From the sequence record KX452698: 64,000 nucleotides of DNA. One strand, given 5' to 3'. Origin of the DNA: Shigella phage KNP5. Made by a program: the position numbers and the translations under genes. Positions within the stretch are counted from its first letter, which is position 1, and each line of letters begins with the position of its first letter. Below the pieces are notes generated by a model, which was not told where the DNA came from, searched no databases, and worked only from the letters and a program-made list of their open reading frames with translations. This document shows, piece after piece, positions 1-64,000 of the stretch.

Positions 1-488
1 AATATTTCACTCGCGTGGTCGCAGTGGTGAGCGAGATCGTCAATATAACAAATTACGTTATATTTCTCTTTTGCCTTTTTAAACAACTCTTCTTTTGAAG
101 AATCATGACCACACATCATTACTTCTGAGAAGGCACCAGGAAAAAGAGCATTCAAATTAAATTGACGATTCAGCAGAGCGTCAATAGAATCACCCAATGC
201 TGTAACAGCCACAAAATTATAATCTTCTTTTAGTTTGTTAATTACACACAGGGCATCTTTATACGGAGACAAGTAACGAATAAAATCTGATCGATTGTAT
301 TTTTCAATTAACTTGACGCCAAGTTCTTCATCACAATTAAAGAGTTTACCTGGAGAAATAAATTTCTCATCTTGGATCATTTTTAAAATATGTTCTAACG
401 GAAGATTATATTTCTGAGCAAAATAAGGAAGTCCTGATTGCCAGCTTAAACATACTCCATCAATATCAGTTAAAATAGTAGGCTTCAT
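1..488 (-). CDS. HAD-superfamily hydrolase-like protein, partial (C-terminus runs off window start)
   Basis: Minus-strand frame open from ATG at 486-488 to position 1; N-terminus MKPTILTDIDGV (HAD motif I DxDG) and later YIDDL motif; not in ORF track because no stop in window. Confidence 0.5.
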   Translation of the reverse strand, partial: MKPTILTDIDGVCLSWQSGLPYFAQKYNLPLEHILKMIQDEKFISPGKLFNCDEELGVKLIEKYNRSDFIRYLSPYKDALCVINKLKEDYNFVAVTALGDSIDALLNRQFNLNALFPGAFSEVMMCGHDSSKEELFKKAKEKYNVICYIDDLAHHCDHASEI

Positions 489-943
489 AGAGAGTCTCTT
501 AATAGGTTTAACACATCAATAAATTCAGCTTCGGTTAGTATTGTATCATCTTTTGTTAGACCACTAGCCACACTGTGCTTCAAAACTTTTCCTTTCGAGG
601 CTTGTAATGCATCACGAAAGCCCTTGTTTTGGATCGCTGCTTCAAAATATGCATTTGTGTATAGCTCTTTCCACGCCAGTGAATATCTTGAAAACGGAAC
701 TCCAAGCCAGAAGAGGGTCCCACGGTCCTGAGCTCTAGCATAAGACCTTCCAGCTTGTTGAGCGACAAGCCCGGATAACCCAAATATACGTCTTTGCTGT
801 TCAACATTTTTCACCTTACACCCTTGGAGGAATCCTTCGAGACCTCCAAATTGGATACCATCCATAACAAAAGGCCATTGGGCGAAATTACTTAGTGCAC
901 ATGATGGCCATCTAAAATTGCTTCTTATCTCCAACTCAGACAT
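485..943 (-). CDS. hypothetical protein, 152 aa (gene 30.x region)
   Basis: ORF track; ATGA stop/start overlap with downstream gene; same strand as neighbouring early genes. Confidence 0.5.
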   Translation of the reverse strand: MSELEIRSNFRWPSCALSNFAQWPFVMDGIQFGGLEGFLQGCKVKNVEQQRRIFGLSGLVAQQAGRSYARAQDRGTLFWLGVPFSRYSLAWKELYTNAYFEAAIQNKGFRDALQASKGKVLKHSVASGLTKDDTILTEAEFIDVLNLLRDSL

Positions 944-1151
944 CTTTAATACTTATAATTTCAACATCAGCCCAATGACCGTAACCCGGTAAACGGTCTT
1001 CAATAGATAATCCGCCATCATATTTAAGCATTTTAATTGTCATAATATACGGCTCTAAATGGTCTTCAGTGAGCGGAGAGACATCAGTCACGCGATAAGT
1101 AACTTCGACCATTTCCGTGCCAAGTAATTTCTGGATTAATTTCTTAAACAT
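936..1151 (-). CDS. hypothetical protein, 71 aa
   Basis: ORF track; tightly packed in minus-strand early cluster. Confidence 0.45.
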   Translation of the reverse strand: MFKKLIQKLLGTEMVEVTYRVTDVSPLTEDHLEPYIMTIKMLKYDGGLSIEDRLPGYGHWADVEIISIKDV

Positions 1152-1155
1152 TTCA

Positions 1156-1443
1156 TTAAAACCTCATCTGAAAACCGTGCGATTTAACATTACCGCCGCC
1201 AATATCAGAAATGTTAATTTCACGCGCAATTGAAGGGTCAATGTCAATTTCACGATTGAGTTTAGCGATAGCTAAAGTATCGCGCCCATTTACTGTACGG
1301 AACTCTAAAGGGCAGACTACATTAACGTAGTTTTTAATCGATTCACTGGTAGGTTGTAAATGAGCAGGAAGGTCTTTAGGCGCTTTAGAGAAAACTACTT
1401 CACAGAAATTTTTGCGGGTGTCAAAATAAGTAGTCATAAACAT
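1156..1443 (-). CDS. hypothetical protein, 95 aa
   Basis: ORF track; SD-like GAGGAAAA upstream of ATG. Confidence 0.45.
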   Translation of the reverse strand: MFMTTYFDTRKNFCEVVFSKAPKDLPAHLQPTSESIKNYVNVVCPLEFRTVNGRDTLAIAKLNREIDIDPSIAREINISDIGGGNVKSHGFQMRF

Positions 1444-1484
1444 AGTATTTTCCTCAGTAAGGGGCCGAAGCCCCTCATTTTATT

Positions 1485-1862
1485 TTAAATATCAAATTCG
1501 TTAAGAACTACATCAAAGATTGCTTCAAGATGCTCAGGTTTAGCTCTGTTACTCAGAATATGACGAATCCAAGTTTTAACCAAAAGCTTGCGATTAACGC
1601 CATTCCAGCAAGGATGAGTCCCTAAATCGCGTTGACGAAAATCATCATCCAAAGCGATTTTGAAGTTGGAACCTTCCATTGTGATTGAAACCGTGATGCC
1701 ATTTTCAAATCGCATATAAACGTAGTTAGGAGTCATGCACTGTTCAATTTCGCATACTGATCCATTTTGATGTTTCCAAAGGCAAATAGTATCAATAGAA
1801 CCTGCAATACCATTAGAAACATATTTACGTTCAAAGTTGATGTAGTTCATTTTATTCTCCAA
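1485..1862 (-). CDS. hypothetical protein, 125 aa
   Basis: ORF track; early-promoter-like motif upstream at about 1880-1915. Confidence 0.5.
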   Translation of the reverse strand: MENKMNYINFERKYVSNGIAGSIDTICLWKHQNGSVCEIEQCMTPNYVYMRFENGITVSITMEGSNFKIALDDDFRQRDLGTHPCWNGVNRKLLVKTWIRHILSNRAKPEHLEAIFDVVLNEFDI

Positions 1863-1879
1863 GATGTTTAATTGCGGTA

Positions 1880-1915
1880 CAGGTATATAATATCATATCC
1901 TGTACCAAAGTAAAC
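1880..1915 (-). promoter_or_regulatory. T4-type early promoter
   Basis: Minus-strand TTTAC -35 and TATAT-type -10 flanked by inverted repeat GGTACAGG/CCTGTACC. Confidence 0.45.
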
Positions 1916-1917
1916 AA

Positions 1918-2250
1918 TTATTTTACTACTTTCCAGTGCTGCATGTCAAGTTTACCAACTTTTTTCATCTTCTCAATTAAGCGTTCGGCACGTTGGCGAG
2001 CTGTAACATAATACCATTCACCTAATTCATTTTGTTCAATTTTTCCAACGATTACTGTATTCAATTCATAAATCCAACCAGTAAAGAAATTATGAACTTG
2101 AACTGTAAAGGTGAAATCTGTTCCCATACCTTCTGTTGTTTCTACTTCAATAATATCACCTTCAACTGCCATTAAGAACCACATAGTTTCATCGTATTTA
2201 CCATTGAAGCATTTAGTTTTAACTGTAGCGTTCAGATTAATCGTTTTCAT
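1918..2250 (-). CDS. hypothetical protein, 110 aa
   Basis: ORF track; preceded by terminator-promoter module at about 2273-2356. Confidence 0.5.
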   Translation of the reverse strand: MKTINLNATVKTKCFNGKYDETMWFLMAVEGDIIEVETTEGMGTDFTFTVQVHNFFTGWIYELNTVIVGKIEQNELGEWYYVTARQRAERLIEKMKKVGKLDMQHWKVVK

Positions 2251-2272
2251 TTTATTCTCCTTTGTTTGTGTA

Positions 2273-2307
2273 AGATAATACTATCACAAAGGAACCATAC
2301 TGTAAAC
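2273..2307 (-). promoter_or_regulatory. T4-type early promoter (GTTTAC ... TAGTATTAT)
   Basis: Minus-strand GTTTAC -35 with 17 nt spacer to extended -10; sits just downstream of hairpin terminator. Confidence 0.55.
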
Positions 2308-2325
2308 AACTTTGTGCAATCTTTG

Positions 2326-2356
2326 GAAAATAAAAAAGGACTCCCGAAGGAGTCCT
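2326..2356 (-). terminator. rho-independent terminator
   Basis: Hairpin GGACTCC-TTCG-GGAGTCC followed by TTTTTTATTTT on minus strand. Confidence 0.6.
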
Positions 2357-2360
2357 CAAC

Positions 2361-2537
2361 TTATGCTTTCTGCTTACCAAAACGAGAAGCATCATCTCGA
2401 AGAACCGCACGTGCTCGGCGCATGATCTTCTCAACAGTTTGATTGATACGAGAGTTCGACCCACGCTTGTAACCAGCGCGTTTAGAATCACCAACTTTCT
2501 TTTCAACTGCTTTCTTTGCTTTAGCTTGTTTTGCCAT
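2361..2537 (-). CDS. small lysine-rich basic protein, about 58 aa (start trimmed to MAKQAKAKK)
   Basis: ORF track 2361..2579 trimmed to internal ATG; followed by hairpin plus T-run terminator; competing ORF 2252..2506 lies over regulatory sequence. Confidence 0.4.
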   Translation of the reverse strand: MAKQAKAKKAVEKKVGDSKRAGYKRGSNSRINQTVEKIMRRARAVLRDDASRFGKQKA

Positions 2538-2934
2538 TATAAATTCTCTTTTAAATGAAAATGCAGGACTTATTGGCATTGCCTGCGAAAGCCCTCAAGG
2601 GGTACTTAGGTTTTGAATATTTACCGACAGGATAACCATAAACCTCGTCAACATACCTTATAGCTCTTATCTGTTGCACACCGTTAGCTTAAAGGTTCCG
2701 GGTTCGATTTCTCGAGGATAAGATATATACTGATGGATATATAGGCCTTGAGGCGTACTCCCGATTAGCCATCACCTCGGGGTAGCATGCACTTGCCGCT
2801 ATAAGAATAACATTCAAGAGGTACACCGTAAAACTGCCGGGGTCTTAAAACTATAATGATTCGCAAATCATTAATCAGACAGTTCGACGGCTCCTCGTTT
2901 TAACTTCACACTAAGGCAGTGACTCTCCAATAAA

Positions 2935-3183
2935 TTACTTCAGTGTTACCACAAAGTGACGAACTGCTTTTCGTGCAGCAGAAGCCAGAGGCTTAGCATA
3001 TTTAAGTTCATCTTTTTCCTGAAGCTCAGCGGCTAATGCAGTTTGAGCAGGATTCAGATGTTTGAAATAACGCAGGATTTCAAGAGCTTCGGCTTCAACA
3101 TCAATAGATGCGCCATAGTTTTCGTGACCATTATTCCATGCGTTTCGTTGCAGTTCAAGAGCGTGTTGTAATTGTTTAATCAT
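2935..3183 (-). CDS. rIII: lysis inhibition accessory protein rIII
   Basis: 82 aa, matches size and position (between 30.x genes and 31) of T4 rIII. Confidence 0.75.
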   Translation of the reverse strand: MIKQLQHALELQRNAWNNGHENYGASIDVEAEALEILRYFKHLNPAQTALAAELQEKDELKYAKPLASAARKAVRHFVVTLK

Positions 3184-3322
3184 TTAAAAATTCTCGTTAG
3201 AGATTAAAACTCGGTAGTCACGTTCTTCTGAATTTCATCTTCTTTCGACAGATCTCTCAGTTGTAGACTACCACGTAGAATTGTTCGGTTAACTTATTAT
3301 TCCGACACCCAATTCATATTAT

Positions 3323-3330
3323 TATTTATA
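3323..3330 (-). promoter_or_regulatory. late promoter-like TATAAATA upstream of rIII
   Basis: Plus-strand TATTTATA just downstream of gene 31 stop. Confidence 0.4.
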
Positions 3331-3666
3331 TCACTTATAAAGACACGGAATAGCTTTATAGTGACAGGTAACGAATTTTTGTTTAATTTCTTTTGGCTGC
3401 TTAAGTCCCAAGGCTACAAAAGGATGCGGAACGTTTCGAATTTGACCAACTGGAAGAGAAGTCAAATCACCAACTTCGCAGAAACCTTCAGGAACATCAG
3501 GACCAACAGAGTGAACTACACACAGTTCAGGAACTTCACCTTGAACACGTTTACCGATAATAAGTCCTGATTCTGTAACTTCTTCATCACCGGCTTGTGC
3601 AGGTTCAGAAACTAAAATAACATATTCACCGACAGCACGAATTGGTAGCTGTTGTACTTCAGACAT
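3331..3666 (-). CDS. 31: GroES-like co-chaperonin gp31
   Basis: 111 aa, sequence [29 protein letters not shown] matches T4 gp31 as recalled; position upstream of cd. Confidence 0.9.
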
Positions 3667-3722
3667 CGTTTTTCCTTTTTGTTAACAGATGAATTAATAA
3701 TAACAAATAATTCTTAAAGCAT

Positions 3723-4031
3723 TTATTTACCAATAAATTGGAGCAAATGCTCAACTTTCATACCATTAACGGAAATCAATTTGTCAATAGAAAAACCTCG
3801 CCATGCACCAAGCTCAACATCAAATACTGGAATCATATCAGTAGATTCTTTCCGAGCAGATTCAGTCAATTTACCAGTTTGCATGGTTGGCATAAAGTCC
3901 GCATCACGAGTGCCTTTCATAGTACGAATAGTACCATCAGACTTTTCAAAAACTACATTTGAAATACCCATGGACAATTTAGTTTTCAAAATTTCACGAA
4001 TTGCTACTTTTTGTTCAGTCGTTAGTTTCAT
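3723..4031 (-). CDS. hypothetical protein, 102 aa (31.1-like by position)
   Basis: ORF track; between 31 and cd as in T4. Confidence 0.5.
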   Translation of the reverse strand: MKLTTEQKVAIREILKTKLSMGISNVVFEKSDGTIRTMKGTRDADFMPTMQTGKLTESARKESTDMIPVFDVELGAWRGFSIDKLISVNGMKVEHLLQFIGK

Positions 4032-4268
4032 TTATTTACCTATCACAGTTTTAATATGAGTTGTTCCACGTTCTTTAAGAGTGGAAAGCAATTTTTGGCA
4101 TTTTTCTAAATCAGATTTCCAACTATACGGCCTATCAATACTAGTCCAATCAGTTTTATAATACTGTTTCCATTTAGAGAAAAAATATTTCTTATACTCT
4201 ACAGCAAATGAAATGTTCTCGTTAGAATAAGAACTAATTGCTGTGAGCTGTACCAAACGAAATTTCAT
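4032..4268 (-). CDS. hypothetical protein, 78 aa (31.2-like by position)
   Basis: ORF track; abuts cd stop. Confidence 0.5.
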   Translation of the reverse strand: MKFRLVQLTAISSYSNENISFAVEYKKYFFSKWKQYYKTDWTSIDRPYSWKSDLEKCQKLLSTLKERGTTHIKTVIGK

Positions 4269-4849
4269 TATTCACCACAGAATTCGTTGATATTTTCCCA
4301 GTTTAACTTATTCAAGTTTTTCTTAGGAACATTAAACACTTCAATACCTGCATTTCGCAGAATATCATCCCAGCCAGGTTTATTTTTATCGTATGTTTCG
4401 CAATAAACCAGCTTTTTAATTCCAGATTGAGCTATCGCTTTTGCACAATCTGGGCAAGGAGAAAGTGTTACATACATAGTAGCACCTTCAATTGAAGAAC
4501 CGTTTCGTGCAGCAAACAAAATCGCATTTAGTTCAGCATGAATTTCATTTTTAGACGACCATTCAGAGTGAGCGCTACGGTGTTCTTTCGCCAAGACAAA
4601 ACGATCAGTTGAACCAAATGATACACATTCAGGCTTATGACCTTGAATGATAGTATGTTTAGGCTTATTCAGCAACCAACCTTGCTCGGCAGCATAATCA
4701 CAACAGTTCACACCCCCGGCAGGTGAACCATTATATCCAGTAGAAATAATACGTCCATTCTTTTCAATTACTGCTCCTACCTTCCAGGAGCAACATTTTG
4801 ATTCTTGTGATACTAAATATGCAATTTGAAGTACTGTACTCGCTTTCAT
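4268..4849 (-). CDS. cd: dCMP deaminase
   Basis: 193 aa; cytidine/dCMP deaminase zinc motifs HAELNAI and SPCPDCAK; T4 cd size and position. Confidence 0.9.
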   Translation of the reverse strand: MKASTVLQIAYLVSQESKCCSWKVGAVIEKNGRIISTGYNGSPAGGVNCCDYAAEQGWLLNKPKHTIIQGHKPECVSFGSTDRFVLAKEHRSAHSEWSSKNEIHAELNAILFAARNGSSIEGATMYVTLSPCPDCAKAIAQSGIKKLVYCETYDKNKPGWDDILRNAGIEVFNVPKKNLNKLNWENINEFCGE

Positions 4850-5184
4850 TTCATAATCACCAGATAAGCAGATTTAGCAGTTTCAACACGATAAATTTCG
4901 TGACGAAGTTTAGTTATACTTTTAATAACAGAACTAATTATATTCTGCCCATCTTTAAAGCGGTTTTTCTTATCAATAAAAATTGCGCCAACCATCTTTT
5001 TGTGAAGCTCAACTGGATACTTCGTCACAATAATAGCATCATACACAGAAGGATGAATACTATTCACTAGAGTATCATTCATTAAAGTTATTCTAATGAA
5101 CTGTGCTGTTTCAGAATCAAGCGCTCTATGATCGCCAGTATCATTTTCAAGACAATTATCAATTATATCAGTTAAATTCATCAT
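4846..5184 (-). CDS. hypothetical protein, 112 aa (cd.1-like by position)
   Basis: ORF track; ATGA-type overlap with cd. Confidence 0.5.
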   Translation of the reverse strand: MMNLTDIIDNCLENDTGDHRALDSETAQFIRITLMNDTLVNSIHPSVYDAIIVTKYPVELHKKMVGAIFIDKKNRFKDGQNIISSVIKSITKLRHEIYRVETAKSAYLVIMK

Positions 5185-5417
5185 AGTACGCCATACACCC
5201 TTTGTGCTTCAACTAATCCATCAAAATCCAATTTGAGATGTGTTATTTGGTCACCATCACCTGGATTCACAATTACTAATACTGAACGAGGAGTTTCGGT
5301 AATAACGCGAACCGATGTTTCTGGAAATCGTTCAGAAACCTTATTTACCAATTCCTGAGCAAATAGTTTAACTTTTTCTTGGAATTCTTTAACAGTAATT
5401 GGTTTTTCACTTAGCAT
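5181..5417 (-). CDS. hypothetical protein, 78 aa (cd.2-like)
   Basis: ORF track; overlapping stop/start with neighbours. Confidence 0.5.
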   Translation of the reverse strand: MLSEKPITVKEFQEKVKLFAQELVNKVSERFPETSVRVITETPRSVLVIVNPGDGDQITHLKLDFDGLVEAQRVYGVL

Positions 5418-5938
5418 GTTGATCCCAGCTCCTTACTTTCAACGTTTTTAACTAATTTGACAGAAACTAATTCGGCATCTTGGGTAATCATTACCGGGCC
5501 TTCTTTATACTCTTCAAGATATTCTAGAGCTTTCTTTTTAGCTTCTTCCTTCGTATCAGTTTGAGCATAGATATAAAACATACAACCAGTAATACCTACT
5601 ACTTTCCACTTAATTTCTTTATCAGTTTTAATTTCAAATTTACTGACAGAATCATCTTTTTGAACTTCTTCGAAAAAAGAATATTCTAACATATAAGCAA
5701 TTGAAAATAACGGGCTAACTTTATAGGATTCGCCCATTACATCAACAGCTTTATACCAGCGGTCATCAATTTCGCGTTTAATGCTAATAACATTTTTCGC
5801 AGGATCTATTTTTACTTTAAATGAATTTTCCCCAATAAACTGAGCAATTCGTTTATTGGCCCCACAAGTTTCATTAAAAATATCTTTATATCCAGCTTTA
5901 AAACGATAAACCTTATCTTCTTCAAACCATTCGCTCAT
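5411..5938 (-). CDS. hypothetical protein, 175 aa (cd.3-like)
   Basis: ORF track; early promoter motif upstream at about 5964-5998. Confidence 0.5.
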   Translation of the reverse strand: MSEWFEEDKVYRFKAGYKDIFNETCGANKRIAQFIGENSFKVKIDPAKNVISIKREIDDRWYKAVDVMGESYKVSPLFSIAYMLEYSFFEEVQKDDSVSKFEIKTDKEIKWKVVGITGCMFYIYAQTDTKEEAKKKALEYLEEYKEGPVMITQDAELVSVKLVKNVESKELGSTC

Positions 5939-5963
5939 TTCAATTTCCTCATTTGTTTTGGTA

Positions 5964-5998
5964 GAGCTATAATATCACAACTCTACCATAAAGTAAAC
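5964..5998 (-). promoter_or_regulatory. T4-type early promoter
   Basis: Minus-strand GTTTAC and TATTATAG -10 flanked by inverted repeat. Confidence 0.5.
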
Positions 5999-6000
5999 CA

Positions 6001-6282
6001 TTAAATTGCTTTGAATTCTGATGTCTGTGATTCAAAGCGAATATCGCCTTTGATGACTAGCTCAGCATCAAGACCAAATACGACAATGATATGCGCGGAA
6101 CCCGGATACAGCGTAATTGCAATAGAATCCACCTGGTCTGGAAGCAAAGTGTTCAATACATGAGTCACTTGAGCATGAATTCGAAGCTCAGCTGCATTAT
6201 CAAGCTTTTCAAACATATTATTAGCGATAATTTGACTAAACACTACTTCTACGATTTTAGAATAAGTCGGAAACATATTCAC
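6001..6282 (-). CDS. hypothetical protein, 93 aa (cd.4-like)
   Basis: ORF track. Confidence 0.5.
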   Translation of the reverse strand: MNMFPTYSKIVEVVFSQIIANNMFEKLDNAAELRIHAQVTHVLNTLLPDQVDSIAITLYPGSAHIIVVFGLDAELVIKGDIRFESQTSEFKAI

Positions 6283-6479
6283 CCCACATAATTTTCTTCA
6301 AGCCAATTAATAACATCCAACGCATTATCAAAAGTTGAACCATCTACTATGTCTTCTGTTTCATAATCAAGAATATCTAAGTCTATTCTTCCATCAACAA
6401 TAGGCCATAAACAAAATAGATATTTCTTTTCTTTTTCAATTTTATCGCAAAGTTGATAAATCTTTTCTATGTTATTCAT
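6279..6479 (-). CDS. hypothetical protein, 66 aa (cd.5-like)
   Basis: ORF track; overlapping stop/start with 6001..6282. Confidence 0.5.
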   Translation of the reverse strand: MNNIEKIYQLCDKIEKEKKYLFCLWPIVDGRIDLDILDYETEDIVDGSTFDNALDVINWLEENYVG

Positions 6480-6667
6480 AAGTTTTCCATGGTAAAGGCA
6501 GTTTAGTTTTCTTTACTGTTAGTTCAACATCAGGATTCTTTTCTCTTAATTTAAGGCATTCCTCCCAAGCTCTGATTTCACTAGTGAATACACAAAATTG
6601 CCATTACTAGTACCAACTAAACCGCTATTTACAATAACAATAGACCAAGTTTCATGATGCCACGCCA

Positions 6668-7893
<1,226 letters not shown>

Positions 7894-7896
7894 TTA

Positions 7897-8127
7897 TTAT
7901 TTCTCAACCAATGATTGAATATAATCATGCAGGTCTTTAGATGCTTTACCCCACTTATTTTGATATTCATTTTTAAGATTAGCACGTGATTGAGCTAATA
8001 AAACATCATTAGTTGGAGGTAAAGATTCTAACCGTTGAATCTGGCGTCCGTAAATCATTGCAGCCATCTCGGATTCATAAATCAATCCTTTGAGATGTTC
8101 AAATTGGTGCCATGAAATCATTTGCAT
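7897..8127 (-). CDS. hypothetical protein, 76 aa
   Basis: ORF track. Confidence 0.45.
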   Translation of the reverse strand: MQMISWHQFEHLKGLIYESEMAAMIYGRQIQRLESLPPTNDVLLAQSRANLKNEYQNKWGKASKDLHDYIQSLVEK

Positions 8128-8417
8128 TTATCCTCTTTTAACTCTTGACGATAATAACATATCATAGTTTTCTGATCATGTACATATCGTTTTACATCAT
8201 TAAGCCAAATACGAAATTCCTGGGAATCTTCGAATGGCATACCGACCCAAGCTTTACCATCAATAACTTTAACTTGCCAAGATAGTTTAGCTTCATCGTA
8301 TGACTTTATTTGTACTGGCCAATTAGGATGAACTGTTTCTTTCTTTACTTCTAGAGGCTTTGTCGAACAACCAACTAGAAGACCAATAGATAATATTACT
8401 GCTGATAGTTTAATCAT
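8118..8417 (-). CDS. putative lipoprotein, 99 aa
   Basis: N-terminal signal with lipobox-like LLVGC. Confidence 0.5.
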   Translation of the reverse strand: MIKLSAVILSIGLLVGCSTKPLEVKKETVHPNWPVQIKSYDEAKLSWQVKVIDGKAWVGMPFEDSQEFRIWLNDVKRYVHDQKTMICYYRQELKEDKCK

Positions 8418-8767
8418 TTAGAAAGGTCCTGGATGTCTTCTGCGAACTTGTTGAAGGAGTTGTTGATTTGTTTTTCAACCAATCCTGGCTTATGAGCCAC
8501 CACATCCGCCTTCTTTGCGTCTTTGCGCAGTTTTTCATTTTCACGCTCAATAGCAGCAATTGCCTCACGATTTTTATTATTCATCGCATCAATATAATTA
8601 TACTGAATTCGCAAATTATTTAATGCTAAAGCGTTTTCATTGGCCGTTTTTGTAATTTCTACAACAGACGTTTCCAATCTTTCAATTTTATTTTTTAAAA
8701 TTAAAGAAGTTCCGCCCAATGCAATTACAATTAATAGCAAGCCTGCTGTTGTATTACTTAATTGCAT
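8414..8767 (-). CDS. membrane-anchored coiled-coil protein, 117 aa
   Basis: N-terminal hydrophobic helix followed by heptad-rich sequence. Confidence 0.5.
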   Translation of the reverse strand: MQLSNTTAGLLLIVIALGGTSLILKNKIERLETSVVEITKTANENALALNNLRIQYNYIDAMNNKNREAIAAIERENEKLRKDAKKADVVAHKPGLVEKQINNSFNKFAEDIQDLSK

Positions 8768-9261
8768 AAAGTTTTAATAACCTCTATAATATCGTCTTGA
8801 GAAAGACCGTTAATTAAAATATGATGTTCAGCAGGAGATTTAGAAATTTTAAAACATGCCTCAACATCTTCTGCCATATCCGATGCGCTACGATTTGGAT
8901 TACTAATTCCAAGACGATGTTTTCCCGTTAAAGGATTGACGATGATATAGCATTTACAGTTGTTAATATGAACATTAGGTTGAGTCTGATTAATGAACAC
9001 ATCACAATCATATTTCGCAAGCTGATTTTCTAAAAAGACTTTCATCTCCTCAACCGCATCAGGAAGCATATCACGGGCTTGCTCAAGACGACGATTTCGA
9101 TATTCTTTAATGGTCGTTTTCCGCTTTACTTGCTTAGCTAAATCTTTCTTAAGATCGGTGATATATCCAACTCGACGATTTCCTTTAAATACAGAAATCC
9201 CATCTGTAGTATCACCGTATGCTTCAACGACCATCTCAGTAGTAATAAGCTGCAAATCCAT
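8758..9261 (-). CDS. alc: Alc, inhibitor of host transcription elongation on cytosine DNA
   Basis: 167 aa from MDLQ; size and position between pseT.x genes and rnlA as in T4; sequence not independently recalled. Confidence 0.7.
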   Translation of the reverse strand: MDLQLITTEMVVEAYGDTTDGISVFKGNRRVGYITDLKKDLAKQVKRKTTIKEYRNRRLEQARDMLPDAVEEMKVFLENQLAKYDCDVFINQTQPNVHINNCKCYIIVNPLTGKHRLGISNPNRSASDMAEDVEACFKISKSPAEHHILINGLSQDDIIEVIKTLCN

Positions 9262-9287
9262 CATAAAGTCCTCATGTTATGTCAGTA

Positions 9288-9322
9288 ATACTACTATAAC
9301 ACAACACGAGGGACTTGTAAAC
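9288..9322 (-). promoter_or_regulatory. T4-type early promoter upstream of alc
   Basis: Minus-strand GTTTAC -35 and TATAGT -10. Confidence 0.45.
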
Positions 9323-9325
9323 AGC

Positions 9326-10913
<1,588 letters not shown>

Positions 10914-10935
10914 AATAAAATGGGCCTTGCGGCCC
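10914..10935 (-). terminator. hairpin with T-run between nrdB and denA
   Basis: GGGCC-GCAA-GGCCC then ATTTTATT immediately before denA ATG. Confidence 0.4.
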
Positions 10936-10940
10936 ACTCC

Positions 10941-12110
10941 TTAAAAATATTTTTTAAAACTCATCATAACTTTATCATCAACATCATTATCAATCTGTGC
11001 TACAAGGTAAGATGACAGTTCTACTTCTTGTGGCGCGGATTGAACATTATCAGAATTAAGATATTCACGAATCCAAGGATACGGATGTTTAACCGGAGCA
11101 TCGGTAATTGGGCATGGAAGACCGCACTGTTTCATACGAGATACAGTTAAGTAATCAATAAAGCTCCACATGCTATTTGTATTTAATCCAGGAACATCGC
11201 CATCTTTAAATAAATGAACTGCCCAGTCTTTTTCTTGACGGTTAACTTCCATGAAAATATCAACTGCTTCTTGTTCACACTCTTGAGCAATTTTAACCCA
11301 TTCATCCCCATCAGTGCCAAGTTGAAGTTGACGAATAATATATTGGGTGCCTTTAAGGTGAAGCTGCTCATCACGAGCAATGAACTTCATAATCTTGGCA
11401 TTACCTTCCATGATTTCCATGTTTTTATGGAAGTTAAAGGTACATGCGAAAGATACATAAAAACGAATAGCTTCCAATGCGTTGATTACATGAAGGCAAA
11501 GATAAAGAGATTTCATTAGTGCTCGTTTAGTACATTCAACAACTTTGCCTAGCTCTTCTTTACGAAATCCTTCTGATAAAATTCCTTCATAATCTTCAAC
11601 CGCATTCTGATATTCACGAGTCTTAACTAGAACATCATCGTAATAGCGACCAATGGACTCGGCACGTTTCATAATAGCTTTATCTAATACAATCTCATCA
11701 AACACTTTTGACGGATCAGTATAAAGATTTCGCATAATATGAGTGTATGAACGGCTGTGAATAGTTTCACTAAAAGTCCATGTAGCAACCCATGTATCAA
11801 GGCTTGGGTCTGAAATTAATGACATAAGTACAGCAGAAGGTGCACGACCCTGAATGCTATCTAGAAGTGATTGATACTTCAGGTTATTAGTAAAAATATC
11901 TTGCTGATGCTGAGGAAGCTTATTAAATTGTGCAGCATCCATCATCAAGTTTACTTCTTCAGGACGCCAGAAAAATGACAACTGCTTTTCAGTTAAATCT
12001 TCAAAAACTTTATGACGTTGAATATCATAACGCGCAATACCAAGACCTGAACCGAAGAACATGGGTTCTTTTAAAACATCAACTGGATTTGTATTAAAAA
12101 CTGTGCTCAT
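10941..12110 (-). CDS. nrdB: ribonucleotide reductase small subunit
   Basis: 389 aa single ORF with class I RNR beta di-iron ligand pattern; no intron interruption. Confidence 0.92.
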   Translation of the reverse strand: MSTVFNTNPVDVLKEPMFFGSGLGIARYDIQRHKVFEDLTEKQLSFFWRPEEVNLMMDAAQFNKLPQHQQDIFTNNLKYQSLLDSIQGRAPSAVLMSLISDPSLDTWVATWTFSETIHSRSYTHIMRNLYTDPSKVFDEIVLDKAIMKRAESIGRYYDDVLVKTREYQNAVEDYEGILSEGFRKEELGKVVECTKRALMKSLYLCLHVINALEAIRFYVSFACTFNFHKNMEIMEGNAKIMKFIARDEQLHLKGTQYIIRQLQLGTDGDEWVKIAQECEQEAVDIFMEVNRQEKDWAVHLFKDGDVPGLNTNSMWSFIDYLTVSRMKQCGLPCPITDAPVKHPYPWIREYLNSDNVQSAPQEVELSSYLVAQIDNDVDDKVMMSFKKYF

Positions 12111-12161
12111 AAATTTTCCGCTTAGTTAATAGATAGTGACTCGTCCGTGAGTCAAATTATA

Positions 12162-14426
12162 TCATAATTTACAGGATGAACAATCTTCAGCTTTTGGAGT
12201 TTCTATTTCATAATCATCAGTACCAGAACCGTCACGGGTATTATGATAATAGAAATTTTTTCCGCCAAAATACCAAAAATATAAAAGGTCATCAATCATT
12301 ATTGACATTGGAACCTTTCCTTTTGGAAAAATCTGCGGGTCATAATATGTATTCGCTGAAGCTGATTGACACACCCATTTAAGCATAATAGCTACTTGCG
12401 TAAGATAAGGTTTATTACCTTTCTTAGCTAATTTCCACGTATAATCATACAGGTCTATGTTATGTTCAATATTGGGCACGACTTGATTAAAGGAACCCTC
12501 TTTTGATTCTTTAACAGAGACTGGTCCACGTGGAGGCTCGATACCGTTTGTACTGTTAGAAACTTGGGAAGATGACTCACATGGCATAAGTGCTGATAAT
12601 GTGCTATTACGGATGCCAAAGAGCTTAAGGTCTTCCCGCAGCGACGACCAGTCACAAACGTATTTTGGAGCTGCGATTTGGTCAATCTTTTTATTGTACC
12701 AGTCGATAGGTAATTCGCCTCGAGACCAACGAGTGTCTGAATAATATTCGCAAGGTCCTTTTTCTTTGGCGAGCTTAATGGATGCTTTAATGAGTCCATA
12801 CTGCAATCTCTCAAATAGTTCATGTGTTAAATCGTTAGCATCTTCATAAGAAGCAAAATTACTTGCCAGCCAAGCTGCATAGTTAGTAACACCTACGCCG
12901 AGATTTCGACGCTTTTTAGCTTTTTCTGCTTCAGGAACTGGATATCCTTGGTAATCCAAAAGATTATCAAGAGCGCGAACTTGAACTTCTGCTAATTCAT
13001 TAATTTTATCTTGGTCTTGCCAATCGAAGTTATCTAACACAAATGCAGATAACGTACACAATCCAATTTCAGCGTCAGGGCTATTCACATCATTTGTTGG
13101 AATAGCAATTTCACAGCACAAGTTACTCTGACGAATAGGTGCCTTTTCACGAATAAATGGAGTATAGTTATTCGTATTATCAATGAACTGCACATAAATC
13201 CTTGCTGTTCCTGAGCGTTCAGTCATGAGTAATTCAAACAGTTCACGGGCTTTAATACGCTTTTTACGAATATTAGGGTCTTTTTCTGCGGCTTCGTATA
13301 ATTCACGGAAACGGTCTTGGTCTTTAAAATAAGAATAATAAAGTTCGCCACCCATTTCATGTGGACTGAACAAAGTAATGTAATCATTCTTTCCGAATCG
13401 TTCCATCATCAAATCATTCAGCTGGACGCCATAATCCATATGACGGATACGGTTTTCTTCTACGCCTTTGTTATTTTTCAAAACGAGAAGATTTTCAACT
13501 TCCAAATGCCAAATAGGATAATAAGCAGTAGCAGCGCCGCCACGAATTCCACCCTGTGAGCATGATTTAACAGCAGTCTGAAAATGTTTCCAAAAAGGAA
13601 TAACACCAGTATGGCGTACTTCACCTGTGCCAATCTTAGAACCTTCGGCGCGAATCATACCAACGTTAATACCAATTCCAGCGCGTTTGGAGATATATTC
13701 AACAATTGAAGCGGAAGCCTTGTTGATAGACTTCAGCGAATCACCTGCTTCAATAACAACGCATGAACTAAACTGCCGAGTTGGAGTACGGCAACCAGCC
13801 ATAATAGGAGTTGGCAATGAAATCTGTCGAGTAGATACTGCTTCATAAAAACGAATAACATGTTTTAATCTATCAACAGGTTCATCTTGATGCAATGCCA
13901 TTCCAATAGTCATAAATGCAAACTGTGGAGTTTCATAAATTTGACCAGTGGTTTTATCTTTAACTAGATATTTTTCTTTTAATTGCATCGCCCCAGAATA
14001 AGTAAATTCCATATCCCGTTCGTGCTTAATTTTTGATTCTAAAAATGTAATTTCTTCTGTTGAATATTTTGACAACAATTCAGGGTCATATTTACCTTCA
14101 TTTACACAGTAAGAAATATGGTCAATAAATGAACGTGGTTCATACTGTCCATAAACATGCTTACGAAGAGCGAACATTAAACAGCGTGCAGCTACGTATT
14201 GATAATCAGGCTCTTCAACTGAAATAGAATTCGCAGCAGCCTTAATGACAATAGTCTGAATGTCATCAGTTGTCATTCCATCACGGAGATATGATTTAAT
14301 ATTTTCATATAATTCATAAGGATCTACAGATGTTCCTTCAGCTGCCCAAGATAAAACTTTAATAATTTTTTGCGGGTCAAAGCTCTGAGAAACACCACTA
14401 CTTTTGATAACATTAATTAATTGCAT
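12162..14426 (-). CDS. nrdA: ribonucleotide reductase large subunit
   Basis: 754 aa; class Ia RNR alpha with active-site NLCCEI region. Confidence 0.95.
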   Translation of the reverse strand: MQLINVIKSSGVSQSFDPQKIIKVLSWAAEGTSVDPYELYENIKSYLRDGMTTDDIQTIVIKAAANSISVEEPDYQYVAARCLMFALRKHVYGQYEPRSFIDHISYCVNEGKYDPELLSKYSTEEITFLESKIKHERDMEFTYSGAMQLKEKYLVKDKTTGQIYETPQFAFMTIGMALHQDEPVDRLKHVIRFYEAVSTRQISLPTPIMAGCRTPTRQFSSCVVIEAGDSLKSINKASASIVEYISKRAGIGINVGMIRAEGSKIGTGEVRHTGVIPFWKHFQTAVKSCSQGGIRGGAATAYYPIWHLEVENLLVLKNNKGVEENRIRHMDYGVQLNDLMMERFGKNDYITLFSPHEMGGELYYSYFKDQDRFRELYEAAEKDPNIRKKRIKARELFELLMTERSGTARIYVQFIDNTNNYTPFIREKAPIRQSNLCCEIAIPTNDVNSPDAEIGLCTLSAFVLDNFDWQDQDKINELAEVQVRALDNLLDYQGYPVPEAEKAKKRRNLGVGVTNYAAWLASNFASYEDANDLTHELFERLQYGLIKASIKLAKEKGPCEYYSDTRWSRGELPIDWYNKKIDQIAAPKYVCDWSSLREDLKLFGIRNSTLSALMPCESSSQVSNSTNGIEPPRGPVSVKESKEGSFNQVVPNIEHNIDLYDYTWKLAKKGNKPYLTQVAIMLKWVCQSASANTYYDPQIFPKGKVPMSIMIDDLLYFWYFGGKNFYYHNTRDGSGTDDYEIETPKAEDCSSCKL

Positions 14427-14743
14427 AAGTCCTCAACTTGAAAATCGTCTTTAAACAATCGGTTAACTATATGAGCTATTATATCACCATGACATGGCTT
14501 TGGTTTACATGTGCATCCTAGCCTCATTCCACGTAAAGGCTCTAAATGTGCTTTAGTTATTTCTCCGGATTTAATTCGACGTATAAAATCTTTTTTGAAT
14601 AATTCAATGGCAGCCTCCCGGCTGCCAGCATCTTTACCGACGTAATTTCCCCAAAATGTACCACGGTGAATATTAACATCAAAGTCGGATTTATATTTAT
14701 TCACTACCTGGCATAGACGGCCCGCGCGGTGATAATTCGTCAT
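14417..14743 (-). CDS. conserved small protein with CxC...CHGD motif (nrdA.1-like)
   Basis: 108 aa; motif [12 protein letters not shown]; position between nrdA and td. Confidence 0.55.
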
Positions 14744-14972
14744 ATTGTTTTTCCGTTAAAACAGTAATATCATAATAACAGTCAGAAGAAGTTTTAACTG
14801 TGGAAATTTTATTATCAAAATACTCACGGGTCATTTTATGAGTATAATATTTTTTGCCATAAATGATAATAGGCTGATTTGGTCCTGGAACTTCTAACTC
14901 GCTTGGATTAGGAAGTGTAAAAAGAACGACACCAGAAGTATCTTTAAATCGTAAAATCATATATCCTCGCAA
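14697..14972 (-). CDS. hypothetical protein, 91 aa (nrdA.2-like)
   Basis: ORF track; between nrdA.1-like and td. Confidence 0.5.
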
Positions 14973-14983
14973 TTAAATTAAAA

Positions 14984-15843
14984 TTATATCGCCATCTTTC
15001 CTTTAATTGGCGGGTGAGATACATAGTTGTTAAGAACAAAATTATGCGGCTTTGCGAATTGACTCAACCAAAATACCTGCGATTCTGTGTCCCATTCATC
15101 AAATTCATCTGGAAATTTTAATTGTAATTCGCATAAATCCATAGGTTCACGACGCAAAATTTCTTTACATTGTTCTACGTGATTCATATAGATATGAGTA
15201 TTACCACCAGAAAATATCAAATCTCCTGGAATAAGATTACACATCTTAGCTACAATATGAACTAACGTAGCATATGATGCAATATTAAATGGAAGACCGA
15301 GGAAAACATCTACCGAACGTTGATACCACTGCAGATCCAAATAGCCATTACGCACATTAAACTGATAGAACATATGACAAGGTGGTAATGCCATTTGCTT
15401 AAGTTCTGCCGGATTCCATGCTGAAACAATTTGACGTCTATCATTTGGCAGTTTTTTAATACGTTCAACAACTTCTATAATTTGGTCTACGCCACCAAAA
15501 TCGCGCCACTGTTTTCCATAAATTGGACCAAGTTCACCGCTATGGTATCCTAAATCTTTTGCTTGATTTTCGTAATTTTCATCCCAGACTGTTTTGCCTT
15601 GAATTAATGAATCATGTTGAATTAATCGCAAATCATTGACATTTGTGCTTCCCGATAAAAACCATATTAGCTCAGCAATACAGGCTTTCCATGCTAATTT
15701 TTTAGTTGTTACCGCAGGAAAACCTTTAGTTAAATCCCAGCGTAATTTAGTACCAAACAAAGCAATTGTTCCTGTGCCTGTTCGGTCATCGGTTTCGTAA
15801 CCATTTTCCAGGATATCTTTAATTAAAAATTGGTATTGTTTCA

Positions 15844-15844
<1 letters not shown>
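14984..15844 (-). CDS. td: thymidylate synthase
   Basis: Start trimmed to MKQYQ; TS motifs incl. catalytic PPCH; single uninterrupted ORF (no group I intron). Confidence 0.93.
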
Positions 15845-16873
<1,029 letters not shown>

Positions 16874-16883
16874 GTTATTTTCC

Positions 16884-17126
16884 TTAAACAGACTTTTTCA
16901 CAATTTTCCAATCAGCTTTAAACTGATCGACGTCAGAATGGTAAATCCAGAATCCTGCGCTTTCTCCATCTTCATAAAGAGGACATCCATCACATTCATC
17001 TTCCCATCCCATATCACGCAAAAGACGTTCAGCTTTTTCAATGAGTTCAGAATCTTTACCGATGATATTAAAATACCATTTACCTCTAACTTCTGAATCT
17101 TTAATGCTCTGACGTTGTAATCTCAT
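16884..17126 (-). CDS. hypothetical protein, 80 aa (frd.2-like)
   Basis: ORF track; early promoter upstream at about 17148-17181. Confidence 0.5.
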   Translation of the reverse strand: MRLQRQSIKDSEVRGKWYFNIIGKDSELIEKAERLLRDMGWEDECDGCPLYEDGESAGFWIYHSDVDQFKADWKIVKKSV

Positions 17127-17147
17127 TTTATTCCCCTTAGTTGATAG

Positions 17148-17181
17148 GGTAATAGTATCACACTACTACCCTACTGTAAAC
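17148..17181 (-). promoter_or_regulatory. T4-type early promoter
   Basis: Minus-strand GTTTAC then GTGTGATACTATTA. Confidence 0.5.
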
Positions 17182-17561
17182 TACTTTTTGAATGTTTTTC
17201 GCAAAAGTTCAATGATTTCGTCGACGTTATTTTCGTCTACAATGCAGTGAATTTTTGTTACGCCAGAAACCTTGTCTTCGATTTCATCTTCTTCAGAAGT
17301 CGGTTCTTTATATTCACGAAAACAATGAAATTCATCTTCGCAAATTTCTAAAAGTCTATCTTTAAGGTAAAAATGCTTTCCATTTGCGCATTCAATGTGT
17401 TTTACTGCTTTATATCCATTAGCGACGGAAACTTCTTTAACTTCAAACCATCCGCCATTATCTCGAATAGCTTTAACTATTGATGAATTGGAACGTGGGC
17501 TATAATTAATAAATGTATCAATAAGTCTTGGAACAAGTTCATACTTTTTGCCAATATACAT
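17181..17561 (-). CDS. hypothetical protein, 126 aa (frd.3-like)
   Basis: ORF track. Confidence 0.5.
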   Translation of the reverse strand: MYIGKKYELVPRLIDTFINYSPRSNSSIVKAIRDNGGWFEVKEVSVANGYKAVKHIECANGKHFYLKDRLLEICEDEFHCFREYKEPTSEEDEIEDKVSGVTKIHCIVDENNVDEIIELLRKTFKK

Positions 17562-17605
17562 TACGTTTTCCTCATTTTAACGGGGCTGTAATAGCCCCTT
17601 GATAA

Positions 17606-17836
17606 TTATTGTTCAATCAATCCCATGTAAAATTCTGCGTCTTCAGAATCCATGCCATCACAGTATTCATTAGCCATAAAGCGGGTGAGGTCTTCAAGAG
17701 GACCTTCAATGACAATAGAAAAATTGCAATAATTGGGATCATCGTGAATACTTGTGATACTAAGTTCAGGATAACGATTACGAATAATTTCTTCAATATA
17801 TTCAAAATCAACGATGTCAATATCAACTTTAGCCAT
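17606..17836 (-). CDS. hypothetical acidic protein, about 76 aa (start trimmed to MAKVDID)
   Basis: ORF track 17606..17857; internal ATG has better SD (AAGAGGAAA); occupies position downstream of gene 32. Confidence 0.45.
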
Positions 17837-17875
17837 ATTATTTTCCTCTTTAATCATCAGCAGTATTGCCGATAG

Positions 17876-17909
17876 TTGTATAGTACCATAAAGCTTTATG
17901 CTTGTAAAC
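17876..17909 (-). promoter_or_regulatory. T4-type early promoter downstream of gene 32 terminator
   Basis: Minus-strand GTTTAC, spacer, TGGTACTATACAACTATC. Confidence 0.6.
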
Positions 17910-17940
17910 CGTTTTGTGAAAAAATTTTTGAAATAAAAAA
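17904..17940 (-). repeat. ~37 bp promoter-upstream repeat, copy 1
   Basis: GTAAACCGTTTTGTGAAAAAATTTTTGAAATAAAAAA nearly identical to 34583-34620 and partly to 38393-38425. Confidence 0.6.
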
Positions 17941-17959
17941 GGGGACCTCTAGGGTCCCC
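17931..17959 (-). terminator. rho-independent terminator after gene 32
   Basis: GGGGACC-CTAGA-GGTCCCC followed by TTTTTTATTT on minus strand. Confidence 0.65.
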
Positions 17960-17981
17960 AATTAATTAGTAATATAATCTA

Positions 17982-18890
17982 TTAAAGGTCATTCAAAAGG
18001 TCATCCAGGTCCGTGTCATCAGCACTAGATGAACTGCCAGAGCTTGAGCTCATAAAATCATCTTCAGTTTTTGTATTGAAGTCATCAACATTGAATGCAT
18101 CCAAATCATCAGCAACTTTATCAGCTTTCTTAGCGGCAGTCGCTGCGGCACCACCCATAGCAGCAGTTCCCATAACTTGACTGAACTTAGTGCTCAGTTC
18201 TTCAAACGATTTGAATTTATCTTTAGAAGTCATTTCAGAAAGGTCAACCATTTGTTCGAACAGTTCTTTCTGGAAAGATTCATCATCAATGTTTGGAATC
18301 GCAGATTGATTCAGGAATTTAGATTCGTCGTAGTTACTAAAACCAGAAACTTGTTTAACTTTCAGTACAAAGTTAGCACCTTCCCACGGACAAGTTACAT
18401 CAACCGGAGTTTCACCCATTTCAACATCAACTGCAATCATTGCATTGATTTTATCCCAGATTTTCTTACCGAAGCGGTATTTAAATACTTTACCTTCATT
18501 TTCTGGAGCAGCTGGGTCTTTTACTACAAGAATGTTAGCCCAGTAAGAAGTTTTACGTTTAACAAGACCGTATTCTTTATTGTCAGTATTGTACAAATCA
18601 TTTTTACTGATGTACTGACATACTGGACAAGAATCGTAATCACCGTGGGTAGATGAACAGTTTTCAATATACCATTTACCATTTTTCTTGAAACCGTGAT
18701 TTACAAGAATTGCGAATGGTGCTTGTTCATCATTTTTAGACGGAAGAAAACGAATTACTGCTTGACCATTACCCGCGTTATCGAGTTTCAGTTTCCACTC
18801 GCCTTTATCTTCAGAAGAAAAACCACCTTTATTTCCAGCCAGTTTAGCCATTTGTGCAGCGAGTTCAGCAGTAGATTTACGTTTAAACAT
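17982..18890 (-). CDS. 32: single-stranded DNA-binding protein gp32
   Basis: 302 aa; sequence matches T4 gp32 as recalled incl. zinc-binding [10 protein letters not shown] region and acidic C-terminal tail. Confidence 0.93.
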
Positions 18891-18973
18891 TTTTATTTCC
18901 TTTTTAATTTAATTAACAGTTGGTGCTATGACGATGTATGACCTCATAGCTGGTCAGTGAGATAATTATAATC

Positions 18974-18981
18974 TATTTATA
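18974..18981 (-). promoter_or_regulatory. late promoter (TATAAATA on minus strand) upstream of gene 32
   Basis: Plus-strand TATTTATA between gene 59 stop and gene 32 start. Confidence 0.5.
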
Positions 18982-18989
18982 ATAAGCAA

Positions 18990-19643
18990 TTAATACTTGC
19001 AAGATTTCACAGTTTCAATGAAAACACTTTTAGCTTTCTGTGAATCAATATTTAAAATTTTTCTATAAGCCTTTAACTTTATAGAATAATTATTCCAGAC
19101 TAAATTATCAGTCTGTTCATCATGTTTATCGATTATATTTAAAAACGAATCAAGCAAGATAAACGTCTCAAACGAAATTATATTCGATTGAAGTAGTTTA
19201 AAAATATAACTTGATTGGACTTTTGGATTATACTCAAAGATTTCTTTAAAAGCAGAAACTTCAACTTTTTTACTAAAATAATAAATGTTGCGAATATCTT
19301 CTTCAAACTTAAATTTAATTTGCTTTAAGCGTCCGATATATTCACGATAAAACACAAGTGCATCAGCGTCAGAGATATCACCAATCCAAGCATCTTGGTT
19401 AGCAACCAGATTGCTTATAAAGATTAAAGCAAGTTCCTTTAATTTATATTTTTCTGATAACTTCTGGAAAAAATACTTATCCCTTCGCTTTTGATAAGCG
19501 GCATCAGACACCCGCATGCACCAATTATACTTAATTACATCATACTTTCCGTTCATATGTTGTTTTATCATTAAGTATAATTTATAAACTGATTTACCAT
19601 CAATATATCTTTCACCACCAGCAGGCATGCGGAGTTTAATCAT
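18990..19643 (-). CDS. 59: helicase loader gp59
   Basis: 217 aa; N-terminus MIKLRMPAGGERYIDGKSVYKLY as recalled for T4 gp59; position between 32 and 33. Confidence 0.85.
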   Translation of the reverse strand: MIKLRMPAGGERYIDGKSVYKLYLMIKQHMNGKYDVIKYNWCMRVSDAAYQKRRDKYFFQKLSEKYKLKELALIFISNLVANQDAWIGDISDADALVFYREYIGRLKQIKFKFEEDIRNIYYFSKKVEVSAFKEIFEYNPKVQSSYIFKLLQSNIISFETFILLDSFLNIIDKHDEQTDNLVWNNYSIKLKAYRKILNIDSQKAKSVFIETVKSCKY

Positions 19644-19978
19644 AGTAGAAAATCTAATGTATTAGTTTTTTCACAACGAACAACAGAAGGACGTAAAAGA
19701 TTTTCGTCGATAGCTTCTGACTGAATTTTTTCAATTATACCCGAAGGAATAAATTTAGCAAATTGAGTTTCAGGAATAGAATTTTCTTCTAAGAATGCTG
19801 TTGTAGCTTCAAGATAACTCATTCCAAACTCTTCTACCATTTTTTCAATGATAAATCCATTTTCTTGACGATCAAGAAGCTTTGCAATTTCATCCTTTTC
19901 TTTCTTAATTGAAAGTTCTTTTTCTGAAAGACCGGTCTCATCGACCGGACGAATATCATTTAGAGAAAACTGTGTCAT
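19640..19978 (-). CDS. 33: late transcription co-activator gp33
   Basis: Start trimmed to MTQFSLNDI; 112 aa; position between 59 and dsbA. Confidence 0.75.
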   Translation of the reverse strand: MTQFSLNDIRPVDETGLSEKELSIKKEKDEIAKLLDRQENGFIIEKMVEEFGMSYLEATTAFLEENSIPETQFAKFIPSGIIEKIQSEAIDENLLRPSVVRCEKTNTLDFLL

Positions 19979-20225
19979 AAAGTTCAACTACCTCTTCAGT
20001 TTCAGCTTCAAACACATCACGGTTATCTTTATGATACAAAGCTAAAAGACGATTAAACATCTTACCATCAACACCAAGTTCATCTTTGGCGCGAATTCGA
20101 ATATCTTTAATCAATTCATTATAACCAGAAATTTTCAGTTTATGATCAGATGCTTCTTTAATAAATTTAGCCAAGTCTTCGCCATGGATAGCTTCATCAA
20201 ATTCAACCATTTCTTTTTTAGCCAT
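19956..20225 (-). CDS. dsbA: dsDNA-binding protein DsbA
   Basis: 89 aa; position between rnh and 33 as in T4. Confidence 0.7.
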   Translation of the reverse strand: MAKKEMVEFDEAIHGEDLAKFIKEASDHKLKISGYNELIKDIRIRAKDELGVDGKMFNRLLALYHKDNRDVFEAETEEVVELYDTVFSK

Positions 20226-20233
20226 TATTCACC

Positions 20234-21151
20234 TCAAAATTCATTAATGCTATTAGTTAATTTAGAAAGACCCGCTTTTACAAAATATGAATAAATTTTG
20301 CCACGCGGTGGTAATTTATATGAATTATAATAATTCACAATGTTTGAAGCAATATTATCAGGAATATAATCAAAATCAATTAGAACTAAATTTTCTTTAT
20401 AACGATTATATTCAGATTCTGTGAGAAGCACCTTAGCTTGCTCACGGTCATTAGCAATAGCTTCAACAATAGAGGTTTTCATTGAAGGAGTTCGTTCACC
20501 TTCAACTCTGGTAAACCAGAAGTCAGATCGTACTTTAACTGAAGCAACGTTATCCTTTTTGTCGCCTTTAAGGATTTTAGTCATACAGTCAATTTCAGCA
20601 GAACCGCTTTTAATTTTAACCCACTTCTTGTGCATCGGTGACCATTGCTTAACATTTGGGTATTTGTGAAGTTGAGTAAAGTCACCATCCGATGAAATGA
20701 TTAAAATCTTATGTCCTTCTAAAGAGAACTTTTTAACCAAAACAGCAATATGGTCATCTGCTTCATACTTATCAATATCCATAACGATGTATGGCATATA
20801 AGCTTTCAATTCATCTATAACTTTATGGCTGGATTCAAAATAACCTTCCCAGTCCCAAGTAGATTCTTCTCGTGCTTTTCCACGGTTTTTCTTATAATAA
20901 TAAGCAAAATCACGACGCCAGTATCCAGATTTCGCGTTATCAATACACAATACAATTTTAGTGTATCCAAGAGTTTTTGCTTTTTTGACATTAAACTTAA
21001 TTGAGTTCAATATCAAATGACGAACCATTGATAAATTAATTTTTTCTTTATCTGGAAAGTTTACCAAAGCAGTTGAAAGCGCAATTTGACTAAAGTCAAT
21101 TAAGCAGATTCCTTCTTTGTAATCTTCATCCAGCATCATTTCTAAATCCAT
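20234..21151 (-). CDS. rnh: RNase H (5'-3' exonuclease/flap endonuclease)
   Basis: Start trimmed to MDLEMML; 305 aa; FEN-family acidic motifs; adjacent to gene 34. Confidence 0.9.
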   Translation of the reverse strand: MDLEMMLDEDYKEGICLIDFSQIALSTALVNFPDKEKINLSMVRHLILNSIKFNVKKAKTLGYTKIVLCIDNAKSGYWRRDFAYYYKKNRGKAREESTWDWEGYFESSHKVIDELKAYMPYIVMDIDKYEADDHIAVLVKKFSLEGHKILIISSDGDFTQLHKYPNVKQWSPMHKKWVKIKSGSAEIDCMTKILKGDKKDNVASVKVRSDFWFTRVEGERTPSMKTSIVEAIANDREQAKVLLTESEYNRYKENLVLIDFDYIPDNIASNIVNYYNSYKLPPRGKIYSYFVKAGLSKLTNSINEF

Positions 21152-21213
21152 ATGAACCTCGTTCAATTAGTGAGATTTCTATTATATACTATCCGAATCT
21201 TAAAGTAAACAAG

Positions 21214-21221
21214 TATAAATA
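21214..21221 (+). promoter_or_regulatory. T4-type late promoter (TATAAATA) for gene 34
   Basis: Exact TATAAATA about 35 nt upstream of gene 34 ATG. Confidence 0.65.
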
Positions 21222-21255
21222 CTTATTATTGAAAACACAATAGGAGCCCGGGAGA

Positions 21256-24200
21256 ATGGCCGAGATTAAAAGAAAGTTCAGAGCAGAAGATGGTCTGGAC
21301 GCAGGTGGCGATAAAATAATCAACGTAGCTTTAGCTGATCGTGCCGTAGGAACTGACGGTGTTAACGTTGATTACCTAATTCAAGAAAACACAGTTCAAC
21401 AATATGATCCAACTCGTGGATATTTAAAAGATTTTGTAATCATTTATGATAACCGCTTTTGGGCTGCTATAAATGATATTCCAAAACCAGCGGGAGCTTT
21501 TAATAGCGTACGTTGGAGAGCATTACGTACTGATGCAAACTGGACAACTGTTTCGTCAGGACCTTATCAATTAAAGTCAGGTGAATCAATTTCAGTTAAT
21601 ACTGCAGCAGGAAATGATATCACATTTACTTTGCCAACTTCTCCAATTGATGGAGATACTATCGTTCTTCAAGATATTGGTGGAAAACCTGGAGTTAACC
21701 AAGTTTTAATTGTAGCTCCAGTGCAAAGTATTGTAAACTTTAGAGGCGAACAAGTACGATCAGTACTAATGACCCATCCAAAATCACAGATAGTTTTAAT
21801 TTTTAGTAATCGTCTGTGGCAAATGTATGTGGCTGATTATAGCAGAGAAGCGGTAGTTGTGACGCCAGCAAGTCTCTACCAGGCGCAGTCAAACGATTTT
21901 ATCGTGCGTAGATTTACTTCCGCTGCGCCTATTAATATTAAACTTCCGAGATTTGCTAATCATGGCGATATTATTAATTTCGTTGATTTAGATAAATTAA
22001 ATCCTCTTTATCATACAATTGTTACTACATATGATGAAACTACATCAGTACAAGAAGATGGAACTCATTCCATTGAAGGCCGTACATCTATTGACGGTTT
22101 CTTGATGTATGATGATAACGAAAAACTGTGGAGATTGTTTGACGGGGATAGTAAAGCACGTTTACGTATCATAACGACTAATTCAAATATTCGTCCAAAT
22201 GAAGAAGTTATGGTATTTGGTGCGAATAACGGAACAACTCAAACGATTGAGCTTCAGCTTCCGACCGATATTTCTGTTGGTGATACTGTTAAAATTTCCA
22301 TGAATTACATGAGAAAAGGGCAAACAGTTAAAATCAAAGCTGCTGGTGAAGATAAAATTGCTTCTTCAGTTCAATTGTTGCAATTCCCAAAACGTTCAGA
22401 ATATCCACCTGAAGCTGAATGGGTGACTGTTCAAGAATTAGTTTTTAACGGTGAAACTAATTATGTTCCAGTTTTACAGCTTGCTTATATAGAAGATTCT
22501 GACGGAAAATACTGGGTTGTACAGCAAAACGTTCCAACAGTTGAAAGAGTTGATTCTTTAAATGATTCTACTAGAGCAAGATTAGGCGTGATTGCTTTAG
22601 CTACACAAGCTCAAGCTAACGTCGATTTAGAAAATTCTCCACAAAAAGAATTAGCAATTACTCCAGAAACATTAGCTAACCGTACTGCTACAGAAACTCG
22701 TAGAGGTATCGCAAGAATAGCAACCACTGCTCAAGTGAATCAGGATACTACATTCTCTTTTGCTGACGATATTATCATCACTCCTAAAAAGCTGAATGAA
22801 AGAACTGCTACAGAAACTCGTAGAGGTGTTGCTGAAATTGCTACACAGCAAGAAACTAACGCAGGTACTGATGATACTGCAATCATCACTCCTAAAAAGC
22901 TTCAAGCTCGTCAGGGTTCTGAATCATTATCAGGTATTGTAACCTTTGTATCTACCGCAGGAGCTACTCCAGCTTCTAGTCGTGAATTAAATGGTACAAA
23001 CGTTTATAATAAAAACACTAATAATTTAGTTGTTTCGCCTAAAGCTCTGGATCAGTATAAAGCTACTCCAACACAACAAGGTGCAGTAATTTTAGCAGTT
23101 GAAAGTGAAGTAATTGCTGGACAAAGTCAAGAAGGATGGGCAAATGCGGTTGTAACGCCAGAAACGTTACATAAAAAGACATCAACTGATGCAAGAATTG
23201 GTTTAATTGAAATTGCTACGCAAAGTGAAGTTAATACAGGAACTGATTATACTCGCGCAGTCACTCCTAAAACTTTAAATGACCGTAAAGCAACTGAAAG
23301 TTTAAGTGGTATAGCTGAAATTGCTACACAAGTTGAATTCGACGCAGGCGTCGACGATACTCGTATCTCTACACCATTAAAAATTAAAACCAGATTTAAT
23401 AGTACTGATCGTACTTCTGTTGTTGCTCTATCTGGATTAGTTGAATCAGGAACTCTCTGGGACCATTATACCCTTAATATTCTTGAAGCAAATGAGACAC
23501 AGCGTGGTACACTTCGTGTGGCTACACAAGTTGAAGCTGCTGCAGGAACATTAGATAATGTTCTAATAACTCCTAAAAAGCTTTTAGGTACTAAATCTAC
23601 TGAAGCGCAAGAAGGCGTTATTAAAGTTGCAACTCAGGTTGAAACTGTAGCTGGAACGTCAGCAAATACTGCTGTATCTCCAAAAAATTTAAAATGGATT
23701 GTACAGAGTGAACCTACTTGGGCAGCAACTACTCTGGTAAGAGGTTTTGTTAAAACTTCATCCGGTTCAATTACATTCGTTGGTAATGATACCGTTGGTT
23801 CAACACAGTCATTAGAATTATACGAAAAAAATAGCTATGCAGTATCGCCATATGAATTAAACCGTGTATTAGCAAATTATTTGCCGTTAAAAGCAAAAGC
23901 TGCAGATAGTAATTTATTGGATGGTCTAGATTCATCCCAGTTCATTCGTAGGGATATTGCGCAGACGGTTAATGGTTCACTAACCTTAACACAACAAACG
24001 AATCTGAGTGCCCCTCTTGTATCATCTAGTACTGCTACGTTTGGTGGATCAGTTTCGGCAAATAGTACACTAACTATTTCTAATACTGATGGAACAGCAA
24101 CTCGTCTGATTTTTGAGAAAGGACCTCAAACTGGAACGAACCCGGCTCAAACGATGACAGTCAGCGTGTGGGGGAATCAATTTAGTGGGGAATCAAACAC

Positions 24201-25128
24201 AACACGTTCTACCGTATTTGAAGTTAGTGATGAAACATCTTATCACTTTTATTCTCAACGCGATAAAGATGGTAATATAGCATTTAGCATTAATGGTACT
24301 GTAATGCCAATAAATGTGAATGCTTTAGGTTCTTTGAACGCGAACGGCGTTGCAACATTCGGTAGTTCAGTTACTGCTAATGGCGAATTTATCAGTAAAT
24401 CGTCGAATGCTTTTAGAGCAATAAACGGTGATTATGGATTCTTTATTCGTAATGATGCTGCTAACACCTATTTTATGCTTACTGCATCGGGCGATCAGAC
24501 TGGTGGATTTAATGGATTACGTCCATTAACTATTAATAATGCATCTGGTCAAGTAACGATTGGTGAAAGCTTAATCATTGCCAAAGGTGCTACTATAAAT
24601 TCAGGCGGTTTAACTGTTAACTCGAGAATTCGTTCTCAAGGTGTTAAAACATCTGATTTATATACCCGTGCGCCGACATCTGATACTGTAGGATTCTGGT
24701 CAATCGATATTAATGATTCAGCCACTTATAACCAGTTCCCGGGTTATTTTAAAATGGTTGAAAAAACTAATGAAGTTACTGGACTTCCATACTTAGAACG
24801 TGGCGAAGAAGTTAAATCTCCTGGTACATTGACTCAGTTTGGTAACACACTCGATTCGCTTTACCAAGATTGGATTACTTATCCAACGACCCCAGAAGCA
24901 CGTACCACTCGCTGGACGCGTACATGGCAGAAAACCAAAAACTCTTGGTCAAGTTTTGTTCAGGTATTTGATGGAGGTAACCCTCCACAACCATCTGATA
25001 TCGGTGCTTTACCATCTGATAATGCTATAATGGGGAATCTTACTATTCGTGATTTCTTACGAATTGGTAATGTTCGCATTATTCCTGACCCAGTGAATAA
25101 AACGGTTAAATTTGAATGGGTTGAATAA
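21256..25128 (+). CDS. 34: long tail fibre proximal subunit gp34
   Basis: 1290 aa; repeated ATQxE..GT...ITPKKL tail-fibre repeats; late promoter TATAAATA upstream. Confidence 0.92.
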   Translation: MAEIKRKFRAEDGLDAGGDKIINVALADRAVGTDGVNVDYLIQENTVQQYDPTRGYLKDFVIIYDNRFWAAINDIPKPAGAFNSVRWRALRTDANWTTVSSGPYQLKSGESISVNTAAGNDITFTLPTSPIDGDTIVLQDIGGKPGVNQVLIVAPVQSIVNFRGEQVRSVLMTHPKSQIVLIFSNRLWQMYVADYSREAVVVTPASLYQAQSNDFIVRRFTSAAPINIKLPRFANHGDIINFVDLDKLNPLYHTIVTTYDETTSVQEDGTHSIEGRTSIDGFLMYDDNEKLWRLFDGDSKARLRIITTNSNIRPNEEVMVFGANNGTTQTIELQLPTDISVGDTVKISMNYMRKGQTVKIKAAGEDKIASSVQLLQFPKRSEYPPEAEWVTVQELVFNGETNYVPVLQLAYIEDSDGKYWVVQQNVPTVERVDSLNDSTRARLGVIALATQAQANVDLENSPQKELAITPETLANRTATETRRGIARIATTAQVNQDTTFSFADDIIITPKKLNERTATETRRGVAEIATQQETNAGTDDTAIITPKKLQARQGSESLSGIVTFVSTAGATPASSRELNGTNVYNKNTNNLVVSPKALDQYKATPTQQGAVILAVESEVIAGQSQEGWANAVVTPETLHKKTSTDARIGLIEIATQSEVNTGTDYTRAVTPKTLNDRKATESLSGIAEIATQVEFDAGVDDTRISTPLKIKTRFNSTDRTSVVALSGLVESGTLWDHYTLNILEANETQRGTLRVATQVEAAAGTLDNVLITPKKLLGTKSTEAQEGVIKVATQVETVAGTSANTAVSPKNLKWIVQSEPTWAATTLVRGFVKTSSGSITFVGNDTVGSTQSLELYEKNSYAVSPYELNRVLANYLPLKAKAADSNLLDGLDSSQFIRRDIAQTVNGSLTLTQQTNLSAPLVSSSTATFGGSVSANSTLTISNTDGTATRLIFEKGPQTGTNPAQTMTVSVWGNQFSGESNTTRSTVFEVSDETSYHFYSQRDKDGNIAFSINGTVMPINVNALGSLNANGVATFGSSVTANGEFISKSSNAFRAINGDYGFFIRNDAANTYFMLTASGDQTGGFNGLRPLTINNASGQVTIGESLIIAKGATINSGGLTVNSRIRSQGVKTSDLYTRAPTSDTVGFWSIDINDSATYNQFPGYFKMVEKTNEVTGLPYLERGEEVKSPGTLTQFGNTLDSLYQDWITYPTTPEARTTRWTRTWQKTKNSWSSFVQVFDGGNPPQPSDIGALPSDNAIMGNLTIRDFLRIGNVRIIPDPVNKTVKFEWVE
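22684..22827 (+). repeat. direct DNA repeat inside gene 34 (24 bp identical, two copies 120 bp apart)
   Basis: ACTGCTACAGAAACTCGTAGAGGT at 22684-22707 and 22804-22827, encoding TATETRRG of the tail-fibre repeat units. Confidence 0.7.
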
Positions 25129-25136
25129 GAGGTATT

Positions 25137-26252
25137 ATGGAAAAATTTATGGCAGAGTTTGGACAAGGATATGTCCAAACGCCATTTTTATCGGAAAGCA
25201 ATTCAGTAAGATATAAAATAAGTATAGCGGGTTCTTGCCCGCTTTCTACAGCAGGTCCATATGTTAAATTTCAGGATAATCTTGTTGGAAGCCAAACATT
25301 TAGCGCGGGTCTTCATTTAAGAGTTTTTGACCCTTCCACCGGAGCATTAGTTGACAGTAAGTCATATGCTTTTTCGACTTCAAATGATACTGCATCAGCT
25401 GCTTTTGTTAGTTTCATGAATTCTTTGGCGAATAACAGACTTGTTGCTATATTAACTAGCGGAAAGGTTAATTTTCCTCCTGAAGTAGTATCTTGGTTAA
25501 GAGCAGCAGGAACGTCTGCTTTTCCATCTGATTCTTTATTGTCAAGATTTGACGTATCATATGCTGCCTTTTATACTTCTTCCAAAGGAGCTATTGCATT
25601 AGAACATGTTAAACTAAGTAATAGAAAAAGCACAGATGACTATCAAACTATTTTAGATGTTGTATTTGACAGTTTAGAAGACGTTGGAGCTACAGGATTT
25701 CCTAAAAGAACATATGAAAGCGTGGAGCAATTTATGTCAGCAGTCGGTGGAACTAATAACGAAATTGCACGTTTACCAACTTCATCTGCGATAAGTAAAC
25801 TCTCTGACTATAATTTAATTCCTGGCGATGTTCTTTATCTTAAAGCGCAGTTATATGCTGATGCAGATTTACTTGCGCTTGGAACTACAAATATATCTAT
25901 CCGTTTTTATGATGAATCGAATGGATATATTTCTTCAACACACGCTGAGTTTACTGGACAAGCTGAGTCATGGGAATTAAAGGAAGATTATGTAGTTATT
26001 CCAGAAAATGCAGTAGGATTTACGATATATGCACAAAGAACTGCACAAGCAGGTCAAGGCGGCATGAGAAATTTAAGCTTTTCTGAAGTATCAAGAAATG
26101 GTGGAATTTCAAAACCTGCTGAATTTGGCGTTAACGGTATTCGAGTTAATTATGTCTGCGAATCTGCTTCACATCCGGATATAATGGTACTTCCTACACA
26201 AGCATCGTCTAAAACTGGTAAAGTGTTTGGACAAGAATTTAGAGAAGTTTAA
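25137..26252 (+). CDS. 35: long tail fibre hinge protein gp35
   Basis: 371 aa; N-terminus MEKFMAEFGQGYVQTPFLSESNSVRYK as recalled for T4 gp35. Confidence 0.85.
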   Translation: MEKFMAEFGQGYVQTPFLSESNSVRYKISIAGSCPLSTAGPYVKFQDNLVGSQTFSAGLHLRVFDPSTGALVDSKSYAFSTSNDTASAAFVSFMNSLANNRLVAILTSGKVNFPPEVVSWLRAAGTSAFPSDSLLSRFDVSYAAFYTSSKGAIALEHVKLSNRKSTDDYQTILDVVFDSLEDVGATGFPKRTYESVEQFMSAVGGTNNEIARLPTSSAISKLSDYNLIPGDVLYLKAQLYADADLLALGTTNISIRFYDESNGYISSTHAEFTGQAESWELKEDYVVIPENAVGFTIYAQRTAQAGQGGMRNLSFSEVSRNGGISKPAEFGVNGIRVNYVCESASHPDIMVLPTQASSKTGKVFGQEFREV

Positions 26253-26257
26253 ATTGA

Positions 26258-26284
26258 GGGAGCCTTCGGGTTCCCTTTTTCTTT
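26258..26284 (+). terminator. rho-independent terminator after gene 35
   Basis: GGGAGCC-TTCG-GGTTCCC followed by TTTTTCTTT. Confidence 0.55.
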
Positions 26285-26291
26285 ATAAATA
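26284..26291 (+). promoter_or_regulatory. T4-type late promoter (TATAAATA) for gene 36
   Basis: Exact TATAAATA between gene 35 terminator hairpin and gene 36 start. Confidence 0.65.
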
Positions 26292-26314
26292 CTATTAAAA
26301 TAAAGGGGCATACA

Positions 26315-26971
26315 ATGGCTGATTTAAAAGTAGGTTCAACAACTGGAGGCTCTGTCATTTGGCATCAAGGAAATTTTCCATTGAATCCAGCCGGTGACGA
26401 TGTACTCTATAAATCATTTAAAATATATTCAGAATATAATAAACCACAAGCTGCTGATAATGATTTCGTTTCTAAAGCTAATGGTGGCACGTATTTAAAT
26501 AAAGTAATTTTTAATAAAGGAATGACTGTTCCTGGCGCAGGGTCAGGTGACAACGGTATTTTTGCTGGTCCTGGTGATAATGCCACGTATGATACTACAA
26601 ATATGGATATTGTTTCGTGGTATGGTATTGGTTTTAAATCATCACAGGGTTCAGCGGGTAGAACTGTAGTAATTAACACGCGAAATGGAGATATTAGCTC
26701 AAAGGGTGTAATTGAAGCGTCACAAATACGCGCAACTTCATTATCCCCAGTAAATAATTATGACCTTACACGGAAAGATTATGTCGATGGAGCAATAAAT
26801 ATTGTTACAGCAAACGCAAACTCTAGAGTATTACGCTCTGGAGATACTATGACAGGAAATTTAACTGCGCCAAACCTTTTTTCACAGAATCCTGCATCTC
26901 AACCTTCGCATGTTCCACGATTTGATCAAATTGTTATTAAGGATTCTGTTCAAGATTTCGGCTATTATTAA
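26315..26971 (+). CDS. 36: long tail fibre distal connector gp36
   Basis: 218 aa; position and size; late promoter upstream. Confidence 0.85.
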   Translation: MADLKVGSTTGGSVIWHQGNFPLNPAGDDVLYKSFKIYSEYNKPQAADNDFVSKANGGTYLNKVIFNKGMTVPGAGSGDNGIFAGPGDNATYDTTNMDIVSWYGIGFKSSQGSAGRTVVINTRNGDISSKGVIEASQIRATSLSPVNNYDLTRKDYVDGAINIVTANANSRVLRSGDTMTGNLTAPNLFSQNPASQPSHVPRFDQIVIKDSVQDFGYY

Positions 26972-26979
26972 GAGGACTT

Positions 26980-31102
<4,123 letters not shown>

Positions 31103-31132
31103 TTTGAATAAATATCCTTAAAAGGAGGGTCT

Positions 31133-31789
31133 ATGGCAGCACCTAGAATATCATTTTCGCCCTCTGATATTCTGTTGGGTGTTCTAGATCGCTTGTTCAA
31201 AGATAACGCTACCGGGAAGGTTCTTGCTTCCCGAGTAGCTGTCGTAATTCTTTTATTTATGATGGCGATTGTTTGGTATAGGGGAGATAGTTTCTTTGAG
31301 TACTATAAGCAATCAAAGTATGAAACATACAGTGAAATTATTGAAAAGGAAAGAAATGCACGCTTTGAATCTGTCGCCCTGGAACAACTCCAGATAGTTC
31401 ATATATCATCTGAGGCAGACTTTAGTGCGGTGTATTCTTTCCGCCCTAAAAACTTAAACTATTTTGTTGATATTATAGCATATGAAGGAAAATTACCTTC
31501 AACAATAAGTGAAAAATCACTTGGAGGATATCCTGTTGATAAAACTATGGATGAATATGCAGTTCATTTAAATGGACGTCATTATTATTCCAACTCAAAA
31601 TTTGCTTTTTTACCAACCAAAAAGCCTACTCCCGAAATAAATTACATGTACAGTTGTCCATATTTCAATTTGGATAATATCTATGCTGGAACAATAACCA
31701 TGTACTGGTATAGAAATGATCATATAAGTAATGACCGCCTTGAATCAATATGTGCTCAGGCGGCCAGAATATTAGGAAGGGCTAAATAA
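31133..31789 (+). CDS. t: holin T
   Basis: 218 aa; single N-terminal TMD then large periplasmic domain; matches T4 holin as recalled. Confidence 0.92.
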   Translation: MAAPRISFSPSDILLGVLDRLFKDNATGKVLASRVAVVILLFMMAIVWYRGDSFFEYYKQSKYETYSEIIEKERNARFESVALEQLQIVHISSEADFSAVYSFRPKNLNYFVDIIAYEGKLPSTISEKSLGGYPVDKTMDEYAVHLNGRHYYSNSKFAFLPTKKPTPEINYMYSCPYFNLDNIYAGTITMYWYRNDHISNDRLESICAQAARILGRAK

Positions 31790-32062
31790 TTATTTGTTTG
31801 TATACATCTCTAGATATCGATATACACCCTCAAAACCCTCGTTGAATTCGTCGATGAGGGTTTTCTTATCTTCTTGAGTTAATTCAGAAACAATTTTACG
31901 GAATGAATTCTGATTCAACTTTCTACCTTCATGCGTTACTCCAATCTCATTCAGAAATGCAATAAAATTAGCACGATTCTCAACAATATCTTCTCGGGAA
32001 AATTTAATCAAAATAGACGCAACAGTAATAATTTCACGAACTGTATCAATATTTTTATTCAT
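31790..32062 (-). CDS. asiA: anti-sigma70 factor AsiA
   Basis: 90 aa; sequence MNKNIDTVREIITVASILIKFSREDIVENRANFIAFLNEIG as recalled for T4 AsiA. Confidence 0.92.
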   Translation of the reverse strand: MNKNIDTVREIITVASILIKFSREDIVENRANFIAFLNEIGVTHEGRKLNQNSFRKIVSELTQEDKKTLIDEFNEGFEGVYRYLEMYTNK

Positions 32063-32074
32063 TAACTATACCAC

Positions 32075-32227
32075 TCAATTAGTTGACTTTGCTATAATAT
32101 CATCAGACGTTTGATTTGTAAACTGGTCTGTGTTATTTTCTTCAAAAATTTTTTCTACGAATTCCTTGAACGACTCACGTTCCTGAGCTACATTATGCTC
32201 GATTACTTTTTCAAGATTATGACTCAT
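32075..32227 (-). CDS. hypothetical acidic protein, about 50 aa
   Basis: Manual translation (below track size cutoff); ATGA overlap with arn stop. Confidence 0.35.
   Translation of the reverse strand: MSHNLEKVIEHNVAQERESFKEFVEKIFEENNTDQFTNQTSDDIIAKSTN
32091..32123 (-). promoter_or_regulatory. T4-type early promoter upstream of asiA
   Basis: Minus-strand GTTTAC and GATATTATAG -10. Confidence 0.5.
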
Positions 32228-32502
32228 TCGAAATAATCTTCAATTTCATAATCAAGAACATAAATCATTATAGTTTTTAATACATCATCAATACTTTTTC
32301 CTGGAGCTGGAATTACGTAAAAATATCCCGCCTTTGAATTATCTTTATAAGTTCCAACCAAGAAATCATTATTCTCAAGATGCAGTTCTTCAACTAATTA
32401 ATTAACAATTGAGTGGTATAAATTTGGTAGTAACTTGTATAGCTTTTCTAGAATATCAATTTTGATTGTGTATTGAACCACAGACTGAGAATCAATAATC
32501 AT
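32224..32502 (-). pseudogene. arn: arn (anti-restriction nuclease, McrBC inhibitor) interrupted by in-frame TAA
   Basis: 93-codon frame of Arn size (92 aa) and position; codon 35 is TAA at about 32398-32400; both halves in same frame; no ORF of 60 aa or more in track across 32063-32585. Confidence 0.5.
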
Positions 32503-32585
32503 AGACCTTCCCCTTATGTTTCTGTTTGCGATTAGATTCTTTAAACGCTTTCTTCTTATCTTTATGGACAGAAGCTTTATTAAAA

Positions 32586-32804
32586 TTATGTTTTGCGACT
32601 AAATTGTTCATAGTGCTGAATTACCTCTCTCAAACATTTGCATGTGAATGAAAACTTTTTAGCTACACCACATTCAAATATATGTTCTCTTAAATCACGT
32701 GTGTCAGTATATCCCATCTCAACAATAAAATGCCGTATTAGATTTTTATCTTTATCATTGAGAGAATTGAAATAATCGGATTTTGAATTAATTTCCCTGG
32801 CCAA
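32586..32804 (-). CDS. hypothetical protein, 72 aa
   Basis: ORF track. Confidence 0.4.
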   Translation of the reverse strand: MAREINSKSDYFNSLNDKDKNLIRHFIVEMGYTDTRDLREHIFECGVAKKFSFTCKCLREVIQHYEQFSRKT

Positions 32805-33084
32805 ATTGAATCACCTTCAGTTGACGTTTTAATTCTTTTATCATTTCTTCGTTCATCGCAATGTAAAGATCGCGTAAAGCGGGTTTTAGCATTCCATTTA
32901 CTGGAGAACTAAATGGACATACATAATCTTTTCCTACGAGCTTTTTGGTGAATTCCATATTACAGAATTGAAATGCCGGTTCATTGGTATAAATTCCCCA
33001 ATTAGTTGACATCATTTTATTGGCATATTCTAGTGCCTGGATTTGATTCATAATTCCATCAATTTGAAACTTTTTAATATTCAT
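32788..33084 (-). CDS. hypothetical protein, 98 aa
   Basis: ORF track. Confidence 0.45.
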   Translation of the reverse strand: MNIKKFQIDGIMNQIQALEYANKMMSTNWGIYTNEPAFQFCNMEFTKKLVGKDYVCPFSSPVNGMLKPALRDLYIAMNEEMIKELKRQLKVIQFGQGN

Positions 33085-33545
33085 TAGTAAAGGTCCTCAG
33101 AGTAAAGTTCTTTTTCACTACCACCGCGTTCAATACGTACTTGTCCAGCATAAGTTGCAATAATCATTGCTTCTTCACGTGTCCAATAATTACTATATTG
33201 GTCAATAAACCCTTGGTCATCATCGCAAACTTGCTGAGTAACTAATTGAGGTTTAACTACATCTAAAACTTCTGCCATATCTTTAGAATAATGACGAGCA
33301 CCTGGAATAACAAGAGTTCGTCCATCTTTTAATTTAAAACGGTTGGCTGCGCAAACAATTCGTCGTTGATACTTTTGGTTTTCGTCCCAATACGCAGTCT
33401 GCCAACAGATTTCAGGAACTTCTTTCAGAATATCTTCTTCTGTGCATTTATAACCGTGCGCTTTAAATTTTTCAACAAGACTTTCCGGAGTTTCACGAGA
33501 TAAAGGAACATTCAGCATTTTTAAACGATTAATAAATGGATTCAT
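33084..33545 (-). CDS. hypothetical protein, 153 aa
   Basis: ORF track; overlapping stop/start with neighbours. Confidence 0.5.
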
Positions 33546-33871
33546 TTAAACCATCCTTTAATACGCTGCCACAAAGTTTTCTGTTGAGCTTTGTTAACAC
33601 CAATTGAGCGAATAACTGGCTGAGATTCCTGGAATTCTTTATAATCAGCAAGGTAAATTTCGTAAGCTGCATCTGTAAATGAACTTATCGCTGCCATAAA
33701 ATTATTGCGAATACCTACTGGAGCATCTTTACTTTCACGAATAATCATGTATTTACCAGTCTTAATCTTTACGATAGTTCCAAGATAAGCTCCGTGGTAC
33801 CAGATGTCCCACCCCTCTTGAGTGGGTTCTGCACAACGACGAAGTTCATTAACAATTTCTAACTTGTTCAT
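33542..33871 (-). CDS. hypothetical protein, 109 aa
   Basis: ORF track. Confidence 0.5.
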
Positions 33872-33881
33872 TATTTATTCC

Positions 33882-34517
33882 TCACAGTTCAGATGCTACG
33901 GTGATTACTGCTTCAATGTTTTCTGCCGAGCGTTTAATGTCAAGATACACATTACCATTTTTAGCGATTTTACATGACATTCCGATATCAGTAAATTTCT
34001 GAATATGATGTTCCATCATTTTGTATCCAAAAATTCGCATATTTCCATTGTTGTTAATTTCAAAATTGCGAATTCCATGAGTGCGTTTTTCTAAAATAGC
34101 AAGATAGTTACTGCGGTAAGTTTCAACCTTTTTAAGAACAAATCCATTTTCATCTAAAAGTTTTAACATGAAGTCTTTATCTTCTTCCATATCGGAAGTA
34201 ATCTCACGAGCTTTACGAGTTGCTCGTTTTTTCAGCAGTTCAGGAGCATTTTCCTGCGCATATAAAGTTGCTGCATTTGAAATAATATCCTGAGCTTCAC
34301 CTGTAATGATTAATCCATCACCAGATTTCTCCACCAGGCCTTTTTTAATCAATACCCCAATATTACTATTAACTACTGCGTTACCTAAATCTGGATGCAC
34401 CTCACGAACTTCTGCAGCTGTAATGAAATCTTTCTTAGCAATGGTAATTAAAATCGCAGCAGTTTTTTCATTCAGAACATCGTTAGAAGCTTTGATGATG
34501 TAAGTTACTTTAGACAT
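33882..34517 (-). CDS. motA: middle transcription activator MotA
   Basis: 211 aa; matches T4 MotA size and sequence as recalled; early promoter upstream. Confidence 0.92.
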   Translation of the reverse strand: MSKVTYIIKASNDVLNEKTAAILITIAKKDFITAAEVREVHPDLGNAVVNSNIGVLIKKGLVEKSGDGLIITGEAQDIISNAATLYAQENAPELLKKRATRKAREITSDMEEDKDFMLKLLDENGFVLKKVETYRSNYLAILEKRTHGIRNFEINNNGNMRIFGYKMMEHHIQKFTDIGMSCKIAKNGNVYLDIKRSAENIEAVITVASEL

Positions 34518-34555
34518 TTTCTAATCTCCGTAATTCTGTATCAGTAGTTGATAGT

Positions 34556-34588
34556 TGTATAATACCACAGTATGCTTTGGTTGTAAAC
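34556..34588 (-). promoter_or_regulatory. T4-type early promoter upstream of motA
   Basis: Minus-strand GTTTAC, spacer, TGTGGTATTATACAACTATCAACTAC. Confidence 0.6.
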
Positions 34589-34620
34589 CGTTTTGTGAAA
34601 AAATTTTTGAAATAAAAAAA
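34583..34620 (-). repeat. ~37 bp promoter-upstream repeat, copy 2
   Basis: Near-identical to 17904-17940. Confidence 0.6.
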
Positions 34621-34640
34621 GGGAGAGCCAAGGCTCTCCC
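34611..34640 (-). terminator. rho-independent terminator
   Basis: GGGAGAGCC-TT-GGCTCTCCC followed by TTTTTTTATTT on minus strand. Confidence 0.6.
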
Positions 34641-34645
34641 TAAAA

Positions 34646-34795
34646 TTACTGCATGACTGTGATAACTGTCATGATAACACGTTGAATTCCGAACGCAAGA
34701 AGACCTCCTGCTACGGCAGGAACAACACCTAAACCCGCTAGTAAAATGCTACCAGATACTAATGCAGCGCTTGTAATACCTATGAATGGACTCAT
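34646..34795 (-). CDS. small hydrophobic membrane peptide, 49 aa
   Basis: Manual translation; ATGA overlap with gene 52 stop; followed by hairpin terminator. Confidence 0.35.
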   Translation of the reverse strand: MSPFIGITSAALVSGSILLAGLGVVPAVAGGLLAFGIQRVIMTVITVMQ

Positions 34796-36120
34796 TTGAT
34801 TTCCTCTAAATCTTTAGTGTATTCTGTAACTACATCAGTAGTTTTCCAATATTCGTTTTCTTCTTTTTTAGCTTTAGCTTCTTCAGCAAGTTTCTTTGCT
34901 TCGTCGGAAGTCATATGAAAAATGTTCATTCCAACTAGTTTATCAACATAAGAAGAATACATATCAATTTTAGAAAGTTCTTCGGTCAGTTCTTTACGAG
35001 TTTTACCCTGCACAACAATTTCACCCGAAATTACTTTCTTAATGAAATGTGCCTTGGCAAAGGCTAAACGAAATGCTGATTCAGTTTCTTTGATTTTGTT
35101 ATCAATTCGTTTTTGGACATAAGTTTTACGAACTTCAACGAAGTCTTTGATTAAATCAACTACGTTATCGTAAACTTGCAGTTTTCCTTTCTCATTAATA
35201 ACGGTAATATTCTGGGAACGCCGCTCAATCAACCCGAAGTCTTTCATAATTTTTGCGTGTCGTTCTTCTTCATTATCGCTCAAAGAGTATTCTTTACGGA
35301 ATTTAACTTTGAAGCCAAAACCGTGCTCACCGCAAGCATCATCCCACGTAATGAAGCCTTTATCTTCAAGCGGGTCTAAGATTTTACTCACGTAAGTTTC
35401 ACGATCATACTTATACGGAATCTCAGTGATATGCATTTGAGTTCGTGAAGTAAACTTGTACGTTCCACGAATTTCATATTGACCGTCAATTTCAACGACT
35501 TCACCGCGAAATTCTGGGAATTCTACCTTCGGTTTAGTTACTTTCTTTCCTTGAAGAGCTTGCAATACAGCTTTCTTGACAGAAGAAACGCTATGAGGAA
35601 GAATGTAAGTTGCATAACCAGTTGCAATACCGGAAACACCGTTAAGAAGAACAGTAGGAATAATAGGCAAATAGAAAGCAGGCGGAATGTGTTCTTTATC
35701 TTGATGTACCGGAGCATATTCAGTATCTTTATATACGTTATAGAAATTTTTACTTACACGAGCAAAAATATAACGACTTGCCGCTGCTTTTTGAACGGTA
35801 CGAGAACCAAAGTTTCCTTGACCATCTAACAAAGGAAAGTTATTATTCCAAGTGTTAGCCATCAAAGCGCCCGCGTCTTGTGCAGAGTTTTCACCATGAT
35901 GATATCCAAGGTCCGCTACACCACCTGCAATAGAAGCGAGTTTGTGAAACTTATCTTTATTTCCTCGTGCCAAATCAAGAGCTCGAGCAATAACAAATCG
36001 TTGAACTGGCTTAAATCCATCAATCATATTTGGGATAGCACGATTTTCAACCGTGTACATAGCATAAGCCAATGCTTCATTATCAATGATACTTTTTAAA
36101 TCGCGATTATTCAGTTGCAT
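34792..36120 (-). CDS. 52: DNA topoisomerase II medium subunit gp52
   Basis: 442 aa; GyrA-like cleavage-religation domain; matches T4 gp52 size. Confidence 0.95.
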   Translation of the reverse strand: MQLNNRDLKSIIDNEALAYAMYTVENRAIPNMIDGFKPVQRFVIARALDLARGNKDKFHKLASIAGGVADLGYHHGENSAQDAGALMANTWNNNFPLLDGQGNFGSRTVQKAAASRYIFARVSKNFYNVYKDTEYAPVHQDKEHIPPAFYLPIIPTVLLNGVSGIATGYATYILPHSVSSVKKAVLQALQGKKVTKPKVEFPEFRGEVVEIDGQYEIRGTYKFTSRTQMHITEIPYKYDRETYVSKILDPLEDKGFITWDDACGEHGFGFKVKFRKEYSLSDNEEERHAKIMKDFGLIERRSQNITVINEKGKLQVYDNVVDLIKDFVEVRKTYVQKRIDNKIKETESAFRLAFAKAHFIKKVISGEIVVQGKTRKELTEELSKIDMYSSYVDKLVGMNIFHMTSDEAKKLAEEAKAKKEENEYWKTTDVVTEYTKDLEEIK

Positions 36121-36257
36121 AAATTTACCATACTAGTGAATGTAGTGCCATAATAACATCAGAAATGAAAAGCACGACTTGAATTAATCCGAACATTACT
36201 CCATAATATAGTGCTACCAATAAAGTAGCAAGGGCTAATGAATAGCCCAAGATTTTC

Positions 36258-36416
36258 TTAATCATTAGTAAATAACAACACAAATGTTAAATATGCACAC
36301 ATACCCTGGGCTAAAGCTTGTGAAAACACACTGCTAGCATCAATACAGATAGTTAAAACACATGCTACTATCCAACAAACAAATGAAATAACTCCTAATA
36401 ATTTTGCGATATTCAT
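36258..36416 (-). CDS. ac: acridine-sensitivity membrane protein Ac-like, about 51 aa
   Basis: Track ORF begins at TTG; trimmed to ATG (MNIAK); hydrophobic; position after 52 as T4 ac. Confidence 0.5.
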   Translation of the reverse strand: MNIAKLLGVISFVCWIVACVLTICIDASSVFSQALAQGMCAYLTFVLLFTND

Positions 36417-36429
36417 AATATTCTCCTCA

Positions 36430-36582
36430 ACTATTTTTAGAACCAATGTACGCGAATAATGATAAAATCGCTAATACGCCCTGAGCTGATGCTTGCAAAA
36501 ATACTGAAGTTTCTCCAGTTATTACTGTTCCGATGCATAAAAAGAACCAACAGAAAAAGGCTATACCGTGAACAAATTTCAT
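36430..36582 (-). CDS. Ac-like paralogous small membrane peptide, about 50 aa
   Basis: Manual translation; shares FxCW...SxVFxQAxAQG pattern with the adjacent Ac-like ORF; coordinates approximate. Confidence 0.35.
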
Positions 36583-36589
36583 ATTTTCC

Positions 36590-36670
36590 TCACTGGCGTC
36601 CGAAGACGCCTTTGGTTTTAAGATTATTACGATAGAACTGCATCACGTGTTCGTTATGGAAATTACTCAT
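36590..36670 (-). CDS. stp: Stp peptide (26 aa)
   Basis: Manual translation gives [26 protein letters not shown], the T4 Stp sequence as recalled; start overlaps ndd stop. Confidence 0.75.
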
Positions 36671-37125
36671 TAGTATGCCTGCAAAACAAATTTAAAGTTA
36701 TCAGACAACATACGGTTCATTTCTTCAAGCGTTTGATATTCAGAATGATGATTACGAGTAAACGCTAAAGCTAACTGGCCTTTTCCAAATCCTGTCGTCA
36801 GAGGTTTCATCTTAGAAGCAGGTAGATAAAATACTGCGTATGGAACATTATTATTTGCAATAGTACGCGCAAGCTGAGACCGACGTTGACGAATATGACT
36901 TAGAACTGCACTGAATCCTTGCTTAGAACGCTGATTACCTACATAAAATCGTGCAGATACACACGGACTATCAAATGGACCACCAAATTTGCTCACTAAA
37001 AAGTAAAATCCAGGGTTAGACAAAATGTCTTTATGCGGAGTTCCAAAAACCCATTCACCGCCCTTGATTGTACCAATAACAGTAGCACCTGCATTATTCA
37101 GATCAGTAACAGTCATGTATTTCAT
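36670..37125 (-). CDS. ndd: nucleoid disruption protein Ndd
   Basis: 151 aa; sequence matches T4 Ndd as recalled. Confidence 0.9.
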
Positions 37126-37184
37126 ATTAATTTCCTCTAATTATTTTCTACTCCAAGGCCGCATGAATACACACGGCCAATAAA

Positions 37185-37400
37185 TTAATCGTCGCAATCG
37201 ACGCTCAATTCCCAGAACTCTTCTACAGTATAAGTTTCAGTATCATTTTCAATACAGAAACGTTCATTACTGTTGTTTGCTAAAGTAGCGTTAACTGTCA
37301 TTTTCTCGCTAGTGCTCTTAAGAGGTGAAATACGAATTAACTGATCACCACTATCCAAGCAAAAAATTTCGCCAACTTTTACATCTTTAAAAATTTTCAT
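37185..37400 (-). CDS. hypothetical protein, 71 aa (ndd.x-like)
   Basis: ORF track. Confidence 0.45.
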   Translation of the reverse strand: MKIFKDVKVGEIFCLDSGDQLIRISPLKSTSEKMTVNATLANNSNERFCIENDTETYTVEEFWELSVDCDD

Positions 37401-37515
37401 AATTCACCTCAGGGAGTATAAAATCCAAATGCAGTTGTTGACCATCCCATCCAATACGGAAAATTTGCACCAACGTAAAACATGAGAATATAAAACCAAC
37501 CACTCAGCAAATTTA

Positions 37516-37734
37516 TCATTTTACACCATTCCAAATTGTTTCAACCACAGATTTCAAACCATTTTGGTGAATGTCCATTCCGACAACTACCATCAAATAA
37601 ATTCCAACTACAACTGAACCTAAGGCAAAAATCAGCATGAAAATGAATAAAGCCGGAAAAATATTATCGAAAAACCATTCAATAAATGTAAAAGCACCGC
37701 GTTTACGCTTCATATTTTCCTCACATAAATCCAA
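37516..37734 (-). CDS. small membrane protein, 72 aa
   Basis: ORF track; two predicted hydrophobic helices. Confidence 0.45.
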   Translation of the reverse strand: MDLCEENMKRKRGAFTFIEWFFDNIFPALFIFMLIFALGSVVVGIYLMVVVGMDIHQNGLKSVVETIWNGVK

Positions 37735-37834
37735 AGTAAGCGTTTAATACATCAATCATTAAAACGATTGGGAATATACTCAAAACTACTAGTATTATAA
37801 CTACATTCCATATAGCTTTAACAATCTTTTTCAT
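37721..37834 (-). CDS. small membrane peptide, about 37 aa (start trimmed)
   Basis: Track ORF 37721..37969 runs through an early promoter; internal ATG has GGAGG SD. Confidence 0.4.
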   Translation of the reverse strand: MKKIVKAIWNVVIILVVLSIFPIVLMIDVLNAYFGFM

Positions 37835-37859
37835 TTTCTGTTCCTCCGTAGTTGATAGG

Positions 37860-37892
37860 ATAATAATACCACAGAGGAACAGTCTTGTAAAC
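37860..37892 (-). promoter_or_regulatory. T4-type early promoter
   Basis: Minus-strand GTTTAC, spacer, TGTGGTATTATTAT; followed by GGAGG SD. Confidence 0.5.
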
Positions 37893-38077
37893 AACTTTTT
37901 TAAAAATATTCGTAATAAATGTGAATACCAACTACTACCGCTGAAACTTGCGCAACCCACCATGCACAAGCAATAAGTACAGAATTCAAAATTTTCATAA
38001 TAACCTCATTACAAAAGTAAATGTTAAACAAATTAATGGAATACTAATTAACCAAATAAAACACCACCATAATGAAC

Positions 38078-38340
38078 TCATAGTTCAATCTCAGCGATTT
38101 TCATTTCATTACTATTAATAGCCGCTTTAAGACTATCTGAAAGAATTACATTCCAGTGGTCATTCATATGACCATTAACTAAGCGTGTAATTTCTTCGGG
38201 AGTTGAAAAATAAGGCGTATCAGACTCCCAATGCGATAGTCCCAAGCGAGTATAAATCATGCCTTCATCATCGCTAGAATATTCAACTGACACAAACTCA
38301 TCAGTTATTTTATGTTTAGCGTAATAAAATTTAAATTTCA
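38078..38340 (-). CDS. hypothetical protein, about 87 aa (start trimmed to MKFKFYY)
   Basis: Track ORF 38078..38434 overlaps promoter and denB end; internal ATG preceded by GGAGG. Confidence 0.45.
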
Positions 38341-38365
38341 TTTTTACTCCTCCGTAGCTGATAGT

Positions 38366-38398
38366 TGTATAGTACCACAGTCCTTGTGGTATGTAAAC
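38366..38398 (-). promoter_or_regulatory. T4-type early promoter downstream of denB
   Basis: Minus-strand GTTTAC, spacer with CCACAAGGACTGTGG palindrome, TGGTACTATACAACTATC. Confidence 0.55.
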
Positions 38399-38415
38399 CG
38401 TTTTGTGAAAATTTT

Positions 38416-38973
38416 TTAAATGGAAAGATACCATCCGTTGTAGTTGCTTTTTCTTACAACCTTACGAAGGTCTTCTCTATCACCGATGAACTTCGGAGTG
38501 TACTGGATGACACCTGGGTGAATTTCTTTAGTGTTGAATATAATTATACAGTCAGCGACCTGATGATTCAGAATGGGCCCTAGATTTATTCCAGAACCAT
38601 ATGGATACTCTCCGCTGCATCCTGTTGTTACAGAAATCCAACGTGAGTCAGTTTGATGTGTCTTAACTTCTACACGAAGCCCGCAGTATCTTGGATGCGC
38701 CAATACATCCCATGCGTATGTATACGGGTCATTAACGTCCTCTTGGCCTTTATTAACATACCCGCTTAGCCAATCTGCTACAAAAAACTCTGCGTACACC
38801 GCGATACGGCATCTTTCGATAACTTCTGCTTTATCCTGATTTGGATTTTGTTTTAAAGAGTATCTTGCTGTATCAGCAATTTTGACCTTCATTTCACTAG
38901 TCAAGTCACTGTTCGATAGGGTAAATGTCGGAATCTGAAATAGTCTCTGTAAACCCGGATTCGTTTTCTGCAT
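38416..38973 (-). CDS. denB: endonuclease IV
   Basis: 185 aa; size and position (between ndd cluster and rIIB) as T4 denB. Confidence 0.85.
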   Translation of the reverse strand: MQKTNPGLQRLFQIPTFTLSNSDLTSEMKVKIADTARYSLKQNPNQDKAEVIERCRIAVYAEFFVADWLSGYVNKGQEDVNDPYTYAWDVLAHPRYCGLRVEVKTHQTDSRWISVTTGCSGEYPYGSGINLGPILNHQVADCIIIFNTKEIHPGVIQYTPKFIGDREDLRKVVRKSNYNGWYLSI

Positions 38974-39235
38974 TTAGACTTTCCTTTTTACCGCTGAGAT
39001 AAGCGTTATATACTTTAAGAGTGCCGTAATAAATTCGGTCATTTTCATCTAAAGACTCATGGTCAAGTTCATCGAGTTCCTTTTTATCCATGACTATAAT
39101 ATCATTGCAGTAAAGAAACCCAAGTTTTTCGTGACCAAACTCAAATTTATTGCAGTACACAATATTAGCATGATGATTTCCGTGCAGTTTAATCTCTTTT
39201 ATGTCGGAATCACCGATATTCATACAATAAATCAT
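38906..39235 (-). CDS. hypothetical acidic protein, up to 109 aa
   Basis: ORF track; 3' end overlaps denB start by about 68 nt. Confidence 0.4.
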   Translation of the reverse strand: MIYCMNIGDSDIKEIKLHGNHHANIVYCNKFEFGHEKLGFLYCNDIIVMDKKELDELDHESLDENDRIYYGTLKVYNAYLSGKKESLNAENESGFTETISDSDIYPIEQ

Positions 39236-39243
39236 AATTTTTC

Positions 39244-39270
39244 CTTAAAACAAAAGGGCCGAAGCCCCTT
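39244..39270 (-). terminator. rho-independent terminator
   Basis: GGGGCTTCGGCCC followed by TTTTGTTTT on minus strand after ORF 39274..39468. Confidence 0.5.
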
Positions 39271-39273
39271 ATT

Positions 39274-39468
39274 TTATTTGAATTGTGCAATTCTTTTTTC
39301 TAAACAGTCTGCGTAAGATTTCATTGAGATGAACTGTGAAAGCAGTAATTCTTGCTCAACTTCATTAACTGATAGAAACTTTGTGCTTTCTAAAAATTTG
39401 CTCAGTGCATTAATTTTGAGCATTAATTGATCGTATTCTTCTTTTACTCGTGCTTGATAACCTAACAT
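39274..39468 (-). CDS. hypothetical protein, 64 aa
   Basis: ORF track; flanked by GC hairpins. Confidence 0.5.
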   Translation of the reverse strand: MLGYQARVKEEYDQLMLKINALSKFLESTKFLSVNEVEQELLLSQFISMKSYADCLEKRIAQFK

Positions 39469-39496
39469 AATTTTCCTTAGTTAAGGGCCGAAGCCC

Positions 39497-40435
39497 TTAT
39501 TTAAATTGTTCAGTAACGTCTTCAACTACTTCATATTGGCAGGTACGCATTTTAGCATCGTTGTAATCAATCGGAATTGATACTACATCACGCGGATGCA
39601 CTTTAACTTTTACAACTCGACTGGTTGAACTACCAAAGTGACGAATATAAGATTTAGAACACACATGCAGACCACGAGAACAAGTTTGTGTATCATCGTC
39701 ATTCACACGAGTACGTGGCATTTTAACTACTTTACCAGGGCTGTTATCAAAAGTATTTGAATGACAGTCAAAGTAATTACTGCGAACTACTTTCCAAGCA
39801 TAGAAGTAGCCATCTTCTGTAATTTCAATATCGTTTGCTACCAAGAAATCAAAGAGTCGAGATACCGCTTTTTGGCTCGGGTTTTCCAACAGATTTTCCA
39901 AGAACGGAAAATAAAATTCAAAGTTTTCGCCTTTTTCCATCGAATCGAGAATACGATCAACTAAACCAGACCGCAATTCAATATTTTGATAGAACAAGCT
40001 TCCACCTTCAATTCGAACATCACCGGAAATATATTTTTCAACAGCGCGACGAACGTTAATTTTTTGCGCCGCTTCTTCCAATTTATCTGCAACAAGCAGA
40101 TTAAGAATTTCCTGGAAGTTTGAATGAGTATTAGGAGTTGCGTTATAAGTTACACCGTCAGCAGTAATTGAAATGAATTTTTTAGATGCATTCCAAATAA
40201 TGTCAGATTTAGCAACTGGAGCAATGGCTACATCACTCTTAACTTCAACTGTAATGTCACCGCTAATGGTAACTTTGGAACGCTCAGCTTCTTCAGCATT
40301 TTTCAAAACACGACGGATTGTGTCAACCGATACACCTTGCCAATCAGCCAATTCCTGTTGGGTGTAATTACCACTTGAATACAGTTTGACAATTTCAGCT
40401 TGTTCGTTTTTGGTCAGGCATTTAATATTGTACAT
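39497..40435 (-). CDS. rIIB: rIIB
   Basis: 312 aa; N-terminus MYNIKCLTKNEQAEIVKLYSSGNYTQQELADWQGVS as recalled for T4 rIIB. Confidence 0.92.
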   Translation of the reverse strand: MYNIKCLTKNEQAEIVKLYSSGNYTQQELADWQGVSVDTIRRVLKNAEEAERSKVTISGDITVEVKSDVAIAPVAKSDIIWNASKKFISITADGVTYNATPNTHSNFQEILNLLVADKLEEAAQKINVRRAVEKYISGDVRIEGGSLFYQNIELRSGLVDRILDSMEKGENFEFYFPFLENLLENPSQKAVSRLFDFLVANDIEITEDGYFYAWKVVRSNYFDCHSNTFDNSPGKVVKMPRTRVNDDDTQTCSRGLHVCSKSYIRHFGSSTSRVVKVKVHPRDVVSIPIDYNDAKMRTCQYEVVEDVTEQFK

Positions 40436-40446
40436 AATTTTCCTTA

Positions 40447-42624
40447 TTAGGCCGCAAGGGCCTTCATAGTTTTAGCGATTTGGGAAACTTCATCATCGCT
40501 TAAAGAGTTGCGATAACCGATGAAGTCGGAAACAATACGGAATTTCTTGGTAAACTCAGCAACCATTTTATCACTGTTTTTTGAAGCATTGTTTGATAAT
40601 ACATCAAAAAGATTAGTTACTGTCCAGATGTCATGACCGATGGTATCTTTTCCACAGTTGAAATATACACCCTGTAATGAACTAACCATATTAGCGAGTC
40701 GTGTATATTCTTCGGAAACTTCATCTACACTGAAGTACTTCATCATAAAATCTAACTCAGGATACTTGATAATTTTATCAATATATCGTTTAGCTGAACT
40801 TGAATAACCTACATACTTATCATAATCTACAGCATCAAAAGCATCTACATATAAATCACGCAGAGTTTCAAAAATACATTGGCACTGACCAAGTTCTTTT
40901 ACCTTTTTCTGTAAAAGTGGACGAATAACATAAAATTCATTAATGCCAATAAGATTAGCCATACGAGTCAAAATACTCGTAGATGGATGACAAAGCGATG
41001 TAGTGCCATCCATAGAGAAAATATCAGAACGATGCATGTATGCTACATAACCAGTAATTTCATCTGCTTCTGACGTAAGTGTAAACAGTTCCTCTTTTTC
41101 CCAGCGCCCGTCTTTAATTTCAAACTTAAACGCAGTAGCAGCTTTAGGACGAGGAGCTTTACTTTTAACTGCCTTCGGAATATAACTTTTAACTAAAGCT
41201 TCAATTTCTGACAAATAATGAATGTTAACTTCATCACTTTCAAACATTGCCATAATATCAGGAAGTAAATCAATCTGCGATTCTACTTCCGGATTAATAA
41301 ACAGAAGACGCTCATTATGATGAATATTCAAAGTGTTATTAAATTCACTATCATCTAACGCATGCGCTAATCCACGGACAATATTAACACGATTTTTAAT
41401 ATTATCAATAACGATATTGATTTTTGTTGTATTAATACCAAACAAACGATAACTTGATGCAACGGCTGAAGTTTCATGGCTTTGCTTAATACGTTTCAGC
41501 CGAGGGTCAAGATTTACTTCATACACAACTCCTGCATTGCATAACTTACTGTCAGGTTCAAACATGCTTTGCATCTTCTTATATGACAGATTTTTAGTCG
41601 TAAATTTGACTGAATTACTAATCATATAATCTCGAGCAGAATATCCCATCTTCATCAATTCACGGTATGTATGACGAGGAGATGTAGATTCTTTAAATCG
41701 TTTTACATCTTCATTGAATGCTTTCTCACTAAGCTCTTTAACACGCTCAATAATATTTTTACGAGTACGATCATCTAGTGAAAGAGCTTCGCGTGATGGA
41801 GCAATATCCAGTGAACCCATTGGAAACTTAATGTAATTCACTTCATTGCGGATGCTTAACCAGTTACGGTCTCTAATAACACCATCGATAGGATAAACAA
41901 TACCGCCATAGATAGCATACAATCCACCACGATCTGGCCAGTATCTTTCTGGATTTACGCCGTAATAGTCATCAAAATCCGGAAAATAATCAATTTCGCG
42001 GTCAAGACCATTAATGATAGCTAAATCTTTGAATGGTCGCATGATATAAGAAACTTCATAAGCAAAGTTTCTAAAGTCTTTTTCTTCAACTGGAACTACG
42101 ATTTCAATACCAGTTTTATCATCTGGACCCATTTCTTTTACGAATGTAGGTTTAATTTGCGGACCATCACCATCCATGTAAGCTACATAACCGCGAATTT
42201 CACCTTTATGGTATGAAGTGATACTAAACGTATCAGTATAGCTAAACGGAGATTTAGAACCTAAACCAAATCCGCCAATGAAATCGTTAGATTCAGCCTT
42301 AGATGAACTGAAGTATGAATTATACAGCCCAGGAGAATTATCATCACCCTGAATATCAAAATCGCTCATACCTGGACCAAAATCTCGACAAACAAATCGC
42401 GGATCTAATCGTCCTGGAACTTGAATGATAAATTTTTCAGGATTTCCATTAAGAGCATGGGCATCAATCATGTTGGTAATCAATTCACGGACAACTGCGC
42501 GAATCTTGTTTGTATACAAATCAGATGACAGAATTTTAAATACTTTAGGAGATGCTGTGATGCTAAATGCCTTTGATTTAGAACCATTACCAAGAATTGT
42601 TTCTTTTTCAGTGGTGATAATCAT
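40447..42624 (-). CDS. rIIA: rIIA
   Basis: 725 aa; size and position as T4 rIIA; GHKL-ATPase-like N-terminal region. Confidence 0.93.
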
Positions 42625-42634
42625 AATTTCCTCA

Positions 42635-42838
42635 TTAATTCATATTGCGTTTAATAACTTCAGCAACTTCTAGTAGTTCATCTTTAGTTGCGGTGTCGGA
42701 TTGAATTTTATCTCTAATATTCTTAAAGCGGTTTTTAAACTCTTCAGCTTCTCCCATATCGAAAAAGCGTTGGATGATTCTATATTCTCGATGAACTGCT
42801 TTATCAAAAAGTTCTAAATTTACTTTATATGATTTCAT
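42635..42838 (-). CDS. hypothetical protein, 67 aa (rIIA.1-like)
   Basis: ORF track; canonical early promoter immediately upstream. Confidence 0.5.
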
Positions 42839-42863
42839 TTCAATATCCTCATTTGCCCAATTA

Positions 42864-42892
42864 ATTATACCACATCCTTGTGGTAAAGTAAA
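42864..42892 (-). promoter_or_regulatory. T4-type early promoter for rIIA.1/rIIA
   Basis: Minus-strand GTTTAC directly after gene 39 stop, spacer, TGTGGTATAAT. Confidence 0.6.
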
Positions 42893-44710
42893 CTACTGGC
42901 TCATCCATTCTTTACGAAGGTCAGCATTATCCCCCATGAGCATTTCAAAAAGCTCTTTCCAGTTCTCAGGAAGTTTAACAACATCATATACCGGATTTTG
43001 AATCATCTCACGATATTCAGATTTTTCCAAAGAGCCAAGTCCCTTAATATAACGGATGCTATGTTTAGGTAGAGCATCTTTGGCACTCTCATATTCAGCG
43101 ACTGTATAAAACCATTCTTGTTTTTTACCGACCTGAGCGATGATTACGGGAGTTTTGACGAAGCGAATTCTTCCTTGTTCAAACAGTTCCGGCCAATTAC
43201 TAAAAAATCCGAGCAGAGAAGGATAAATGCTTCCTAGACCATCGTGGTCAGCATCAGTCATAATAGCAATATTATGATAATTCAAGTTTTCAGCTTTTTC
43301 ACCAAGAACTAATCCAGTGATTGCGCAAATATCAAACAGTTCTTTGTTTTTAAGCATATCAGCATATGACATACCCCAACTGTTGAGAACTTTACCACGC
43401 AATGGATAACCACCGTGAAGTTCTTTATCACGAACATCAATAAGATATCCGATAGCAGAATCACCCTCAGTCAAGAAAAGAGTAGTATCAGCATCTTTAC
43501 CACAAAGATTCGCTTTAATATGTTTATGAACCTTAGCTTTAGAAGCCTTTTTAGCTGCTTTAGTTTCTGCTGCCTTTTCTGCCGCTAATTTACGAGCCAA
43601 GGCAGCTTCAATAATTGGCATTAAAATTGCTTCATTGTTTAAAATAGCGCGTGAAATCTTTTTAGCATCAAGCTGAATATGACTACGAATTTCACCAAAT
43701 GGAGAAGTCAAACGCTCTTTAGTTTGAGAATCAAATCGCATGTTTTTCATATCACGAACAAACATAACGATAGTCAAGCATTCTTTAACACGTGCTTTAG
43801 TTACATCAATTTTGAACTTGCGTTTAATTTGTGGAATAAGGTCTTCACAAATATCATCCATAACGCAGTCAATGTGATGGCCGCCATTCTTAGTATGAAT
43901 GTTATTGACATATGTTAATTGACGAAAACCATCCGGTGAACGACCAACCGCAATAGAACAATTTTCCTGTTCTTGAACTATAGCATGCTCATCATATTGG
44001 CGTGCGTATTTCTTAAAATTACCCTGAACCTTTTTACCGTTAAAGGTAAATTGAATATCAGGATAAACTACTGCAAGTGTCTGGAGACGATCCAGTGTAA
44101 TGTCAAGATAAACTTGAGATAGCTCATTAGTTTCAAATGACATAAAATCAGGAATGAAAGTAACACGAGTTCCTTTCCATTTTCCAGGAATATCTTCCCA
44201 TGATTTATTTTCCATGCCATTTGAACAACGAACTACAATATTATTTTGACCATCGCCAGTTTCACCAACAAACATTACAGAAAAAATGTTAGTTAAACTA
44301 GAACCAACACCGTTCATACCGCCAGTGACGCGTTCTTTATCATCACCGAAGTTACCACCTGCTTTTGGAATAGTCCAGGCGGCAACAGGACCAGGAATTT
44401 CTTCGCCAGTAGGTGTTTTAACCATCGCTTGTGGAATACCACGACCGTTATCTTCAACAGTTACTTGATTGTTTTTGATAGTAACATTAATTTTATTCGC
44501 GAATTTAAACTTAGTACGAATACCTTCATCTACTGAGTTATCGATAATTTCATCAATAAGCTTAACAAGACCAGGTACATACTGAACACTTTCCCATTTA
44601 CCAAACAGAAAGCGCTCATGCATTTCATTAGCAGAAGAGCCAATATACATGCCGCTACGCTTTTTGATATGTTCAATATCGCTCAGAATTTTAATTTCAT
44701 TCTTAATCAT
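42893..44710 (-). CDS. 39: DNA topoisomerase II large subunit, uninterrupted (T4 39+60 equivalent)
   Basis: 605 aa from MIKNEIKIL; GyrB-like ATPase and TOPRIM domains in one ORF. Confidence 0.92.
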   Translation of the reverse strand: MIKNEIKILSDIEHIKKRSGMYIGSSANEMHERFLFGKWESVQYVPGLVKLIDEIIDNSVDEGIRTKFKFANKINVTIKNNQVTVEDNGRGIPQAMVKTPTGEEIPGPVAAWTIPKAGGNFGDDKERVTGGMNGVGSSLTNIFSVMFVGETGDGQNNIVVRCSNGMENKSWEDIPGKWKGTRVTFIPDFMSFETNELSQVYLDITLDRLQTLAVVYPDIQFTFNGKKVQGNFKKYARQYDEHAIVQEQENCSIAVGRSPDGFRQLTYVNNIHTKNGGHHIDCVMDDICEDLIPQIKRKFKIDVTKARVKECLTIVMFVRDMKNMRFDSQTKERLTSPFGEIRSHIQLDAKKISRAILNNEAILMPIIEAALARKLAAEKAAETKAAKKASKAKVHKHIKANLCGKDADTTLFLTEGDSAIGYLIDVRDKELHGGYPLRGKVLNSWGMSYADMLKNKELFDICAITGLVLGEKAENLNYHNIAIMTDADHDGLGSIYPSLLGFFSNWPELFEQGRIRFVKTPVIIAQVGKKQEWFYTVAEYESAKDALPKHSIRYIKGLGSLEKSEYREMIQNPVYDVVKLPENWKELFEMLMGDNADLRKEWMSQ

Positions 44711-44737
44711 CACTTATCCTCGTTTGGTTTCGGGAAT

Positions 44738-44762
44738 ATTATACTCCGGTAATCATAAAGCT
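44738..44762 (-). promoter_or_regulatory. putative middle promoter upstream of gene 39
   Basis: Minus-strand AGCTTTA (MotA-box-like) about 13 nt upstream of TATAAT. Confidence 0.4.
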
Positions 44763-44779
44763 AAAGGCCCGAAGGCCTT

Positions 44780-45052
44780 TTATTTAAAACGGATAGTCGA
44801 ATCCTTGAAGAATAGACCAGAACATACGGTTCCTTCTACTTTCTGCCCGGTAGGTCCAATAGCACGAAATCCAGTATGTTGGAAATCATTTTCAGAGCAA
44901 CCGAACCAATTGTATCCAGTGATTTCAATATTAGTAAACCCACTTGAAGACAAAACTTTGGTTGCATTATCAGCGTCAGTACATCCTACTAAAGATACTG
45001 CTAATACTAATGCCGCGATAGAACGATTAACATATTTCATAATTTCACTCAA
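44780..45052 (-). CDS. putative lipoprotein, 90 aa (39.1-like)
   Basis: Signal peptide with lipobox LVGC. Confidence 0.5.
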   Translation of the reverse strand: MSEIMKYVNRSIAALVLAVSLVGCTDADNATKVLSSSGFTNIEITGYNWFGCSENDFQHTGFRAIGPTGQKVEGTVCSGLFFKDSTIRFK

Positions 45053-45422
45053 ATTTAATGGCTTGAAGGAGACTAATAATTCTCAAGCGGCTTCTTTCAT
45101 CTTTAACCGTAAAAGAAAGAGGGTCGCCAGATTTCATAGTGATAGTGCATTCAAAACTAAAATCTTCAGGAACTTCTTCGAAGAAGTCAAATTCTTCATC
45201 ATATATTAGAACATTACTCTGAAAACTGTGAAGAATTTTTCCGTCATTTCCAGATGCTGTACTAATCATTGTAACATTATTACCTTTCATATCTTCAACG
45301 ATAAATTCGCTTGTAGATATTACGGCATTAATAGAACCATTCCTATAAATAGAAGAAAGCAGATATTTCTTTTCTTCACCTTCACGAACACGATATTTCT
45401 TACCGATTTTAAACATAATCAC
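45045..45422 (-). CDS. hypothetical protein, 125 aa
   Basis: ORF track (GTG-extended start possible). Confidence 0.5.
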   Translation of the reverse strand: MIMFKIGKKYRVREGEEKKYLLSSIYRNGSINAVISTSEFIVEDMKGNNVTMISTASGNDGKILHSFQSNVLIYDEEFDFFEEVPEDFSFECTITMKSGDPLSFTVKDERSRLRIISLLQAIKFE

Positions 45423-45595
45423 CCTTTAAGTAAGTCGTAAAATCCACCATTCACATGCTTAGGAGCAGAAGGCCGACGAGTAGACAGACGATGACATTTA
45501 GGACAAACATCATTTTCTCGTTCAGAAATCTTTTTAATTTTTTCATATTCATGCCCGCAATCTTCGGATTGGCATTTATAATCATACATTGGCAT
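45419..45595 (-). CDS. zinc-ribbon small protein, 58 aa
   Basis: Manual translation MPMYDYKCQSEDCGHEYEK...CPKCH; two CxxC-type pairs. Confidence 0.4.
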   Translation of the reverse strand: MPMYDYKCQSEDCGHEYEKIKKISERENDVCPKCHRLSTRRPSAPKHVNGGFYDLLKG

Positions 45596-45597
45596 AA

Positions 45598-46017
45598 TTA
45601 TTCCTTAAAGTGTGCTTTCAACATCTGATACAAGGACCATGCCTGTTCATTATTTTCAATAGTAACTTTCATGATAGGAAATTCTGTGAAATCTTCTATT
45701 TGTTCTTGCTCTTCCTGCTCTTGCTCTTCAGCTGCCTGATATGGATTTTCCACTTCATCAAAGAACCCAGCTTCACTTTTTGAAAGCCAAATAAAGTCTT
45801 CATCCAAAACATCTTTATCAGGAGATAGTACTAAATTTCCAGTAGATGACAAAATTTTAATAGGACGCCCAAGAGCGTCCACATCTAAAATTTTAAAAGG
45901 ATACATACCTAAACGGCGCGCATAGATTCCGTTATTAATATGGTCTTTAATAAAATTTTCTTGAGCTTGTTTATTTTTAAATTGATACCATTTATTAACT
46001 TCAAATCTAATAGCCAT
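45598..46017 (-). CDS. hypothetical acidic protein, 139 aa
   Basis: ORF track; Glu/Gln-rich segment. Confidence 0.5.
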
Positions 46018-46232
46018 TAATAAATTTCCTTCCAGTAAGTTGTGCCATCTTCAGTAATTTCACGAAATACACCATAAATCGGTTGTTTATCACCAACCTT
46101 TTCATACACATAAACTGAAGTCAAGTGAGTAAACTTAGCAGTGTGTTCCTTTTGAACTACTACCAAATCTGGATCGAATAATACATCTTCAAATTCGTCA
46201 TTAGTGCAGTTCTGAACAGTTTTACGTTTCAT
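46017..46232 (-). CDS. hypothetical protein, 71 aa
   Basis: ORF track; overlapping stop/start. Confidence 0.5.
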
Positions 46233-46405
46233 TACAATTTCCTCATTAATTGAACAGTGGAGCGATGCGTTTCAGAAGAGTGGCAGCACCTTTGGCAAAT
46301 TTTCCATTTTATTCTCCAAGTTGTTTTCTGTATCAGTAGTTGATATTGATATAGTACCATAATCAACTACTGATGTATATAGTTTATGAAAAAAAAAATT
46401 AAACT

Positions 46406-46903
46406 TTATGCATAGCGAGCTTTGCTATAGTGTTTAATCCAACTTTCAGGAATGACTTTGTATGTTCCTAAAAATACCGCGTTGTACAACTTAACGCCAT
46501 CTTCTACCCATTGATCGGTAATGTATGCACACATAGCGCGAGTACGATGTTTTTGAACAACCCCTTCTTCGTCTTCGGTAAATTCAAATTCATAAGGAGC
46601 AACGAACTTAATAGCTTGACCGAGTTTCCACTTAAAGTCTACACCTACGTGCGAAGTATCAATCGTTTCAATTCCTTTAGCAGGAACAGCTTTCAAAAAC
46701 GCAGATTCAAGAAATTTCGCACGAACATAACCAAACTGAGGTTTAGACTTTCCATCTTTAGGAATGATACGCACTTTTACTTCAGAATCTTCATCTTTAA
46801 CACCGTGTTTAAGCTGAATGCTTACAATTTCGACCAATTTTCCTGCTGCTTTAGAACGGGATTTATCAGATACACGAGCAATTTCACCAATATTAATAAT
46901 CAT
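46406..46903 (-). CDS. hypothetical protein, 165 aa (motB-region)
   Basis: ORF track; C-terminal domain shared with next ORF. Confidence 0.5.
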   Translation of the reverse strand: MIINIGEIARVSDKSRSKAAGKLVEIVSIQLKHGVKDEDSEVKVRIIPKDGKSKPQFGYVRAKFLESAFLKAVPAKGIETIDTSHVGVDFKWKLGQAIKFVAPYEFEFTEDEEGVVQKHRTRAMCAYITDQWVEDGVKLYNAVFLGTYKVIPESWIKHYSKARYA

Positions 46904-46979
46904 AGTTATCTCTCACCTGTTAAAAAGATTTTATACTCCACAGGACCATTATACTCTGGTCCCAAGAGTTTGTAAACTA

Positions 46980-47519
46980 TTAATTCAAAATAGCTACCAC
47001 TGCACTACGAGGTACTACACTAAAATCACCTGCATGAACAACGTTCAGAAGTTCAACACCATCTTCAATCCACTGGTCTGTTACCCAACCACAGACCGAA
47101 ATAAATGGGGTCTTGATAGCTACAGCACGAGTTAGAAGGTCAGTAGGATCGCATTCTTGGAAGAGGATAAGCTCTGCTTCAAAGACTATAGTTTTAATTA
47201 CTTCATCATTATCTAAGCGTTGTGCTCGAATCACATAAGCTTTATTCTTATCATACCAATTACTTTTTGAAAAACTTTTAACCACAAACTCGCCTTCACC
47301 CAAAACACTGGTCAATGCTTTATAACCCAAACTTAGTTCAGTAGTTTTAATTTCAGTTTCAACCAGTTTGTAGGTTTTGCCGATTTCAATAGCGGTAGTC
47401 ATAGTAGGTTCCTTAATTTCCAGTGGTTTAACAGGGCATACATAAGTGCTTACAACATCAAAATCAATCAGTTTAGCTACCGGATTTGGTGTGTATTCAG
47501 GATTATAATTAAATTTCAT
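46980..47519 (-). CDS. hypothetical protein, 179 aa, paralog of 46406..46903
   Basis: Shared C-terminal motif TDQW(I/V)EDGV(E/K)L.N(A/V)V. Confidence 0.5.
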   Translation of the reverse strand: MKFNYNPEYTPNPVAKLIDFDVVSTYVCPVKPLEIKEPTMTTAIEIGKTYKLVETEIKTTELSLGYKALTSVLGEGEFVVKSFSKSNWYDKNKAYVIRAQRLDNDEVIKTIVFEAELILFQECDPTDLLTRAVAIKTPFISVCGWVTDQWIEDGVELLNVVHAGDFSVVPRSAVVAILN

Positions 47520-47521
47520 AA

Positions 47522-48022
47522 TTATCTCATTTCAATAAAATCTATAAGTTCAGCATGGGATTTACGGAACATTACTTGATGTCCGCCAATGATAACTTGG
47601 TCATCTGGCACTTCGTATACAGCAAGATAAAATCCTTTAGAAGATAATTCTTCACGCTCTTCTCGTGTGAACCATCTCATCATATCATATTCACTAGCGA
47701 AAGCAAAATGATAAAGAGCTATAAACCATCCTGGAATATAGTGATCTACGCCTACATAATCTTTCTTGAACTTAGTATTAATTACTGTATTAGCGTTTTT
47801 AACTAATAGTTTATCTTCGTGTGGTAAAGGAATTCTTTTATTATTATCGCTATGATGCATAAAATTAGGTCTGTCATAACCTACGTGTAATAACCACTCT
47901 TCGCTCCATGAATCTATTATACTCCTGTATGGCGTTATTTGAACACAAAGATTTCGACGTATTGTTATAGCATCTTCATAATTAAGAATACTAAAAGATG
48001 ATTCAACACGATAAATTTTCAT
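47522..48022 (-). CDS. hypothetical protein, about 166 aa (start trimmed)
   Basis: Track start 48061 lies inside promoter -10; internal ATG with GAGGA SD. Confidence 0.5.
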   Translation of the reverse strand: MKIYRVESSFSILNYEDAITIRRNLCVQITPYRSIIDSWSEEWLLHVGYDRPNFMHHSDNNKRIPLPHEDKLLVKNANTVINTKFKKDYVGVDHYIPGWFIALYHFAFASEYDMMRWFTREEREELSSKGFYLAVYEVPDDQVIIGGHQVMFRKSHAELIDFIEMR

Positions 48023-48046
48023 TTTATTATCCTCAGTAGCTATGGT

Positions 48047-48079
48047 GTTATAATACCACAACTAACCGAGGAAGTAAAC
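48047..48079 (-). promoter_or_regulatory. T4-type early promoter
   Basis: Minus-strand GTTTAC, spacer, TGTGGTATTATAAC. Confidence 0.55.
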
Positions 48080-48085
48080 AACTTT

Positions 48086-48769
48086 TTATCGTTTTGTTGG
48101 AAGAGAAAGAGGATCGCACTCTTCCTCTGACGGAGCATCTTCAAGACCCATAGCATATCGCAAAGCATACTTCATCATCAGGATGTCTTTCGCACAGTCA
48201 TGAATAGAATCATGTGCAACGAATCCATCTAAAGTTCCCTTTGGAAGAGGACATGTAGTCATATCACGAACAAGCAGAAGTGCTTCAATTCTTGTACGGA
48301 TATCACGCTGATTCCAGAATTTACATGGTTCTAACTTAAATGTATCAAGCTCATTCTCGGAAACGCCGTTAAGACGCTGAATATCACGAATGAGATCAAC
48401 TAAAATTGGAAAATCAAACGACATTCCACGGCACCAGCCTTGAGATTTCCAAGGATCGATGTTATGTGCATTGATGTAATCATTAAATTTTGCAATACCA
48501 TCGATAGTGCTTACATCTTCATCTGATGGTGCAATATTTTTTCGAGCTTCAGGAGACTGATTTTTCCACCATTCGATAGTGCTTTTAGTAAAAAGACGAT
48601 GTCCTTTTTGGCTTTTTAAATCAAATTTGATTTTAATGCCGCGTGAAACTAATTCATCAAACGTTTCAACTACTTCTGGATTAGGGTCAAAGGCAATGAC
48701 AGCCAAATCAATAACAGCTGCCTTTTCACCGCTTCCCATTGTTTCAAAATCTATAATAAAATCAAACAT
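48086..48769 (-). CDS. dexA: exonuclease A (DEDDh 3'-5' exonuclease)
   Basis: 227 aa; N-terminal IDFETMG exo motif; T4 DexA size and position next to dda. Confidence 0.85.
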   Translation of the reverse strand: MFDFIIDFETMGSGEKAAVIDLAVIAFDPNPEVVETFDELVSRGIKIKFDLKSQKGHRLFTKSTIEWWKNQSPEARKNIAPSDEDVSTIDGIAKFNDYINAHNIDPWKSQGWCRGMSFDFPILVDLIRDIQRLNGVSENELDTFKLEPCKFWNQRDIRTRIEALLLVRDMTTCPLPKGTLDGFVAHDSIHDCAKDILMMKYALRYAMGLEDAPSEEECDPLSLPTKR

Positions 48770-49044
48770 TAAATTTTCCTCGCTAAATCGCGAATTTGAC
48801 CTACAGTATAATCTTGGATATAAACTTTATTAATGGGCTCATCAATAAATTTTGCCATAGATTCAATATCTTTTTGTATCTCTTCAAGACTGTATACTAT
48901 CTTTAAAGCTTTTTCGCGAATAGTAACATTATCAGGTCCTGAATTTTCTTGAATGACAGCTTTAACATTTGCCATAAGAGACTTAAACTGATGCAAACTT
49001 AATTCAATCATTAATAACCGCCTTATAAAGATGGCTAATTTCAC
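48769..49044 (-). CDS. hypothetical protein, 91 aa
   Basis: ORF track. Confidence 0.45.
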   Translation of the reverse strand: MKLAIFIRRLLMIELSLHQFKSLMANVKAVIQENSGPDNVTIREKALKIVYSLEEIQKDIESMAKFIDEPINKVYIQDYTVGQIRDLARKI

Positions 49045-49264
49045 CTAAAACATAATCACTGATTGTAACAGTTTTCACTTCACCGCAAAAGAATTCTAAC
49101 GCAATCAAATCTCGTTCAATTTCTTCCAATTGAAGCATTAACTTGCCTGATTCAATTTTCACGTTTTTGCGATTTTTACTATAAGCTATTTCATAAATTT
49201 CGCTCACTTTATCTTGAAGTAGATAAAACTGGTCTTTAGTTATTTCCACGAATAGCTTCCTCAA
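49004..49264 (-). CDS. hypothetical protein, 86 aa
   Basis: ORF track. Confidence 0.45.
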   Translation of the reverse strand: MRKLFVEITKDQFYLLQDKVSEIYEIAYSKNRKNVKIESGKLMLQLEEIERDLIALEFFCGEVKTVTISDYVLGEISHLYKAVIND

Positions 49265-49496
49265 ATTTAATCAGCAGCTTACAGACACTTTCATCTAACG
49301 TAATTACCGTCTCTGTATTACTGTGATATGATTGTTTTTCAATTCGTTTAATTGCTAGTATAGTATCACTTATAAGATTAAGCTTATAAAGGAGCTCAGC
49401 TCCTGTTACCATAACACTGAGGTTATCTTGCTTATCAGTGTGCTTCTTTATACTATCTATTAGACGATTTAAATATTTTGAATTGATGTTAATCAT
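49236..49496 (-). CDS. hypothetical protein, 86 aa
   Basis: ORF track. Confidence 0.45.
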   Translation of the reverse strand: MININSKYLNRLIDSIKKHTDKQDNLSVMVTGAELLYKLNLISDTILAIKRIEKQSYHSNTETVITLDESVCKLLIKFEEAIRGNN

Positions 49497-49502
49497 ATAT
49501 CC

Positions 49503-50822
49503 TCACACATAAAACACATCATAACGACCACGAGTGACACCAACATAAAGAAGCTGCTGAGCTAGTTCAGCATCTGCATAATGAATACAAGGCGTATAGA
49601 TGAAAGCACGGTCTACAGACATGCCCTGAGCTTTATGGAATGTTGATGCAGGAAGTGCTTTCACTTTACTAAACTGTGATTTAGCATCCCAAAAATCACT
49701 CCACGGAGCTTTTCCACCTTTATTCCAATTTTTATACGTTTCTGCCGTTTTACCTAAAAATAAGTTAAACTTATACAGCTCTTCATCAGATGAAATTATT
49801 TTAATCTTTTCACGATAATATTCATCATCGCCGTAAGTTTCTACCGTTAAATCCCAATGACGAATTAGATATTCTCCAGAAACACCACGAGCTTTAACAA
49901 ATGTTGATGTATACTCTGCTTCTATAATACGAACTAATTGTCCGTTATTAAAAATAATTTCTGACACAGGCTTTCCATCAATTTTATATGTTTTAATTAA
50001 TGGTTCCTGCATTACAATAATTTCGCCAACGATAAAATCTTTATCAGTTTCAAAAATCTTTTTGCGAATAATGTTATTTAACTTATCAACAGATTTATTC
50101 GTAAATGCCATGACGCGATTTTCAAACAAATCATCTAGTGATTTTACGATTGAAAAATAATTTACCATAAAATCGCGTAAAGCGGCATCACCGGTAAATC
50201 CACGTACTCCATGCCCGTCAACAACTTTATCATAAATCCACTTACCGTTGCGAACATCAGTAGCTACATCAATAATAGGAGCATTACTGCGTTTAACTTC
50301 AGTGAGTTCACACTGATAAAAATCTTTATGTGTAAAGAACGGACTGATATAAGCGGTGTTTTCTCCTGGGTCAACAGGTCTAATTTGCTTATTATCGCCT
50401 ATTCCAATTATAGTACACCACGGCGGGATAGTTGAAAGTAGAATTTTGAATAGCTTTCTATCATACATTGACACTTCGTCGCAGATTAATACTCTGCATT
50501 TAGCTAAATCCGGTACTTCTTTTTGTTCAAAAAGAACGTTTTCTTCATATGTTACTGGGTTAATTTTGAGAATACTGTGAATAGTACTCGCTTCTTTCCC
50601 TGACAGTTTTGAAAGAATCTTTTTAGCTGCATGAGTAGGAGCTGCTAAAATAATGCCAGTTTCGCCTGTAGATATTAAGGCTTCAATGATGAACTTAGTA
50701 AGAGTAGTCTTACCAGTACCAGCAGGTCCATTAATAGTTACATGATGTTTCTTTTCTTTAATAGCCCTCATAACGATGTTAAAGGCATTTTTCTGGCCTT
50801 CGGTCAAATCATCAAATGTCAT
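49503..50822 (-). CDS. dda: Dda DNA helicase (SF1B)
   Basis: 439 aa; Walker A GPAGTGKTT; matches T4 Dda size. Confidence 0.92.
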   Translation of the reverse strand: MTFDDLTEGQKNAFNIVMRAIKEKKHHVTINGPAGTGKTTLTKFIIEALISTGETGIILAAPTHAAKKILSKLSGKEASTIHSILKINPVTYEENVLFEQKEVPDLAKCRVLICDEVSMYDRKLFKILLSTIPPWCTIIGIGDNKQIRPVDPGENTAYISPFFTHKDFYQCELTEVKRSNAPIIDVATDVRNGKWIYDKVVDGHGVRGFTGDAALRDFMVNYFSIVKSLDDLFENRVMAFTNKSVDKLNNIIRKKIFETDKDFIVGEIIVMQEPLIKTYKIDGKPVSEIIFNNGQLVRIIEAEYTSTFVKARGVSGEYLIRHWDLTVETYGDDEYYREKIKIISSDEELYKFNLFLGKTAETYKNWNKGGKAPWSDFWDAKSQFSKVKALPASTFHKAQGMSVDRAFIYTPCIHYADAELAQQLLYVGVTRGRYDVFYV

Positions 50823-51130
50823 CGTAAATTCCCTGCAATTGGTATACTAACAATACGCCCAGTATCTAAAATTCGCCGATATAATCTTTGTGTGTCTATA
50901 TCAGGCTTAACATGTTTAACTTCTATTTTATTAAACCAAAACTTGCGTGGAGTTTCAACTAATCTAGGAATTCCCATACCTAAAGCTAGTAGATACTGCT
51001 CTTTAAGAGTTGTAAAAACTTTATCAGCAATCTCCCTTTCAAAAAATACAGCAGGACGATGTTCATCAAGAGGAACAGGCACTGCAAATCCATCTTTGTC
51101 TCTATACACTATCGCATATACATAAAACAT
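50819..51130 (-). CDS. hypothetical protein, 103 aa (dda.1-like)
   Basis: ORF track; overlapping stop/start with dda. Confidence 0.5.
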   Translation of the reverse strand: MFYVYAIVYRDKDGFAVPVPLDEHRPAVFFEREIADKVFTTLKEQYLLALGMGIPRLVETPRKFWFNKIEVKHVKPDIDTQRLYRRILDTGRIVSIPIAGNLR

Positions 51131-51131
51131 A

Positions 51132-51878
51132 TTATCCTCGGATAAGTTTAAAAATTGAACAATTTAGCGGGTATCCTCTTTTCAGTTTAAGTTTATCAAT
51201 AAAAGACAAGTTTTGATACCGCTCTACACCTTGAATAATTTTATCACACATATCATATTGCATTTCTGCTTCTGACAACTTTTTCACAGTTTTCCAATCA
51301 GAGCCTTTAAGAAGAACGTTCAATTTAACAACTTCAGTGCCTTCTGCTATACGAGAACCATCAATACGAGCTTTGAGTGCTACAATCGTTAGCTTAATAT
51401 CAGAGGTTTGTTTTGATTTAGAAAGCTGAGAAATGTGCTCAATTCGGTTTTCACGTTTTTTCTGTATAGCTTTAATTTGATTATAAGTCTTTTTGATTTT
51501 AGCCCATTTCTTTTCATTTAAATTTAGTTTATGAACTTTTTTCGCAGATGAACGACCAATTCGCAAAGCAAATAAATCACGCTTTTCAATCAACTCTTCT
51601 AAAGTATAATCAGAACGAAATGTATTGTACTTTTTCTTTACTGCAATAACATTCCCTTTAATGTATCCAACGTTATTATCAAAACGTTCTAATGATAATT
51701 TCTCTCCTTCAATACGATTATCAAAAGGTTCTCCCGAGTAAGCGCAAACTTTCTGATCTAAAATGTTCTTAATATAATTGAAGTCTAAGTTAAAATCTTT
51801 AGAACGTCTTTTAGCGGATGCCTGAGTGTGCTCTAGACGACGTGTAATTTTACGAATTTGATTTTTAGACAGTTTCAT
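51132..51878 (-). CDS. basic protein at the srd locus, 248 aa (possible Srd homolog)
   Basis: Position between dda and modA and size fit T4 srd; sequence not recalled; lysine-rich. Confidence 0.45.
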   Translation of the reverse strand: MKLSKNQIRKITRRLEHTQASAKRRSKDFNLDFNYIKNILDQKVCAYSGEPFDNRIEGEKLSLERFDNNVGYIKGNVIAVKKKYNTFRSDYTLEELIEKRDLFALRIGRSSAKKVHKLNLNEKKWAKIKKTYNQIKAIQKKRENRIEHISQLSKSKQTSDIKLTIVALKARIDGSRIAEGTEVVKLNVLLKGSDWKTVKKLSEAEMQYDMCDKIIQGVERYQNLSFIDKLKLKRGYPLNCSIFKLIRG

Positions 51879-51903
51879 ATTTTTCTCACAGACGGGTTAA
51901 CTA

Positions 51904-51938
51904 CTTATATTATAACATTTTCACTTCAGCTTGTAAAC
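51904..51938 (-). promoter_or_regulatory. T4-type early promoter upstream of srd-locus gene
   Basis: Minus-strand GTTTAC and TGTTATAAT. Confidence 0.5.
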
Positions 51939-51993
51939 AACTTTATGAAAATGCTTTAAAACTTTCATGGTATAATGAATCTAAGTCCTTCCA

Positions 51994-52596
51994 TTATAGA
52001 TTAAATCCTTCAAAATCAAGAGTATAGATAGTGTATGTTGAATACTTTTTATACTCATATCTATCCGCAATTCTAAATACACTTCCAGCAGGTATCATTA
52101 CTTCTTGTTCATCTGAAACTAATTCCATATTACGATAGCGATGGCTATCCGGAAATTTAAAACTCGGGCTATATTCTTTACAACGTAAAGCTTTTATAGC
52201 ATACTCCTGGAAATTAAACACCATAGGAGCTTTGAATTCAAAAATAACTTGCGTGTTGTATTCTAATCCAGAAGCAAAATGTAGAGCTATATTTTTATCA
52301 TATGAAGCTGATACTACTTTATCAAATGTAATAATATCAATTCCTTGATTTAACACCTGCTTAGTCTCAACTGGAACACCTCTCCAAAGAGGTTTATCGT
52401 TTGGAACCAAACGAGATTTGATTATTTCATTTAACCAAGAATGATCGTCTGGCTTATTAGTAATACAATGAATTAAAAGTTCAATTTCGGATAAATTAAA
52501 TCCTTCAGAAAGTAATTCTTCACGAATAGAAGCACGCACCGATGCATCCATTGATTTGATTTTAAAATCTTTTAATTGCATTGCTGAATATTTCAT
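51994..52596 (-). CDS. modA: ADP-ribosyltransferase ModA
   Basis: 200 aa; R...S-T-S...Q/E-x-E ART-like pattern; tandem with paralog. Confidence 0.8.
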   Translation of the reverse strand: MKYSAMQLKDFKIKSMDASVRASIREELLSEGFNLSEIELLIHCITNKPDDHSWLNEIIKSRLVPNDKPLWRGVPVETKQVLNQGIDIITFDKVVSASYDKNIALHFASGLEYNTQVIFEFKAPMVFNFQEYAIKALRCKEYSPSFKFPDSHRYRNMELVSDEQEVMIPAGSVFRIADRYEYKKYSTYTIYTLDFEGFNL

Positions 52597-53228
52597 TCAA
52601 CTACCTCAATATCATACACTTTAAATGTTCCAAATGAATCGTGTAATTTTTCTTTTGAAATAGAAGTTATTTTATACTTTCCAATTGGAATCATCCATTC
52701 TTGTTCACGTACAATCATCATTAAGTTATCAGTACGTTCTGAATCTAATCCATCAGTATCTTCATATGTATACTTAAACTCAGTATTAGGAGAAGAAAGT
52801 ATAATATCGCTGATATGGTCAGAATAATTAAAAGCTTTATCAGTTTTTAAGCGAAATATTATTTCAGTGGAATATTCAACATAAGAAAAACCACATGCTG
52901 TATGCAAACTAGTAGTAAATGAATCTACTCTGTTCGTTGAAAACACTTCTCCGACTTGTAAATCTTTAATGAGTTCTTTTGTCGATTTTGATATACCACG
53001 ATATAGCTGATAAGGCGATTTAGTTAAATGCTTTTTAACGATTTTATTCAACTGCTGATGAAGAGCTTCATTCTTTTTGGCTTCCATACATTGCCAAAGA
53101 ACTGACTGTTCAAAGTCAGTAAATTTTTCACAGACCTTTTTATACATATCATATTGAAAATCAACACTTTCAGCTTTTATAGATAACTGTTCAACATCTG
53201 CAAGATTAATAATCATGATAGCCTCCAT
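52593..53228 (-). CDS. modB: ADP-ribosyltransferase ModB
   Basis: 211 aa; paralog of ModA with REQEWMIP motif. Confidence 0.8.
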   Translation of the reverse strand: MEAIMIINLADVEQLSIKAESVDFQYDMYKKVCEKFTDFEQSVLWQCMEAKKNEALHQQLNKIVKKHLTKSPYQLYRGISKSTKELIKDLQVGEVFSTNRVDSFTTSLHTACGFSYVEYSTEIIFRLKTDKAFNYSDHISDIILSSPNTEFKYTYEDTDGLDSERTDNLMMIVREQEWMIPIGKYKITSISKEKLHDSFGTFKVYDIEVVE

Positions 53229-53283
53229 ATACTTCAGAAGCTATCATATCATTGTTAGGAAGGAAAGTAAACAACTTTTTGAA

Positions 53284-53466
53284 TTATTTTGCCCAGGGAG
53301 CCCAAGGCGGAGGGTCAAGATGGTATGAAGCTAGTTCTTCTAGAAGAGCATCTGGGGCTTCAATTCCATAATTCTGTAATACTATACGGTACTCTTTCTT
53401 ATAATCACTAGAATCATTCTGGTTATTTGTAGAATGATTATCTTCTAACATCTCAAATAAATCCAT
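53284..53466 (-). CDS. hypothetical protein, 60 aa
   Basis: ORF track. Confidence 0.4.
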   Translation of the reverse strand: MDLFEMLEDNHSTNNQNDSSDYKKEYRIVLQNYGIEAPDALLEELASYHLDPPPWAPWAK

Positions 53467-53474
53467 ATTAATTC

Positions 53475-53945
53475 CTAGCGATAAAAACCAAAATGACGAT
53501 TAGCTTCAATAATCTTTCTTTCTTCTTCGGACATTCTCCAGCGTAGTCCAACATCAAAATGAGCCCAGACCATCTTAACAAATGCATTTATATCTTTAAT
53601 ATCTTCAATAATGAATGTTTTACTTTTATAAGGTTGACTAGCTAATTTAACTTTATCGTCTTCAAACAGGTCAAAAAGACCATATTCATGAGCTCTTTTA
53701 TAGCCTTTAATAGTTAAAGCTTCAGAAGAAGAAAACGGTGAATCAGTATTCTGTAAAATATCTTCAGTATGCTTTATAATTAGAATAACATTTTCTGGAT
53801 ATTTTCTTTCTTTTATATCTTTAATTAAAAAATCCGGATTTTCTGCTAAAGGAATAATTAATGAGCAATTTTTATTAAGTGTATTTACTGATTTACCTTC
53901 TTTAGACATAAATTCTATTGAATATCGTTTTGCTACTTCAATCAT
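53475..53945 (-). CDS. hypothetical protein, 156 aa
   Basis: ORF track. Confidence 0.5.
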
Positions 53946-54098
53946 GTGATTTCCTTTTGCCTACTAATGGACCGTCAGGAATTTTGTTTTCCTGGATATA
54001 TTTCTCATTTTCTTCCATCATTTTACTGCCAATTTTAAGAAGCAAATCCAGTGCTTCGTTTGCTTTAGCTTTAGCCTCTTCTAATGCCATATCTCTGT

Positions 54099-54302
54099 TC
54101 ACGATTTATCCCCATAGATGTCTCTCATCAATTTAAGCGCTGAGCGTTCTAATTTCTTTTCTTTCTCAGCACTAATCATTGATTTCATCCATTCTTCTGA
54201 TTCGTTCTGCATTTCTTTATTTGCTTGTTCAACCCAACCATCGTCAATATACATTGAGTTTGGTCTATTGAACCATTCAAGCATTTTCTTCAGAACTTTC
54301 AT
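54099..54302 (-). CDS. hypothetical protein, 67 aa
   Basis: ORF track. Confidence 0.45.
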
Positions 54303-54774
54303 TTGTTTTACCTAAAACAACAGTAGGAGCATCATCAAATTCATGAATTTTTAGCAAATTTGGATGTAAACTATTCCACACAGAAGAAATAAAGTATGAT
54401 AAAGCATCTTCACTCGCAATTATAAATTTATTTCCTTTATCTATTTTCCAACTATATACTGAATCATACGAATAGAAAGATAAAGGATTATCATTATATT
54501 GTTCTGCGCTAACATTAATGTATTCTGATTTAGTAAATGCTTCAATTGCTCTAAATGGAATATTTGGTACAGTTTCAATAATACCAATCTTTTTAAGTTT
54601 TATTTCAGCATCTTCTGGAACTGGCATTGAAACGAAATTTTCTACGAGATACATTGGGTCACAATAACCCTTATCAATCATTACTGCTACGGTAATTGGA
54701 ACGTCTTTAGCAAACGACAAACTATTACTGCTAATATACATTTCAAACAAAATCGCTTCCATAATTTTCCTCAA
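54277..54774 (-). CDS. hypothetical protein, 165 aa
   Basis: ORF track. Confidence 0.5.
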
Positions 54775-55109
54775 TCACAAGATGTAGATGAACAACTAGA
54801 ATCACAAGAACTTCCACATGAATCGCCCGTCCATACATGAACAGGAACATTAGTATCATATGAATCAGAACTAGACTGTGTATTCTGCGTATTAGATGAT
54901 GTAGGTGTTGACCAGCGCCAAGGATTTTTATAATATTCCTGGGCTTCTTCATAAGTCATAGTAACTGCTTCTACTGTTCCATCTCCCATATAAACATATT
55001 CAACTACAGTTAAAGGGAGGTAGTCATTTGAAATAGGAACTACACCTTCTCCGGGAGTTGTAGAGAAAAAATCCGTAAAGAAACTTTTAAACCAATTAAA
55101 GATAAACAT
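54771..55109 (-). CDS. hypothetical protein with Cys/Ser-rich C-terminal tail, 112 aa
   Basis: ORF track; C-terminus [18 protein letters not shown]. Confidence 0.5.
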
Positions 55110-55321
55110 TACAAAAAGCCTCTTTGAAATTCGACTCTTTGAAATCCACCCCAGTCAGTGTATCGCATTTCAGCATTGAACTCGACTGAACCATCTGCAT
55201 GCATCATGAATGAATGCGTGACGATATCACAATCCCAGCTTTTCATACCCCATTTATCAGAGATAGCTTTATCAAGAACCTTCTGGAGGTCTTCATTTGG
55301 TTTAATCCAACGATTTAACAT
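55109..55321 (-). CDS. hypothetical protein, 70 aa
   Basis: ORF track; early promoter with TGGTATAAT upstream. Confidence 0.5.
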   Translation of the reverse strand: MLNRWIKPNEDLQKVLDKAISDKWGMKSWDCDIVTHSFMMHADGSVEFNAEMRYTDWGGFQRVEFQRGFL

Positions 55322-55345
55322 AGTGCTCTCCTTTATAAGATAATT

Positions 55346-55377
55346 CTATTATACCATACTTGTTTTGGAAAGTAAAC
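55346..55377 (-). promoter_or_regulatory. T4-type early promoter downstream of soc terminator
   Basis: Minus-strand GTTTAC, spacer, TGGTATAAT. Confidence 0.6.
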
Positions 55378-55387
55378 CGGTAAAATG

Positions 55388-55413
55388 AAAAAAAGGACTC
55401 CCGAAGGAGTCCT
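55388..55413 (-). terminator. rho-independent terminator after soc
   Basis: AGGACTCC-TTCG-GGAGTCCT followed by TTTTTTTCATTTT on minus strand; same hairpin sequence as at 2337-2356. Confidence 0.65.
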
Positions 55414-55420
55414 TAAATTA

Positions 55421-55657
55421 TTAACCACCTATTTGTGTAGGCGTAAACATTGCAGCATTCTTAGTTTTCCAATCAGCTGCATCAGAAACTACGGTAGAAT
55501 ATGCTGCCTTTTCAGAAGGAAAGATCTGATAATGAGAATCTGCGATACGATGCTCGTTAGAATAAATTTCAAACGGAACAGAAACTTCCATACCTTTAAC
55601 TTCTTTGCCTTCACCTGCTGGATGAGTAAAGGTCTTGATGTTAACGAAACCACCCAT
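55421..55657 (-). CDS. soc: small outer capsid protein Soc
   Basis: 78 aa; VNIKTF...FPSEKAAYSTV matches T4 Soc as recalled; followed by hairpin terminator. Confidence 0.8.
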   Translation of the reverse strand: MGGFVNIKTFTHPAGEGKEVKGMEVSVPFEIYSNEHRIADSHYQIFPSEKAAYSTVVSDAADWKTKNAAMFTPTQIGG

Positions 55658-55699
55658 AATAAACTCCTTTATTGTTTAATTACAGGTGTATTTATATCA

Positions 55700-56218
55700 T
55701 CAATAACCTCGGTCTTGACGAGCGAAGTTTTCAGCATTTTTCAGATAATAAAGTTTAAAGATTTCTTCAGCAGTAAGACCGAGACCTTGGAACATGTTCA
55801 GAACGAAATGAAGAATATCAATCATTTCGAATTTAATTTCCAACTGGTCTTGTGGAGACAAATCAGTAATTAAAGTTTCACGGCGTTCACCATGCTGTGA
55901 CTTCCAAGGTTTCCATACAGCAGATGCATCTTTTTCACCATTACTCATACCACCAAGAGAAGTCAGTAGTTCGCGGAATTCATCATCAATATAATCTTTC
56001 TGATTACGCAACCAATCAACAACTTCACCTGCAGTAGCCAAATCATCAGGATGACGGTTATATTCAGGTTTATCTTTAGCTAAACGAACCTGTAGAGATT
56101 TCTGCATATCAAGCATAACCTGCAGCGGGTCTTTTTCATCACCGAGAATATCCCAGTATTCATTTTGAGCTTTATCAGCGCCTTCAATCAGTTGTGAACA
56201 TTCATTAAAGTATGCCAT
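55700..56218 (-). CDS. 56: dCTP pyrophosphatase gp56 (MazG-like)
   Basis: Start trimmed to MAYFNECSQLIEG; about 172 aa. Confidence 0.85.
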   Translation of the reverse strand: MAYFNECSQLIEGADKAQNEYWDILGDEKDPLQVMLDMQKSLQVRLAKDKPEYNRHPDDLATAGEVVDWLRNQKDYIDDEFRELLTSLGGMSNGEKDASAVWKPWKSQHGERRETLITDLSPQDQLEIKFEMIDILHFVLNMFQGLGLTAEEIFKLYYLKNAENFARQDRGY

Positions 56219-56289
56219 TATTTTTCCTTTCAATTCATGGGTTAGTAGATTAATTATACAATAAATATATAAAGCAATAAGGAGGACAT

Positions 56290-56490
56290 ATGGTACAAAA
56301 ATTAATGGCACTTGTTAATGCCATAAAAGGTAATAAGAAACGTATAGCTTTTACTATTTCTGCTATGGTAGGAATTTTACTCTGGAATTTTGTTTTATCG
56401 CCAATTGCTATTGCTCATGGCGTTAATATTCCAGTAATTACTCTTGATACATTCGTAGATTTAGCATTTGCTTTAGTTGGGTTAATTTAA
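56290..56490 (+). CDS. small membrane protein, 66 aa, on the opposite strand between 56 and 61
   Basis: ATG with strong SD AAGGAGG; two hydrophobic segments; ends tail-to-tail with gene 61. Confidence 0.45.
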   Translation: MVQKLMALVNAIKGNKKRIAFTISAMVGILLWNFVLSPIAIAHGVNIPVITLDTFVDLAFALVGLI

Positions 56491-57515
56491 ATCTTAGCAT
56501 ATTTAGATAGCCGCATTTTAGCCATCAACCCTTGAGCAATATTATTTTTCATATATTCCATAATTTGTTTAGGGGTTGCACCTTCCTTTCTAATCATATC
56601 ATTAACATCTTTTGATTTCCAGGGGGATTTATCCCAAAACATAACCCTTTCTCCTGCATCAACCAATTTAGTCATTCGTTTAATAGTGTCAGGGTGACGA
56701 GGTTCATTATCTAAAACCCATACACGTCTATCTTTAAATGGAACAATTTCTAGGTCTAATTGACCACCCGTAATAGCTATACCATTTTCAATAAAAAGTG
56801 AATCTATAGGTCCTTCTAGAACATATACATCACCATCTTTGACTCGTTCGACTCCATATATTTTTGTTGCCTCAGGATAAGCTTTGATGGTGATATATTT
56901 TTGAGGAGCATCTTTCTTTAGTGCACGTCCTTGAAAAGACTCAGCTTTTCCGTTAGCATTATAAATTGGAATAACAAGACGAGGCTCAGGTATTTCCTTT
57001 TTATATGTTCCTGGCGCTATACTATTAACTAATTTAGGCCATTCGGTTGTAAACCAAAGATATTTCCATTTATCCTTTGGAATACAACGAGCTTTTACAT
57101 ATTTTATAATTGGATGGTCTTCCGCCAATTTATCTAATCTGATGCATGACGGAAGAGATTTAATTATTTTCTTCTCAGGTTGTTTAGGAAGTTCTTTAGG
57201 TTTTTCTACTGGACGACTTTTACCTTTTTCTTTTCTTATTTCAAAGATATACTCACGATATAAATCAGGTTCAAACTCCTTTAAATATATTCCGATTGGT
57301 GCATGATAGTTGCAGTTATAACAATGAATATTTCCTTCATTATTATCACCATAATACCATCCACGGGCTTTATTTTGGTCGGTTTTTGAATCTCCACAAA
57401 CAGGACATCTAAACCGTAATTTAAAAGTTGAACTATTATTTACTTGTGCAAATTTAGGTAAATGAGCCAATGCACGGTATGCAAACTCATTATCAATCCA
57501 AGGTATTGATGACAT
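56487..57515 (-). CDS. 61: DNA primase gp61
   Basis: 342 aa; N-terminal zinc finger CPVCGD...CYNC; TOPRIM region. Confidence 0.92.
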   Translation of the reverse strand: MSSIPWIDNEFAYRALAHLPKFAQVNNSSTFKLRFRCPVCGDSKTDQNKARGWYYGDNNEGNIHCYNCNYHAPIGIYLKEFEPDLYREYIFEIRKEKGKSRPVEKPKELPKQPEKKIIKSLPSCIRLDKLAEDHPIIKYVKARCIPKDKWKYLWFTTEWPKLVNSIAPGTYKKEIPEPRLVIPIYNANGKAESFQGRALKKDAPQKYITIKAYPEATKIYGVERVKDGDVYVLEGPIDSLFIENGIAITGGQLDLEIVPFKDRRVWVLDNEPRHPDTIKRMTKLVDAGERVMFWDKSPWKSKDVNDMIRKEGATPKQIMEYMKNNIAQGLMAKMRLSKYAKI

Positions 57516-57517
57516 TT

Positions 57518-57682
57518 TTACTCTTCTTTTTCTTTAGATTCCTCTTTTTTCTTTTTAGGAATCTGTTCAGGACCTTTATTTACTACAGCGCCTGACGTTG
57601 TTCCAGTGGAGATATTTTCAGGATTACCACCTGAATCTCCAGCGACCATATCTTCTTTAATAAATTCTTTAAACGTTTTCAT
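57518..57682 (-). CDS. hypothetical protein, 54 aa (61.1-like)
   Basis: Manual translation MKTFKEFIKEDMVAG...; SD GAGG upstream; below track size cutoff. Confidence 0.5.
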   Translation of the reverse strand: MKTFKEFIKEDMVAGDSGGNPENISTGTTSGAVVNKGPEQIPKKKKEESKEKEE

Positions 57683-57694
57683 ATTAGCCTCTAA

Positions 57695-57988
57695 TTATTC
57701 ACCTACCACTTCAGCGATGATATTTTTATTATTAAAGTTTTTATCGCAATACAGAACATAATTATACTGCATTACACCACCAGACTTAAGCTGTTTTTGC
57801 ACTTCAGCTTTCATTTCAGGACGGTCACGCTCAACGATATTCATAATATCTGCTTCAATTTGAGTTTCAACTTCAGTCTGATCTGCAGTCATAGACCATT
57901 CACACAAATCTTTGTCATAACCCGCCATAGCAGGCTGAGCAGCACAAGAAGATAAAGCAAAAATTGTAGCAAAGATAAATTTTTTCAT
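57695..57988 (-). CDS. sp: spackle periplasmic protein
   Basis: 97 aa with cleavable signal peptide; position between 61 and 41. Confidence 0.7.
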   Translation of the reverse strand: MKKFIFATIFALSSCAAQPAMAGYDKDLCEWSMTADQTEVETQIEADIMNIVERDRPEMKAEVQKQLKSGGVMQYNYVLYCDKNFNNKNIIAEVVGE

Positions 57989-58046
57989 GATAATCTCCTC
58001 AGTAGTTTATGTTTATAGTATCTCAATTTCCAATAAAAGTAAACAA

Positions 58047-58346
58047 TTATTTTAAAACTTCTGCATAATCACATGTTACAAACTGTTTCTCTAACTTGAC
58101 GATTTTACGAAAGTATCTTTTGCATTGGCGAATCTGTCGCTTCGTAGGGCGCACAGCAAACTTAATAAATTCTACTCGACCAGATGGAGGACTTTCTTCT
58201 GGTGGAATATCTAATACCAATTCCCACGTATCTGCAATAAGTGCTTTGAATTGAGTATTTTTCCTGACGTTATACGGTGTAGGTTTAAATAAAACAATAT
58301 GCATATTATCCTCGGCAATCCACTTCGCATACTTTCTTGTCATCAA
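58047..58346 (-). CDS. hypothetical protein, 99 aa (61.4-like by position)
   Basis: ORF track. Confidence 0.5.
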   Translation of the reverse strand: MMTRKYAKWIAEDNMHIVLFKPTPYNVRKNTQFKALIADTWELVLDIPPEESPPSGRVEFIKFAVRPTKRQIRQCKRYFRKIVKLEKQFVTCDYAEVLK

Positions 58347-58488
58347 TGAAAGCTTTAACTAATGCTTTATTAACTTCAGCATATTGAGTAGTAGCCCATT
58401 GAACGTCATCTTTCATCATTGTGATTTCTTTAGTAAACATGCTTTCATTCTTAAACCACCCCATAAAAACTACCTTTACCAATTCCAT
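58306..58488 (-). CDS. dmd: Dmd (discriminator of mRNA degradation; RnlA/LsoA antitoxin mimic)
   Basis: 60 aa; MELVKVVFMGWFKNE... consistent with T4 Dmd as recalled; immediately upstream region of gene 41. Confidence 0.7.
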   Translation of the reverse strand: MELVKVVFMGWFKNESMFTKEITMMKDDVQWATTQYAEVNKALVKAFIDDKKVCEVDCRG

Positions 58489-58513
58489 AACAATCTCCTC
58501 ATTTAACCAACAA

Positions 58514-58547
58514 GACTACTATACCATAGTCTTGTCGGCTTGTAAAC
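58514..58547 (-). promoter_or_regulatory. T4-type early promoter upstream of dmd
   Basis: Minus-strand GTTTAC, spacer containing CAAGACT..AGTCTTG inverted repeat, TGGTATAGT. Confidence 0.5.
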
Positions 58548-59974
58548 TAAAATTTTAATTCATTTGCCAAAGCATCTAACTGAGCTCGAGCAGATTCGTT
58601 TCTTTGATAGCGATTCTGCTCAGCCTGAATCTGCTGTGAACCTGCTACTTCGTTCACTTCAGTTGGAGTAGAATCTTGTTCAATTTCTACCCATTTCTGA
58701 TTTCCTTTTTGAACACCCATCAAAAACTTATTCCATTTATTCTTATCACCGTATCGTGATTTGATTTGCTTAATGAGTTGTTGTTCAGCAGCTGCTAGCT
58801 CCTCGGTTTCAATGACCGCAAGCATAAAATCAGCTGTTGCTGGAAGACCGGCAGATTCTGCAATATCGCTCATGTTAACATCAGAAGAATCCCAAGCTTG
58901 CTTACCAACCTGTGCTGCGGTCCAAAGAACAGTTTCGGTTTCAACAGCCAGAGCGCGCAATTCCTCTGCAATAGCTTTAACAGTCGTGTAACTATTTTCT
59001 GAATAAACTCTAATGCGGCAAGATTTACAAATACCCAGATAGTCAACAATAATGATTGTTGGAACAAAATTCTTCTTGAGCTTCAATTCGTTCAAAAGCG
59101 ACCGAAATGTATTAGCGTCTGCTCCACCAGTAGGATATTGCTTAACGATTAAACGACCGAGAGTAGATTTCTCACGCCATTTTTCCATTTTTCCTTTATA
59201 CTCAGCGTAAGAAATATGCCCGTCATCAATGTCATCAAGAGAAACATCAAGCATATTAGCGTCAATACGCTTAGCACAAACTTCTTCTGCCATTTCCATG
59301 GAAATGTAAAGAACATTATGTCCGAGCTGCAAATAATCTGCTGCCAATGAACACAGACCTAATGACTTACCGACGTTAACACCAGCCATTAAAACGTTCA
59401 GTGTTCCAGTTTCAGCTCCGCCTTTAGTAATTTTATTTAGAATTTTGAGTTTAAATGGAACCTTACGAGCTTTATTCATATAAGATAGCCAACGTGCTTC
59501 GTAGTCATCCATCCAATCATGACCAACGTAGCTATCAAATGAAATTGATAATGCTTGGCGCATGATGTCAGGAATAGCACCTACATCTGGCATTTTCTTA
59601 TTTCGTTTTTCCGGAGGAAGCTCAGCATTAGTTTGAATTTCAATTATTTTAGACGTAGCATTAAACATCGCCCTTTGCTGAACATATTTTTCTGTTTCTT
59701 TTACTAACCAGCTGTGGTCTTCTGGAGAATCGGCTAGTTTCGAAATAAGTGTTTTTACACCAGAATATTCTGTTTCAGTAAATGAACTATTTTCTAATGC
59801 AACATTTAACGCATTAATAGATGGAACGCTATGGTACTCATTAACATGAGATTTAATTAATTTGAATGTATTTTTAGCTGGACCACTTTCAAAATATTCT
59901 GAATCCATATATGGCCAAACTTTTGAAAAATAAGCTTGATCAAATATGAGATGAGAAAGAATAATTTCTACCAC
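58547..59974 (-). CDS. 41: replicative DNA helicase gp41 (DnaB family)
   Basis: 475 aa; Walker A GVNVGKS; size and position. Confidence 0.95.
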   Translation of the reverse strand: MVEIILSHLIFDQAYFSKVWPYMDSEYFESGPAKNTFKLIKSHVNEYHSVPSINALNVALENSSFTETEYSGVKTLISKLADSPEDHSWLVKETEKYVQQRAMFNATSKIIEIQTNAELPPEKRNKKMPDVGAIPDIMRQALSISFDSYVGHDWMDDYEARWLSYMNKARKVPFKLKILNKITKGGAETGTLNVLMAGVNVGKSLGLCSLAADYLQLGHNVLYISMEMAEEVCAKRIDANMLDVSLDDIDDGHISYAEYKGKMEKWREKSTLGRLIVKQYPTGGADANTFRSLLNELKLKKNFVPTIIIVDYLGICKSCRIRVYSENSYTTVKAIAEELRALAVETETVLWTAAQVGKQAWDSSDVNMSDIAESAGLPATADFMLAVIETEELAAAEQQLIKQIKSRYGDKNKWNKFLMGVQKGNQKWVEIEQDSTPTEVNEVAGSQQIQAEQNRYQRNESARAQLDALANELKF

Positions 59975-59983
59975 ACTTACTCC

Positions 59984-60346
59984 TTAAAAGAATTTAAATT
60001 TTTTCTTTGACCTTTTATTAAATGCATCTTGTAGTTGCATTGTAATACATTTTTCTACATGAGGAGCTAACTCAGCTTTTCTTTCTTGGTCAAGAACAGC
60101 AAAGTCCATTACGACTTTTCCATCAACCCAATCTAATTTTGTCACATACACAATGTGTGTAGAACCGTCTTCTAGTTTAATGACAATCTCCTGGATAACA
60201 TTTTCCATGGCAGATTTAATTATCTTAAGAGATTCATTAAAAAGACGTTCTTTTCTTTCTTCTTCCCCCTCCGAAGAGGGGGATTCGTCGATAATTTCTA
60301 GATCTAAATCTAAATCATCTTTATTCATTAAATTCTTCCATATCAC
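59984..60346 (-). CDS. 40: head vertex assembly chaperone gp40
   Basis: 120 aa (possibly 114 from second ATG); position between uvsX and 41. Confidence 0.6.
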   Translation of the reverse strand: MIWKNLMNKDDLDLDLEIIDESPSSEGEEERKERLFNESLKIIKSAMENVIQEIVIKLEDGSTHIVYVTKLDWVDGKVVMDFAVLDQERKAELAPHVEKCITMQLQDAFNKRSKKKFKFF

Positions 60347-61502
60347 TTAACTGATCTAGGTCAGTTTCTAAATCAGCTGCTGATTTACTTTTACTTTCTG
60401 GAGATTTAAATTTTTCAACCTTTGAGTTAATCAATTCATCAACTTCAGCTTCAACAATTTCATTACTATCAATAGCACCTAACTGATAAGCACGTTTAAT
60501 AGCATCTCGGAATGGTTGATGCTTAAATAAAGGACCCCAGAATGTAGTGCAGTTGGTATCTTTTGCACGCCAAGATTTTTCTTCGCGAATCATCTCACCG
60601 GTTTCTTCGTCAAGAAATTCACGAGCATACCAGCCATTTTTAGGTTTTACCACAAATCCTAATTCAAGAGCCATATCTAACAATCCAGAATAAGGATCGA
60701 TACCACCGTCAAATTTAACATCAATAAAGAATTTACTTTTTTCTTTAACGGTACGAGATTTTTCTACATTTAGAACAAATTGATACCCCTGAAGATCAGA
60801 ACCATCTTTAATCTGGCGCTTACCGATAATGAATACAGTATCAGCCGAATACATTACGCCTGTACCACCTGTCATCACGGTTTTACTAAACATTTCAATT
60901 GTTTCAATTGTATGGTTAACCGCAACACATGGAATGTTTTTAATACTAAAATAAGGAGTAACAATACGGAATAATGACTTCAGTGATTTAGCACGAGTCA
61001 TATCTGCCACAGATTTTTCATTCAAGGCATCTTCCGTTTCTTTCTTAGAAGCCATATTACCGATTGAGTCGATGAATACAATAACTTTTTCACCACGCTC
61101 AATAGCTTCAAGCTGATTCACCATATCAATTTTCAGCTGTTCAACTGACTGGATTGGTGTATGAATTACTCGTTCCGGGTCAACTCCCATGGATCGCAAA
61201 TAAGCTGGAGTAATACCAAATTCGCTATCATAAAATAGACAAACCGCGTCAGGATATTTGTTCAAATACGCCGCAACCATAGTCAAAGACATATTTGATT
61301 TAAAGTGTTTAGAAGGACCTGCAAAAATGGTTAAACCAGACTGCATACCACCATCAATCGCACCAGAAATAGCGATATTAAGCATTGGAATTTTTGTACG
61401 GATTACATCCTTTTCATTAAAGAATTTAGATGTAGTCAGTTCAGCAGTCATTTTAGAAGTGGAAGCTTTAATCAAACGGGATTTTAAATCTGCAATAGAC
61501 AT
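60321..61502 (-). CDS. uvsX: UvsX recombinase (RecA-like)
   Basis: 393 aa; sequence closely matches T4 UvsX as recalled. Confidence 0.95.
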   Translation of the reverse strand: MSIADLKSRLIKASTSKMTAELTTSKFFNEKDVIRTKIPMLNIAISGAIDGGMQSGLTIFAGPSKHFKSNMSLTMVAAYLNKYPDAVCLFYDSEFGITPAYLRSMGVDPERVIHTPIQSVEQLKIDMVNQLEAIERGEKVIVFIDSIGNMASKKETEDALNEKSVADMTRAKSLKSLFRIVTPYFSIKNIPCVAVNHTIETIEMFSKTVMTGGTGVMYSADTVFIIGKRQIKDGSDLQGYQFVLNVEKSRTVKEKSKFFIDVKFDGGIDPYSGLLDMALELGFVVKPKNGWYAREFLDEETGEMIREEKSWRAKDTNCTTFWGPLFKHQPFRDAIKRAYQLGAIDSNEIVEAEVDELINSKVEKFKSPESKSKSAADLETDLDQLSDMEEFNE

Positions 61503-61579
61503 TCATTTTTTCCATAGGCAACATTATATTTTCCTCACTGGTTAAAGATAGAGTAATTATAACACAATAAATTTAGGCA

Positions 61580-62428
61580 TTAATCAACTGCTATTGGATG
61601 AATAGCATTAAACTTATGAAACGCTTCTGATTTTTCTTTGCGTGAAACACACATGCGAAGAACCTTTAATGGCTCGTCTTCTTCACCCAACGATTTTCTC
61701 TTTTCAATATTCGATGTTTTCCAACGAGCTTGCTCTGGAAACTCTCTATTGATTTGCTCAAGAGCTCTATTATGTTTTGAATTACTACGAATTGAACTAC
61801 ATCCGCCAGGAGCCTGTGCTTTTCCAGACACAACCAGATATTTGAACAAGGCCAAATGCGGATAACCTTGATTAATTAAATTGAGAAATGCATACATATC
61901 TTCGCATAAATCAATTTTTCCATACCCAATTTGTTCTGTTGTAAGTTTCCCGAGGTCATACCAAGTATTCGTGAATCCATATGAATTTTCACGATAATTA
62001 CCCCAAGATGAAGTAATTTTAAAAATAGGTAGACGAGCATGACCGTGATAATACCCGCAATCCATGGCATCTTCAACGTATTGAATCAATTCATAGAACT
62101 GTTCACGAGTTAACTGATTAATTTTATCTACGCAGCGACGATCATCTTTCTTTCGCATTGAACTCATACGAATAGTAGTATCATCATCAATCATCCAGAT
62201 TCGTTGACCTGCATACATATCAGTAATTGCTTTACGAGTACCAGCAATTCCATTAACATCATCAGGAATAGTTATAATTTTAGCTCTAGACCCATAAGCG
62301 TCATAATAAGCTTTTTCTTCATGTTCACGTACTACAATATGAGGTTCATAATCAGTCGGAAACATATCAAGGGCAGAAACTGCCCCTACGCGTTGATAGC
62401 TTGGAATTACAAATTGAATCATTTCCAC
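61580..62428 (-). CDS. GT-A family glycosyltransferase at the beta-gt locus (probable beta-glucosyl-HMC alpha-glucosyltransferase-type)
   Basis: 282 aa; DxD-type motif IDDDTT; located between uvsX and 42 where T4 has 351 aa beta-gt. Confidence 0.6.
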   Translation of the reverse strand: MEMIQFVIPSYQRVGAVSALDMFPTDYEPHIVVREHEEKAYYDAYGSRAKIITIPDDVNGIAGTRKAITDMYAGQRIWMIDDDTTIRMSSMRKKDDRRCVDKINQLTREQFYELIQYVEDAMDCGYYHGHARLPIFKITSSWGNYRENSYGFTNTWYDLGKLTTEQIGYGKIDLCEDMYAFLNLINQGYPHLALFKYLVVSGKAQAPGGCSSIRSNSKHNRALEQINREFPEQARWKTSNIEKRKSLGEEDEPLKVLRMCVSRKEKSEAFHKFNAIHPIAVD

Positions 62429-63159
62429 TCACCACTATAATCTTTTTTCGCAATATGGGTTTCGCCAGTTTTCCACCAATGGTCAACCAAATAAAAATGA
62501 CGGGAATACACATGAAGGCTTCCGACATTCCATATAATAGAACCTGCTTTATACTGACGAGTTGAATCACCTGCATTCAAATCAGATACTAATTTATCTA
62601 GTACGTATTTTTGCCATGCATAATCATTACGGAATCCGAAGACCACGTCATTTGAACGCATGCTTACTACTGCATTGACTTTCTTATCACGAATCAGGTA
62701 CTGTACTGTATTCGTACACATGAAATCTGACATACCATCTTTATTGTAGTCAAACTGCATGGATGGACGAGTATAAATCATGATACCGCGTCGAGAATCA
62801 GGATTTTGACCAAGTTCAGCTAAACACATATCATATTGGGCATAGTTATCTTCTGACCAGATGGCCCAACCATAATTCGAATTAATTTCGCCTTTAGAAG
62901 ATGCTACCTGCTGCCAAATCTTCGGTGTTTCACCCGGAATATCTTTAACAAACAAACTTTTAGATTTATACCATTCAAGTTCACGCTGAATGTATTCATC
63001 ATTAAGAGCGCCAAAAATAAACGGTTCATCTGCTACAAATGATGCGCCAATAATTTCAATAGTTTTAACGCCAGTTTTATCAACTACGAAATCTTTTTCC
63101 TTTAATGCAAGCCCCAAATGAAGACGGATTTCTTCAACTGTCATAGAGTCACTAATCAT
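62419..63159 (-). CDS. 42: dCMP hydroxymethylase gp42
   Basis: 246 aa; thymidylate-synthase-like fold; size and position. Confidence 0.92.
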   Translation of the reverse strand: MISDSMTVEEIRLHLGLALKEKDFVVDKTGVKTIEIIGASFVADEPFIFGALNDEYIQRELEWYKSKSLFVKDIPGETPKIWQQVASSKGEINSNYGWAIWSEDNYAQYDMCLAELGQNPDSRRGIMIYTRPSMQFDYNKDGMSDFMCTNTVQYLIRDKKVNAVVSMRSNDVVFGFRNDYAWQKYVLDKLVSDLNAGDSTRQYKAGSIIWNVGSLHVYSRHFYLVDHWWKTGETHIAKKDYSGEWK

Positions 63160-63166
63160 TTAAACC

Positions 63167-63316
63167 TCAATTGATACATTCATATTTAACTTGTAACAGT
63201 AATAAACCCCAACCTATAATAAGTGTCGGAATCATACAAGGAACCGTTACGCTATAGTATATACTTATTATAATCATCAAGATTAAAAGCAATACTGCTA
63301 AAATTTTGCTTTTCAT
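63167..63316 (-). CDS. small membrane peptide, about 49 aa
   Basis: Manual translation; ATGA overlap with imm stop; coordinates approximate. Confidence 0.3.
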   Translation of the reverse strand: MKSKILAVLLLILMIIISIYYSVTVPCMIPTLIIGWGLLLLQVKYECIN

Positions 63317-63564
63317 TCCTTCTCTCTGATGATAATTACTTGATTTGGTTGTGCAGATTTTTTAGTTTCACCCGCAATTGACCAAATAAATGTAATAAAC
63401 CAACCAATAATTGACCAGTTAAACAGTAAAAATGTAAAAAAGATTCCTACTGTCGATTTTGACCCACGCATCAAGGCGATGAACCACGGAAGCATGTATA
63501 TAATAATAGCCAACACGCCTGAAACTAAAACCATAAAAATTGAACCTGCTACTAAAGTTTCCAT
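63313..63564 (-). CDS. imm: superinfection immunity protein Imm
   Basis: 83 aa; two TM helices; position next to 42. Confidence 0.85.
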   Translation of the reverse strand: METLVAGSIFMVLVSGVLAIIIYMLPWFIALMRGSKSTVGIFFTFLLFNWSIIGWFITFIWSIAGETKKSAQPNQVIIIREKE

Positions 63565-63571
63565 GTTTTCC

Positions 63572-63952
63572 TCACTTAGTCAAATTTTTTACGCATGAAT
63601 TATAAGAATTCACTACATACTCCATCGGAGCATTTTTACCAGTACGCCATTGGTAATTATTAGCCCAATTAGCCCAAAGTTCAGCACAGTAGTTTTCAAT
63701 TTTTTCTTCACGTGTAATTACATCTGAATTACGATATGCTTGAGCAGATTCATCTGGACGAATAGCTTCGTCAAAATTCGCCTGCATTTGTTCTACTGTC
63801 TGTTTTGGAGCTTCTTTATAACACTTAACATTAGGATTATAAAATTTGCTTGAACAATTTACAATTTTTCCTGCATCAGACTGATTTACTACTGGTCCTT
63901 GAGCTACACAACCAGTAAGACCTAATGCAATAACCAAAATAGCGATTTTCAT
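63572..63952 (-). CDS. putative lipoprotein, 126 aa
   Basis: Signal peptide with lipobox LTGC. Confidence 0.5.
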   Translation of the reverse strand: MKIAILVIALGLTGCVAQGPVVNQSDAGKIVNCSSKFYNPNVKCYKEAPKQTVEQMQANFDEAIRPDESAQAYRNSDVITREEKIENYCAELWANWANNYQWRTGKNAPMEYVVNSYNSCVKNLTK

Positions 63953-64000
63953 AACAATTTCCTCAAATACAAGTAGTAATTACTCCAGTAGTGCTTATAC

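Follow-up and report, generated by a model that had tools for sequence, protein, structure and literature searches.

The interval between rIII and gene 30.9

Given that the interval between rIII and the small basic-protein gene 30.9 lacks any open reading frame (ORF) of at least 60 aa, we asked what this stretch of DNA might encode. The window, as we call the whole 64,000-nt stretch analyzed, is a segment of a Tequatrovirus genome with 100% identity to Escherichia phage KNP1 over the stretch tested. An independent ORF scan returned exactly the limits reported in the initial annotation for the ORF-free interval, 2580-2934 (355 bp), and the GC-richness described there was borne out, at 43.4% compared with a window mean of 35.8%, which ranks it among the top 2% of segments of that length; the core of the RNA described below (2657-2802) has a GC content of 46.6%. 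Both GC-rich strings quoted in that annotation were recovered, GGTTCCGGGTTCGATTTCTCGAGG within the RNA, in helices P4a and P4b, and GCCTGCGAAAGCCCTCAAGGGG beyond its limits, in a pair of hairpins further downstream (modules D and E). The interval did not prove to be the longest without an ORF: in the scan of the window for ORFs of at least 60 aa it is exceeded by 32063-32585 (523 bp), the arn/asiA small-gene region, which is filled with ORFs of 41-50 aa. This error about the longest gap leaves the structured-RNA conclusion unaffected. The ORF-free gap at 1-484 is an artefact of the window edge.

All neighboring genes are encoded on the minus strand: cd (4268-4849), gene 31 (3331-3666) and rIII (2935-3183, a phrog_1457 match) on one side, and 30.9 (2361-2537, a phrog_1427 match named after the T4 annotation) on the other. 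A late promoter for rIII, TATAAATA, lies at 3323-3330 (-) and is annotated at the same place in phage SA21RB. Because the alignment and the annotation in other genera start 30.9 at MAKQ, its true start is probably the ATG at 2535-2537, and the truly noncoding interval is thus probably 2538-2934.

BLAST searches with the 355 bp revealed a mosaic, in which the ends are common to Tequatroviruses and a central block of ~135 bp is found more widely. This block (~135-146 bp) is 90-95% identical across genera, in T4-like phages of Klebsiella, Enterobacter, Edwardsiella, Serratia and Citrobacter among others, while its flanks cannot be aligned, a contrast that goes beyond coincidence. Klebsiella phage HMGUkp2 and Edwardsiella phage PEi20, for example, carry the block in this gap between rIII and 30.9, with flanks that do not align with those of the window.

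Covariation in a structured RNA on the minus strand

We aligned 17 distinct copies of the block and built a covariance model, R1, which then recovered further, diverged copies, including those of Serratia phage PS2, Escherichia phage EcS1 and Erwinia phage Cronus. In the window, R1 matches the minus strand at 2657-2802 (178 bits, E=5e-41), the sole copy, and a Tequatrovirus-specific extension of helix P1 carries the element to 2805. We regard it as nearly certain, on comparative grounds, that the minus strand of 2657-2805 encodes a self-contained structured noncoding RNA of ~146 nt with the fold described below. RNAalifold predicted 44 pairs from the 17 copies, 12 of them with compensatory changes. 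When the 17 sequences were aligned with the model (alignment A2), standard pairs made up 99.3% of cells, and both sides had changed in 18 of 43 pairs, compared with two or three when the partners were shifted by 1-3 columns, and none of 500 shuffles reached the observed values. When a loop-loop helix was added as a pseudoknot, 99.2% of cells still paired and 19 of 46 pairs had changed on both sides, compared with two to four for shifted partners. Because the copies are phylogenetically related, counting changed cells makes independent evolutionary events look more numerous than they are; sturdier measures are how many distinct pair types occur and that the loop-loop helix comes in six versions. 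The folding energy of single sequences was not better than that of shuffled ones (z ~ -0.8), so that only the comparative evidence counts. The initial annotation had offered a regulatory site, a degraded remnant and a structured RNA as possible readings; the last of these has strong support from covariation.

The same comparison shows the predicted RNA to be read from the minus strand. Paired cells amount to 99.2% on the minus strand and 95.9% on the plus strand, the difference consisting of 26 G:U cells, among which a U:G pair closes P3 in 16 of the 17 sequences. GNRA loops are present on the minus strand only, and at both loci where the RNA is found it is co-directional with its neighboring genes, the minus strand in the window being that of rIII and 30.9. 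Judged from the alignment, the element is also shown to be noncoding: every frame of both strands has on average more than two stop codons over ~150 nt, no frame stays open across the homologues and stops occur in all six. The short degenerate ORF without conserved structure that the initial annotation had named as a refutation was not what the alignment showed: copies have kept the structure but no common reading frame.

Helices and invariant loops

The predicted architecture is a closing stem, P1, on a four-way junction without any unpaired nucleotide. P1 is made by the element's own ends, CUUAUAGC (2798-2805) pairing with GCUAUAAG (2657-2664); it has 4 bp generally and 8 bp in the window, and its inner four pairs covary (AGC/GCU to AAC/GUU and GUAG/CUAC), three of the four with changes on both sides. 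P2 consists of three pairs (P2a), a near-invariant 8/6-nt internal loop (AAGUGCAU/CUCAAG), ten pairs interrupted by two single-base bulges (P2b) and a 12-nt apical loop. The stretch GGCAAGUGCAUG at 2786-2797 comprises GGC of P2a, the 5´ side of the internal loop (AAGUGCAU) and G, with which P2b begins; along it, GG.AAG.GCAUG does not vary in any of 29 copies, drawn from both subfamilies (the second subfamily is described below). P3 is a 7-bp hairpin with the stem UAUAUAU/GUAUAUA, which covaries (U:A to C:G, A:U to U:A).

The P4 domain occupies 2665-2723. Its closing stem, in which UCUUAUC (2717-2723) pairs with GAUAAGA (2665-2671) and three of seven pairs have changed on both sides, opens into a three-way junction. 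P4a is a hairpin, UCGA-GAAA-UCGA in the window (2704-2715), with three of four pairs changed on both sides and a loop of GAAA, GUAA or UAAA, in subfamily 1 a GNRA tetraloop. P4b is a 5-bp stem closing the near-invariant loop GGAACCUUUAAGCUAAC and is followed by the junction strand GCAACA. The P4b loop, the 3´ strand and the junction (GGAACCUUUAAGCUAACGGUGUGCAACAG, 2671-2699) form the most conserved stretch of the RNA, with CC.GGA.CC ... GCUAAC.GUG.GCAAC.G invariant in 29 of 29 copies and with stop codons in all six frames.

Altogether ~45 nucleotides are invariant, concentrated in internal loops and junctions. Together with the perfect four-way junction and the covarying loop-loop helix described below, this is a degree of constraint that one ordinarily meets only in ribozymes, riboswitch aptamers and RNA-protein machines. 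The functional site is probably made up of the invariant internal loop of P2, the P4b loop and the junction strand.

A covarying helix between the P2 and P3 loops

The hexamer UGAUGG in the P2 apical loop (2769-2774) is complementary to the hexamer CCAUCA in the P3 loop (2731-2736). This complementarity is perfectly Watson-Crick in 29 of 29 copies, over 6 bp (7 bp in one), and comes in six versions: CGAUGG/CCAUCG, UGAUGG/CCAUCA, CUAUGG/CCAUAG, CAAUGA/UCAUUG, UGCAUU/AAUGCA and UUGUAUU/AAUACAA. Non-cognate loop pairs never match over more than 5 bp, 1.4% of trials with shuffled loops gave 6 bp, and 98% of the cells in the columns of the helix are paired. Three apical P2 pairs proposed by RNAalifold were dropped, since they vary on one side only and the loop-loop helix explains the same columns with two-sided changes. 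P2a (3 bp) and P3 (7 bp) add up to ten stacked pairs, the length of P2b. Because of this equality, a model in which P2 turns back at the internal loop to lie beside P3, with the loops in contact within one molecule, would fit, while the covariation is compatible with an intermolecular contact too.

Distribution among T4-like phages

Carriers amount to ~385-400 of 50,697 phage records and belong, by the record taxonomy, to Tequatrovirus, Kanagawavirus, Roskildevirus, Marfavirus, Slopekvirus and Pseudotevenvirus. A host origin, or mimicry of the host, was rejected, as E. coli genomes had no match to the element and the invariant motifs were absent from 185,579 GTDB bacterial and archaeal species genomes. 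Scans of IMG/VR and of metagenomes for divergent members returned only T4-like contigs already represented. Within the sequences searched, the predicted RNA is thus shown to be restricted to T4-like (Straboviridae) phages of Enterobacterales. Among rIII loci in IMG/VR, 15 of 40 have it.

Close relatives differ cleanly by the presence or absence of the RNA. What decided the matter was comparing the interval with T4 and T2, as proposed in the initial annotation: in the alignment T4 cleanly lacks the ~150-bp block at the window site, and T2 has a different, unrelated-looking insert of 45 nt there, as does a Mosigvirus. Shigella phage A2 has no insert at this site, as in T4. At a second locus, described next, Klebsiella phage KP15 and phage phiEap-3 differ by a clean ~160 nt, and RB43 also lacks the RNA. 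Such natural near-isogenic pairs (phiEap-3 and KP15; KNP1-like and T4-like phages) make the function of the RNA directly testable.

A second subfamily at the uvsY locus

A short BLAST match in Yersinia phage JC221 led to a diverged subfamily 2, which scores 68-84 bits with R1 and comprises ~20 records, including Slopekvirus (phiEap-3, K41P2), Pseudotevenvirus (GAP161) and JC221. Subfamily 2 keeps every helix by wholesale compensatory replacement: P1 is GUAG/CUAC, P4 is UCCGUG/CACGGA and P4b has gone from CCCGG/CGG to CCUGG/CAG. It has its own versions of the loop-loop helix and the same invariant loops as subfamily 1, with a longer hairpin without a GNRA loop at the position of P4a.

Subfamily 2 comes after uvsY, uvsY.-2 and a tiny ORF, runs towards the convergent uvsW.1, and no gene follows it before a bidirectional terminator. 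The RNA is thus shown to occur at two unrelated loci. A late-promoter box stands 5-7 nt before P1 (TATAAATA in phiEap-3, CATAAATA in K41P2 and JC221, GTAAATAT in GAP161); the boxes of this subfamily vary, and that of GAP161 is not canonical. KP15 and phiEap-3 have identical UvsY proteins and share both the box and what lies downstream, but KP15 lacks the RNA.

Hairpin modules around the element

Several small modules surround the RNA in the window, all on the minus strand. Module A (2844-2874), an AU-rich hairpin read from the sequence as UUAAUGAUU-UGCG-AAUCAUUA followed by UAGUUUU, resembles a weak terminator that follows rIII; T4, T2 and Mosigvirus have kept it, and Shigella phage A2 has a deletion there. 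Module C (2615-2649) is a hairpin, GACGAGG-UUUAUGGUUAU-CCUGUC, with the conserved loop GGUUAUCC and GGUAAAUAUUC behind it; the module is conserved, with a stem that covaries across genera, T4 has it too, and phages differ in whether it precedes or follows the RNA. Module D (2586-2605), the hairpin GUACCCC-UUGA-GGGCUUUCG, adjoins the RNA on either side depending on the phage, stays where the RNA is absent and is also found after the subfamily-2 RNA at the uvsY locus. Hairpin E (module E, 2553-2586), read as GCAGG...CCUGC followed by AUUUUCAUUU, is directly before the 30.9 ribosome-binding site and is conserved within Tequatrovirus. Genera differ in how the RNA and modules C and D are ordered.

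At 2804-2832 (-) we noted a putative early-type promoter, TTTACG-N17-TATTCT, which scored below the threshold of the promoter scan. Its -10-like hexamer TATTCT is at the left edge of the insert, where the insert begins; T2 has TTTACG-N17-TACTAT at the same position, and T4 has lost the -10 hexamer. The promoter/stem-loop cassettes (PeSLs) of T4-type phages have been described as conserved noncoding modules of hyperplastic regions, sitting where indels that separate close relatives begin or end (PMC2839356, PMC4122927), and the early-promoter consensus of PST/T4 PeSLs is TTTACW-N17-TAYWAT (PMC4122927). The motif in the window matches this consensus at 10 of 12 positions, and the hairpin and promoter-like flank together span 2804-2874. 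Because a promoter-like motif near the PeSL consensus follows a stem-loop, the flanks of the insert look like T4-type shuffling cassettes. PeSL cassettes consist of a simple terminator hairpin and an early promoter, in contrast to the 146-nt multi-helix RNA with tertiary covariation found here, and PeSL-like flanks would at most explain the shuffling of the RNA, not its identity.

Comparison with known RNA families

The searches for known RNAs that the initial annotation had proposed, with tRNA, group I intron and Rfam models, were all negative. ARAGORN found no tRNA or tmRNA gene in the whole window. With Rfam 15, which covers group I and II introns, hammerhead, twister, twister-sister, hatchet, pistol, HDV and hairpin ribozymes, all riboswitch classes, pRNA and ROOL/GOLLD, no match at the gathering score fell on the element in a scan of the whole window, none at E<=10 overlapped it in the surrounding 1.2 kb, and none was obtained in a 171-nt search space even at E<=10. 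The same search with the phiEap-3 copy (subfamily 2) gave nothing relevant, and weak Atu_C8 and Phe_leader matches correspond to the terminator after 30.9. The invariant loops have no antisense target within the window beyond the element itself. In the literature searched, no paper contained the sequence strings and none described an RNA at rIII/30.9 or uvsY/uvsW. The RNA thus matches no catalogued family; although T4-type phages rank with the best-studied viruses, it was overlooked, probably because T4 and T2 lack it.

Some local likenesses were considered and rejected. A tRNA-like TTCGA string is on the plus strand, the wrong one for the covarying fold. UCUUAUC...GAUAAGA and ACCCGGAACC resemble the SAM-I riboswitch by eye, with no model match, and GGGAGUA resembles the hallmark of the Mn2+ riboswitch but is paired here and not conserved in subfamily 2. 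By inspection, the internal loops do not fit a standard k-turn, an 11-nt tetraloop receptor or a T-loop.

Likenesses in overall organization are more extensive. As in the lysine and purine riboswitches, P1 stands on a multi-helix junction, a Watson-Crick loop-loop helix (6 bp in the lysine riboswitch) keeps two adjacent helices next to each other, the longer helix has a turn, here a predicted one, and invariant nucleotides occur in loops and junctions. The RNA has no sequence or model similarity to these riboswitches, however, and its junction lacks the unpaired nucleotides of a ligand pocket. As with phi29-type pRNA, this is a phage RNA in the range of 120-170 nt with two complementary loops that covary between phages, here with mutual complementarity in 29 of 29 copies and six versions. 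The loops of phi29 pRNA, however, pair between molecules, which form a ring on the portal, and that RNA is essential, whereas the RNA described here appears dispensable and its helix lengths fit an intramolecular contact. To our knowledge, T4-type packaging needs no RNA. The T4 RNAs rnaC and rnaD (species 1 and 2) are likewise noncoding RNAs of a T4-type phage, 119-139 nt long and with no function assigned, but they lie in the tRNA cluster, rnaC has a tRNA-like 3´ end, and T4 has both of them and not this RNA; R1, run with filters off on T4 66000-76000, gave a best score of 8.7 bits (E=0.3), elsewhere in that locus.

A stand-alone RNA as the favored reading

Taking these observations together, we favor an autonomous, stand-alone noncoding RNA module that may bind a protein or a small ligand, a reading to which we assign a probability of roughly 0.6. 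That the RNA is an autonomous, exchangeable module, as opposed to a 30.9 leader or riboswitch, appears quite probable because it occurs at two loci, its order relative to neighboring modules is permuted, it may stand at the end of a transcription unit and relatives do without it. How it would act is a more tentative matter. By exclusion, we suggest the binding of a host or phage protein or of a small ligand by a stand-alone RNA, at somewhat less than even odds.

On this stand-alone reading, the RNA would be transcribed late, as is likely from the promoter boxes, and at the uvsY locus from its own late-promoter box. Transcripts of the window copy would start at the rIII late promoter and run through module A, and might also come from the weak early-type promoter. 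No terminator follows the RNA to mark its 3´ end. Once folded, the RNA may act through its invariant loops on its protein or small-ligand partner, and the benefit would be accessory and dispensable, since T4, T2, KP15 and RB43 do without it. Accessory protein genes with such a profile, exchanged between genera and between loci, probably expressed late and confined to phages of Enterobacterales, have often proved to be counter-defence or host-takeover factors.

A function in cis, within the rIII-30.9 message, is unlikely but carries some weight; the element might be a processing or stability module, a put-like processive antiterminator or a riboswitch-like leader for 30.9. Subfamily 1 lies in the rIII-30.9 intercistronic region without a promoter of its own and starts within ~10 nt of the rIII stop codon in several genera, it often adjoins the module D hairpin, and in the window modules A and E place terminator-like hairpins on either side. 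The put RNA of phage HK022, a processive antiterminator, lies directly after its promoter, and the Slopekvirus RNA likewise follows a promoter directly. The second subfamily argues against such a role, as only a convergent terminator and no gene lies downstream of it, and so does the place that the RNA takes with respect to the promoter-like box and to modules C and D, which differs from genus to genus. The same downstream sequences are, moreover, kept in T4, T2 and KP15, which lack the RNA. As for a riboswitch, which would be the leader of a regulated gene and have a platform competing with P1, neither feature was found, because subfamily 2 has no downstream gene, P1 covaries freely with no conserved alternative pairing that could serve as an expression platform, and the position of the RNA varies. 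That most subfamily-1 copies have no promoter of their own and lie inside the rIII-30.9 transcript is a point against autonomy, and one that a role in cis would also explain.

A further variant of the stand-alone reading, which we consider improbable, is a cassette-borne late effector that is made in quantity and works without protein, either as an aptamer-like sponge for a host signal or factor, for example an immune second messenger, or by self-assembly into rings or cages through intermolecular pairing of the P2 and P3 loops, in the manner of phi29 pRNA or ROOL/GOLLD. ROOL and GOLLD, which form RNA-only homo-oligomers (PMC12286853), resemble the RNA in being phage- or prophage-associated, highly structured and sporadic. 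They differ in being four to six times larger, belonging to other bacterial hosts and being represented in Rfam, and no similarity to them was found.

Self-cleavage, by which a new class of ribozyme would cut the polycistronic transcript to free itself or to split the messages, is in our view quite improbable. Phage genomes commonly carry small ribozymes, and the compact, pseudoknot-braced fold with its ~45 invariant nucleotides in internal loops and junctions speaks in its favor, as does the combination of a perfect four-way junction with conserved internal loops, which in outline recalls the natural hairpin ribozyme. With no terminator and, in subfamily 1, no promoter, the ends of the RNA must moreover come from processing. 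Yet no known ribozyme model matched, even at E<=10 on 171 nt, and we identified no conserved candidate cleavage site. In subfamily 2 the RNA starts at the 5´ end of the transcript, where cleavage on the 5´ side would be pointless.

Very little probability attaches to an element acting as DNA, be it an origin or a target of recombination or of an endonuclease, or to a functionless, decaying remnant. Both would be in keeping with clean presence and absence at a site where T2 and Mosigvirus hold a different 45-nt insert, in a hyperplastic region with PeSL-driven shuffling (PMC2839356, PMC4122927). The two strands are not equivalent, however, as the 26 G:U cells and the GNRA loops argue for RNA, and it is not obvious what six versions of the loop-loop complement would mean in double-stranded DNA. 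Cross-genus identity of 90-95%, invariant loops and covarying stems are the opposite of decay.

A short protein-coding gene, such as that for the 64-aa JB75_0063A annotated in phage JB75, is largely refuted and hardly credible: the only ORF of any length in the window copy has 45 aa (2689-2826, -), and although several stem substitutions are synonymous in its frame when the alignment is read, that frame stops before the most conserved 40 nt at the 3´ side, is broken by indels of 1 and 2 nt in the L009 copy and is truncated by upstream stops in Klebsiella phages, whose annotated ORFs are unlike that of JB75, no ORF is common to subfamilies 1 and 2, and changes on both sides of pairs, including those of the loop-loop helix, are not expected from coding constraint. 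The ORFs annotated over the element disagree between phage records, and an entry for the RNA in RNA family databases would allow spurious small ORFs in several of the records examined to be corrected.

Hairpin modules around the noncoding RNA

Between rIII and 30.9, the structured noncoding RNA of ~146 nt is accompanied by small hairpins whose arrangement differs from phage to phage. One of these, module C (2615-2649, minus strand), has a conserved loop (GGUUAUCC) and a stem that covaries; a G(U)UAAAUA-like box comes after the hairpin. Module C is kept across genera, T4 included, and its position relative to the RNA varies by phage, being upstream in some and downstream in others. The module could be a promoter-linked motif or an RNA motif in its own right. 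Among the loci compared, it was also found at L003, L004, L044-L046 and L075.

Module D (2586-2605, minus strand; also phiEap-3, L080:2658-2676, and KP15, L084) is a hairpin of the form GUACCC(C)-loop-(G)GGGCUUG that adjoins the RNA at both of its loci, the rIII/30.9 gap and the site after uvsY, and does so on either side. Because module D is located directly at the predicted 5´ end of a late transcript in KP15, it may act as a 5´ stabiliser hairpin. The intergenic region that houses the RNA has one more shuffled module, a small UUGCC-GNRA-GGCAA hairpin with GUAA or GGAA as its loop; this hairpin lies upstream of the RNA at loci L076 and L010 and downstream at L018.

Exactly at the site of the RNA (equivalent to window ~2655-2809), T2 and the Mosigvirus FL31 carry a different insert of ~45 nt, UACUAUCAUGCGUCAGAAAAGUGUUAUCUGUGUAAGUCUUGGUGGU. 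Given the faint likeness of its ends to those of the RNA, this insert might be an internally deleted remnant.

Two further stretches

At the uvsY locus, the ~190 nt beyond module D may constitute a second noncoding RNA (L080:2650-2850 in phiEap-3; also KP15, RB43 and JC221). The stretch is conserved among Slopekvirus, RB43 and JC221, and comparison of these phages revealed no conserved reading frame, the frame in K41P2 being shifted by a 1-nt indel. It is bounded by module D and a bidirectional terminator, with a late-promoter box upstream.

The initial annotation had described 2580-2934 as the longest stretch lacking ORFs of 60 aa or more, but an ORF scan of the window using this definition of a gap identified a longer one of 523 bp (32063-32585). 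This is the arn/asiA small-gene region, which is occupied by ORFs of 41-50 aa.

Start, leader and terminator of 30.9

In the T4-style annotation, 30.9 encodes 72 aa starting with MPISPAF. The N-terminus of this version carries a 14-codon extension (2538-2579, minus strand) that is absent from other genera; conservation begins at MAKQ, corresponding to the ATG at 2535-2537. After 30.9 is a strong intrinsic terminator, GAGGACUCC-UUCG-GGAGUCCUU and then a U-run, which explains the weak Rfam matches at 2322-2405 (minus strand) to Atu_C8 (E = 4e-4) and Phe_leader. In Klebsiella-type phages (L003, L005, L008 and L010), the 30.9 leader, downstream of the RNA, is a ~100 nt GGGAGC...GCUCCC element; within it are three hairpin loops of the CGAAAG/CGGAAG type, and AUGUAUUUCUCC comes after it. 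This element looks like another structured leader, unrelated to hairpin E, which directly precedes the 30.9 ribosome-binding site in Tequatrovirus.

Follow-up and report, generated by a model that had tools for sequence, protein, structure and literature searches.

The early promoters of phage T4 were reportedly compiled, by Liebig and Ruger and by Wilkens and Ruger, decades before the PeSLs (see also Miller 2003 and Hinton 2010). They are of the 'UP/-35/TGn/-10' type (PMC2988021; PMC2613000). In the early consensus GTTTAC occupies -36 to -31 (PMC1524935), and the UP subsites, where the alpha-CTD makes contact, extend from -58 to -37 (PMC2613000). PeSLs have a stem-loop that closely precedes an AT-rich region, and their further parts are an early promoter and an SD (PMC4122927; PMC2839356). 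They were first described in RB49 and phi1, where promoter activity, terminator activity and mini-circle formation were shown (PMC2839356), and later in the T4/PST pair, with the promoter sequence TTTACW-N17-TAYWAT and the stem-loop just upstream of it (PMC4122927). PeSL-mediated modular shuffling, with the elements as recombination linkers, has already been proposed (PMC2839356; PMC4122927).

The window analyzed here is a stretch of 64,000 nucleotides from Shigella phage KNP5 (KX452698). A first-pass annotation had described at least five sites on its minus strand at which a GC hairpin and T-run are followed by an early promoter, with the hairpin missing from one site at 38.4 kb (C). Around the sites at 17.9 kb (A) and 34.6 kb (B) the window is 97-100% identical to Tequatrovirus genomes (KNP1, Ec_MI-02, ime09, SA21RB), and judged by its sequence it is a Tequatrovirus (T4-like) genome. 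The flagged sites belong to an already published class, the T4 early promoters and PeSLs (Arbiol 2010; Comeau 2014). Like PeSLs, they join an intergenic terminator, an AT-rich tract, a sigma-70-like early promoter and an SD and are repeated on the early strand, with the stem-loop upstream of, inside or overlapping the promoter. As in the published cases (Arbiol 2010; Comeau 2014; the nt-1/KVP40 pair too), the cassettes stand at the borders of swapped ORFs. With the T4 early promoters they share GTTTAC, TGn, an A/T-rich UP region and the location on the counter-clockwise early strand. Compared with published PeSLs, A and B adjoin core genes (32 and motA) and not the classic hyperplastic region, but nothing essential differs. 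The 39-nt identity of A and B and the exchange of an RB14-type spacer, both presented below, are not mentioned in Arbiol 2010 or Comeau 2014. With the class already known, the details of the loci are incremental, and the finding is real but ordinary. The features are collected in Table 1.

Table 1. Positions of the modules and neighboring genes in the window, and spacer alleles of site A
Feature	Position	Strand	Basis or occurrence
2.3-kb module: hairpin GAGGACTCC-UUCG-GGAGTCCTT and T-run, then GTTTAC-N18-TAGTAT	2278..2357	-	Scan, fold
frd.3	17606..17836	-	First gene under promoter A; identity from T4 frd.3
Module A spacer with palindrome CATAAAGCTTTATG, then TGG and -10 hexamer TACTAT	17880..17903	-	Motif search
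Module A copy of the 39-nt repeat	17902..17940	-	Exact match; T-run, distal and proximal UP subsites, -35
Module A -35, GTTTAC	17904..17909	-	Motif search
Module A terminator GGGGACC-CTAGA-GGTCCCC	17941..17959	-	Scan; fold -14.3 kcal/mol, z -2.0
Gene 32 (single-stranded DNA-binding protein)	17982..18890	-	ORF; gp32 annotation in T4, SA21RB and other relatives
motA (activator of middle transcription)	33882..34517 (low coordinate approximate)	-	Start codon read; under promoter B; identity from relatives
Module B core, motA early promoter: GTTTAC, N18, TGG, TATTAT	34559..34588	-	Motif search, annotation of relatives
Module B copy of the 39-nt repeat	34581..34619	-	Exact match; T-run, UP region, -35
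Module B terminator AGGGAGAGC-CTTG-GCTCTCCCT and T7 run, after motA.1	34620..34641	-	Scan; -16.5 kcal/mol, z -4.0
Module C, same promoter subfamily: TTTTCACAAAACGGTTTACA, TGGTACTAT, ACAACTATC	38369..38413	-	No upstream hairpin/T-run; directly after denB
55.4-kb module after soc: hairpin and T-run, then GTTTAC-N18-TATAAT	55348..55414	-	Scan, fold
A-spacer allele AAGCATAAAGCTTTATGG			Window, T4
A-spacer allele ATCCTTGTCCTTCCATGG			Sf23, RB51, PST, T2
A-spacer allele AACCAAAGCATACTGTGG			RB14, EP01, bov9_1, IsaacDaniel, KAW1E185; one base off in JB75

The order of elements described in the first-pass annotation held at all the sites. A minus-strand terminator scan recovered the four claimed hairpin plus T-run elements (2357-2336, 55414-55393 and the terminators of A and B), and no hairpin with T-run was found at C, whose promoter is numbered 38398. 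As RNA, the four upstream hairpins have folding energies between -14.3 and -16.5 kcal/mol (z between -2.0 and -4.5). Their stems of 7-9 bp contain 5-6 G-C pairs and are directly followed by T6-T7, as in intrinsic terminators; the T-run lies directly after the hairpin at 17935-17940 in module A and at 34613-34619 in module B. From the end of the stem to GTTTAC the distance is 29, 32, 32 and 16 nt at 2.3, 17.9, 34.6 and 55.4 kb, respectively. Terminator A is also annotated in SA21RB, JB75 and KAW1E185 and terminator B in SA21RB, and in the curated relative OL960580.1 both loci carry a rho-independent terminator and a 'T4 early promoter'. The terminator 3' of gene 32 is kept in 5/6 T4-like genomes (PMC1524935). 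When minus-strand terminators with at least 5 G-C pairs were ranked over positions 1-60000 of the window, four of the six strongest had an early promoter 16-32 nt downstream; by our own estimate the chance of this is ~4e-7.

All the sites are intergenic, between the stop of the upstream ORF and the SD and start of the next. Site A is the junction of gene 32 and frd.3, and the unit closed by its terminator is gene 32, the ORF of which ends directly upstream of 17959. Site B is the junction of motA.1 and motA, C lies directly 3' of denB, and the 55.4-kb site separates soc from the next ORF. The 2.3-kb site is located between small ORFs without assigned function. Promoters 38398 and 37892 form a tandem pair of cassettes, at a distance of 506 bp, on either side of one 87-aa ORF. 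A and B are direct repeats offset by 16,679 nt, and the segment flanked by them includes gene 32, gene 59, tail-fibre genes and others.

GTTTAC-N18-TAnnnT is present at 5/5 flagged sites. In the whole window there are 20 GTTTAC-N17/18-TAnnnT sites, all on the minus strand, one of which (21738, where relatives annotate RNase H) is probably no promoter. In PeSL notation all five flagged sites read TTTAC(A/T)-N17-TA(C/T/G)(T/A)AT, and the AT-rich region is TTTTTTATTTCAAAAATTTTTTCACAAAACG at A and B, with comparable A/T tracts elsewhere. As in T4 early promoters, GTTTAC is preceded by an A-rich tract around -40 to -44 (UP element) and is accompanied by a TGn extended -10. A -10 of the form TGGTA(T/C)(A/T)AT had been claimed for all five sites; four fit, and the 2.3-kb promoter (2307) has TGATAGTAT, with TGA and not TGG before the hexamer. 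The T4 motA and frd.3 promoters have the same map positions and differ from the window by one base. We infer promoter and terminator activity in this phage from the consensus, the annotation of relatives and the published work on T4 and RB49. An Rfam scan of the whole window gave no family over threshold, and none overlapped the modules. A reading of TATCAACTACTGA as an IHF site was rejected by eye, as it is without the TTR part of the consensus.

The modules are related to each other in parts. An identical 25-nt terminator, AGGACTCCTTCGGGAGTCCTTTTTT, is common to the 2.3-kb and 55.4-kb modules, the promoters of which differ. This is the opposite of the situation at A and B, and thus hairpin and promoter parts assort independently, an outcome that exchange within the A/T-rich linker would give. 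At A and B, a segment at 17904-17940 had been reported to recur at 34583-34620. The recurrence is exact, but the second copy ends at 34619 and the shared word is longer than reported. The 37-mer GTAAACCGTTTTGTGAAAAAATTTTTGAAATAAAAAA has exactly two occurrences, 17904-17940 and 34583-34619, and gave 0 matches in 100 shuffles. The longest exact word shared by A and B has 39 nt, TTTTTTATTTCAAAAATTTTTTCACAAAACGGTTTACAA in the transcribed sense, and with TTTACA set at -35 to -30 it spans about -67 to -29. Without gaps the similarity extends over 75 nt at 85% (17871-17945 versus 34550-34624); for a third relative, at 38360-38434, the identity is 69%. Over the 31 nt upstream of the -35, A and B are identical at 31/31 positions, compared with an average of 11.9 (sd 3.9) over the promoter pairs as a whole; the next-best pairs share 22 positions, and each of them includes promoter 38398. 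The similarity therefore goes beyond the generic promoter consensus, and the prospect that self-alignment would reduce it to that consensus was not borne out. Both copies occur in hundreds of independent genomes, which excludes an assembly artefact. A role of the repeats in coordinated regulation, as read from the letters, is plausible since the UP element and the -35 are identical.

To place this similarity in context, sites A, B and C were compared in T4, SA21RB, Sf23, RB51, PST, RB14, T2 and KNP1, and site A alone in five more phages. The 18-nt spacer of site A has three unrelated alleles among the phages compared (Table 1). The RB14-type allele equals the invariant spacer of site B, with 18/18 positions in five phages and 17/18 in JB75, and an identity of 95% or more to the RB14 site-A allele over 171 nt is seen in ~55 records. 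For the spacer ATCCTTGTCCTTCCATGG, a search for a donor within the window with up to 3 mismatches gave no match. Both paralogues carry the same C/T polymorphism at about -57: the states at A/B are C/C in the window, SA21RB, Sf23, RB51 and KNP1, T/T in T4, and C/T in PST, RB14 and T2. Within Tequatrovirus (window, T4, RB14) the 76-nt modules A and B are 86-95% identical. Orthologues of these promoters in Mosigvirus mogra and Dhakavirus JS10 reach only 57-68% identity to the Tequatrovirus modules, and their own A and B agree at 59% (mogra) and 70% (JS10) of the 76-nt module. The near-identity of A and B is thus confined to Tequatrovirus and arose or was renewed within it.

Larger replacements were found at the same places. 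An IMG/VR scan with a 27-mer from the repeat returned four loci, a number too small for surveying a population; among them was a Tequatrovirus contig (L007) that matches T4 at 96.5% identity in gene 52 and 94% identity in motA. At site B this contig has an insertion of ~320 bp consisting of a Dhakavirus-like ORF and a JS10-type motA promoter; the inserted promoter is 98.6% identical to the JS10 type over 69 nt, and the left junction lies in a CTATCAA box directly after the T4-type -10. Site C precedes three different ORFs in different phages, again with the junction in the CTATCAA box; Comeau 2014 illustrates this swap with ndd/denB in Fig. 6A (PMC4122927). The indels and replacements typical of PeSLs are therefore seen at B (the contig insertion), C (the alternative ORFs) and A (the spacer alleles). 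The loop of each terminator is found in either orientation, depending on the phage: CTAGA versus TCTAG at A and CGAG versus CTCG at B, where the window has CTTG. At A, all four combinations of loop orientation and spacer were found for two of the alleles, which implies either recombination between loop and spacer or repeated loop flips. At the 55.4-kb module no cassette-linked indel was seen. An indel in NBG2 was considered as a PeSL event and rejected; it lies off the cassette, between gene 56 and soc, so not every nearby rearrangement is PeSL-mediated. The insertion at B behaves like the 'morons' of lambdoid phages, self-contained units in which an ORF lies between its own promoter and terminator, regulatory flanks that allow insertion without harm to the neighbors. 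Morons differ in their G+C contrast and non-homologous acquisition, whereas the T4-type cassettes have conserved linker sequences in common and a genome-like composition (PMC1524935).

These observations are very probably explained by PeSL cassettes of which A and B are paralogues, homogenized in Tequatrovirus and still swapping patches, with the conserved boxes as crossover points. In such a cassette the G+C-rich hairpin and U-run would end the upstream prereplicative transcript, and a very strong sigma-70 early promoter would restart transcription for the next set of genes at infection, so that the stop and restart would insulate the transcription units. The promoter parts are UP (about -58 to -37), GTTTAC (-36 to -31), the TGn extended -10 and the -10 hexamer; the 39-nt repeat comprises the T-run of the terminator, the full UP element and the -35. 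Promoter function does not require the exact sequence found at A and B, and the two promoters are probably nearly identical because such cassettes exchange sequence. A and B would trade short patches by homologous recombination or gene conversion, and the conserved boxes would serve as crossover points for ORF cassettes swapped in and out. In T4 general recombination <50 bp of homology suffices (Singer 1982, as cited in PMC2839356). Given such very short homologies, the shared boxes of 20-40 nt would act as linkers for ectopic conversion and for gain and loss of cassettes. A reciprocal deletion between A and B would be lethal, so only short non-crossover patches would survive, and the replacement of an 18-nt spacer bounded by identical sequence fits such patches. 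The general recombination system of T4 is the likely agent. The RB14-type allele could also represent an ancestral duplication that the other two alleles later replaced, rather than the product of recent conversion. Likewise, that both copies of the 39-mer hardly vary across the Tequatroviruses examined could reflect purifying selection on a specific function, which does not exclude conversion. The first-pass annotation had named the repeats as candidate recombination sites, and this suggestion gained support from the RB14-type spacer at A, the cassette inserted at B in contig L007, the alternative ORFs at site C and the genus-specific identity.

An alternative is that the block TTTCACAAAACGGTTTACA plus TGGTAYTATACAACTATC, common to A, B and C, is an operator or marks a special promoter subclass, kept by selection for co-regulation of motA, the frd-td-nrd unit and the denB-proximal ORFs. 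The response could be, for example, to the alpha subunit ADP-ribosylated by Alt/ModA or to an unidentified early shut-off factor. Every Tequatrovirus examined does have the subfamily at the three loci, with hardly any change, T4 early promoters hold extra conserved information and some respond positively to Alt, and the mechanism of early shut-off is unknown according to the same sources (PMC2988021, PMC3014915). We nevertheless regard this as unlikely. No candidate factor or binding motif was identified, Mosigvirus and Dhakavirus drive the same genes with promoters that do not have the block at site A, and the chimeric and swapped alleles show the block acting as exchangeable homology. Selection of this kind is compatible with exchange between PeSL paralogues and does not replace it.

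Half of the early promoters lie within hairpins, the arms of which change between genera yet stay complementary. The spacer palindromes pointed out in the first-pass annotation are real: CCACA..TGTGG is present at 38398 and 42893, and promoter 17909 of module A carries the 14-nt perfect palindrome CATAAAGCTTTATG instead. The PeSL stem-loop is thus provided by the upstream hairpin at four of the flagged sites and by the spacer stem TACCACA..TGTGGTA at 38398. When spacers were compared with their own downstream 45 nt, the longest complementary word was at least 8 nt for 5/20 promoters, versus 3/380 non-cognate pairings. Cognate left and right halves folded better than chimeras (p = 0.0004 to 0.008 for long constructs), and single promoters folded at z -4.4 to -6.5. 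For the stem of promoter 37892 in seven phages, 98.9% of positions were paired, with five one-sided G-U changes and no double compensatory change; the count is limited to orthologues of 37892, as the symmetry axis shifts by 1-2 nt between paralogous promoters, and this pairing record is suggestive, not decisive. The hairpin of the frd.1 promoter is kept in Dhakavirus with other arms (AGGGTA/TACCCT becoming AAGGCT/AGCCTT). Promoter-embedding inverted repeats were considered as a new feature and dropped, since Arbiol 2010 defines five PeSL subclasses by the position of the stem-loop, among them stem-loops inside the spacer and others that overlap the -10, G-T pairs included (PMC2839356).

The flipped loops of A and B, the clustering of junctions in the CTATCAA box at the transcription start and the hairpin-embedded promoters led us to consider that exchange is guided by structure or by a specific sequence, on the lines of the speculation in Arbiol 2010. 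Hairpin-SD pairing could also tie the translation of an ORF to its own promoter. We give this reading a low probability; if true, hairpin-SD pairing would insulate the cassettes at the RNA level besides the transcription level. That an active recombination system with structure or site specificity acts on the cassettes, or that they are themselves mobile mini-elements and not just passive homology, appears very unlikely. PeSL mini-circles have been detected and a hairpin-binding helper protein was speculated on (Arbiol 2010, PMC2839356), the two loop orientations at A and B imply hairpin or cruciform intermediates, and the junctions do cluster in the CTATCAA box. However, neither a recombinase nor a target-site duplication was seen, the hairpin sequences differ from module to module, ordinary template switching at inverted repeats explains the loop flips, and T4 general recombination works with very short homologies (Singer 1982, as cited in PMC2839356). 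That A and B resemble each other through convergence on an optimal early-promoter consensus under selection for strength, without shared ancestry or exchange, is extremely improbable and largely refuted by the pair statistics, the spacer alleles and the genus comparison: the repeated block does coincide with RNA-polymerase contacts (the alpha-CTD subsites from -58 to -37 as well as the -35) and all 20 sites have a recognizable extended consensus in common, but equally canonical promoters in the window share 11.9 +/- 3.9 of 31 upstream positions versus 31/31, the Mosigvirus and Dhakavirus orthologues of A and B keep the architecture and not the sequence (57-68%), and RB14-type phages have the same 18-nt spacer, which is under no consensus constraint, at both A and B.

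A reading of the sequence alone thus recovered a class of elements that is real, has biological meaning and has been in the literature since 2010. The additions made here are concrete examples of exchange at the borders of core genes, namely homogenization in Tequatrovirus only, a spacer swap, a foreign cassette and flipped loops. They are possible test cases for measuring ectopic gene conversion in T4-like phages and open no new question.

A further resemblance concerns the T4 hairpins that mask ribosome-binding sites (e, soc, 49, I-TevI). In several cassettes of the window the spacer likewise pairs with the SD or start codon, and only RNA reading through from upstream would be masked, a principle taken from PMC3014915. 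The published cases involve late promoters, whereas in the window an early promoter contains the 5' arm; SD masking in read-through RNA would be a plausible extension of them. The 3' arm extends over the SD or start codon at promoters 37892, 9322, 48079, 53272 and 2307, and the -10 lies in or beside the loop at 17181, 1915, 5998, 58547 and 46977.

The terminators at 2.3 and 55.4 kb are 94% identical across 33 nt, with 53 kb separating them. Both contain the exact 25-nt block AGGACTCCTTCGGGAGTCCTTTTTT, which comprises the hairpin with its UUCG loop and the T-run, and the promoters downstream of them are unlike each other. This pair, with its common hairpin and unlike promoters, is the mirror image of the pair formed by site A (gene 32->frd.3 cassette) and site B (motA.1->motA cassette), where the promoter is common and the hairpins are unlike. 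Because the two pairs mirror each other, hairpin and promoter parts assort independently. Coordinates of all features are collected in the table.

Features of the window and their positions
Feature	Position	Strand	Remark
Terminator, 2.3 kb	2332-2364
Terminator, 55.4 kb	55389-55421
Terminator, site A	17941-17959	minus
Terminator, site B	34620-34641	minus
Early promoters embedded in hairpins	17144-17174, 1876-1906, 5959-5988, 58505-58540, 46948-46977 region	minus
Tandem early promoters after denB	38369-38413, 37863-37892		506 nt apart
Cassettes with promoter-SD/start pairing	37838-37882, 9266-9316, 48030-48072, 53214-53248, 2257-2294	minus
GGGGCC-GAAG-CCCC type hairpin family	1447-1484, 30296-30311, 39241-39278, 39470-39507		terminator reading on either strand
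Cassette with degenerate -35	46326-46395	minus	-35 is ATATAC; with TGGTACTAT
Imperfect direct repeat	22657-23327	plus	~68 nt, 3-4 copies, 66-71% identical

Terminator loops at sites A and B were inverted between phages. At site A the loop reads CTAGA in the window, T4, Sf23, and RB51, and TCTAG in RB14, PST, T2, and JB75. At site B it reads CGAG in T4, Sf23, and T2, CTCG in RB51, PST, and RB14, and CTTG in the window. Template switching at inverted repeats would be expected to leave small inversions like these.

In a Tequatrovirus contig from IMG/VR (L007, IMGVR_UViG_3300045988_128797, positions 1287-1690), an insertion of ~320 bp, made up of a Dhakavirus-like ORF and a JS10-type motA promoter, separates motA from its T4-type promoter. 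On the left, the insertion joins the T4-type sequence in the CTATCAA box, the short box at the transcription start just past the -10. On the 3' side of denB, tandem promoters flank one 87-aa ORF. Depending on the phage, the first of these promoters precedes one of three alternative ORFs, starting with MKFKFYY, MKIAD (ndd.6), or MFTTAD, and the leaders are mosaics of one another.

At five sites an early promoter is embedded in a long hairpin, with the -10 hexamer within or next to the loop; RNA folding gave -16 to -21 kcal/mol (z -4.4 to -6.5). Because the two arms lie upstream of the expected start site, the hairpin requires either read-through RNA or single-stranded DNA. In Dhakavirus JS10 the arms are changed in sequence, with complementarity kept. 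These promoters correspond to published subclasses of the promoter-early stem-loop (PeSL) cassette (PMC2839356). In five further cassettes, either the spacer of the promoter or its -10 region pairs with the downstream ORF, at the Shine-Dalgarno sequence or at the start codon. The predicted pairing would mask translation from read-through transcripts, whereas the promoter's own transcript would lack the 5' arm. For promoter 37892, the stem is 98.9% paired among seven phages, and the five changes in it are one-sided and compatible with G-U pairing.

The GGGGCC-GAAG-CCCC hairpins are reminiscent of GGGC/GCCC motifs located at the end points of deletions in T4 (Mosig 1998, cited by Arbiol 2010, PMC2839356). 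The cassette with the degenerate -35 contains a 13-bp inverted repeat (arms ATCAGTAGTTGAT and ATCAACTACTGAT), and its leader is the same as the first part of the motA leader. A T10 run precedes the cassette, which may be a "half" PeSL. Separately, the imperfect direct repeat lies in a region for which the aligned gene in related phages is that of the proximal long tail fibre (gp34), and it is probably the trace of a repeated protein motif.

Follow-up and report, generated by a model that had tools for sequence, protein, structure and literature searches.

Phages whose hydroxymethylcytosine is glucosylated are not exposed to the McrBC restriction system. The Arn protein of phage T4, a DNA mimic, inhibits McrBC restriction of T4gt, a non-glucosylating mutant, and additionally binds H-NS (PMC12707154); these activities are known from work on T4 only. 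According to a preprint, T4-Arn, which has Asn at residue 70, blocks the PUA-Cal-HAD defence while T2-Arn and the N70S mutant do not, and the region around residue 70 lies at the interface with a defence protein (PMC12871103). Moreover, the PARIS system restricts T4, and Arn was proposed, not shown, to be its trigger (PMC9122126; PMC10802264); T4 escapers could not be isolated in the PARIS study (PMC10802264).

The arn locus of Shigella phage KNP5 (KX452698; RefSeq NC_055713.1) was analysed within a stretch of 64,000 nucleotides of this genome, hereafter called the window, to which all positions refer if not stated differently. Arn is encoded there on the minus strand in a frame that is interrupted by an ochre codon. 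The frame and its parts were delimited as follows:

32224..32502, minus strand: arn frame of 93 codons, in which both TAA (internal) and TGA (terminal) are counted
32398..32502, minus strand: ORF of the N-terminal arn fragment, 34 codons and TAA (ORF list; RefSeq YP_010278377.1)
32224..32397, minus strand: C-terminal part of arn, 57 codons and TGA in the same frame, equal to Arn residues 36-92
32224..32361, minus strand: 45-aa ORF with an in-frame TTG start at Arn codon 48 (ORF list; RefSeq YP_010278376.1)

Translation of the minus strand from 32502 to 32224 yields MIIDSQSVVQYTIKIDILEKLYKLLPNLYHSIVN, a stop, LVEELHLENNDFLVGTYKDNSKAGYFYVIPAPGKSIDDVLKTIMIYVLDYEIEDYFE and the terminal stop. The internal stop is codon 35 and occupies 32400..32398 on the minus strand; the pieces on either side of it share one frame, and the codons add up as 34 + TAA + 57 + TGA = 93. 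The mutated base is position 32400, which is A on the plus strand and T on the coding strand, while the relatives carry GAA (Glu35) at this codon, and the sequence around the stop reads GTT AAT TAA TTA GTT. An earlier reading made from the sequence only had reported a 93-codon frame on the minus strand with TAA at codon 35 (32398-32400), and the translation agrees with it. With regard to the sizes of the pieces, the 34 aa of the upstream piece and the common frame were borne out, while the downstream piece, given there as 56 aa, consists of 57 codons. The same reading was right that no ORF of at least 60 aa is present in 32063-32585: in the six-frame ORF list this is true for both strands, and the longest ORF is the 50-aa asiA.1.

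The normal arn ATG at 32502 is preceded by the purine-rich sequence AAGGGGAAGG, and the 34-aa peptide is the sole product expected from this start. Within the C-terminal part (32224..32397, minus strand) there is no ATG or GTG start that gives the whole piece. The 45-aa ORF is preceded by ATCTTGAGAATAATGATTTC, and no obvious Shine-Dalgarno match was found in the 20 nt upstream of its TTG. Judged by these sequence features, the 45-aa CDS is probably a product of the gene caller and not a real protein, and it is unlikely to be expressed.

Both ORFs are present in RefSeq, where YP_010278377.1 (34 aa) and YP_010278376.1 (45 aa) were found by sequence look-up to match them exactly and where both are named 'inhibitor of MrcBC restriction'. 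The split itself is already known in the sense that it is public in RefSeq as two CDSs. Whereas that annotation has two genes, the locus is here read as one disrupted arn; the two CDSs should be merged into one disrupted arn, or be corrected if the base is wrong. Annotation around arn is also uneven in other records. LH2 annotates only a 45-aa CDS at arn (1501-1779 of LH2 segment L006) although the arn ORF is intact. As this CDS is identical to the C-terminal fragment of KNP5, LH2 was considered as a second case of a broken arn and was rejected, since its locus translates to an intact 92-aa ORF and the short CDS is an annotation artefact. In several records around arn, with Sfk20, KIT06, HY03 and BF15 among the artefact cases, Arn is called 'baseplate wedge tail fiber connector'.

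For the assignment to the Arn family, the frame was compared with T4 Arn and with the family profile. The frame repaired with Glu at codon 35 matched T4 Arn (PDB 3WX4) over residues 1-92 with an E-value of 3.8e-52 and reached 169 bits with the Pfam profile PF22134 (DM_Arn), for which the cut-off is 26. Each of the two pieces also passes the PF22134 cut-off by itself. Of the 79 profile positions, 1-26 are matched by the 34-aa piece and 28-79, with 110 bits, by the 57-aa piece. Since the halves fill positions 1-26 and 28-79, the stop takes up one position of a single domain. The sequence-only reading had proposed alignment of both halves to T4 Arn as a check, with non-homology to a single Arn-like protein as the contrary outcome; the halves are collinear and form one Arn domain. 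Its central interpretation, an arn gene split by an in-frame ochre codon, is thereby upheld.

The position in the genome leads to the same assignment. The neighbouring features are:

31790..32062, minus strand: asiA (anti-sigma-70 factor), 90 aa, intact (ORF list); downstream anchor; ESh16, LH2 and Sfk20 have an annotated 'anti-sigma factor' in this position
32075..32227, minus strand: asiA.1, 50 aa (ORF list); a separate CDS in annotated relatives
32094..32122, minus strand: promoter-like site, TTTACA, 17 nt and TG-TATTAT, inside asiA.1 and upstream of asiA; 10/12 consensus matches with an extended -10 TG
33882..34517, minus strand: motA (middle-promoter activator), 211 aa, intact (ORF list); upstream anchor, annotated correspondingly in ESh16 and LH2

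Five small ORFs lie between arn and motA, as annotated in ESh16 and LH2. The earlier placement of arn between asiA and motA is correct, as the ORF order matches the annotated order in ESh16, LH2 and Sfk20. The terminal TGA of arn overlaps the ATG of asiA.1 (ATGA at 32227..32224), and because of this overlap translation of asiA.1 may be coupled to that of arn, in which case it may be weakened by the premature stop. asiA has a promoter-like site of its own, which would shield it if the arn stop were polar. The site is no more than a lead, as the promoter consensus scan counted as many promoter-like sites in the region as expected by chance. At asiA codon 15 (window position 32020), the Escherichia phage KNP1 has CCG (Pro) and both the window and Sfk20 have GCG (Ala). 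Pro15 is thus a non-synonymous change private to KNP1, in a record that is flagged UNVERIFIED.

KNP1 (KX452694.1; India) is the closest genome, 99.9% identical to KNP5 over 24 kb and about 99.9% identical over about 62 kb of the window. In arn, 278 of the 279 nt are identical between the two phages. The sole difference is at nt 103, which is G (GAA) in KNP1 and T (TAA) in KNP5, and the KNP1 gene is an intact 92-aa ORF with GAA at codon 35. As the outgroup Sfk20 has the KNP1 base at arn nt 103, the T is derived in KNP5. In order to search for the T allele elsewhere, a 55-mer centred on the mutated base was used, in which each 28-base megablast seed word must contain that base. The T version gave no match in 50,697 phage records, while the G version matched 300 of these records, so that low-complexity masking is ruled out as the cause of the missing T matches. 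With N at the site, a pattern search additionally recovered four contigs from IMG/VR and five true arn contigs from metagenomes, that is nine arn copies, with one 5,436-bp contig present in both sets. All nine have G at the site (GAA) and an intact 92-aa ORF. Five other matches to this pattern, two in metagenomes and three in the genome_contigs set, were rejected as arn because they are chance matches to unrelated sequence.

At the protein level, a search of 5.8 billion clustered proteins recovered only ten Arn clusters. Five of them are 92 aa long and a sixth, divergent and full-length, has 91 aa; of the shorter ones, one is an N-terminal variant of 86 aa, one is a fragment from the end of a contig, and two come from read assemblies and are heavily altered. 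Glu35 is invariant among the cluster representatives, and the cluster of the 34-aa protein has one member. The TAA allele is private to KNP5 among the sequences tested. In all other sequences examined, Arn is intact and residue 35 is always Glu, so that arn nulls are rare in nature.

Several further sequences from these searches resemble truncated Arn proteins. A 57-aa 'partial' Arn that starts at codon 36 (P0026) was considered as a second nonsense allele at codon 35 and rejected, as both contigs that carry it merely begin there. A T4-type arn is present on two short contigs (L020:1-176 and L021:1-174), from the Enterococcus faecalis assembly GCA_046614045.1 and from Logan run SRR27475848. 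These two contigs begin at arn nt 104 and 106, just past nt 103 that is mutated in KNP5; the proximity may be coincidental, or a contaminating T4 stock may have supplied both with the same junction or variant. In two truncated Arn-like sequences from Logan (P0027 and P0028), nearly all departures from the consensus are replacements of the types P-to-L, H-to-Y, A-to-V and T-to-I. These correspond to C-to-T changes in the DNA, as expected of bisulfite-converted or deaminated T4 spike-in reads and not of real variants.

The sequence context of the substitution was inspected as well. At window positions 32391-32408 (minus strand), the quasi-palindrome TAATGAATTA became the perfect 10-bp palindrome TAATTAATTA through the G-to-T change. 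A PacI site (TTAATTAA) and clustered stops covering all three frames arose with it. A templated mutation at the quasi-palindrome is implausible, because the loop of the hairpin would form at the centre, and this is where the base changed.

The reliability of the deposited sequence was assessed from its differences to KNP1 and from the integrity of its other genes. Over about 62 kb, 33 substitutions separate KNP5 from KNP1, which is about 0.05% of the aligned window positions, and the only gap, a short one, coincides with a run of N in KNP1; frameshifts are absent. Synonymous changes make up about two-thirds of the substitutions, and many of them lie in tight clusters, with patches at 5759-6196, 23127-23328, 39307-39372 and 59036-59093, one of them in the long tail-fibre gene (21244-25128). 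Clustered and mostly synonymous differences of this kind look like a biological pattern and resemble recombination patches, and recombination between co-circulating T-even phages is expected to leave such a pattern. Some short stretches of KNP1 do not align to the window (5596-5737, 16753-17498, 29237-29714, 30781-30920 and 47186-47730). Two of them are located just upstream of the holin gene, where the relatives have distal tail-fibre and receptor-recognition genes, and the non-aligning stretches may be related to the Shigella and Escherichia host labels of KNP5 and KNP1.

Among the 155 Sfk20 ORFs that match the window at 80% identity or more, a stop breaks the own frame of a real gene only in the case of arn. 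The other six flagged matches are five antisense ORFs and gp32, in which stops occur only where the alignment passes the normal end of the gene. This argues against a generally error-prone window, though a single base cannot be validated in this way. In the case of gp32, the match of the 311-aa Sfk20 SSB to window positions 17853-18890 runs across the gp32 end (…DDLLNDL followed by two stops) with a 35-residue gap; this suggests that the C-terminal end of gp32 was deleted or fused in the Sfk20 record. The KNP5 record has a length of 193,624 bp and is thus about 25 kb longer than the 165-170 kb of related Tequatrovirus genomes. This excess suggests that the assembly was not closely curated; the extra sequence of about 25 kb may be assembled terminal redundancy. 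No long internal repeat was found in the window.

The consequence of the stop for the protein was deduced from an Arn of 99% identity, for which the AF2 model (mean pLDDT 88.8) has strands at residues 11-14, 47-51 and 60-65 and helices at residues 16-24, 26-43, 71-84 and 87-91. Codon 35 falls inside helix 2 (residues 26-43) of this model. The 34-aa product would consist of the first strand, the first helix and one half of the second helix; according to the model it would be devoid of two of the three strands and of both C-terminal helices, and it would also be devoid of the region around residue 70. Since these strands and helices would be missing, the peptide should be unable to form the DNA-mimic fold, and the model points to a null allele of arn with no functional product.

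A loss of this gene may well be inexpensive for the phage. As the glucosyltransferase genes of KNP5 are located outside the window, the capacity for glucosylation was deduced from KNP1, which encodes a full-length DNA alpha-glucosyltransferase (PF11440, 780 bits; 6586-7785 of KNP1 segment L018). A beta-glucosyltransferase was searched for in KNP1 with an approximate T4 sequence as query, and no match was obtained with it; DNA glucosylation in this lineage may follow T2 and T6 rather than T4. Because the lineage has an alpha-glucosyltransferase and a T2-type Ser70 in Arn, loss of Arn would be cheap on most hosts, and in KNP5 it appears to be tolerated and neutral.

The observations on the locus were weighed against four explanations. 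The possibility that arn is still functional through ochre suppression, readthrough or recoding, with full-length Arn made at a useful level, is very improbable. As the halves share one frame, readthrough alone would give the 92-aa protein. T-even phages carry tRNA genes that are able to mutate to suppressors, and the tRNA-Gln (UUG) of KNP1 is one base away from an ochre anticodon. However, no tRNA gene is present in the 64-kb window, and an ochre suppressor with anticodon UUA is not among the ten tRNAs of KNP1 (Arg-UCU, Asn-GUU, Tyr-GUA, Met-CAU, Thr-UGU, Ser-UGA, Pro-UGG, Gly-UCC, Leu-UAA and Gln-UUG), which serve as proxy for the KNP5 tRNA cluster outside the window. The suppressor tRNA that the sequence-only reading had suggested looking for was thus not found in the window or in this about 99.9% identical genome. 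Furthermore, the stop is absent from all relatives, so that it is not a conserved recoding signal and readthrough at this site is not programmed. It is followed by U, and UAAU is the most efficient termination signal of E. coli. The sequence TTAATTAATTAG closes all three frames within 12 nt at the stop, and a frameshift or short hop gains nothing for this reason. The only in-frame start-like codons downstream of the stop are CTG (codon 40), TTG (codon 48) and ATG (codon 79), with no obvious Shine-Dalgarno match upstream of any of them; frameshifting, hopping and reinitiation were consequently rejected as means of rescue. Of the three options that had been raised from the sequence, a nonsense allele, a sequencing error and readthrough or suppression, the first two both stand, and the third is disfavoured by the absence of the stop from relatives, by the UAA-U context and by the lack of a suppressor tRNA in the window and in KNP1.

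It is conceivable, with a probability well short of even, that the phage truly has GAA and an intact arn and that the deposited T is a wrong base call or consensus error. Such an error would account for a T allele that occurs in no other sequence and for a lone substitution at an otherwise invariant codon, and limited curation is hinted at by the unusual length of the 193,624-bp record. The similarly named sister record KNP1, also from India, is flagged UNVERIFIED. On the other hand, there is no homopolymer at the site and no indel but a substitution; the 155 ORF comparisons revealed no other broken real gene, and the differences to KNP1 are without frameshifts and mostly synonymous. Another explanation holds that the ochre codon is real and was selected: on the Shigella isolation host, intact Arn would have done harm, for instance as the trigger of a PARIS-like abortive-infection system that guards restriction systems and senses DNA-mimic anti-restriction proteins, and KNP5 would have become better able to plate by losing it. 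This is improbable. The restriction of T4 by PARIS with Arn as the proposed trigger is in its favour, and so are the clean early nonsense change, a typical form of escape mutants, and the interaction of Arn-type mimics with several defence systems (PMC12871103). Nevertheless, a role of Arn as trigger of any system is a proposal only, the PARIS study obtained no T4 escapers, and an allele that is unique among hundreds of genomes gives no sign of recurrent selection. On balance, a real, private and effectively neutral nonsense mutation in KNP5 arn is favoured, though by no means strongly. By this mechanism, the arn gene of KNP5, a Tequatrovirus of the pSs-1 group, would have gained one derived G-to-T transversion that converted GAA to TAA and Glu35 to ochre; ribosomes would start at the ATG at 32502 and stop after 34 residues, and the phage would be Arn-null. 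Two circumstances would make the loss tolerable: Arn is an accessory backup whose only known importance against McrBC is with unglucosylated hydroxymethylcytosine, and the lineage encodes an alpha-glucosyltransferase. The likeliest origin would be a neutral mutation that was fixed in isolation or during propagation on a permissive host. Against a neutral nonsense mutation, this substitution stands alone and differs in this from the clustered ones that separate the two phages, arn nulls are rare, and the record exceeds related genomes by about 25 kb.

The finding, a well-known T-even gene in a disrupted copy, is ordinary and reveals no new mechanism, and its significance is small and chiefly that of an annotation note. 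If the allele is real, KNP5 and KNP1 constitute a natural near-isogenic pair of arn-minus and arn-plus phages, with tail-fibre regions that do not align. Such a pair could be used for the roles of Arn in wild T-even phages, namely in McrBC restriction of non-glucosylated DNA, in H-NS binding and in possible sensing of the PARIS type. An adaptive loss, if true, would be the first natural evidence of Arn as a defence trigger.

In comparison with the known systems, the KNP5 frame resembles T4 Arn in its length of 92 codons, in its collinearity over residues 1-92 and in its place in the genome, between asiA.1/asiA and the block from arn.1 to motA. It differs from T4 Arn in codon 35, which is TAA and not GAA, so that only a 34-aa peptide is expected, and in substitutions that include F13I, I49V, L55N, N70S and H83L. 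With Ser70, the frame is like T2-type Arn and most Tequatrovirus Arn proteins, and KNP5 Arn, even if repaired, is predicted to be without PUA-Cal-HAD activity; the T2-type proteins are intact, whereas that of KNP5 is truncated. Genes that depend on programmed readthrough or on a suppressor have a conserved stop, a leaky context and a cognate suppressor tRNA, and KNP5 arn has none of these, with KNP1 as the proxy for the last. Bypass of the T4 gene 60 type is not indicated either, as the arn halves are in the same frame with no coding gap between them. Nonsense mutants of T4 have a null phenotype unless a suppressor is present. The KNP5 allele is like the classical T4 amber and ochre mutants in being a single-base change to a chain-terminating codon. 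Unlike them, it is spontaneous, was found in an environmental isolate and affects a non-essential gene, and it is therefore not conditional-lethal. By sequence and synteny the KNP5 frame belongs to the Arn family; its ORF is not intact, and it is thus a disrupted member of this family, a pseudogene or null allele.

Follow-up and report, generated by a model that had tools for sequence, protein, structure and literature searches.

The topoisomerase II large-subunit gene of Shigella phage KNP5 is a single uninterrupted gene 39 of the T2/T6 type

Introduction

The large subunit of the type II DNA topoisomerase of bacteriophage T4 is divided between two genes, 39 and 60, and its coding sequence contains a 50-nt gap that ribosomes bypass. 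The corresponding locus of Shigella phage KNP5 (sequence record KX452698) raises the question of whether this phage shares the split gene and its translational bypass or carries the subunit in one piece and, if the latter, whether the gene was ever split. The T4 arrangement has been traced to a mobile element. Manning & Atkins describe a MobA element of 1097-1106 nt that split T4's ancestral large-subunit gene and deletes approximately 64 nt of the parental gene, with a 5' boundary at residues 466-473 and a 3' boundary just past D490/G491, extended by 9 nt in the T4 clade (bioRxiv 10.1101/2022.08.31.505936). In the same preprint Bonocora et al. 2011 are cited for the findings that MobA nicks the T2 gene inside the deleted region and invades it by homing during mixed infections, and that the 50-nt insert and its bypass shield the invaded genome from MobA. 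The Topo II enzymes of T2 and T6 have two subunits, the T4 split falls in the Toprim domain, and T4 is the only known three-subunit case (PMC11461880). The unsplit gene 39 is already known; it is the well-documented form of T2 and T6 and has been described as the parental state (Manning & Atkins 2022; Bonocora 2011 as cited there; Nat Commun 2024).

Here we describe the locus within a 64,000-nt stretch of the KNP5 genome (the window, to which all KNP5 positions refer). The gene is almost certainly the uninvaded, one-piece form of Tequatrovirus gene 39, encoding a 605-residue GyrB-like subunit of a type IIA topoisomerase.

Results and Discussion

Organisation of gene 39

Gene 39 occupies the minus strand as a single frame of 605 codons, beginning with the ATG at 44710 and ending with the TAG at 42893-42895, with no internal stops (Table 1). 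In the list of open reading frames it appears as 42893..44713 (-), 606 residues long, from a GTG one codon 5' of this ATG. The 605-residue product, which runs from MIKNEIKIL to EWMSQ, has the same start as gp39 of T4, T2 and T6. By our own estimate, an open frame of 606 codons at approximately 36-38% GC lies far beyond chance. A preliminary description of the locus had reported an uninterrupted 605-residue ORF running straight into rIIA.1 and rIIA. Its coordinates are exact and the strand, which it omitted, is minus; the order of the genes is likewise as it said, with a spacer of 54 nt between gene 39 and rIIA.1, followed by rIIA. A promoter scan found no sigma-70-type site directly 5' of gene 39.

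Table 1. Features of the gene 39 locus and related genes in the KNP5 window
Feature	Position	Strand	Basis
Gene 39, uninterrupted; DNA topoisomerase II large (GyrB-like) subunit, 605 aa + TAG	42893..44710	-	ORF, phrog_543, PDB 8YLU_C, T2/T6 collinearity
GHKL ATPase domain core, aa 47-149	44264..44572	-	PF02518, E=2e-9, 38.3 bits (cut-off 26.4)
GyrB transducer (DNA_gyraseB) domain, aa 250-384	43559..43963	-	PF00204, E=1.4e-13, 51.1 bits (cut-off 27)
Toprim domain, aa 410-492	43235..43483	-	PF01751, E=0.0047, 17.5 bits, below cut-off 23.1
TOPRIM_C / C-terminal tail, aa 519-604	42899..43156	-	PF16898, E=4.2e-7, 30.7 bits (cut-off 29)
64-nt 'parental' segment, where T4 has the 1117-nt MobA element instead; probable MobA recognition/nick region inside	43229..43292	-	blastn boundaries, alignment, T2/T6 comparison
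Site equivalent to T4 bypass: Gly491 GGT followed directly by Leu492 CTA	43235..43240	-	Codon table, alignment
Putative upstream control region of gene 39	44714..44779	-	Sequence comparison, identical to T4
GGCC-UUCG-GGCC hairpin and T run after the 39.1 stop	44766-44777	-	By eye; identical to T4
TATAAT box upstream of gene 39	44738-44743	-	By eye; identical to T4
Shine-Dalgarno GAGGA of gene 39	44717-44721	-	Identical to T4
Promoter-like site TTTACT-17-TATAAT, 10/12 matches, TG extension, in the gene 39/rIIA.1 spacer	42864..42892	-	Promoter scan; identical in T4 and T2
rIIA.1, 67 aa, immediate downstream gene	42635..42838	-	PF24210 T4_RIIA1, E=3e-33
rIIA, 725 aa, next after rIIA.1	40447-42624		
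Gene 52, GyrA-like topoisomerase partner, 442 aa, intact	34792..36120	-	PF00521, E=9.1e-77; phrog_551, E=5e-221; collinear with T4 gene 52
T2/T6-type gp38 adhesin, 263 aa	30311-31102	+	phrog_2056
Beta-glucosyl-HMC-alpha-glucosyltransferase, 282 aa, where T4 has segA and beta-gt	61580-62428	-	phrog_842, E=1.9e-89

Domains, catalytic residues and partner subunit

Over its whole length (residues 1-605) the protein matches the PHROGs family phrog_543, 'DNA topoisomerase II large subunit' (E=2.4e-295). The best match among solved structures is the T6 gp39 chain 8YLU_C (residues 1-605, 1385 bits) and the second is an engineered T4 gp39-gp60 fusion (8YO3_C); in the same search, the alignments with human, yeast and bacterial type IIA enzymes (Topo II/ParE) are continuous over the T4 junction. 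Because the Pfam Toprim match scores below its curated cut-off, this domain is assigned from the conserved E...DxD residues and from identity with the T6 structure. The glutamate E415 (in the motif TEGDSA) and the aspartates D486-x-D488-x-D490 (in DADHDG) are on one polypeptide in KNP5, whereas T4 divides them, with the Toprim glutamate in gp39 and the DxD motif in gp60. In T6 Topo II, E415, D486 and D488 are metal site residues (PMC11461880). All the residues named for that enzyme (E415, D486, D488, D490, R438, K440 and K556) are present in KNP5 gp39, which by sequence is a B-type (GyrB/ParE-like) subunit of a type IIA topoisomerase, in the uninterrupted T-even form.

The two-subunit T6 enzyme, made up of gp39 and gp52, has been solved by cryo-EM and its relaxation activity has been measured (PMC11461880). 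KNP5 gp39 is 99.7% identical to the gp39 assayed in that work, and this near-identity to a characterised enzyme suggests that it too would have ATP-dependent relaxation/decatenation activity. By homology with T2 and T6, two copies of gp39 and two of gp52 would assemble into an A2B2 enzyme, which would use ATP to pass one DNA duplex through a transient double-strand break in another.

Comparison with T2, T6 and KNP1

The gene 39 arrangement had been assigned to the T2/T6 type, and the comparison with these two phages bears this out in detail. In both T2 (AP018813.1) and T6 (AP018814.1) gene 39 is an 1818-nt coding sequence at 2447-4264 of the record, directly 5' of rIIA.1, and neither has any insertion or deletion relative to KNP5. 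The T2 product (BBF63163.1, 605 residues) is identical at 604 of 605 positions, the exception being F70 of KNP5, which is Leu in T2, while T6 gp39 is identical at 603 of 605, with D173 and Q526 of KNP5 replaced by Thr and His. At the DNA level, T2 differs at 82 nucleotides, nearly all of them synonymous (95.5% identity), and T6 at 71 (96.1% identity). So many nucleotide differences, with only one and two amino acid changes respectively, indicate strong purifying selection on a working protein. The neighbouring genes are also shared with T2, with 39.1 upstream and rIIA.1 and rIIA downstream; the 54-nt spacer before rIIA.1 is identical in sequence to those of T2 and T4 and equal in length to that of T6. 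Structures of T6 gp39 are available as PDB entries 8YLU, 8YO1, 8YO5, 8YO7, 8YOD, 8YON and 9IMJ.

The 64-nt segment that corresponds to the T4 insertion site is identical to T2 at 63 positions and is clearly unlike the diverged copy carried within the T4 element. The one base that differs is synonymous, with His489 encoded by CAC in KNP5 (position 43244) and by CAT in both T2 and T6. Escherichia phage KNP1 (KX452694.1, an unannotated record) is 100% identical to KNP5 over the 2501 nt compared (window 42600-45100).

The junction of the T4 genes 39 and 60

For comparison with the split form we used positions 1-9000 of the T4 reference (NC_000866) and translated gene 39 and both exons of gene 60. 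Residues 1-473 of the KNP5 protein align with T4 gp39 1-473 (466 of 473 identical, 99%) and residues 472-605 with T4 gp60 27-160 (128 of 134 identical, 96%), in agreement with the proposal that the single ORF spans what in T4 is gene 39 plus gene 60. On the DNA, blastn gives two blocks, one pairing window 45042-43293 with T4 5661-3911 and the other window 43228-40436 with T4 2793-1. Between these blocks lie 64 nt in KNP5 (43229-43292) but 1117 nt in T4 (2794-3910). The T4-only sequence comprises a 43-residue gp39 tail, the mobA pseudogene, 60.1, the gp60 leader (approximately 26 unique residues), the diverged copy of the target region and the 50-nt gap. In the collinear parts the two phages share the enzyme and its flanking genes at approximately 96% DNA identity (71 differences in 1754 nt). 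The boundaries, Ala473 and Ser494 (G491 plus 9 nt), 64 nt apart, reproduce the published description of the element exactly, and the unsplit junction thus correctly repeats an observation already in the literature.

None of the bypass signals of T4 is found at the KNP5 junction. Around its take-off site T4 reads GAT GGA / UAG CCU UCG GGC UAU ... UUG GA / UUA GGU UCU, and the 50-nt stretch, annotated as a 'non-coding translational bypass region', has no counterpart in KNP5, which at this position reads GAT GGT CTA GGA AGC (Asp490 Gly491 Leu492 Gly493 Ser494). By codon table and alignment, the matched take-off and landing GGA codons, the UAG and the 50-nt coding gap are all absent from the junction. 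The KNP5 protein has no counterpart of the C-terminal tail of T4 gp39 (residues 474-516) or of the gp60 leader (residues 1-26), which holds the nascent-peptide signal, and between the two halves of the topoisomerase, where the ORF is continuous, there is neither a homing endonuclease gene (HNH) nor a remnant of one. A search of the whole 64-kb window for the T4 take-off hairpin and stop sequence, allowing up to 3 mismatches, gave no match. The predicted RNA fold of the KNP5 junction is no better than that of shuffled sequences (z = -0.24), with no cryptic hairpin resembling the take-off structure; the same test recovered the 10-bp UUCG take-off stem-loop from the T4 control. The preliminary description, which had claimed that both a mobA-type insertion and the 50-nt bypass element were lacking, had also proposed alignments to T4 gp39 and gp60 and to T2 gp39. 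These bear out the claim, with the GGA hop codons and the hairpin absent as it expected.

At one place in the aligned proteins, immediately before the conserved QTK loop, residues 326-328 of T4 gp39 are L-I-R, while KNP5, T2 and T6 all have F-D-S. The T4 reading has the look of a short compensated frameshift, or of an old error in the sequencing of that record.

Distribution of the uninterrupted gene

The 2.5-kb region around the gene matches 537 phage records. With a 136-nt query spanning the 64-nt segment, and coverage of at least 80%, the contiguous junction was found in 450 phage records. The 1117-nt element of T4 was found in 43, including T4 isolates, RB55, RB59, HY01, HY03 and vB_EcoM_112; the records of RB55, RB59 and HY01 have a 'homing endonuclease' annotated at this place. 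At the protein level, a 141-residue query over the junction matched 2012 phage records, and in 1928 of them the match was a single contiguous one. These contiguous records include distant T4-like phages, among them Klebsiella phages, Acinetobacter phage Ac42, where the gene is labelled '60plus39', and RB16, where it is '39plus60'. The unsplit gene is the majority state and is phylogenetically widespread, no peculiarity of T2 and T6, as would be expected for the ancestral form. The label 'ancestral', which the arrangement had been given at the outset, agrees both with this distribution and with the literature (bioRxiv 10.1101/2022.08.31.505936; PMC11461880).

Origin of the one-piece gene

The history of the locus begins with a one-piece gene such as that of KNP5. 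In T4, a MobA homing-endonuclease element of approximately 1.1 kb inserted into the Toprim-coding region, splitting the gene into 39 and 60, bringing with it the 50-nt coding gap bypassed by ribosomes, and giving rise to the three-subunit enzyme. KNP5 has neither the MobA element nor the coding gap, and its gene 39 is therefore translated conventionally, without recoding. We found nothing that contradicts the reading of this gene as uninvaded.

The history could also have been longer, with a gene that was once split by the MobA element becoming joined again after loss of the endonuclease and the bypass. According to Manning & Atkins, a clade of Campylobacter phages lost the element progressively and underwent secondary fusion of the gene, and Aeromonas phages show 'hit and run' (bioRxiv 10.1101/2022.08.31.505936). 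Re-fused or decayed cases, however, keep C- and N-terminal extensions derived from the element, and in KNP5 there is no trace of the gp39 tail or the gp60 leader. Furthermore, a re-fused gene is hard to reconcile with the complete lack of indels relative to T2 and T6, with a 64-nt segment that matches T2 at 63 of 64 positions, unlike the HomR of T4, or with flanks that are about equally distant from T4, T2 and T6 (approximately 92-100% per 100-nt bin). We regard secondary re-fusion as very unlikely. T4-donor co-conversion tracts, as a mark of earlier invasion and loss, were sought beside the junction in 100-nt bins and none was found. A past invasion may also have been erased without trace, if recombination with an uninvaded phage cleanly replaced the locus.

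A third possibility, that the intact ORF is a decaying or non-functional copy and that topoisomerase function is supplied from elsewhere, is barely conceivable. T4 topoisomerase mutants are viable, with delayed DNA synthesis, and this is the only point raised in its favour; the KNP5 sequence itself gave no support for it. With 82 nucleotide differences from T2 but only one amino acid change, the pattern of substitutions rules out a dead gene. In addition, the protein has every catalytic residue identified in T6 Topo II (PMC11461880), gene 52 for the partner subunit is intact, and the upstream expression signals are identical to those of T4. An artefact of assembly or sequencing, in which an insert of approximately 1.1 kb and a 50-nt gap were collapsed or missed, has no evidence in its support and can be dismissed as having a negligible chance, because hundreds of records have the same junction (the 450 contiguous phage records include T2 and T6), and the reading frame is intact and its protein under purifying selection.

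With gene 39 taken as the uninvaded form, KNP5 could, through its intact 64-nt segment, receive the element by MobA homing during mixed infection. Were the one base that distinguishes the CAC codon for His489 to matter for recognition by MobA, the unsplit allele of this lineage could be naturally resistant instead of being a naive target, but we think this very improbable; by the published account, a much more diverged copy of the target in T4 is still nicked when the 50-nt insert is lacking. A phage carrying the unsplit allele would suit MobA homing experiments as an uninvaded recipient.

The main value of these results is correct annotation, and they matter little beyond that. A single CDS is the right annotation for the gene, with the product name 'DNA topoisomerase II large subunit (gp39, T2/T6-type, uninterrupted)', and no ribosomal-bypass or split-gene feature should be transferred to it from the T4 reference. 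Together with the gp38 adhesin and the glucosyltransferase gene, the unsplit gene 39 helps to type the genome as non-T4-like within Tequatrovirus.

Other differences from T4 in the window

The whole window was compared with the corresponding T4 DNA by blastn. KNP5 is without the nrdB intron and I-TevIII (600 nt), nrdB.1 and mobE (700 nt), the td intron and I-TevI (1017 nt), and the segG (623 nt), segF (692 nt) and segA genes of T4. The window junctions that lack T4 inserts are at 11443/11446, 12111-12165, 15295/15296, 18954-18988, 55702-55736 and 61491-62436. As all the other intron and homing-endonuclease inserts that T4 has in this stretch are absent, the absence of the MobA element belongs to a scarcity of homing endonucleases that extends across the genome.

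Other T4 genes are also missing or replaced. The T4 dam region (T4 16826-17724, 899 nt) has a counterpart of only 20 nt (window 56259-56278), and no dam gene is present between gene 56 (55700-56311) and gene 61 (56487-57515). T4 61.2 (T4 19142-19756, 615 nt) is cleanly absent at 57693/57694, with no bases in its place. At 26980-31102 (+), the distal part of gp37 and a 263-residue gp38 adhesin (phrog_2056/phrog_1121) replace the gp37 tip and gp38 chaperone of T4. The gp38 adhesin, the glucosyltransferase (Table 1) and the absent inserts are independent markers, and as such agree with the 'T2/T6-type' label.

In T2 and T6 as well as in KNP5, gene 39.1, upstream of gene 39 (window 44780-45040, minus strand), is an 86-residue ORF that carries a lipoprotein-like signal (MKYVNRSIAALVLAVSLVGC...); it belongs to phrog_902, of unknown function. 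In the T4 reference (T4 5393-5680), by contrast, the ORF is broken by one inserted nucleotide and an altered lipobox (LINS in place of LVGC), and the 39.1 annotated there has 65 residues. Between 39.1 and 39.2 is a 371-nt insert that is absent from T4, filled by a 125-residue ORF (45045-45422, minus strand; phrog_622) that weakly resembles the N-terminal portion of goF-family proteins (phrog_13003, E=7e-7); T6 and T2 also have ORFs there. At the position of T4 motB.1 is a 179-residue ORF (46980-47519, minus strand; phrog_2333), the C-terminal 55 or so residues of which are MotB-like (phrog_1671, E=1.3e-16), and within this region window 47093-47533 does not align with T4 DNA. Finally, the cd-pseT region has two inserts relative to T4 that are particular to the window, one of 519 nt with a 175-residue ORF (5411-5938, minus strand) and one of 313 nt with a 106-residue ORF (7573-7893, minus strand).

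Follow-up and report, generated by a model that had tools for sequence, protein, structure and literature searches.

The locus studied here has a well-described counterpart in phage T4, whose reference records (NC_000866 and AF158101) place gene 56, dam (16846-17625) and gene 61 (17935-18963) in that order, as an earlier note on the present DNA had stated, and leave 310 bp without annotation between dam and gene 61. T4-type dam encodes a D12-class GATC N6-adenine methyltransferase, and T4 Dam matches the profile PF02086 at E 6.7e-51. T4 annotations put oriA at the 5' end of gene 56, and according to T4 records the oriA primer RNA is the gene 56 transcript; a mot-box and −10 upstream of gene 69/56 are annotated in record X01416 as P(M)16.53. 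The MotA consensus has been given as (a/t)(a/t)(a/t)TGCTTtA, located 12 +/- 1 bp from TAtaaT (PMC2988021). A small gene of the same region is named dam.1 in the records of phages T4T (HM137666, T4Tp032) and T6 (MH550421, where it is annotated as a shorter, 61-aa form starting from an internal Met), and carries the labels RB32ORF030w, 'hypothetical protein' or 'putative membrane protein' elsewhere. As the T4 reference records omit dam.1, studies that are mapped to them will miss it.

The window analysed in this work is the whole stretch of 64,000 nt from Shigella phage KNP5 (KX452698; ~165 kb in the whole genome). It is ~99.9% identical throughout to Escherichia phage KNP1 (KX452694), and it fills several gaps in the KNP1 sequence, which is an unverified draft of 165,831 bp (including 2,804 N) from the species Tequatrovirus pss1. 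The exemplar of that species is phage pSs-1, for which a complete genome of 164,999 bp exists. Based on the sequence and the list of open reading frames, the interval between genes 56 and 61 of KNP5 spans 56219-56486, or 268 bp, and the features found in and around it are collected in Table 1. Since the dam gene is 780 bp in length, it cannot fit between genes 56 and 61, so the earlier note was correct in reporting that dam is missing from an interval of ~270 bp that has no room for it. Its description of a plus-strand ORF of 66 aa with a strong Shine-Dalgarno sequence, lying tail to tail with gene 61, is borne out as well: in the TTAA at 56487-56490, the dam.1 stop codon (56488-56490) overlaps that of gene 61 (56487-56489). 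The 71-bp spacer between gene 56 and dam.1 holds two promoter motifs, arranged back to back on opposite strands. Over the 56-61 segment, identity is 100% with KNP1 and 97-98% with hundreds of Tequatrovirus records in which the same three genes are annotated, and the configuration of the locus has annotated counterparts in T6, T4T and hundreds of other records. We consider it highly probable that the interval represents a cassette-free slot with a constant dam.1 gene, a pair of promoters, and a late inner-membrane protein as the gene product.

Table 1 Features of the gene 56-gene 61 region in the KNP5 window, with predicted segments of the Dam.1 protein given in residue numbers.
Feature	Position	Strand	Basis or remark
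Gene 56 (dCTP/dUTP pyrophosphatase, dCTPase), 172 aa	55700-56218	-	ORF list; annotation in records 97-98% identical (dCTPase or NTP pyrophosphohydrolase)
Putative MotA-dependent middle promoter for gene 56	56253-56279	-	Sequence match; T4 P(M)16.53 homolog
Late-promoter-like box AATAAATA	56260-56267	+	22 nt upstream of dam.1 ATG
dam.1 Shine-Dalgarno AAGGAGG	56279-56285	+	4 nt ahead of ATG
dam.1 (RB32ORF030w, PHROG 2024), 66 aa	56290-56490	+	Sole ORF in the 56-61 gap
Terminator-like hairpin AUGGCAUU-AACA-AGUGCCAU, then UAAUUUUUGU	56305-56324	-	Scan; lies in first codons of dam.1
Gene 61 (DNA primase), 342 aa	56487-57515	-	ORF list; annotated relatives
Dam.1 N-terminal amphipathic helix, basic (predicted)	Residues 2-12, then K13 and KKR 16-18		
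Dam.1 transmembrane helix (predicted)	Residues ~19-42		Contains invariant W32, N33, P38
Dam.1 loop (predicted)	Residues H43-T51		Contains invariant G44, P48
Dam.1 C-terminal helix (predicted)	Residues 52-62		Contains D53, D57

The small ORF had been taken in the earlier note to stand at this position instead of dam, and here the comparison with other T-even phages leads to a different conclusion. A copy of the 66-codon ORF lies in the 310-bp gap of T4; it agrees with that of KNP5 in 62 of 66 residues, in its Shine-Dalgarno sequence and in the TTAA where the stops overlap, and T2 also carries the ORF beside dam, in a RefSeq record that leaves it unannotated. Because T4 and T2 both have dam.1 next to dam, we see that dam.1 is the constant element of the locus and dam the variable one; in T4 and T2 dam.1 adjoins dam, whereas in KNP5 it adjoins gene 56. 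The dam.1 copies of other Tequatrovirus phages (T4T, T6 and others) are 92-100% identical to that of KNP5 and share its orientation, its position and the 4-nt stop overlap. A plus-strand dam.1 located between genes 56 and 61 and convergent with gene 61 is found in T4T, T6, vB_SsoM_113, pSs-1, the Mosigvirus ST0, the Gaprivervirus VR25 and two uncultured Tevenvirinae contigs (L020 and L022), and ~690 phage records from at least three genera encode dam.1 beside gene 61. The database search of the 66-aa peptide that the earlier note had suggested matched residues 2-66 to profile positions 1-65 of 65 in PHROG 2024 (function unknown) with an E-value of 5.4e-31, and led to the gene that is named in T4T and T6.

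A conserved position could in principle be accounted for without a protein product, if the interval were a regulatory spacer containing the promoter of gene 56 and a terminator for gene 61, and the 66 codons were open by chance. A middle promoter is really present in the spacer, a terminator-like hairpin lies on the minus strand within the first codons, the reference T4 and T2 records have no ORF annotation here, and our literature search found no transcript, ribosome-profiling or proteomic data for dam.1. Against such a spacer, however, the frame and its Shine-Dalgarno sequence are kept open in Tequatrovirus, Mosigvirus, Gaprivervirus and two uncultured lineages, with AGGAG or GGAGG ahead of the ATG in all lineages aligned. 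Within genera, dam.1 has a dN/dS of 0.12-0.30, which indicates purifying selection. Between genera, its synonymous sites are saturated at an amino acid identity of 48-68%, and five residues (W32, N33, P38, G44 and P48) are invariant. A codon-wobble pattern is visible in the DNA alignment, in which the variable sites number 48, 28 and 61 at codon positions 1, 2 and 3, respectively. Gaprivervirus carries two tandem dam.1 paralogs, each with a match to PHROG 2024, which for the second, diverged one is at E 3e-27. The low dN/dS, together with an unchanged place in ~690 records, shows that chance does not account for the open frame, and we regard the spacer explanation as extremely unlikely. The hairpin was separately considered as the cause of dam.1 conservation and was rejected, as it is not conserved outside the genus Tequatrovirus. 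We therefore describe dam.1 as a conserved, selected and uncharacterised gene for a small, predicted membrane protein. Literature searches on RB32ORF030w, PHROG 2024, dam.1, the small ORFs of T4 and the distribution of dam in T4-like genomes returned nothing relevant.

The two promoter motifs in the spacer are interleaved. On the minus strand, a MotA box TATTGCTTTA (56279-56270) is followed by an 11-nt spacer and the −10 box TATAAT (56258-56253); the MotA box is a perfect match to the consensus, and the spacing falls within the described range. This arrangement resembles the T4 P(M)16.53/oriA promoter, which likewise has its MotA box and −10 directly upstream of gene 56, and a 'predicted middle promoter' is annotated at the homologous place in the record of Yersinia phage fPS-2. 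From these likenesses we infer that KNP5 retains an oriA-type promoter. On the plus strand, the late-promoter-like box AATAAATA is located inside the spacer of the opposite-strand middle promoter. It is the A(-13) variant of TATAAATA; of the 50 T4 late promoters in a published list, 9 have A(-13), more than have any other variant (PMC2988020). At the level of sequence, the element has the form of a late (gp55-dependent) promoter, i.e. a TATAAATA-type box with a single deviation. The core ATAAATA is rare in the window, with 13 occurrences counted over both strands and a presence in only 0.24% of 30-nt stretches. A NATAAATA box is found 16-22 nt ahead of the dam.1 ATG in Tequatrovirus, ST0, VR25 and L022, within DNA that is not alignable between lineages around the box. 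Contig L020 has TATTAATA in place of NATAAATA and no ATAAATA, and in every lineage the late box deviates from TATAAATA at the first position.

These motifs suggest late expression of dam.1, in the direction opposite to that of the early and middle genes around it. In the proposed arrangement, the minus-strand MotA promoter would drive gene 56, and the plus-strand AATAAATA promoter, together with the Shine-Dalgarno sequence, would drive dam.1. The dam cassette of T4 keeps the two promoters apart, so that the middle promoter lies between dam and gene 56, whereas in KNP5 the promoters interleave, and the middle promoter overlaps both the late promoter and the Shine-Dalgarno sequence of dam.1 on the opposite strand. 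The terminator-like hairpin has a free energy of −8.9 kcal/mol (z = −2.5) and is annotated as a terminator in the fPS-2 record; transcription coming out of gene 61 may be weakly terminated there. As the hairpin is not conserved in Mosigvirus, we treat it as a minor, genus-specific feature. An Rfam scan of positions 55300-57700 gave no credible RNA family.

The absence of dam from this slot is common. T4-type dam DNA was detected in 184 phage records, and a Dam protein of at least 90% identity in 182; in ~180 Tequatrovirus records dam occupies the slot from which it is absent in KNP5. In comparison, dam.1 of at least 80% amino acid identity occurs in ~501 records. Comparing ~501 dam.1 records with ~182 dam records indicates that about two thirds of Tequatrovirus records lack dam, making the dam-less layout the majority state in the genus. 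It is also the layout of the classical phage T6, in which the gene order is identical to that of KNP5, with no dam between gene 56 and dam.1. T6 is placed in the species Tequatrovirus T6 and the KNP5 window in the pss1 group, and T6 has soc.2 and T6ORF029 between soc and gene 56, where the window has neither. The cargo of the slot varies: there is nothing in the window, T6 and pSs-1, dam alone in T4, dam together with an ORF of 181-186 aa in T2 and most dam-positive natural isolates, and a NUMOD3 homing endonuclease in fPS-2. We read the 56-61 interval of KNP5 as the compact version, free of any cassette, of a slot whose content varies; in about one third of Tequatrovirus genomes an accessory cassette is inserted there, between the gene 56 promoter and dam.1.

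Outside the genus, the layout 56(-)/dam.1(+)/61(-) without dam is found in ST0, VR25, L020 and L022; single-protein scans of IMG/VR with dam.1 yielded 7 loci. Because these four lineages are all dam-less, the compact slot, and with it the absence of dam, is most simply read as ancestral. The alternative is that the dam-less state arose by secondary deletion from a dam-positive ancestor within Tequatrovirus. Genomes with and without dam are otherwise 95-98% identical and evidently recombine, more distant T4-like genera have Dam homologs of 46-61% identity, and T4 itself resembles a partial loss of the two-gene T2 cassette, having 112 bp where T2 has a nuclease gene of 546 bp. A deletion must nevertheless be set against the compact order of gene 56, dam.1 and gene 61 in 4/4 outgroup lineages examined, and against the promoters of the window, which interleave in one stretch of 27 bp that contains no cassette remnant. 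We consider deletion unlikely, and keep the ancestral reading as the likelier one. Polymorphism for dam, with some phages having the gene and others lacking it, is common in the T-even group.

Since the window is limited to 64 kb, and 2,804 positions of the KNP1 draft are N, the statement that KNP5 lacks dam rests in part on its relative pSs-1. The screen covered T4-Dam-type (D12 class) homology and product names. By tblastn, no T4 Dam homolog was detected in the window (best E 0.43), in the KNP1 draft (best E ~1) or in the complete pSs-1 genome (best E 1.0), compared with E ~1e-174 for the Dam of the positive controls, which were the T4, T2, L016 and L017 loci. No product named methyltransferase is listed among the pSs-1 annotations, and the DPPY motif is absent from the six-frame translation of the window. 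Of the checks that the earlier note had proposed, the search for a Dam-type methyltransferase was negative in these three sequences, and that for the DPPY motif in the window. It could still be supposed that dam has been relocated, or replaced by another adenine methyltransferase, and that the phage itself continues to methylate GATC. The window represents 64 kb of ~165 kb, the N positions in the KNP1 draft add up to 2.8 kb, and Slopekvirus and Krischvirus, two other T4-like genera, do carry Dam homologs at other map positions. The tblastn values, which are so remote from those of the controls, and the pSs-1 annotations speak against this, however, as does the finding of only three [DN]PP[YFW] motif occurrences in KNP1 open frames of at least 100 codons. 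From this screen by T4 Dam homology, product names and motifs, we see next to no chance that dam has been moved or replaced in this manner, and the phage very probably encodes no Dam.

The earlier note went on to propose that a phage without dam elsewhere in its genome lacks Dam methylation, a step that does not follow from sequence, as the host Dam may act on phage DNA. Partial GATC methylation of T4 DNA has been credited to the host Dam together with the T4 enzyme (PMC7653180, footnote). The DpnI/MboI assay put forward for this purpose is poorly suited, because T4 DNA containing glucosyl-hmC resisted 94% of type II enzymes (PMC7653180). For any Tequatrovirus phage, its methylation state, its sensitivity to restriction and its triggering of methylation-sensing defences call for a check of the slot rather than an assumption of the T4 state; the retron Ec86, for example, is activated by a phage-encoded methyltransferase (PMC12871103).

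An AlphaFold2 model of Dam.1 (pLDDT 75) shows helices at residues 2-12, 16-42 and 52-62. Hydropathy peaks over residues 24-36, with a Kyte-Doolittle 19-residue mean of up to 2.0 around residues 28-33. The basic residues K4, K13, K16, K17 and R18 all precede the long helix, and the sole acidic residues, D53 and D57, come after it. Dam.1 is thus predicted to have the hydrophobic helix of ~20 residues and the positive-inside charge distribution that mark an integral membrane protein. Two hydrophobic segments had been proposed in the earlier note: the first can be upheld as one clear transmembrane helix, and the second (~52-62) is shorter, hydrophobic or amphipathic, and includes the two Asp residues. 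The predicted topology would place the N-terminus in the cytoplasm and, beyond a single membrane-spanning helix, a short C-terminal helix of acidic and amphipathic character in the periplasm; a helical hairpin is possible. Judging from the model and the promoter motif, Dam.1 is most likely a small inner-membrane protein produced late in infection.

We find little that points to a more specific function. Scans of Pfam and NCBIfam assigned Dam.1 to no family. When 1.84 billion representative proteins were searched with a profile, only seven matches came back, each of them a close relative or a fragment, which leaves no remote homolog as a guide to function. Foldseek comparison with viral structures retrieved the homolog of Dam.1 itself and two proteins of 63 aa, one of them from Enterobacter phage CIP9, at 27% identity and TM ~0.55-0.6. 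Homology, structural matches and neighbouring genes gave no pointer to a particular function. Class II holins, such as S68 of phage 21, resemble Dam.1 in their size, hydrophobic helices and presumed late expression. A holin would be small, membrane-embedded and probably late, as Dam.1 appears to be, and UniRef and BFVD give the label 'Holin' to one homolog, from phage OE5505. Every other source labels the protein hypothetical, however, and Dam.1 differs from class II holins in having no sequence or family match to them, with no holin family recovered from Pfam or NCBIfam. It lacks their charged, hydrophilic C-terminal tail and ends in ...ALVGLI, and there is no lysis cassette, the neighbours being the dCTPase and primase genes with no adjoining endolysin or spanin gene. 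A T4-type 'holin' is moreover already annotated in pSs-1 (161529-162185). With the family, C-terminal and lysis-context hallmarks all missing, we reject the holin assignment, which we judge to be very improbable. A role for Dam.1 as an accessory envelope or lysis-timing factor is a guess on our part, and a doubtful one.

The ORF that accompanies dam in T2-type phages was also inspected. It is 186 aa in length and is full-length in 147 records. Its sequence contains an invariant RRFDIVI...KHIIEIKHQ motif of the D...EXK type, and 5/7 members of the family give a sub-threshold Pfam match to the DpnII restriction endonuclease (best E 8e-5). An AlphaFold2 model of the ORF has a pTM of 0.79, and its top-ranked PDB neighbours are mostly PD-(D/E)XK nucleases, at a low TM of ~0.4. 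The laboratory strain of T4 has dam without the nuclease, whereas natural dam-positive isolates mostly have both, meaning that dam in nature mostly travels with a putative nuclease that is lacking from the T4 laboratory strain. Considering these models and matches, the natural dam cassette may be, or may derive from, a module similar to a GATC restriction-modification system.

A more far-reaching joint reading, which we think improbable, would see the slot as the target of a selfish module made up of Dam and a DpnII-like nuclease, with dam.1 as an unrecognised late membrane factor. If that were true, cassette-bearing phages in a mixed infection would cut the GATC sites of dam-less genomes and convert them, and such a module could contribute to the ~threefold depletion of GATC across T-even genomes. 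In crosses between T-even phages, the homing endonucleases SegB and MobE have been reported to drive marker exclusion, and a selfish module of Dam and nuclease would resemble this. A similar exclusion is reported for SegF, next to gene 56.

Finally, of all 4-base palindromes, GATC is the one most strongly depleted in pSs-1, KNP1, the window and T4. The observed/expected ratio is 0.36 in pSs-1, 0.355 in KNP1, 0.335 in dam-positive T4 and 0.31 in the window. The lack of dam was considered as the cause of this depletion and rejected, as T4 is depleted to an equal extent (0.335 vs 0.357), which indicates that GATC depletion is independent of whether a phage has a dam gene of its own.

The slot between gene 56 (dCTPase) and dam.1, the predicted small membrane-protein gene that adjoins gene 56 in the dam-less window, is a hotspot for mobile cargo. 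In T2, dam is adjoined by a second ORF, T2_032, and an ORF of the same family (PHROG 8706) sits beside dam in around 147 other Tequatrovirus records; the laboratory strain of T4 carries no gene of this type. The encoded protein has an invariant D...EXK motif, and among seven members of the family, five have a sub-threshold match to DpnII (PF04556). We also see that the best PDB neighbours of the protein model are mostly PD-(D/E)XK nucleases, with low TM-scores of approximately 0.4. Natural dam cassettes may thus be GATC restriction-modification-like or selfish modules. Yersinia phage fPS-2 has different cargo in the slot, the homing endonuclease gene g030c, which reuses the region upstream of gene 56 and ends in a stop codon that overlaps the start of gene 56.

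Gene 56 is flanked on its other side by a second variable slot, the interval that separates it from soc. T4 carries the homing endonuclease gene segF here, and T6, T2 and vB_SsoM_113 have soc.2 plus another small ORF, whereas in the window the interval contains neither segF nor soc.2-type ORFs. T4 and T6 have a gene 61.2 of 627 bp, and its length is 327-357 bp in T2, pSs-1 and vB_SsoM_113. The window lacks this gene, and only a short gap separates 61.1 from sp there. This is a further indel, even relative to pSs-1, a complete genome of the same species.

Coordinates of dam.1 relatives, slot cargo and neighbouring features (L numbers denote loci).
Feature	Location	Strand	Remark
dam.1, T4	L001 4739-4939 = NC_000866 17738-17938	+	conserved gene, unannotated in reference
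dam.1, T2	L010 2501-2701 (NC_054931)		unannotated in RefSeq record
T2_032, T2	L010 1865-2410	-	adjoins dam; 181-186-aa protein, PHROG 8706 (function unknown)
g030c, fPS-2	L012 780-1430	-	contains NUMOD3; in gene 56 / dam.1 slot
VR25_031, VR25_032 (Gaprivervirus)	L008 2495-2692, 2701-2901		dam.1 paralogs in tandem
beta-glucosyl-HMC-alpha-glucosyltransferase	pSs-1 27323-28165 (L024)		record annotation
soc	window 55421-55657
soc / gene 56 interval	window 55658-55699
61.1	window 57518-57682
61.1 / sp gap	window 57683-57694		12 bp
sp	window 57695-57988

Annotation of dam.1 is present in the T4T and T6 records and missing from the T4 references (NC_000866.4 and AF158101.6) and the T2 RefSeq record, and the gene will go unseen in analyses mapped to the T4 reference. 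In Gaprivervirus VR25, the small membrane-protein gene has been duplicated locally; both diverged paralogs match PHROG 2024, and the second has 23% identity to the window protein. A Foldseek comparison of the Dam.1 model with BFVD entry A0A6B9Y0M4 (63 aa, Enterobacter phage vB_EclM_CIP9) gave 27% identity and a TM-score of about 0.55, so this protein may be a remote homolog from another T4-like phage.

No other 4-base palindrome is as under-represented as GATC in the window, pSs-1 (L024-L027), the draft genome KNP1 (L003-L006) and T4 (OZ035787, L031-L034). The window has an observed/expected ratio of 0.31, pSs-1 one of 0.36 and T4 one of 0.335, compared to roughly 0.7 for the next lowest palindrome. 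As depletion is equal in phages with and without dam, a Dam enzyme encoded by the phage itself does not account for it. Finally, pSs-1 has an annotated beta-glucosyl-HMC-alpha-glucosyltransferase, which belongs to the T2/T6-type gentiobiosyl pathway and differs from T4 beta-gt. This is consistent with a lineage whose resemblance to T6 extends from the absence of dam to the DNA-modification genes.

Follow-up and report, generated by a model that had tools for sequence, protein, structure and literature searches.

The gene lying between uvsX and gene 42 in Shigella phage KNP5 (record KX452698) very probably encodes a T2/T6-type β-glucosyl-HMC-α-glucosyltransferase (ba-gt, also ggt or TAGT), which adds a second glucose, and not the β-glucosyltransferase (β-gt) that T4 carries at this place. 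This reading rests on comparisons of the gene and its predicted protein within a stretch of 64,000 nucleotides, called the window throughout. Publications on T2, T6 and many Tequatrovirus phages have already described this enzyme along with its fold, locus and effects, and the present analysis adds nothing new to them.

Identity of the glucosyltransferase

The predicted protein is 100% identical in amino acid sequence to AEK12306 of ime09, which is annotated as beta-glucosyl-HMC-alpha-glucosyl-transferase, and to a sequence of KNP1, where it is unannotated. Both T2 records share 276 of 280 residues with it (98.6%), the differences being R11H, K92R, I101V and P251S with the T2 residue given last. 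The T6 record MH550421 differs by five substitutions (Y40N, D55G, K92R, I101V and R106H), leaving aside the stop codon of that record. A profile search for the glycosyltransferase family, proposed as a check in an earlier note on this DNA, matched Pfam PF20691 (TAGT, TET-associated glycosyltransferase) at 38.8 bits and 1.2e-9, with a cut-off of 27.5 bits, and PHROG 842 (beta-glucosyl-HMC-alpha-glucosyltransferase) at 5.6e-89; NCBIfam held no match for the protein. BLASTP found no similarity to either GT-B enzyme of T4, β-gt (E = 14) or α-glucosyltransferase (α-gt; E = 2.1 over 49 residues), and neither of the corresponding Pfam families was matched. The earlier note had taken the gene to be distinct from T4 β-gt and to be the T2/T6-type second-glucose enzyme, and both statements agree with these results; the strong homology to T4 β-gt that it had named as counterevidence was looked for and is absent.

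Codon comparison with T2 showed 39 differences, 35 synonymous and four non-synonymous, and comparison with ime09 showed 13 synonymous and no non-synonymous differences. Because the codon differences are overwhelmingly synonymous, the gene is considered to be under purifying selection.

Locus, reading frame and surrounding genes

The open reading frame list places the gene at 61580..62428 on the minus strand, with 282 codons counted from a GTG, confirming the position given in the earlier note. Its length of 282 aa holds for this mechanical reading frame; translation almost certainly begins two codons further in, at the ATG at 62422, which would give a protein of 280 aa. All nine aligned homologues open with M(xx)IQFVIPSY, and the two additional residues encoded from the GTG have no counterpart among them. 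The GTG at 62428 was therefore dropped in favor of the ATG, at whose equivalent the homologues begin. The orthologous coding sequences of T2 and ime09 are annotated as 843 nt, corresponding to 280 aa, and likewise overlap gene 42. On the basis of the ATGA overlap, these 843-nt coding sequences and the homologue N termini, the gene is taken as 61580..62422 (Table 1). The overlap is compatible with translational coupling of gene 42 and the glucosyltransferase, as we infer from the arrangement. Just within the gene, minus-strand positions 62368-62388 could form a terminator-like hairpin, which was considered as a possible attenuator after gene 42 and rejected: the fold of the 91-nt region is not unusually stable, with a z of -0.73 against shuffles. 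A promoter and terminator scan of 61300-63400 returned sites no more numerous than in shuffled sequence, and the window contains no tRNA genes.

Table 1. Features of the glucosyltransferase locus and of the predicted protein, in window coordinates
Feature	Position	Strand	Remarks
Glucosyltransferase CDS (ba-gt / ggt / TAGT)	61580..62422	-	280 aa; stop codon 61580-61582
GTG opening the mechanical 282-codon ORF	62426..62428	-	Probably not the real start
ATGA overlap	62419..62422	-	Glucosyltransferase ATG 62422-62420, gene 42 TGA 62421-62419; read from sequence
Gene 42, dCMP hydroxymethylase	62419..63159	-	97.6% aa identity to T4 gp42; T4 annotation
uvsX recombinase, downstream neighbor	60321..61502	-	90.3% aa identity to T4 UvsX
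Gene 56, dCTPase/dUTPase, hmC pathway	~55703..56218 (tblastn coordinates)	-	73% aa identity to T4 gp56
Cassette without nucleotide homology to T4	61491..62436		946 nt; stands for T4 23556-25496, 1941 nt (segA + β-gt)
IPSYQR motif, residues 6-11	62390..62407	-	First strand of nucleotide-sugar binding domain; model strand 2-6
IDDDTT motif, residues 78-83	62174..62191	-	DxD motif, putative metal / UDP-sugar binding, end of β strand
E174-D175 (CED)	61898..61903	-	D175 invariant in family alignment

The placement between uvsX and gene 42 stated in the earlier note is borne out by the flanking reading frames, which are 90% and 97.6% identical in amino acid sequence to T4 UvsX and gp42, respectively. 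It was also right that T4 encodes its 351-aa β-glucosyltransferase here: β-gt occupies the syntenic place, together with segA, which the note had left unmentioned. The order uvsX, glucosyltransferase, gene 42 is the same in T2, T6 and ime09. When window positions 58001-64000 were compared with T4 by blastn, homology stopped at 61490 and restarted at 62437, on either side of the cassette. Window-wide tblastn found no copy of three genes that T4 carries in the region: segA, in whose place 77 nt (61503-61579) separate uvsX from the glucosyltransferase; segF, which in T4 lies beside gene 56; and the dam methyltransferase gene, which in T4 stands between genes 56 and 61. Lack of a Dam-like gene has been associated, as a correlation only, with the group of phages that has about two-thirds gentiobiosylated 5-hydroxymethylcytosine (gentiobiosyl-hmC) (PMC13390438).

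Divergence from T4 is uneven across the surrounding region. At 55436-56218 the proteins of gene 56 (dCTPase) and soc are 73% and 46% identical to those of T4, while the nearby replication genes 61, 41 and 42 stand at 97-99.6%, the reading frame at 58547..59974 being 99.6% identical to gp41. These identities mark the gene 56/soc stretch as a locally divergent, mosaic patch. UvsX, at 90%, likewise lies below the products of genes 40 (100%) and 41 (99.6%). Its gene adjoins the cassette breakpoint at 61490, and the divergence there is consistent with recombination near the replacement of segA and β-gt.

Megablast retrieved the TAGT gene from 494 phage records and T4 β-gt from 29, the latter mostly T4 stocks and close relatives. 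By this count of sequence records, T4 is the exception, and TAGT is the usual occupant of the locus in T4-like phages. In RB55 (KM607002) and RB59 (KM607003), a gene 100% identical to T4 β-gt carries the label 'beta-glucosyl-HMC-alpha-glucosyl-transferase'. The label looks like a mix-up in the annotation of public records and could mislead surveys based on names.

Predicted fold and glucosylation pathway

The description of the protein in the earlier note as a GT-A enzyme with a DxD-type motif is in keeping with the structural model, in which a single Rossmann-like α/β/α nucleotide-sugar binding domain, the mark of GT-A enzymes, is predicted and the aspartates D79, D80 and D81 follow a strand at 74-79. 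The model is of moderate quality, with a mean pLDDT of 70.9 and three loops below 50; residues 71-80 have a mean pLDDT of 88. The IDDDTT motif reported in that note is present, and its three aspartates are invariant among 10 sequences. Near the N terminus, I6, P7, S8, Y9 and R11 of the IPSYQR motif are invariant in the family alignment. Neither the protein nor the family profile retrieved a solved structure of the family from the PDB by sequence search; the single profile match was the GT2 enzyme AvpGT (9jma) at an E of 0.23, a weak match in which IPSYQR aligns to IPTYNR and IDDDTT to LDDDD. Overall, cellular inverting GT2 enzymes of GT-A fold (AvpGT 9jma, SpsA 1h7l, TarP 6h1j and BcsA) are about 7-15% identical to the phage protein. 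Unlike them, the phage enzyme would use as its acceptor a sugar on duplex DNA. It also differs from them in a basic C-terminal region of ~70 aa: residues 208-280, the last 73, have a pI of 9.4, compared to 5.7 for residues 1-207, and are not covered by the Pfam domain. That this region might help to bind DNA is no more than a guess.

GT-A enzymes of the GT2 type use the DxD motif to bind a divalent metal together with the diphosphate of their UDP-sugar; a conserved aspartate serves as the base toward the acceptor hydroxyl, and the reaction proceeds with inversion at the anomeric carbon. By analogy, the DDD at residues 79-81 may bind both the metal and the diphosphate here. The base would be a conserved acidic residue, most likely D175, a candidate suggested by its conservation and by comparison with the catalytic aspartate of inverting GT2 enzymes. 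The anomeric carbon would be inverted as in those enzymes. Inversion of UDP-α-glucose would yield a β linkage, which matches the β-1,6 bond of gentiobiose.

The pathway proposed for the phage would begin with the products of gene 42 and gene 56, which would supply hydroxymethyl-dCTP and thus 5-hydroxymethylcytosine (hmC) in phage DNA. An α-glucosyltransferase, expected ~10 kb beyond the window from the arrangement in KNP1, would put the first glucose on hmC. The 280-aa single-domain GT-A enzyme would then use UDP-glucose to attach a second glucose, in β linkage, to the 6-OH of the first, giving gentiobiosyl-hmC. The resulting DNA is expected to contain naked hmC, α-glucosyl-hmC and gentiobiosyl-hmC, with no β-glucosyl-hmC, and the actual ratios of these sugars would be a further inference. 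Gentiobiosyl-hmC amounts to about 5% in T2 and about 72% in T6. Since the enzymes of these two phages are nearly identical, the extent of gentiobiosylation is not predictable from sequence.

The earlier note had also called for a check of the α-gt locus elsewhere in the genome. By tblastn, neither α-gt nor β-gt occurs in the 64-kb window, and the T4 gene order puts α-gt beyond its end. The last 16.3 kb of the window match Escherichia phage KNP1 (Tequatrovirus pss1) with 99.9% identity, and KNP1 carries, about 10-11 kb further on, an α-gt that is 90.5% identical to the T4 enzyme. The check is thus answered by proxy: the near-identical KNP1 suggests that the α-gt partner is present.

Alleles, alternative readings and host defences

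Public records of the T2 and T6 genes contain several changes. Both T2 records, AP018813 (4283-5125) and MH751506 (3286-4128), carry H11 and S251. The window allele has R11 and P251, the first invariant and the second nearly so in the family alignment. Possibly, R11H and P251S weaken the T2 enzyme and explain its low level of gentiobiosylation in comparison with T6, and the pSs-1-like phage of the window glucosylates heavily, as T6 does; we put this forward tentatively and think it rather unlikely as a whole. If true, it would be a matter of allele strength and not a new kind of system. In the T6 record MH550421 (4138-4980), codon 10 is changed from CAG to an amber TAG, and the coding sequence is annotated from M20 with 261 aa. 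In the other, AP018814 (2135-2974), a 3-nt deletion in GATGATGAT turns IDDDTT into IDDTT and leaves 279 aa. That two T6 records each carry a different change is odd for a phage known for 72% gentiobiosyl-hmC; the changes could reflect loss in laboratory passage or sequencing error.

Three other readings of the window gene were weighed against the T2/T6-type enzyme. Its position, the syntenic slot of T4 β-gt, is the one point in favor of a diverged homologue of that GT-B enzyme placing a single β-glucose on hmC. The T4 enzyme has hmC phage DNA as its substrate and forms a β-glucosidic bond, as the window enzyme is expected to do. However, the two differ in fold, GT-B in T4 and predicted GT-A in the window, and lack any sequence similarity; T4 β-gt acts on naked hmC, whereas the window-type enzyme would act on α-glucosyl-hmC, and the T4 gene is accompanied by the homing endonuclease gene segA. 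The sequence and fold comparisons refute such a homologue, to which we assign next to no probability. Hardly more credible is an inactive remnant, which would leave DNA with α-glucosyl-hmC and naked hmC only. Both public T6 records are altered, by the amber codon 10 and by the one-codon deletion in DDD, so that laboratory culture may tolerate loss; the window allele, however, is intact and has every one of the 40 residues that are invariant in the alignment, the gene is under strong purifying selection, and the protein is unchanged in ime09 and KNP1.

A TAGT of other specificity, for example a first-sugar transferase acting on naked hmC or an enzyme with a donor other than UDP-glucose, is improbable as well, though somewhat less so than a remnant. 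Many phages carry solitary TAGT homologues, and TAGTs pair with either an α-GT or a β-GT, which indicates that specificity varies in the family (PMC13216743). Against this stand the 98.6% identity of the protein to that of T2 and its closeness to the genetically tested T6 enzyme, its differences from T2, which never depart from family-invariant residues, and the α-gt partner in the near-identical genome of KNP1. The T2/T6-type second-glucose enzyme is hence the reading we retain. The window gene shares with T2/T6 ba-gt the locus between uvsX and gene 42, the length of 280 aa and the DDD and IPSYQR motifs, and its predicted GT-A fold is the one reported for the T6 TAGT.

This type of enzyme has been described in several studies. 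The T2/T6 enzyme, named TAGT (PF20691), adds glucose to α-glucosylated cytosine to form 5-gentiobiosyl-methylcytosine, and an AlphaFold3 model gives the T6 TAGT a GT-A fold that is sister to GT2; the combination of α-GT with TAGT is common, and the T4 pair of α-GT and β-GT is rare (PMC13216743, NAR 2026). The TAGT position is syntenic with that of T4 β-GT, and HPLC/MS of Tequatrovirus phages with α-GT and TAGT detected 5-hmdC and its α-glucosyl and α-gentiobiosyl forms, with the β-glucosyl form absent; the Durham phages form two classes by ratio (PMC13390438, AEM 2026). T6 with ba-gt deleted contains only α-glucosyl-hmC and shows increased sensitivity to the glycosylase Brig1, which DNA of gentiobiosylated T6 withstands in vitro (PMC11078745, Nature 2024). 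Loss of ba-gt in T6 also alters sensitivity to the BapA defence; the glucosidase BapA is unable to strip gentiobiose (PMC13160076), and GmrSD, in a published example, still targets gentiobiosyl-hmC. The expectation in the earlier note of a glucosylation pattern different from that of T4, with effects on defence, is thus in line with what is known from the T6 orthologue and other Tequatrovirus phages (PMC11078745, PMC13160076, PMC13390438, PMC13216743) and would apply to the window phage by analogy. The gene sets which sugars sit on hmC and hence which host defences can act, and its identification is of use for phage annotation and for the prediction of host range.
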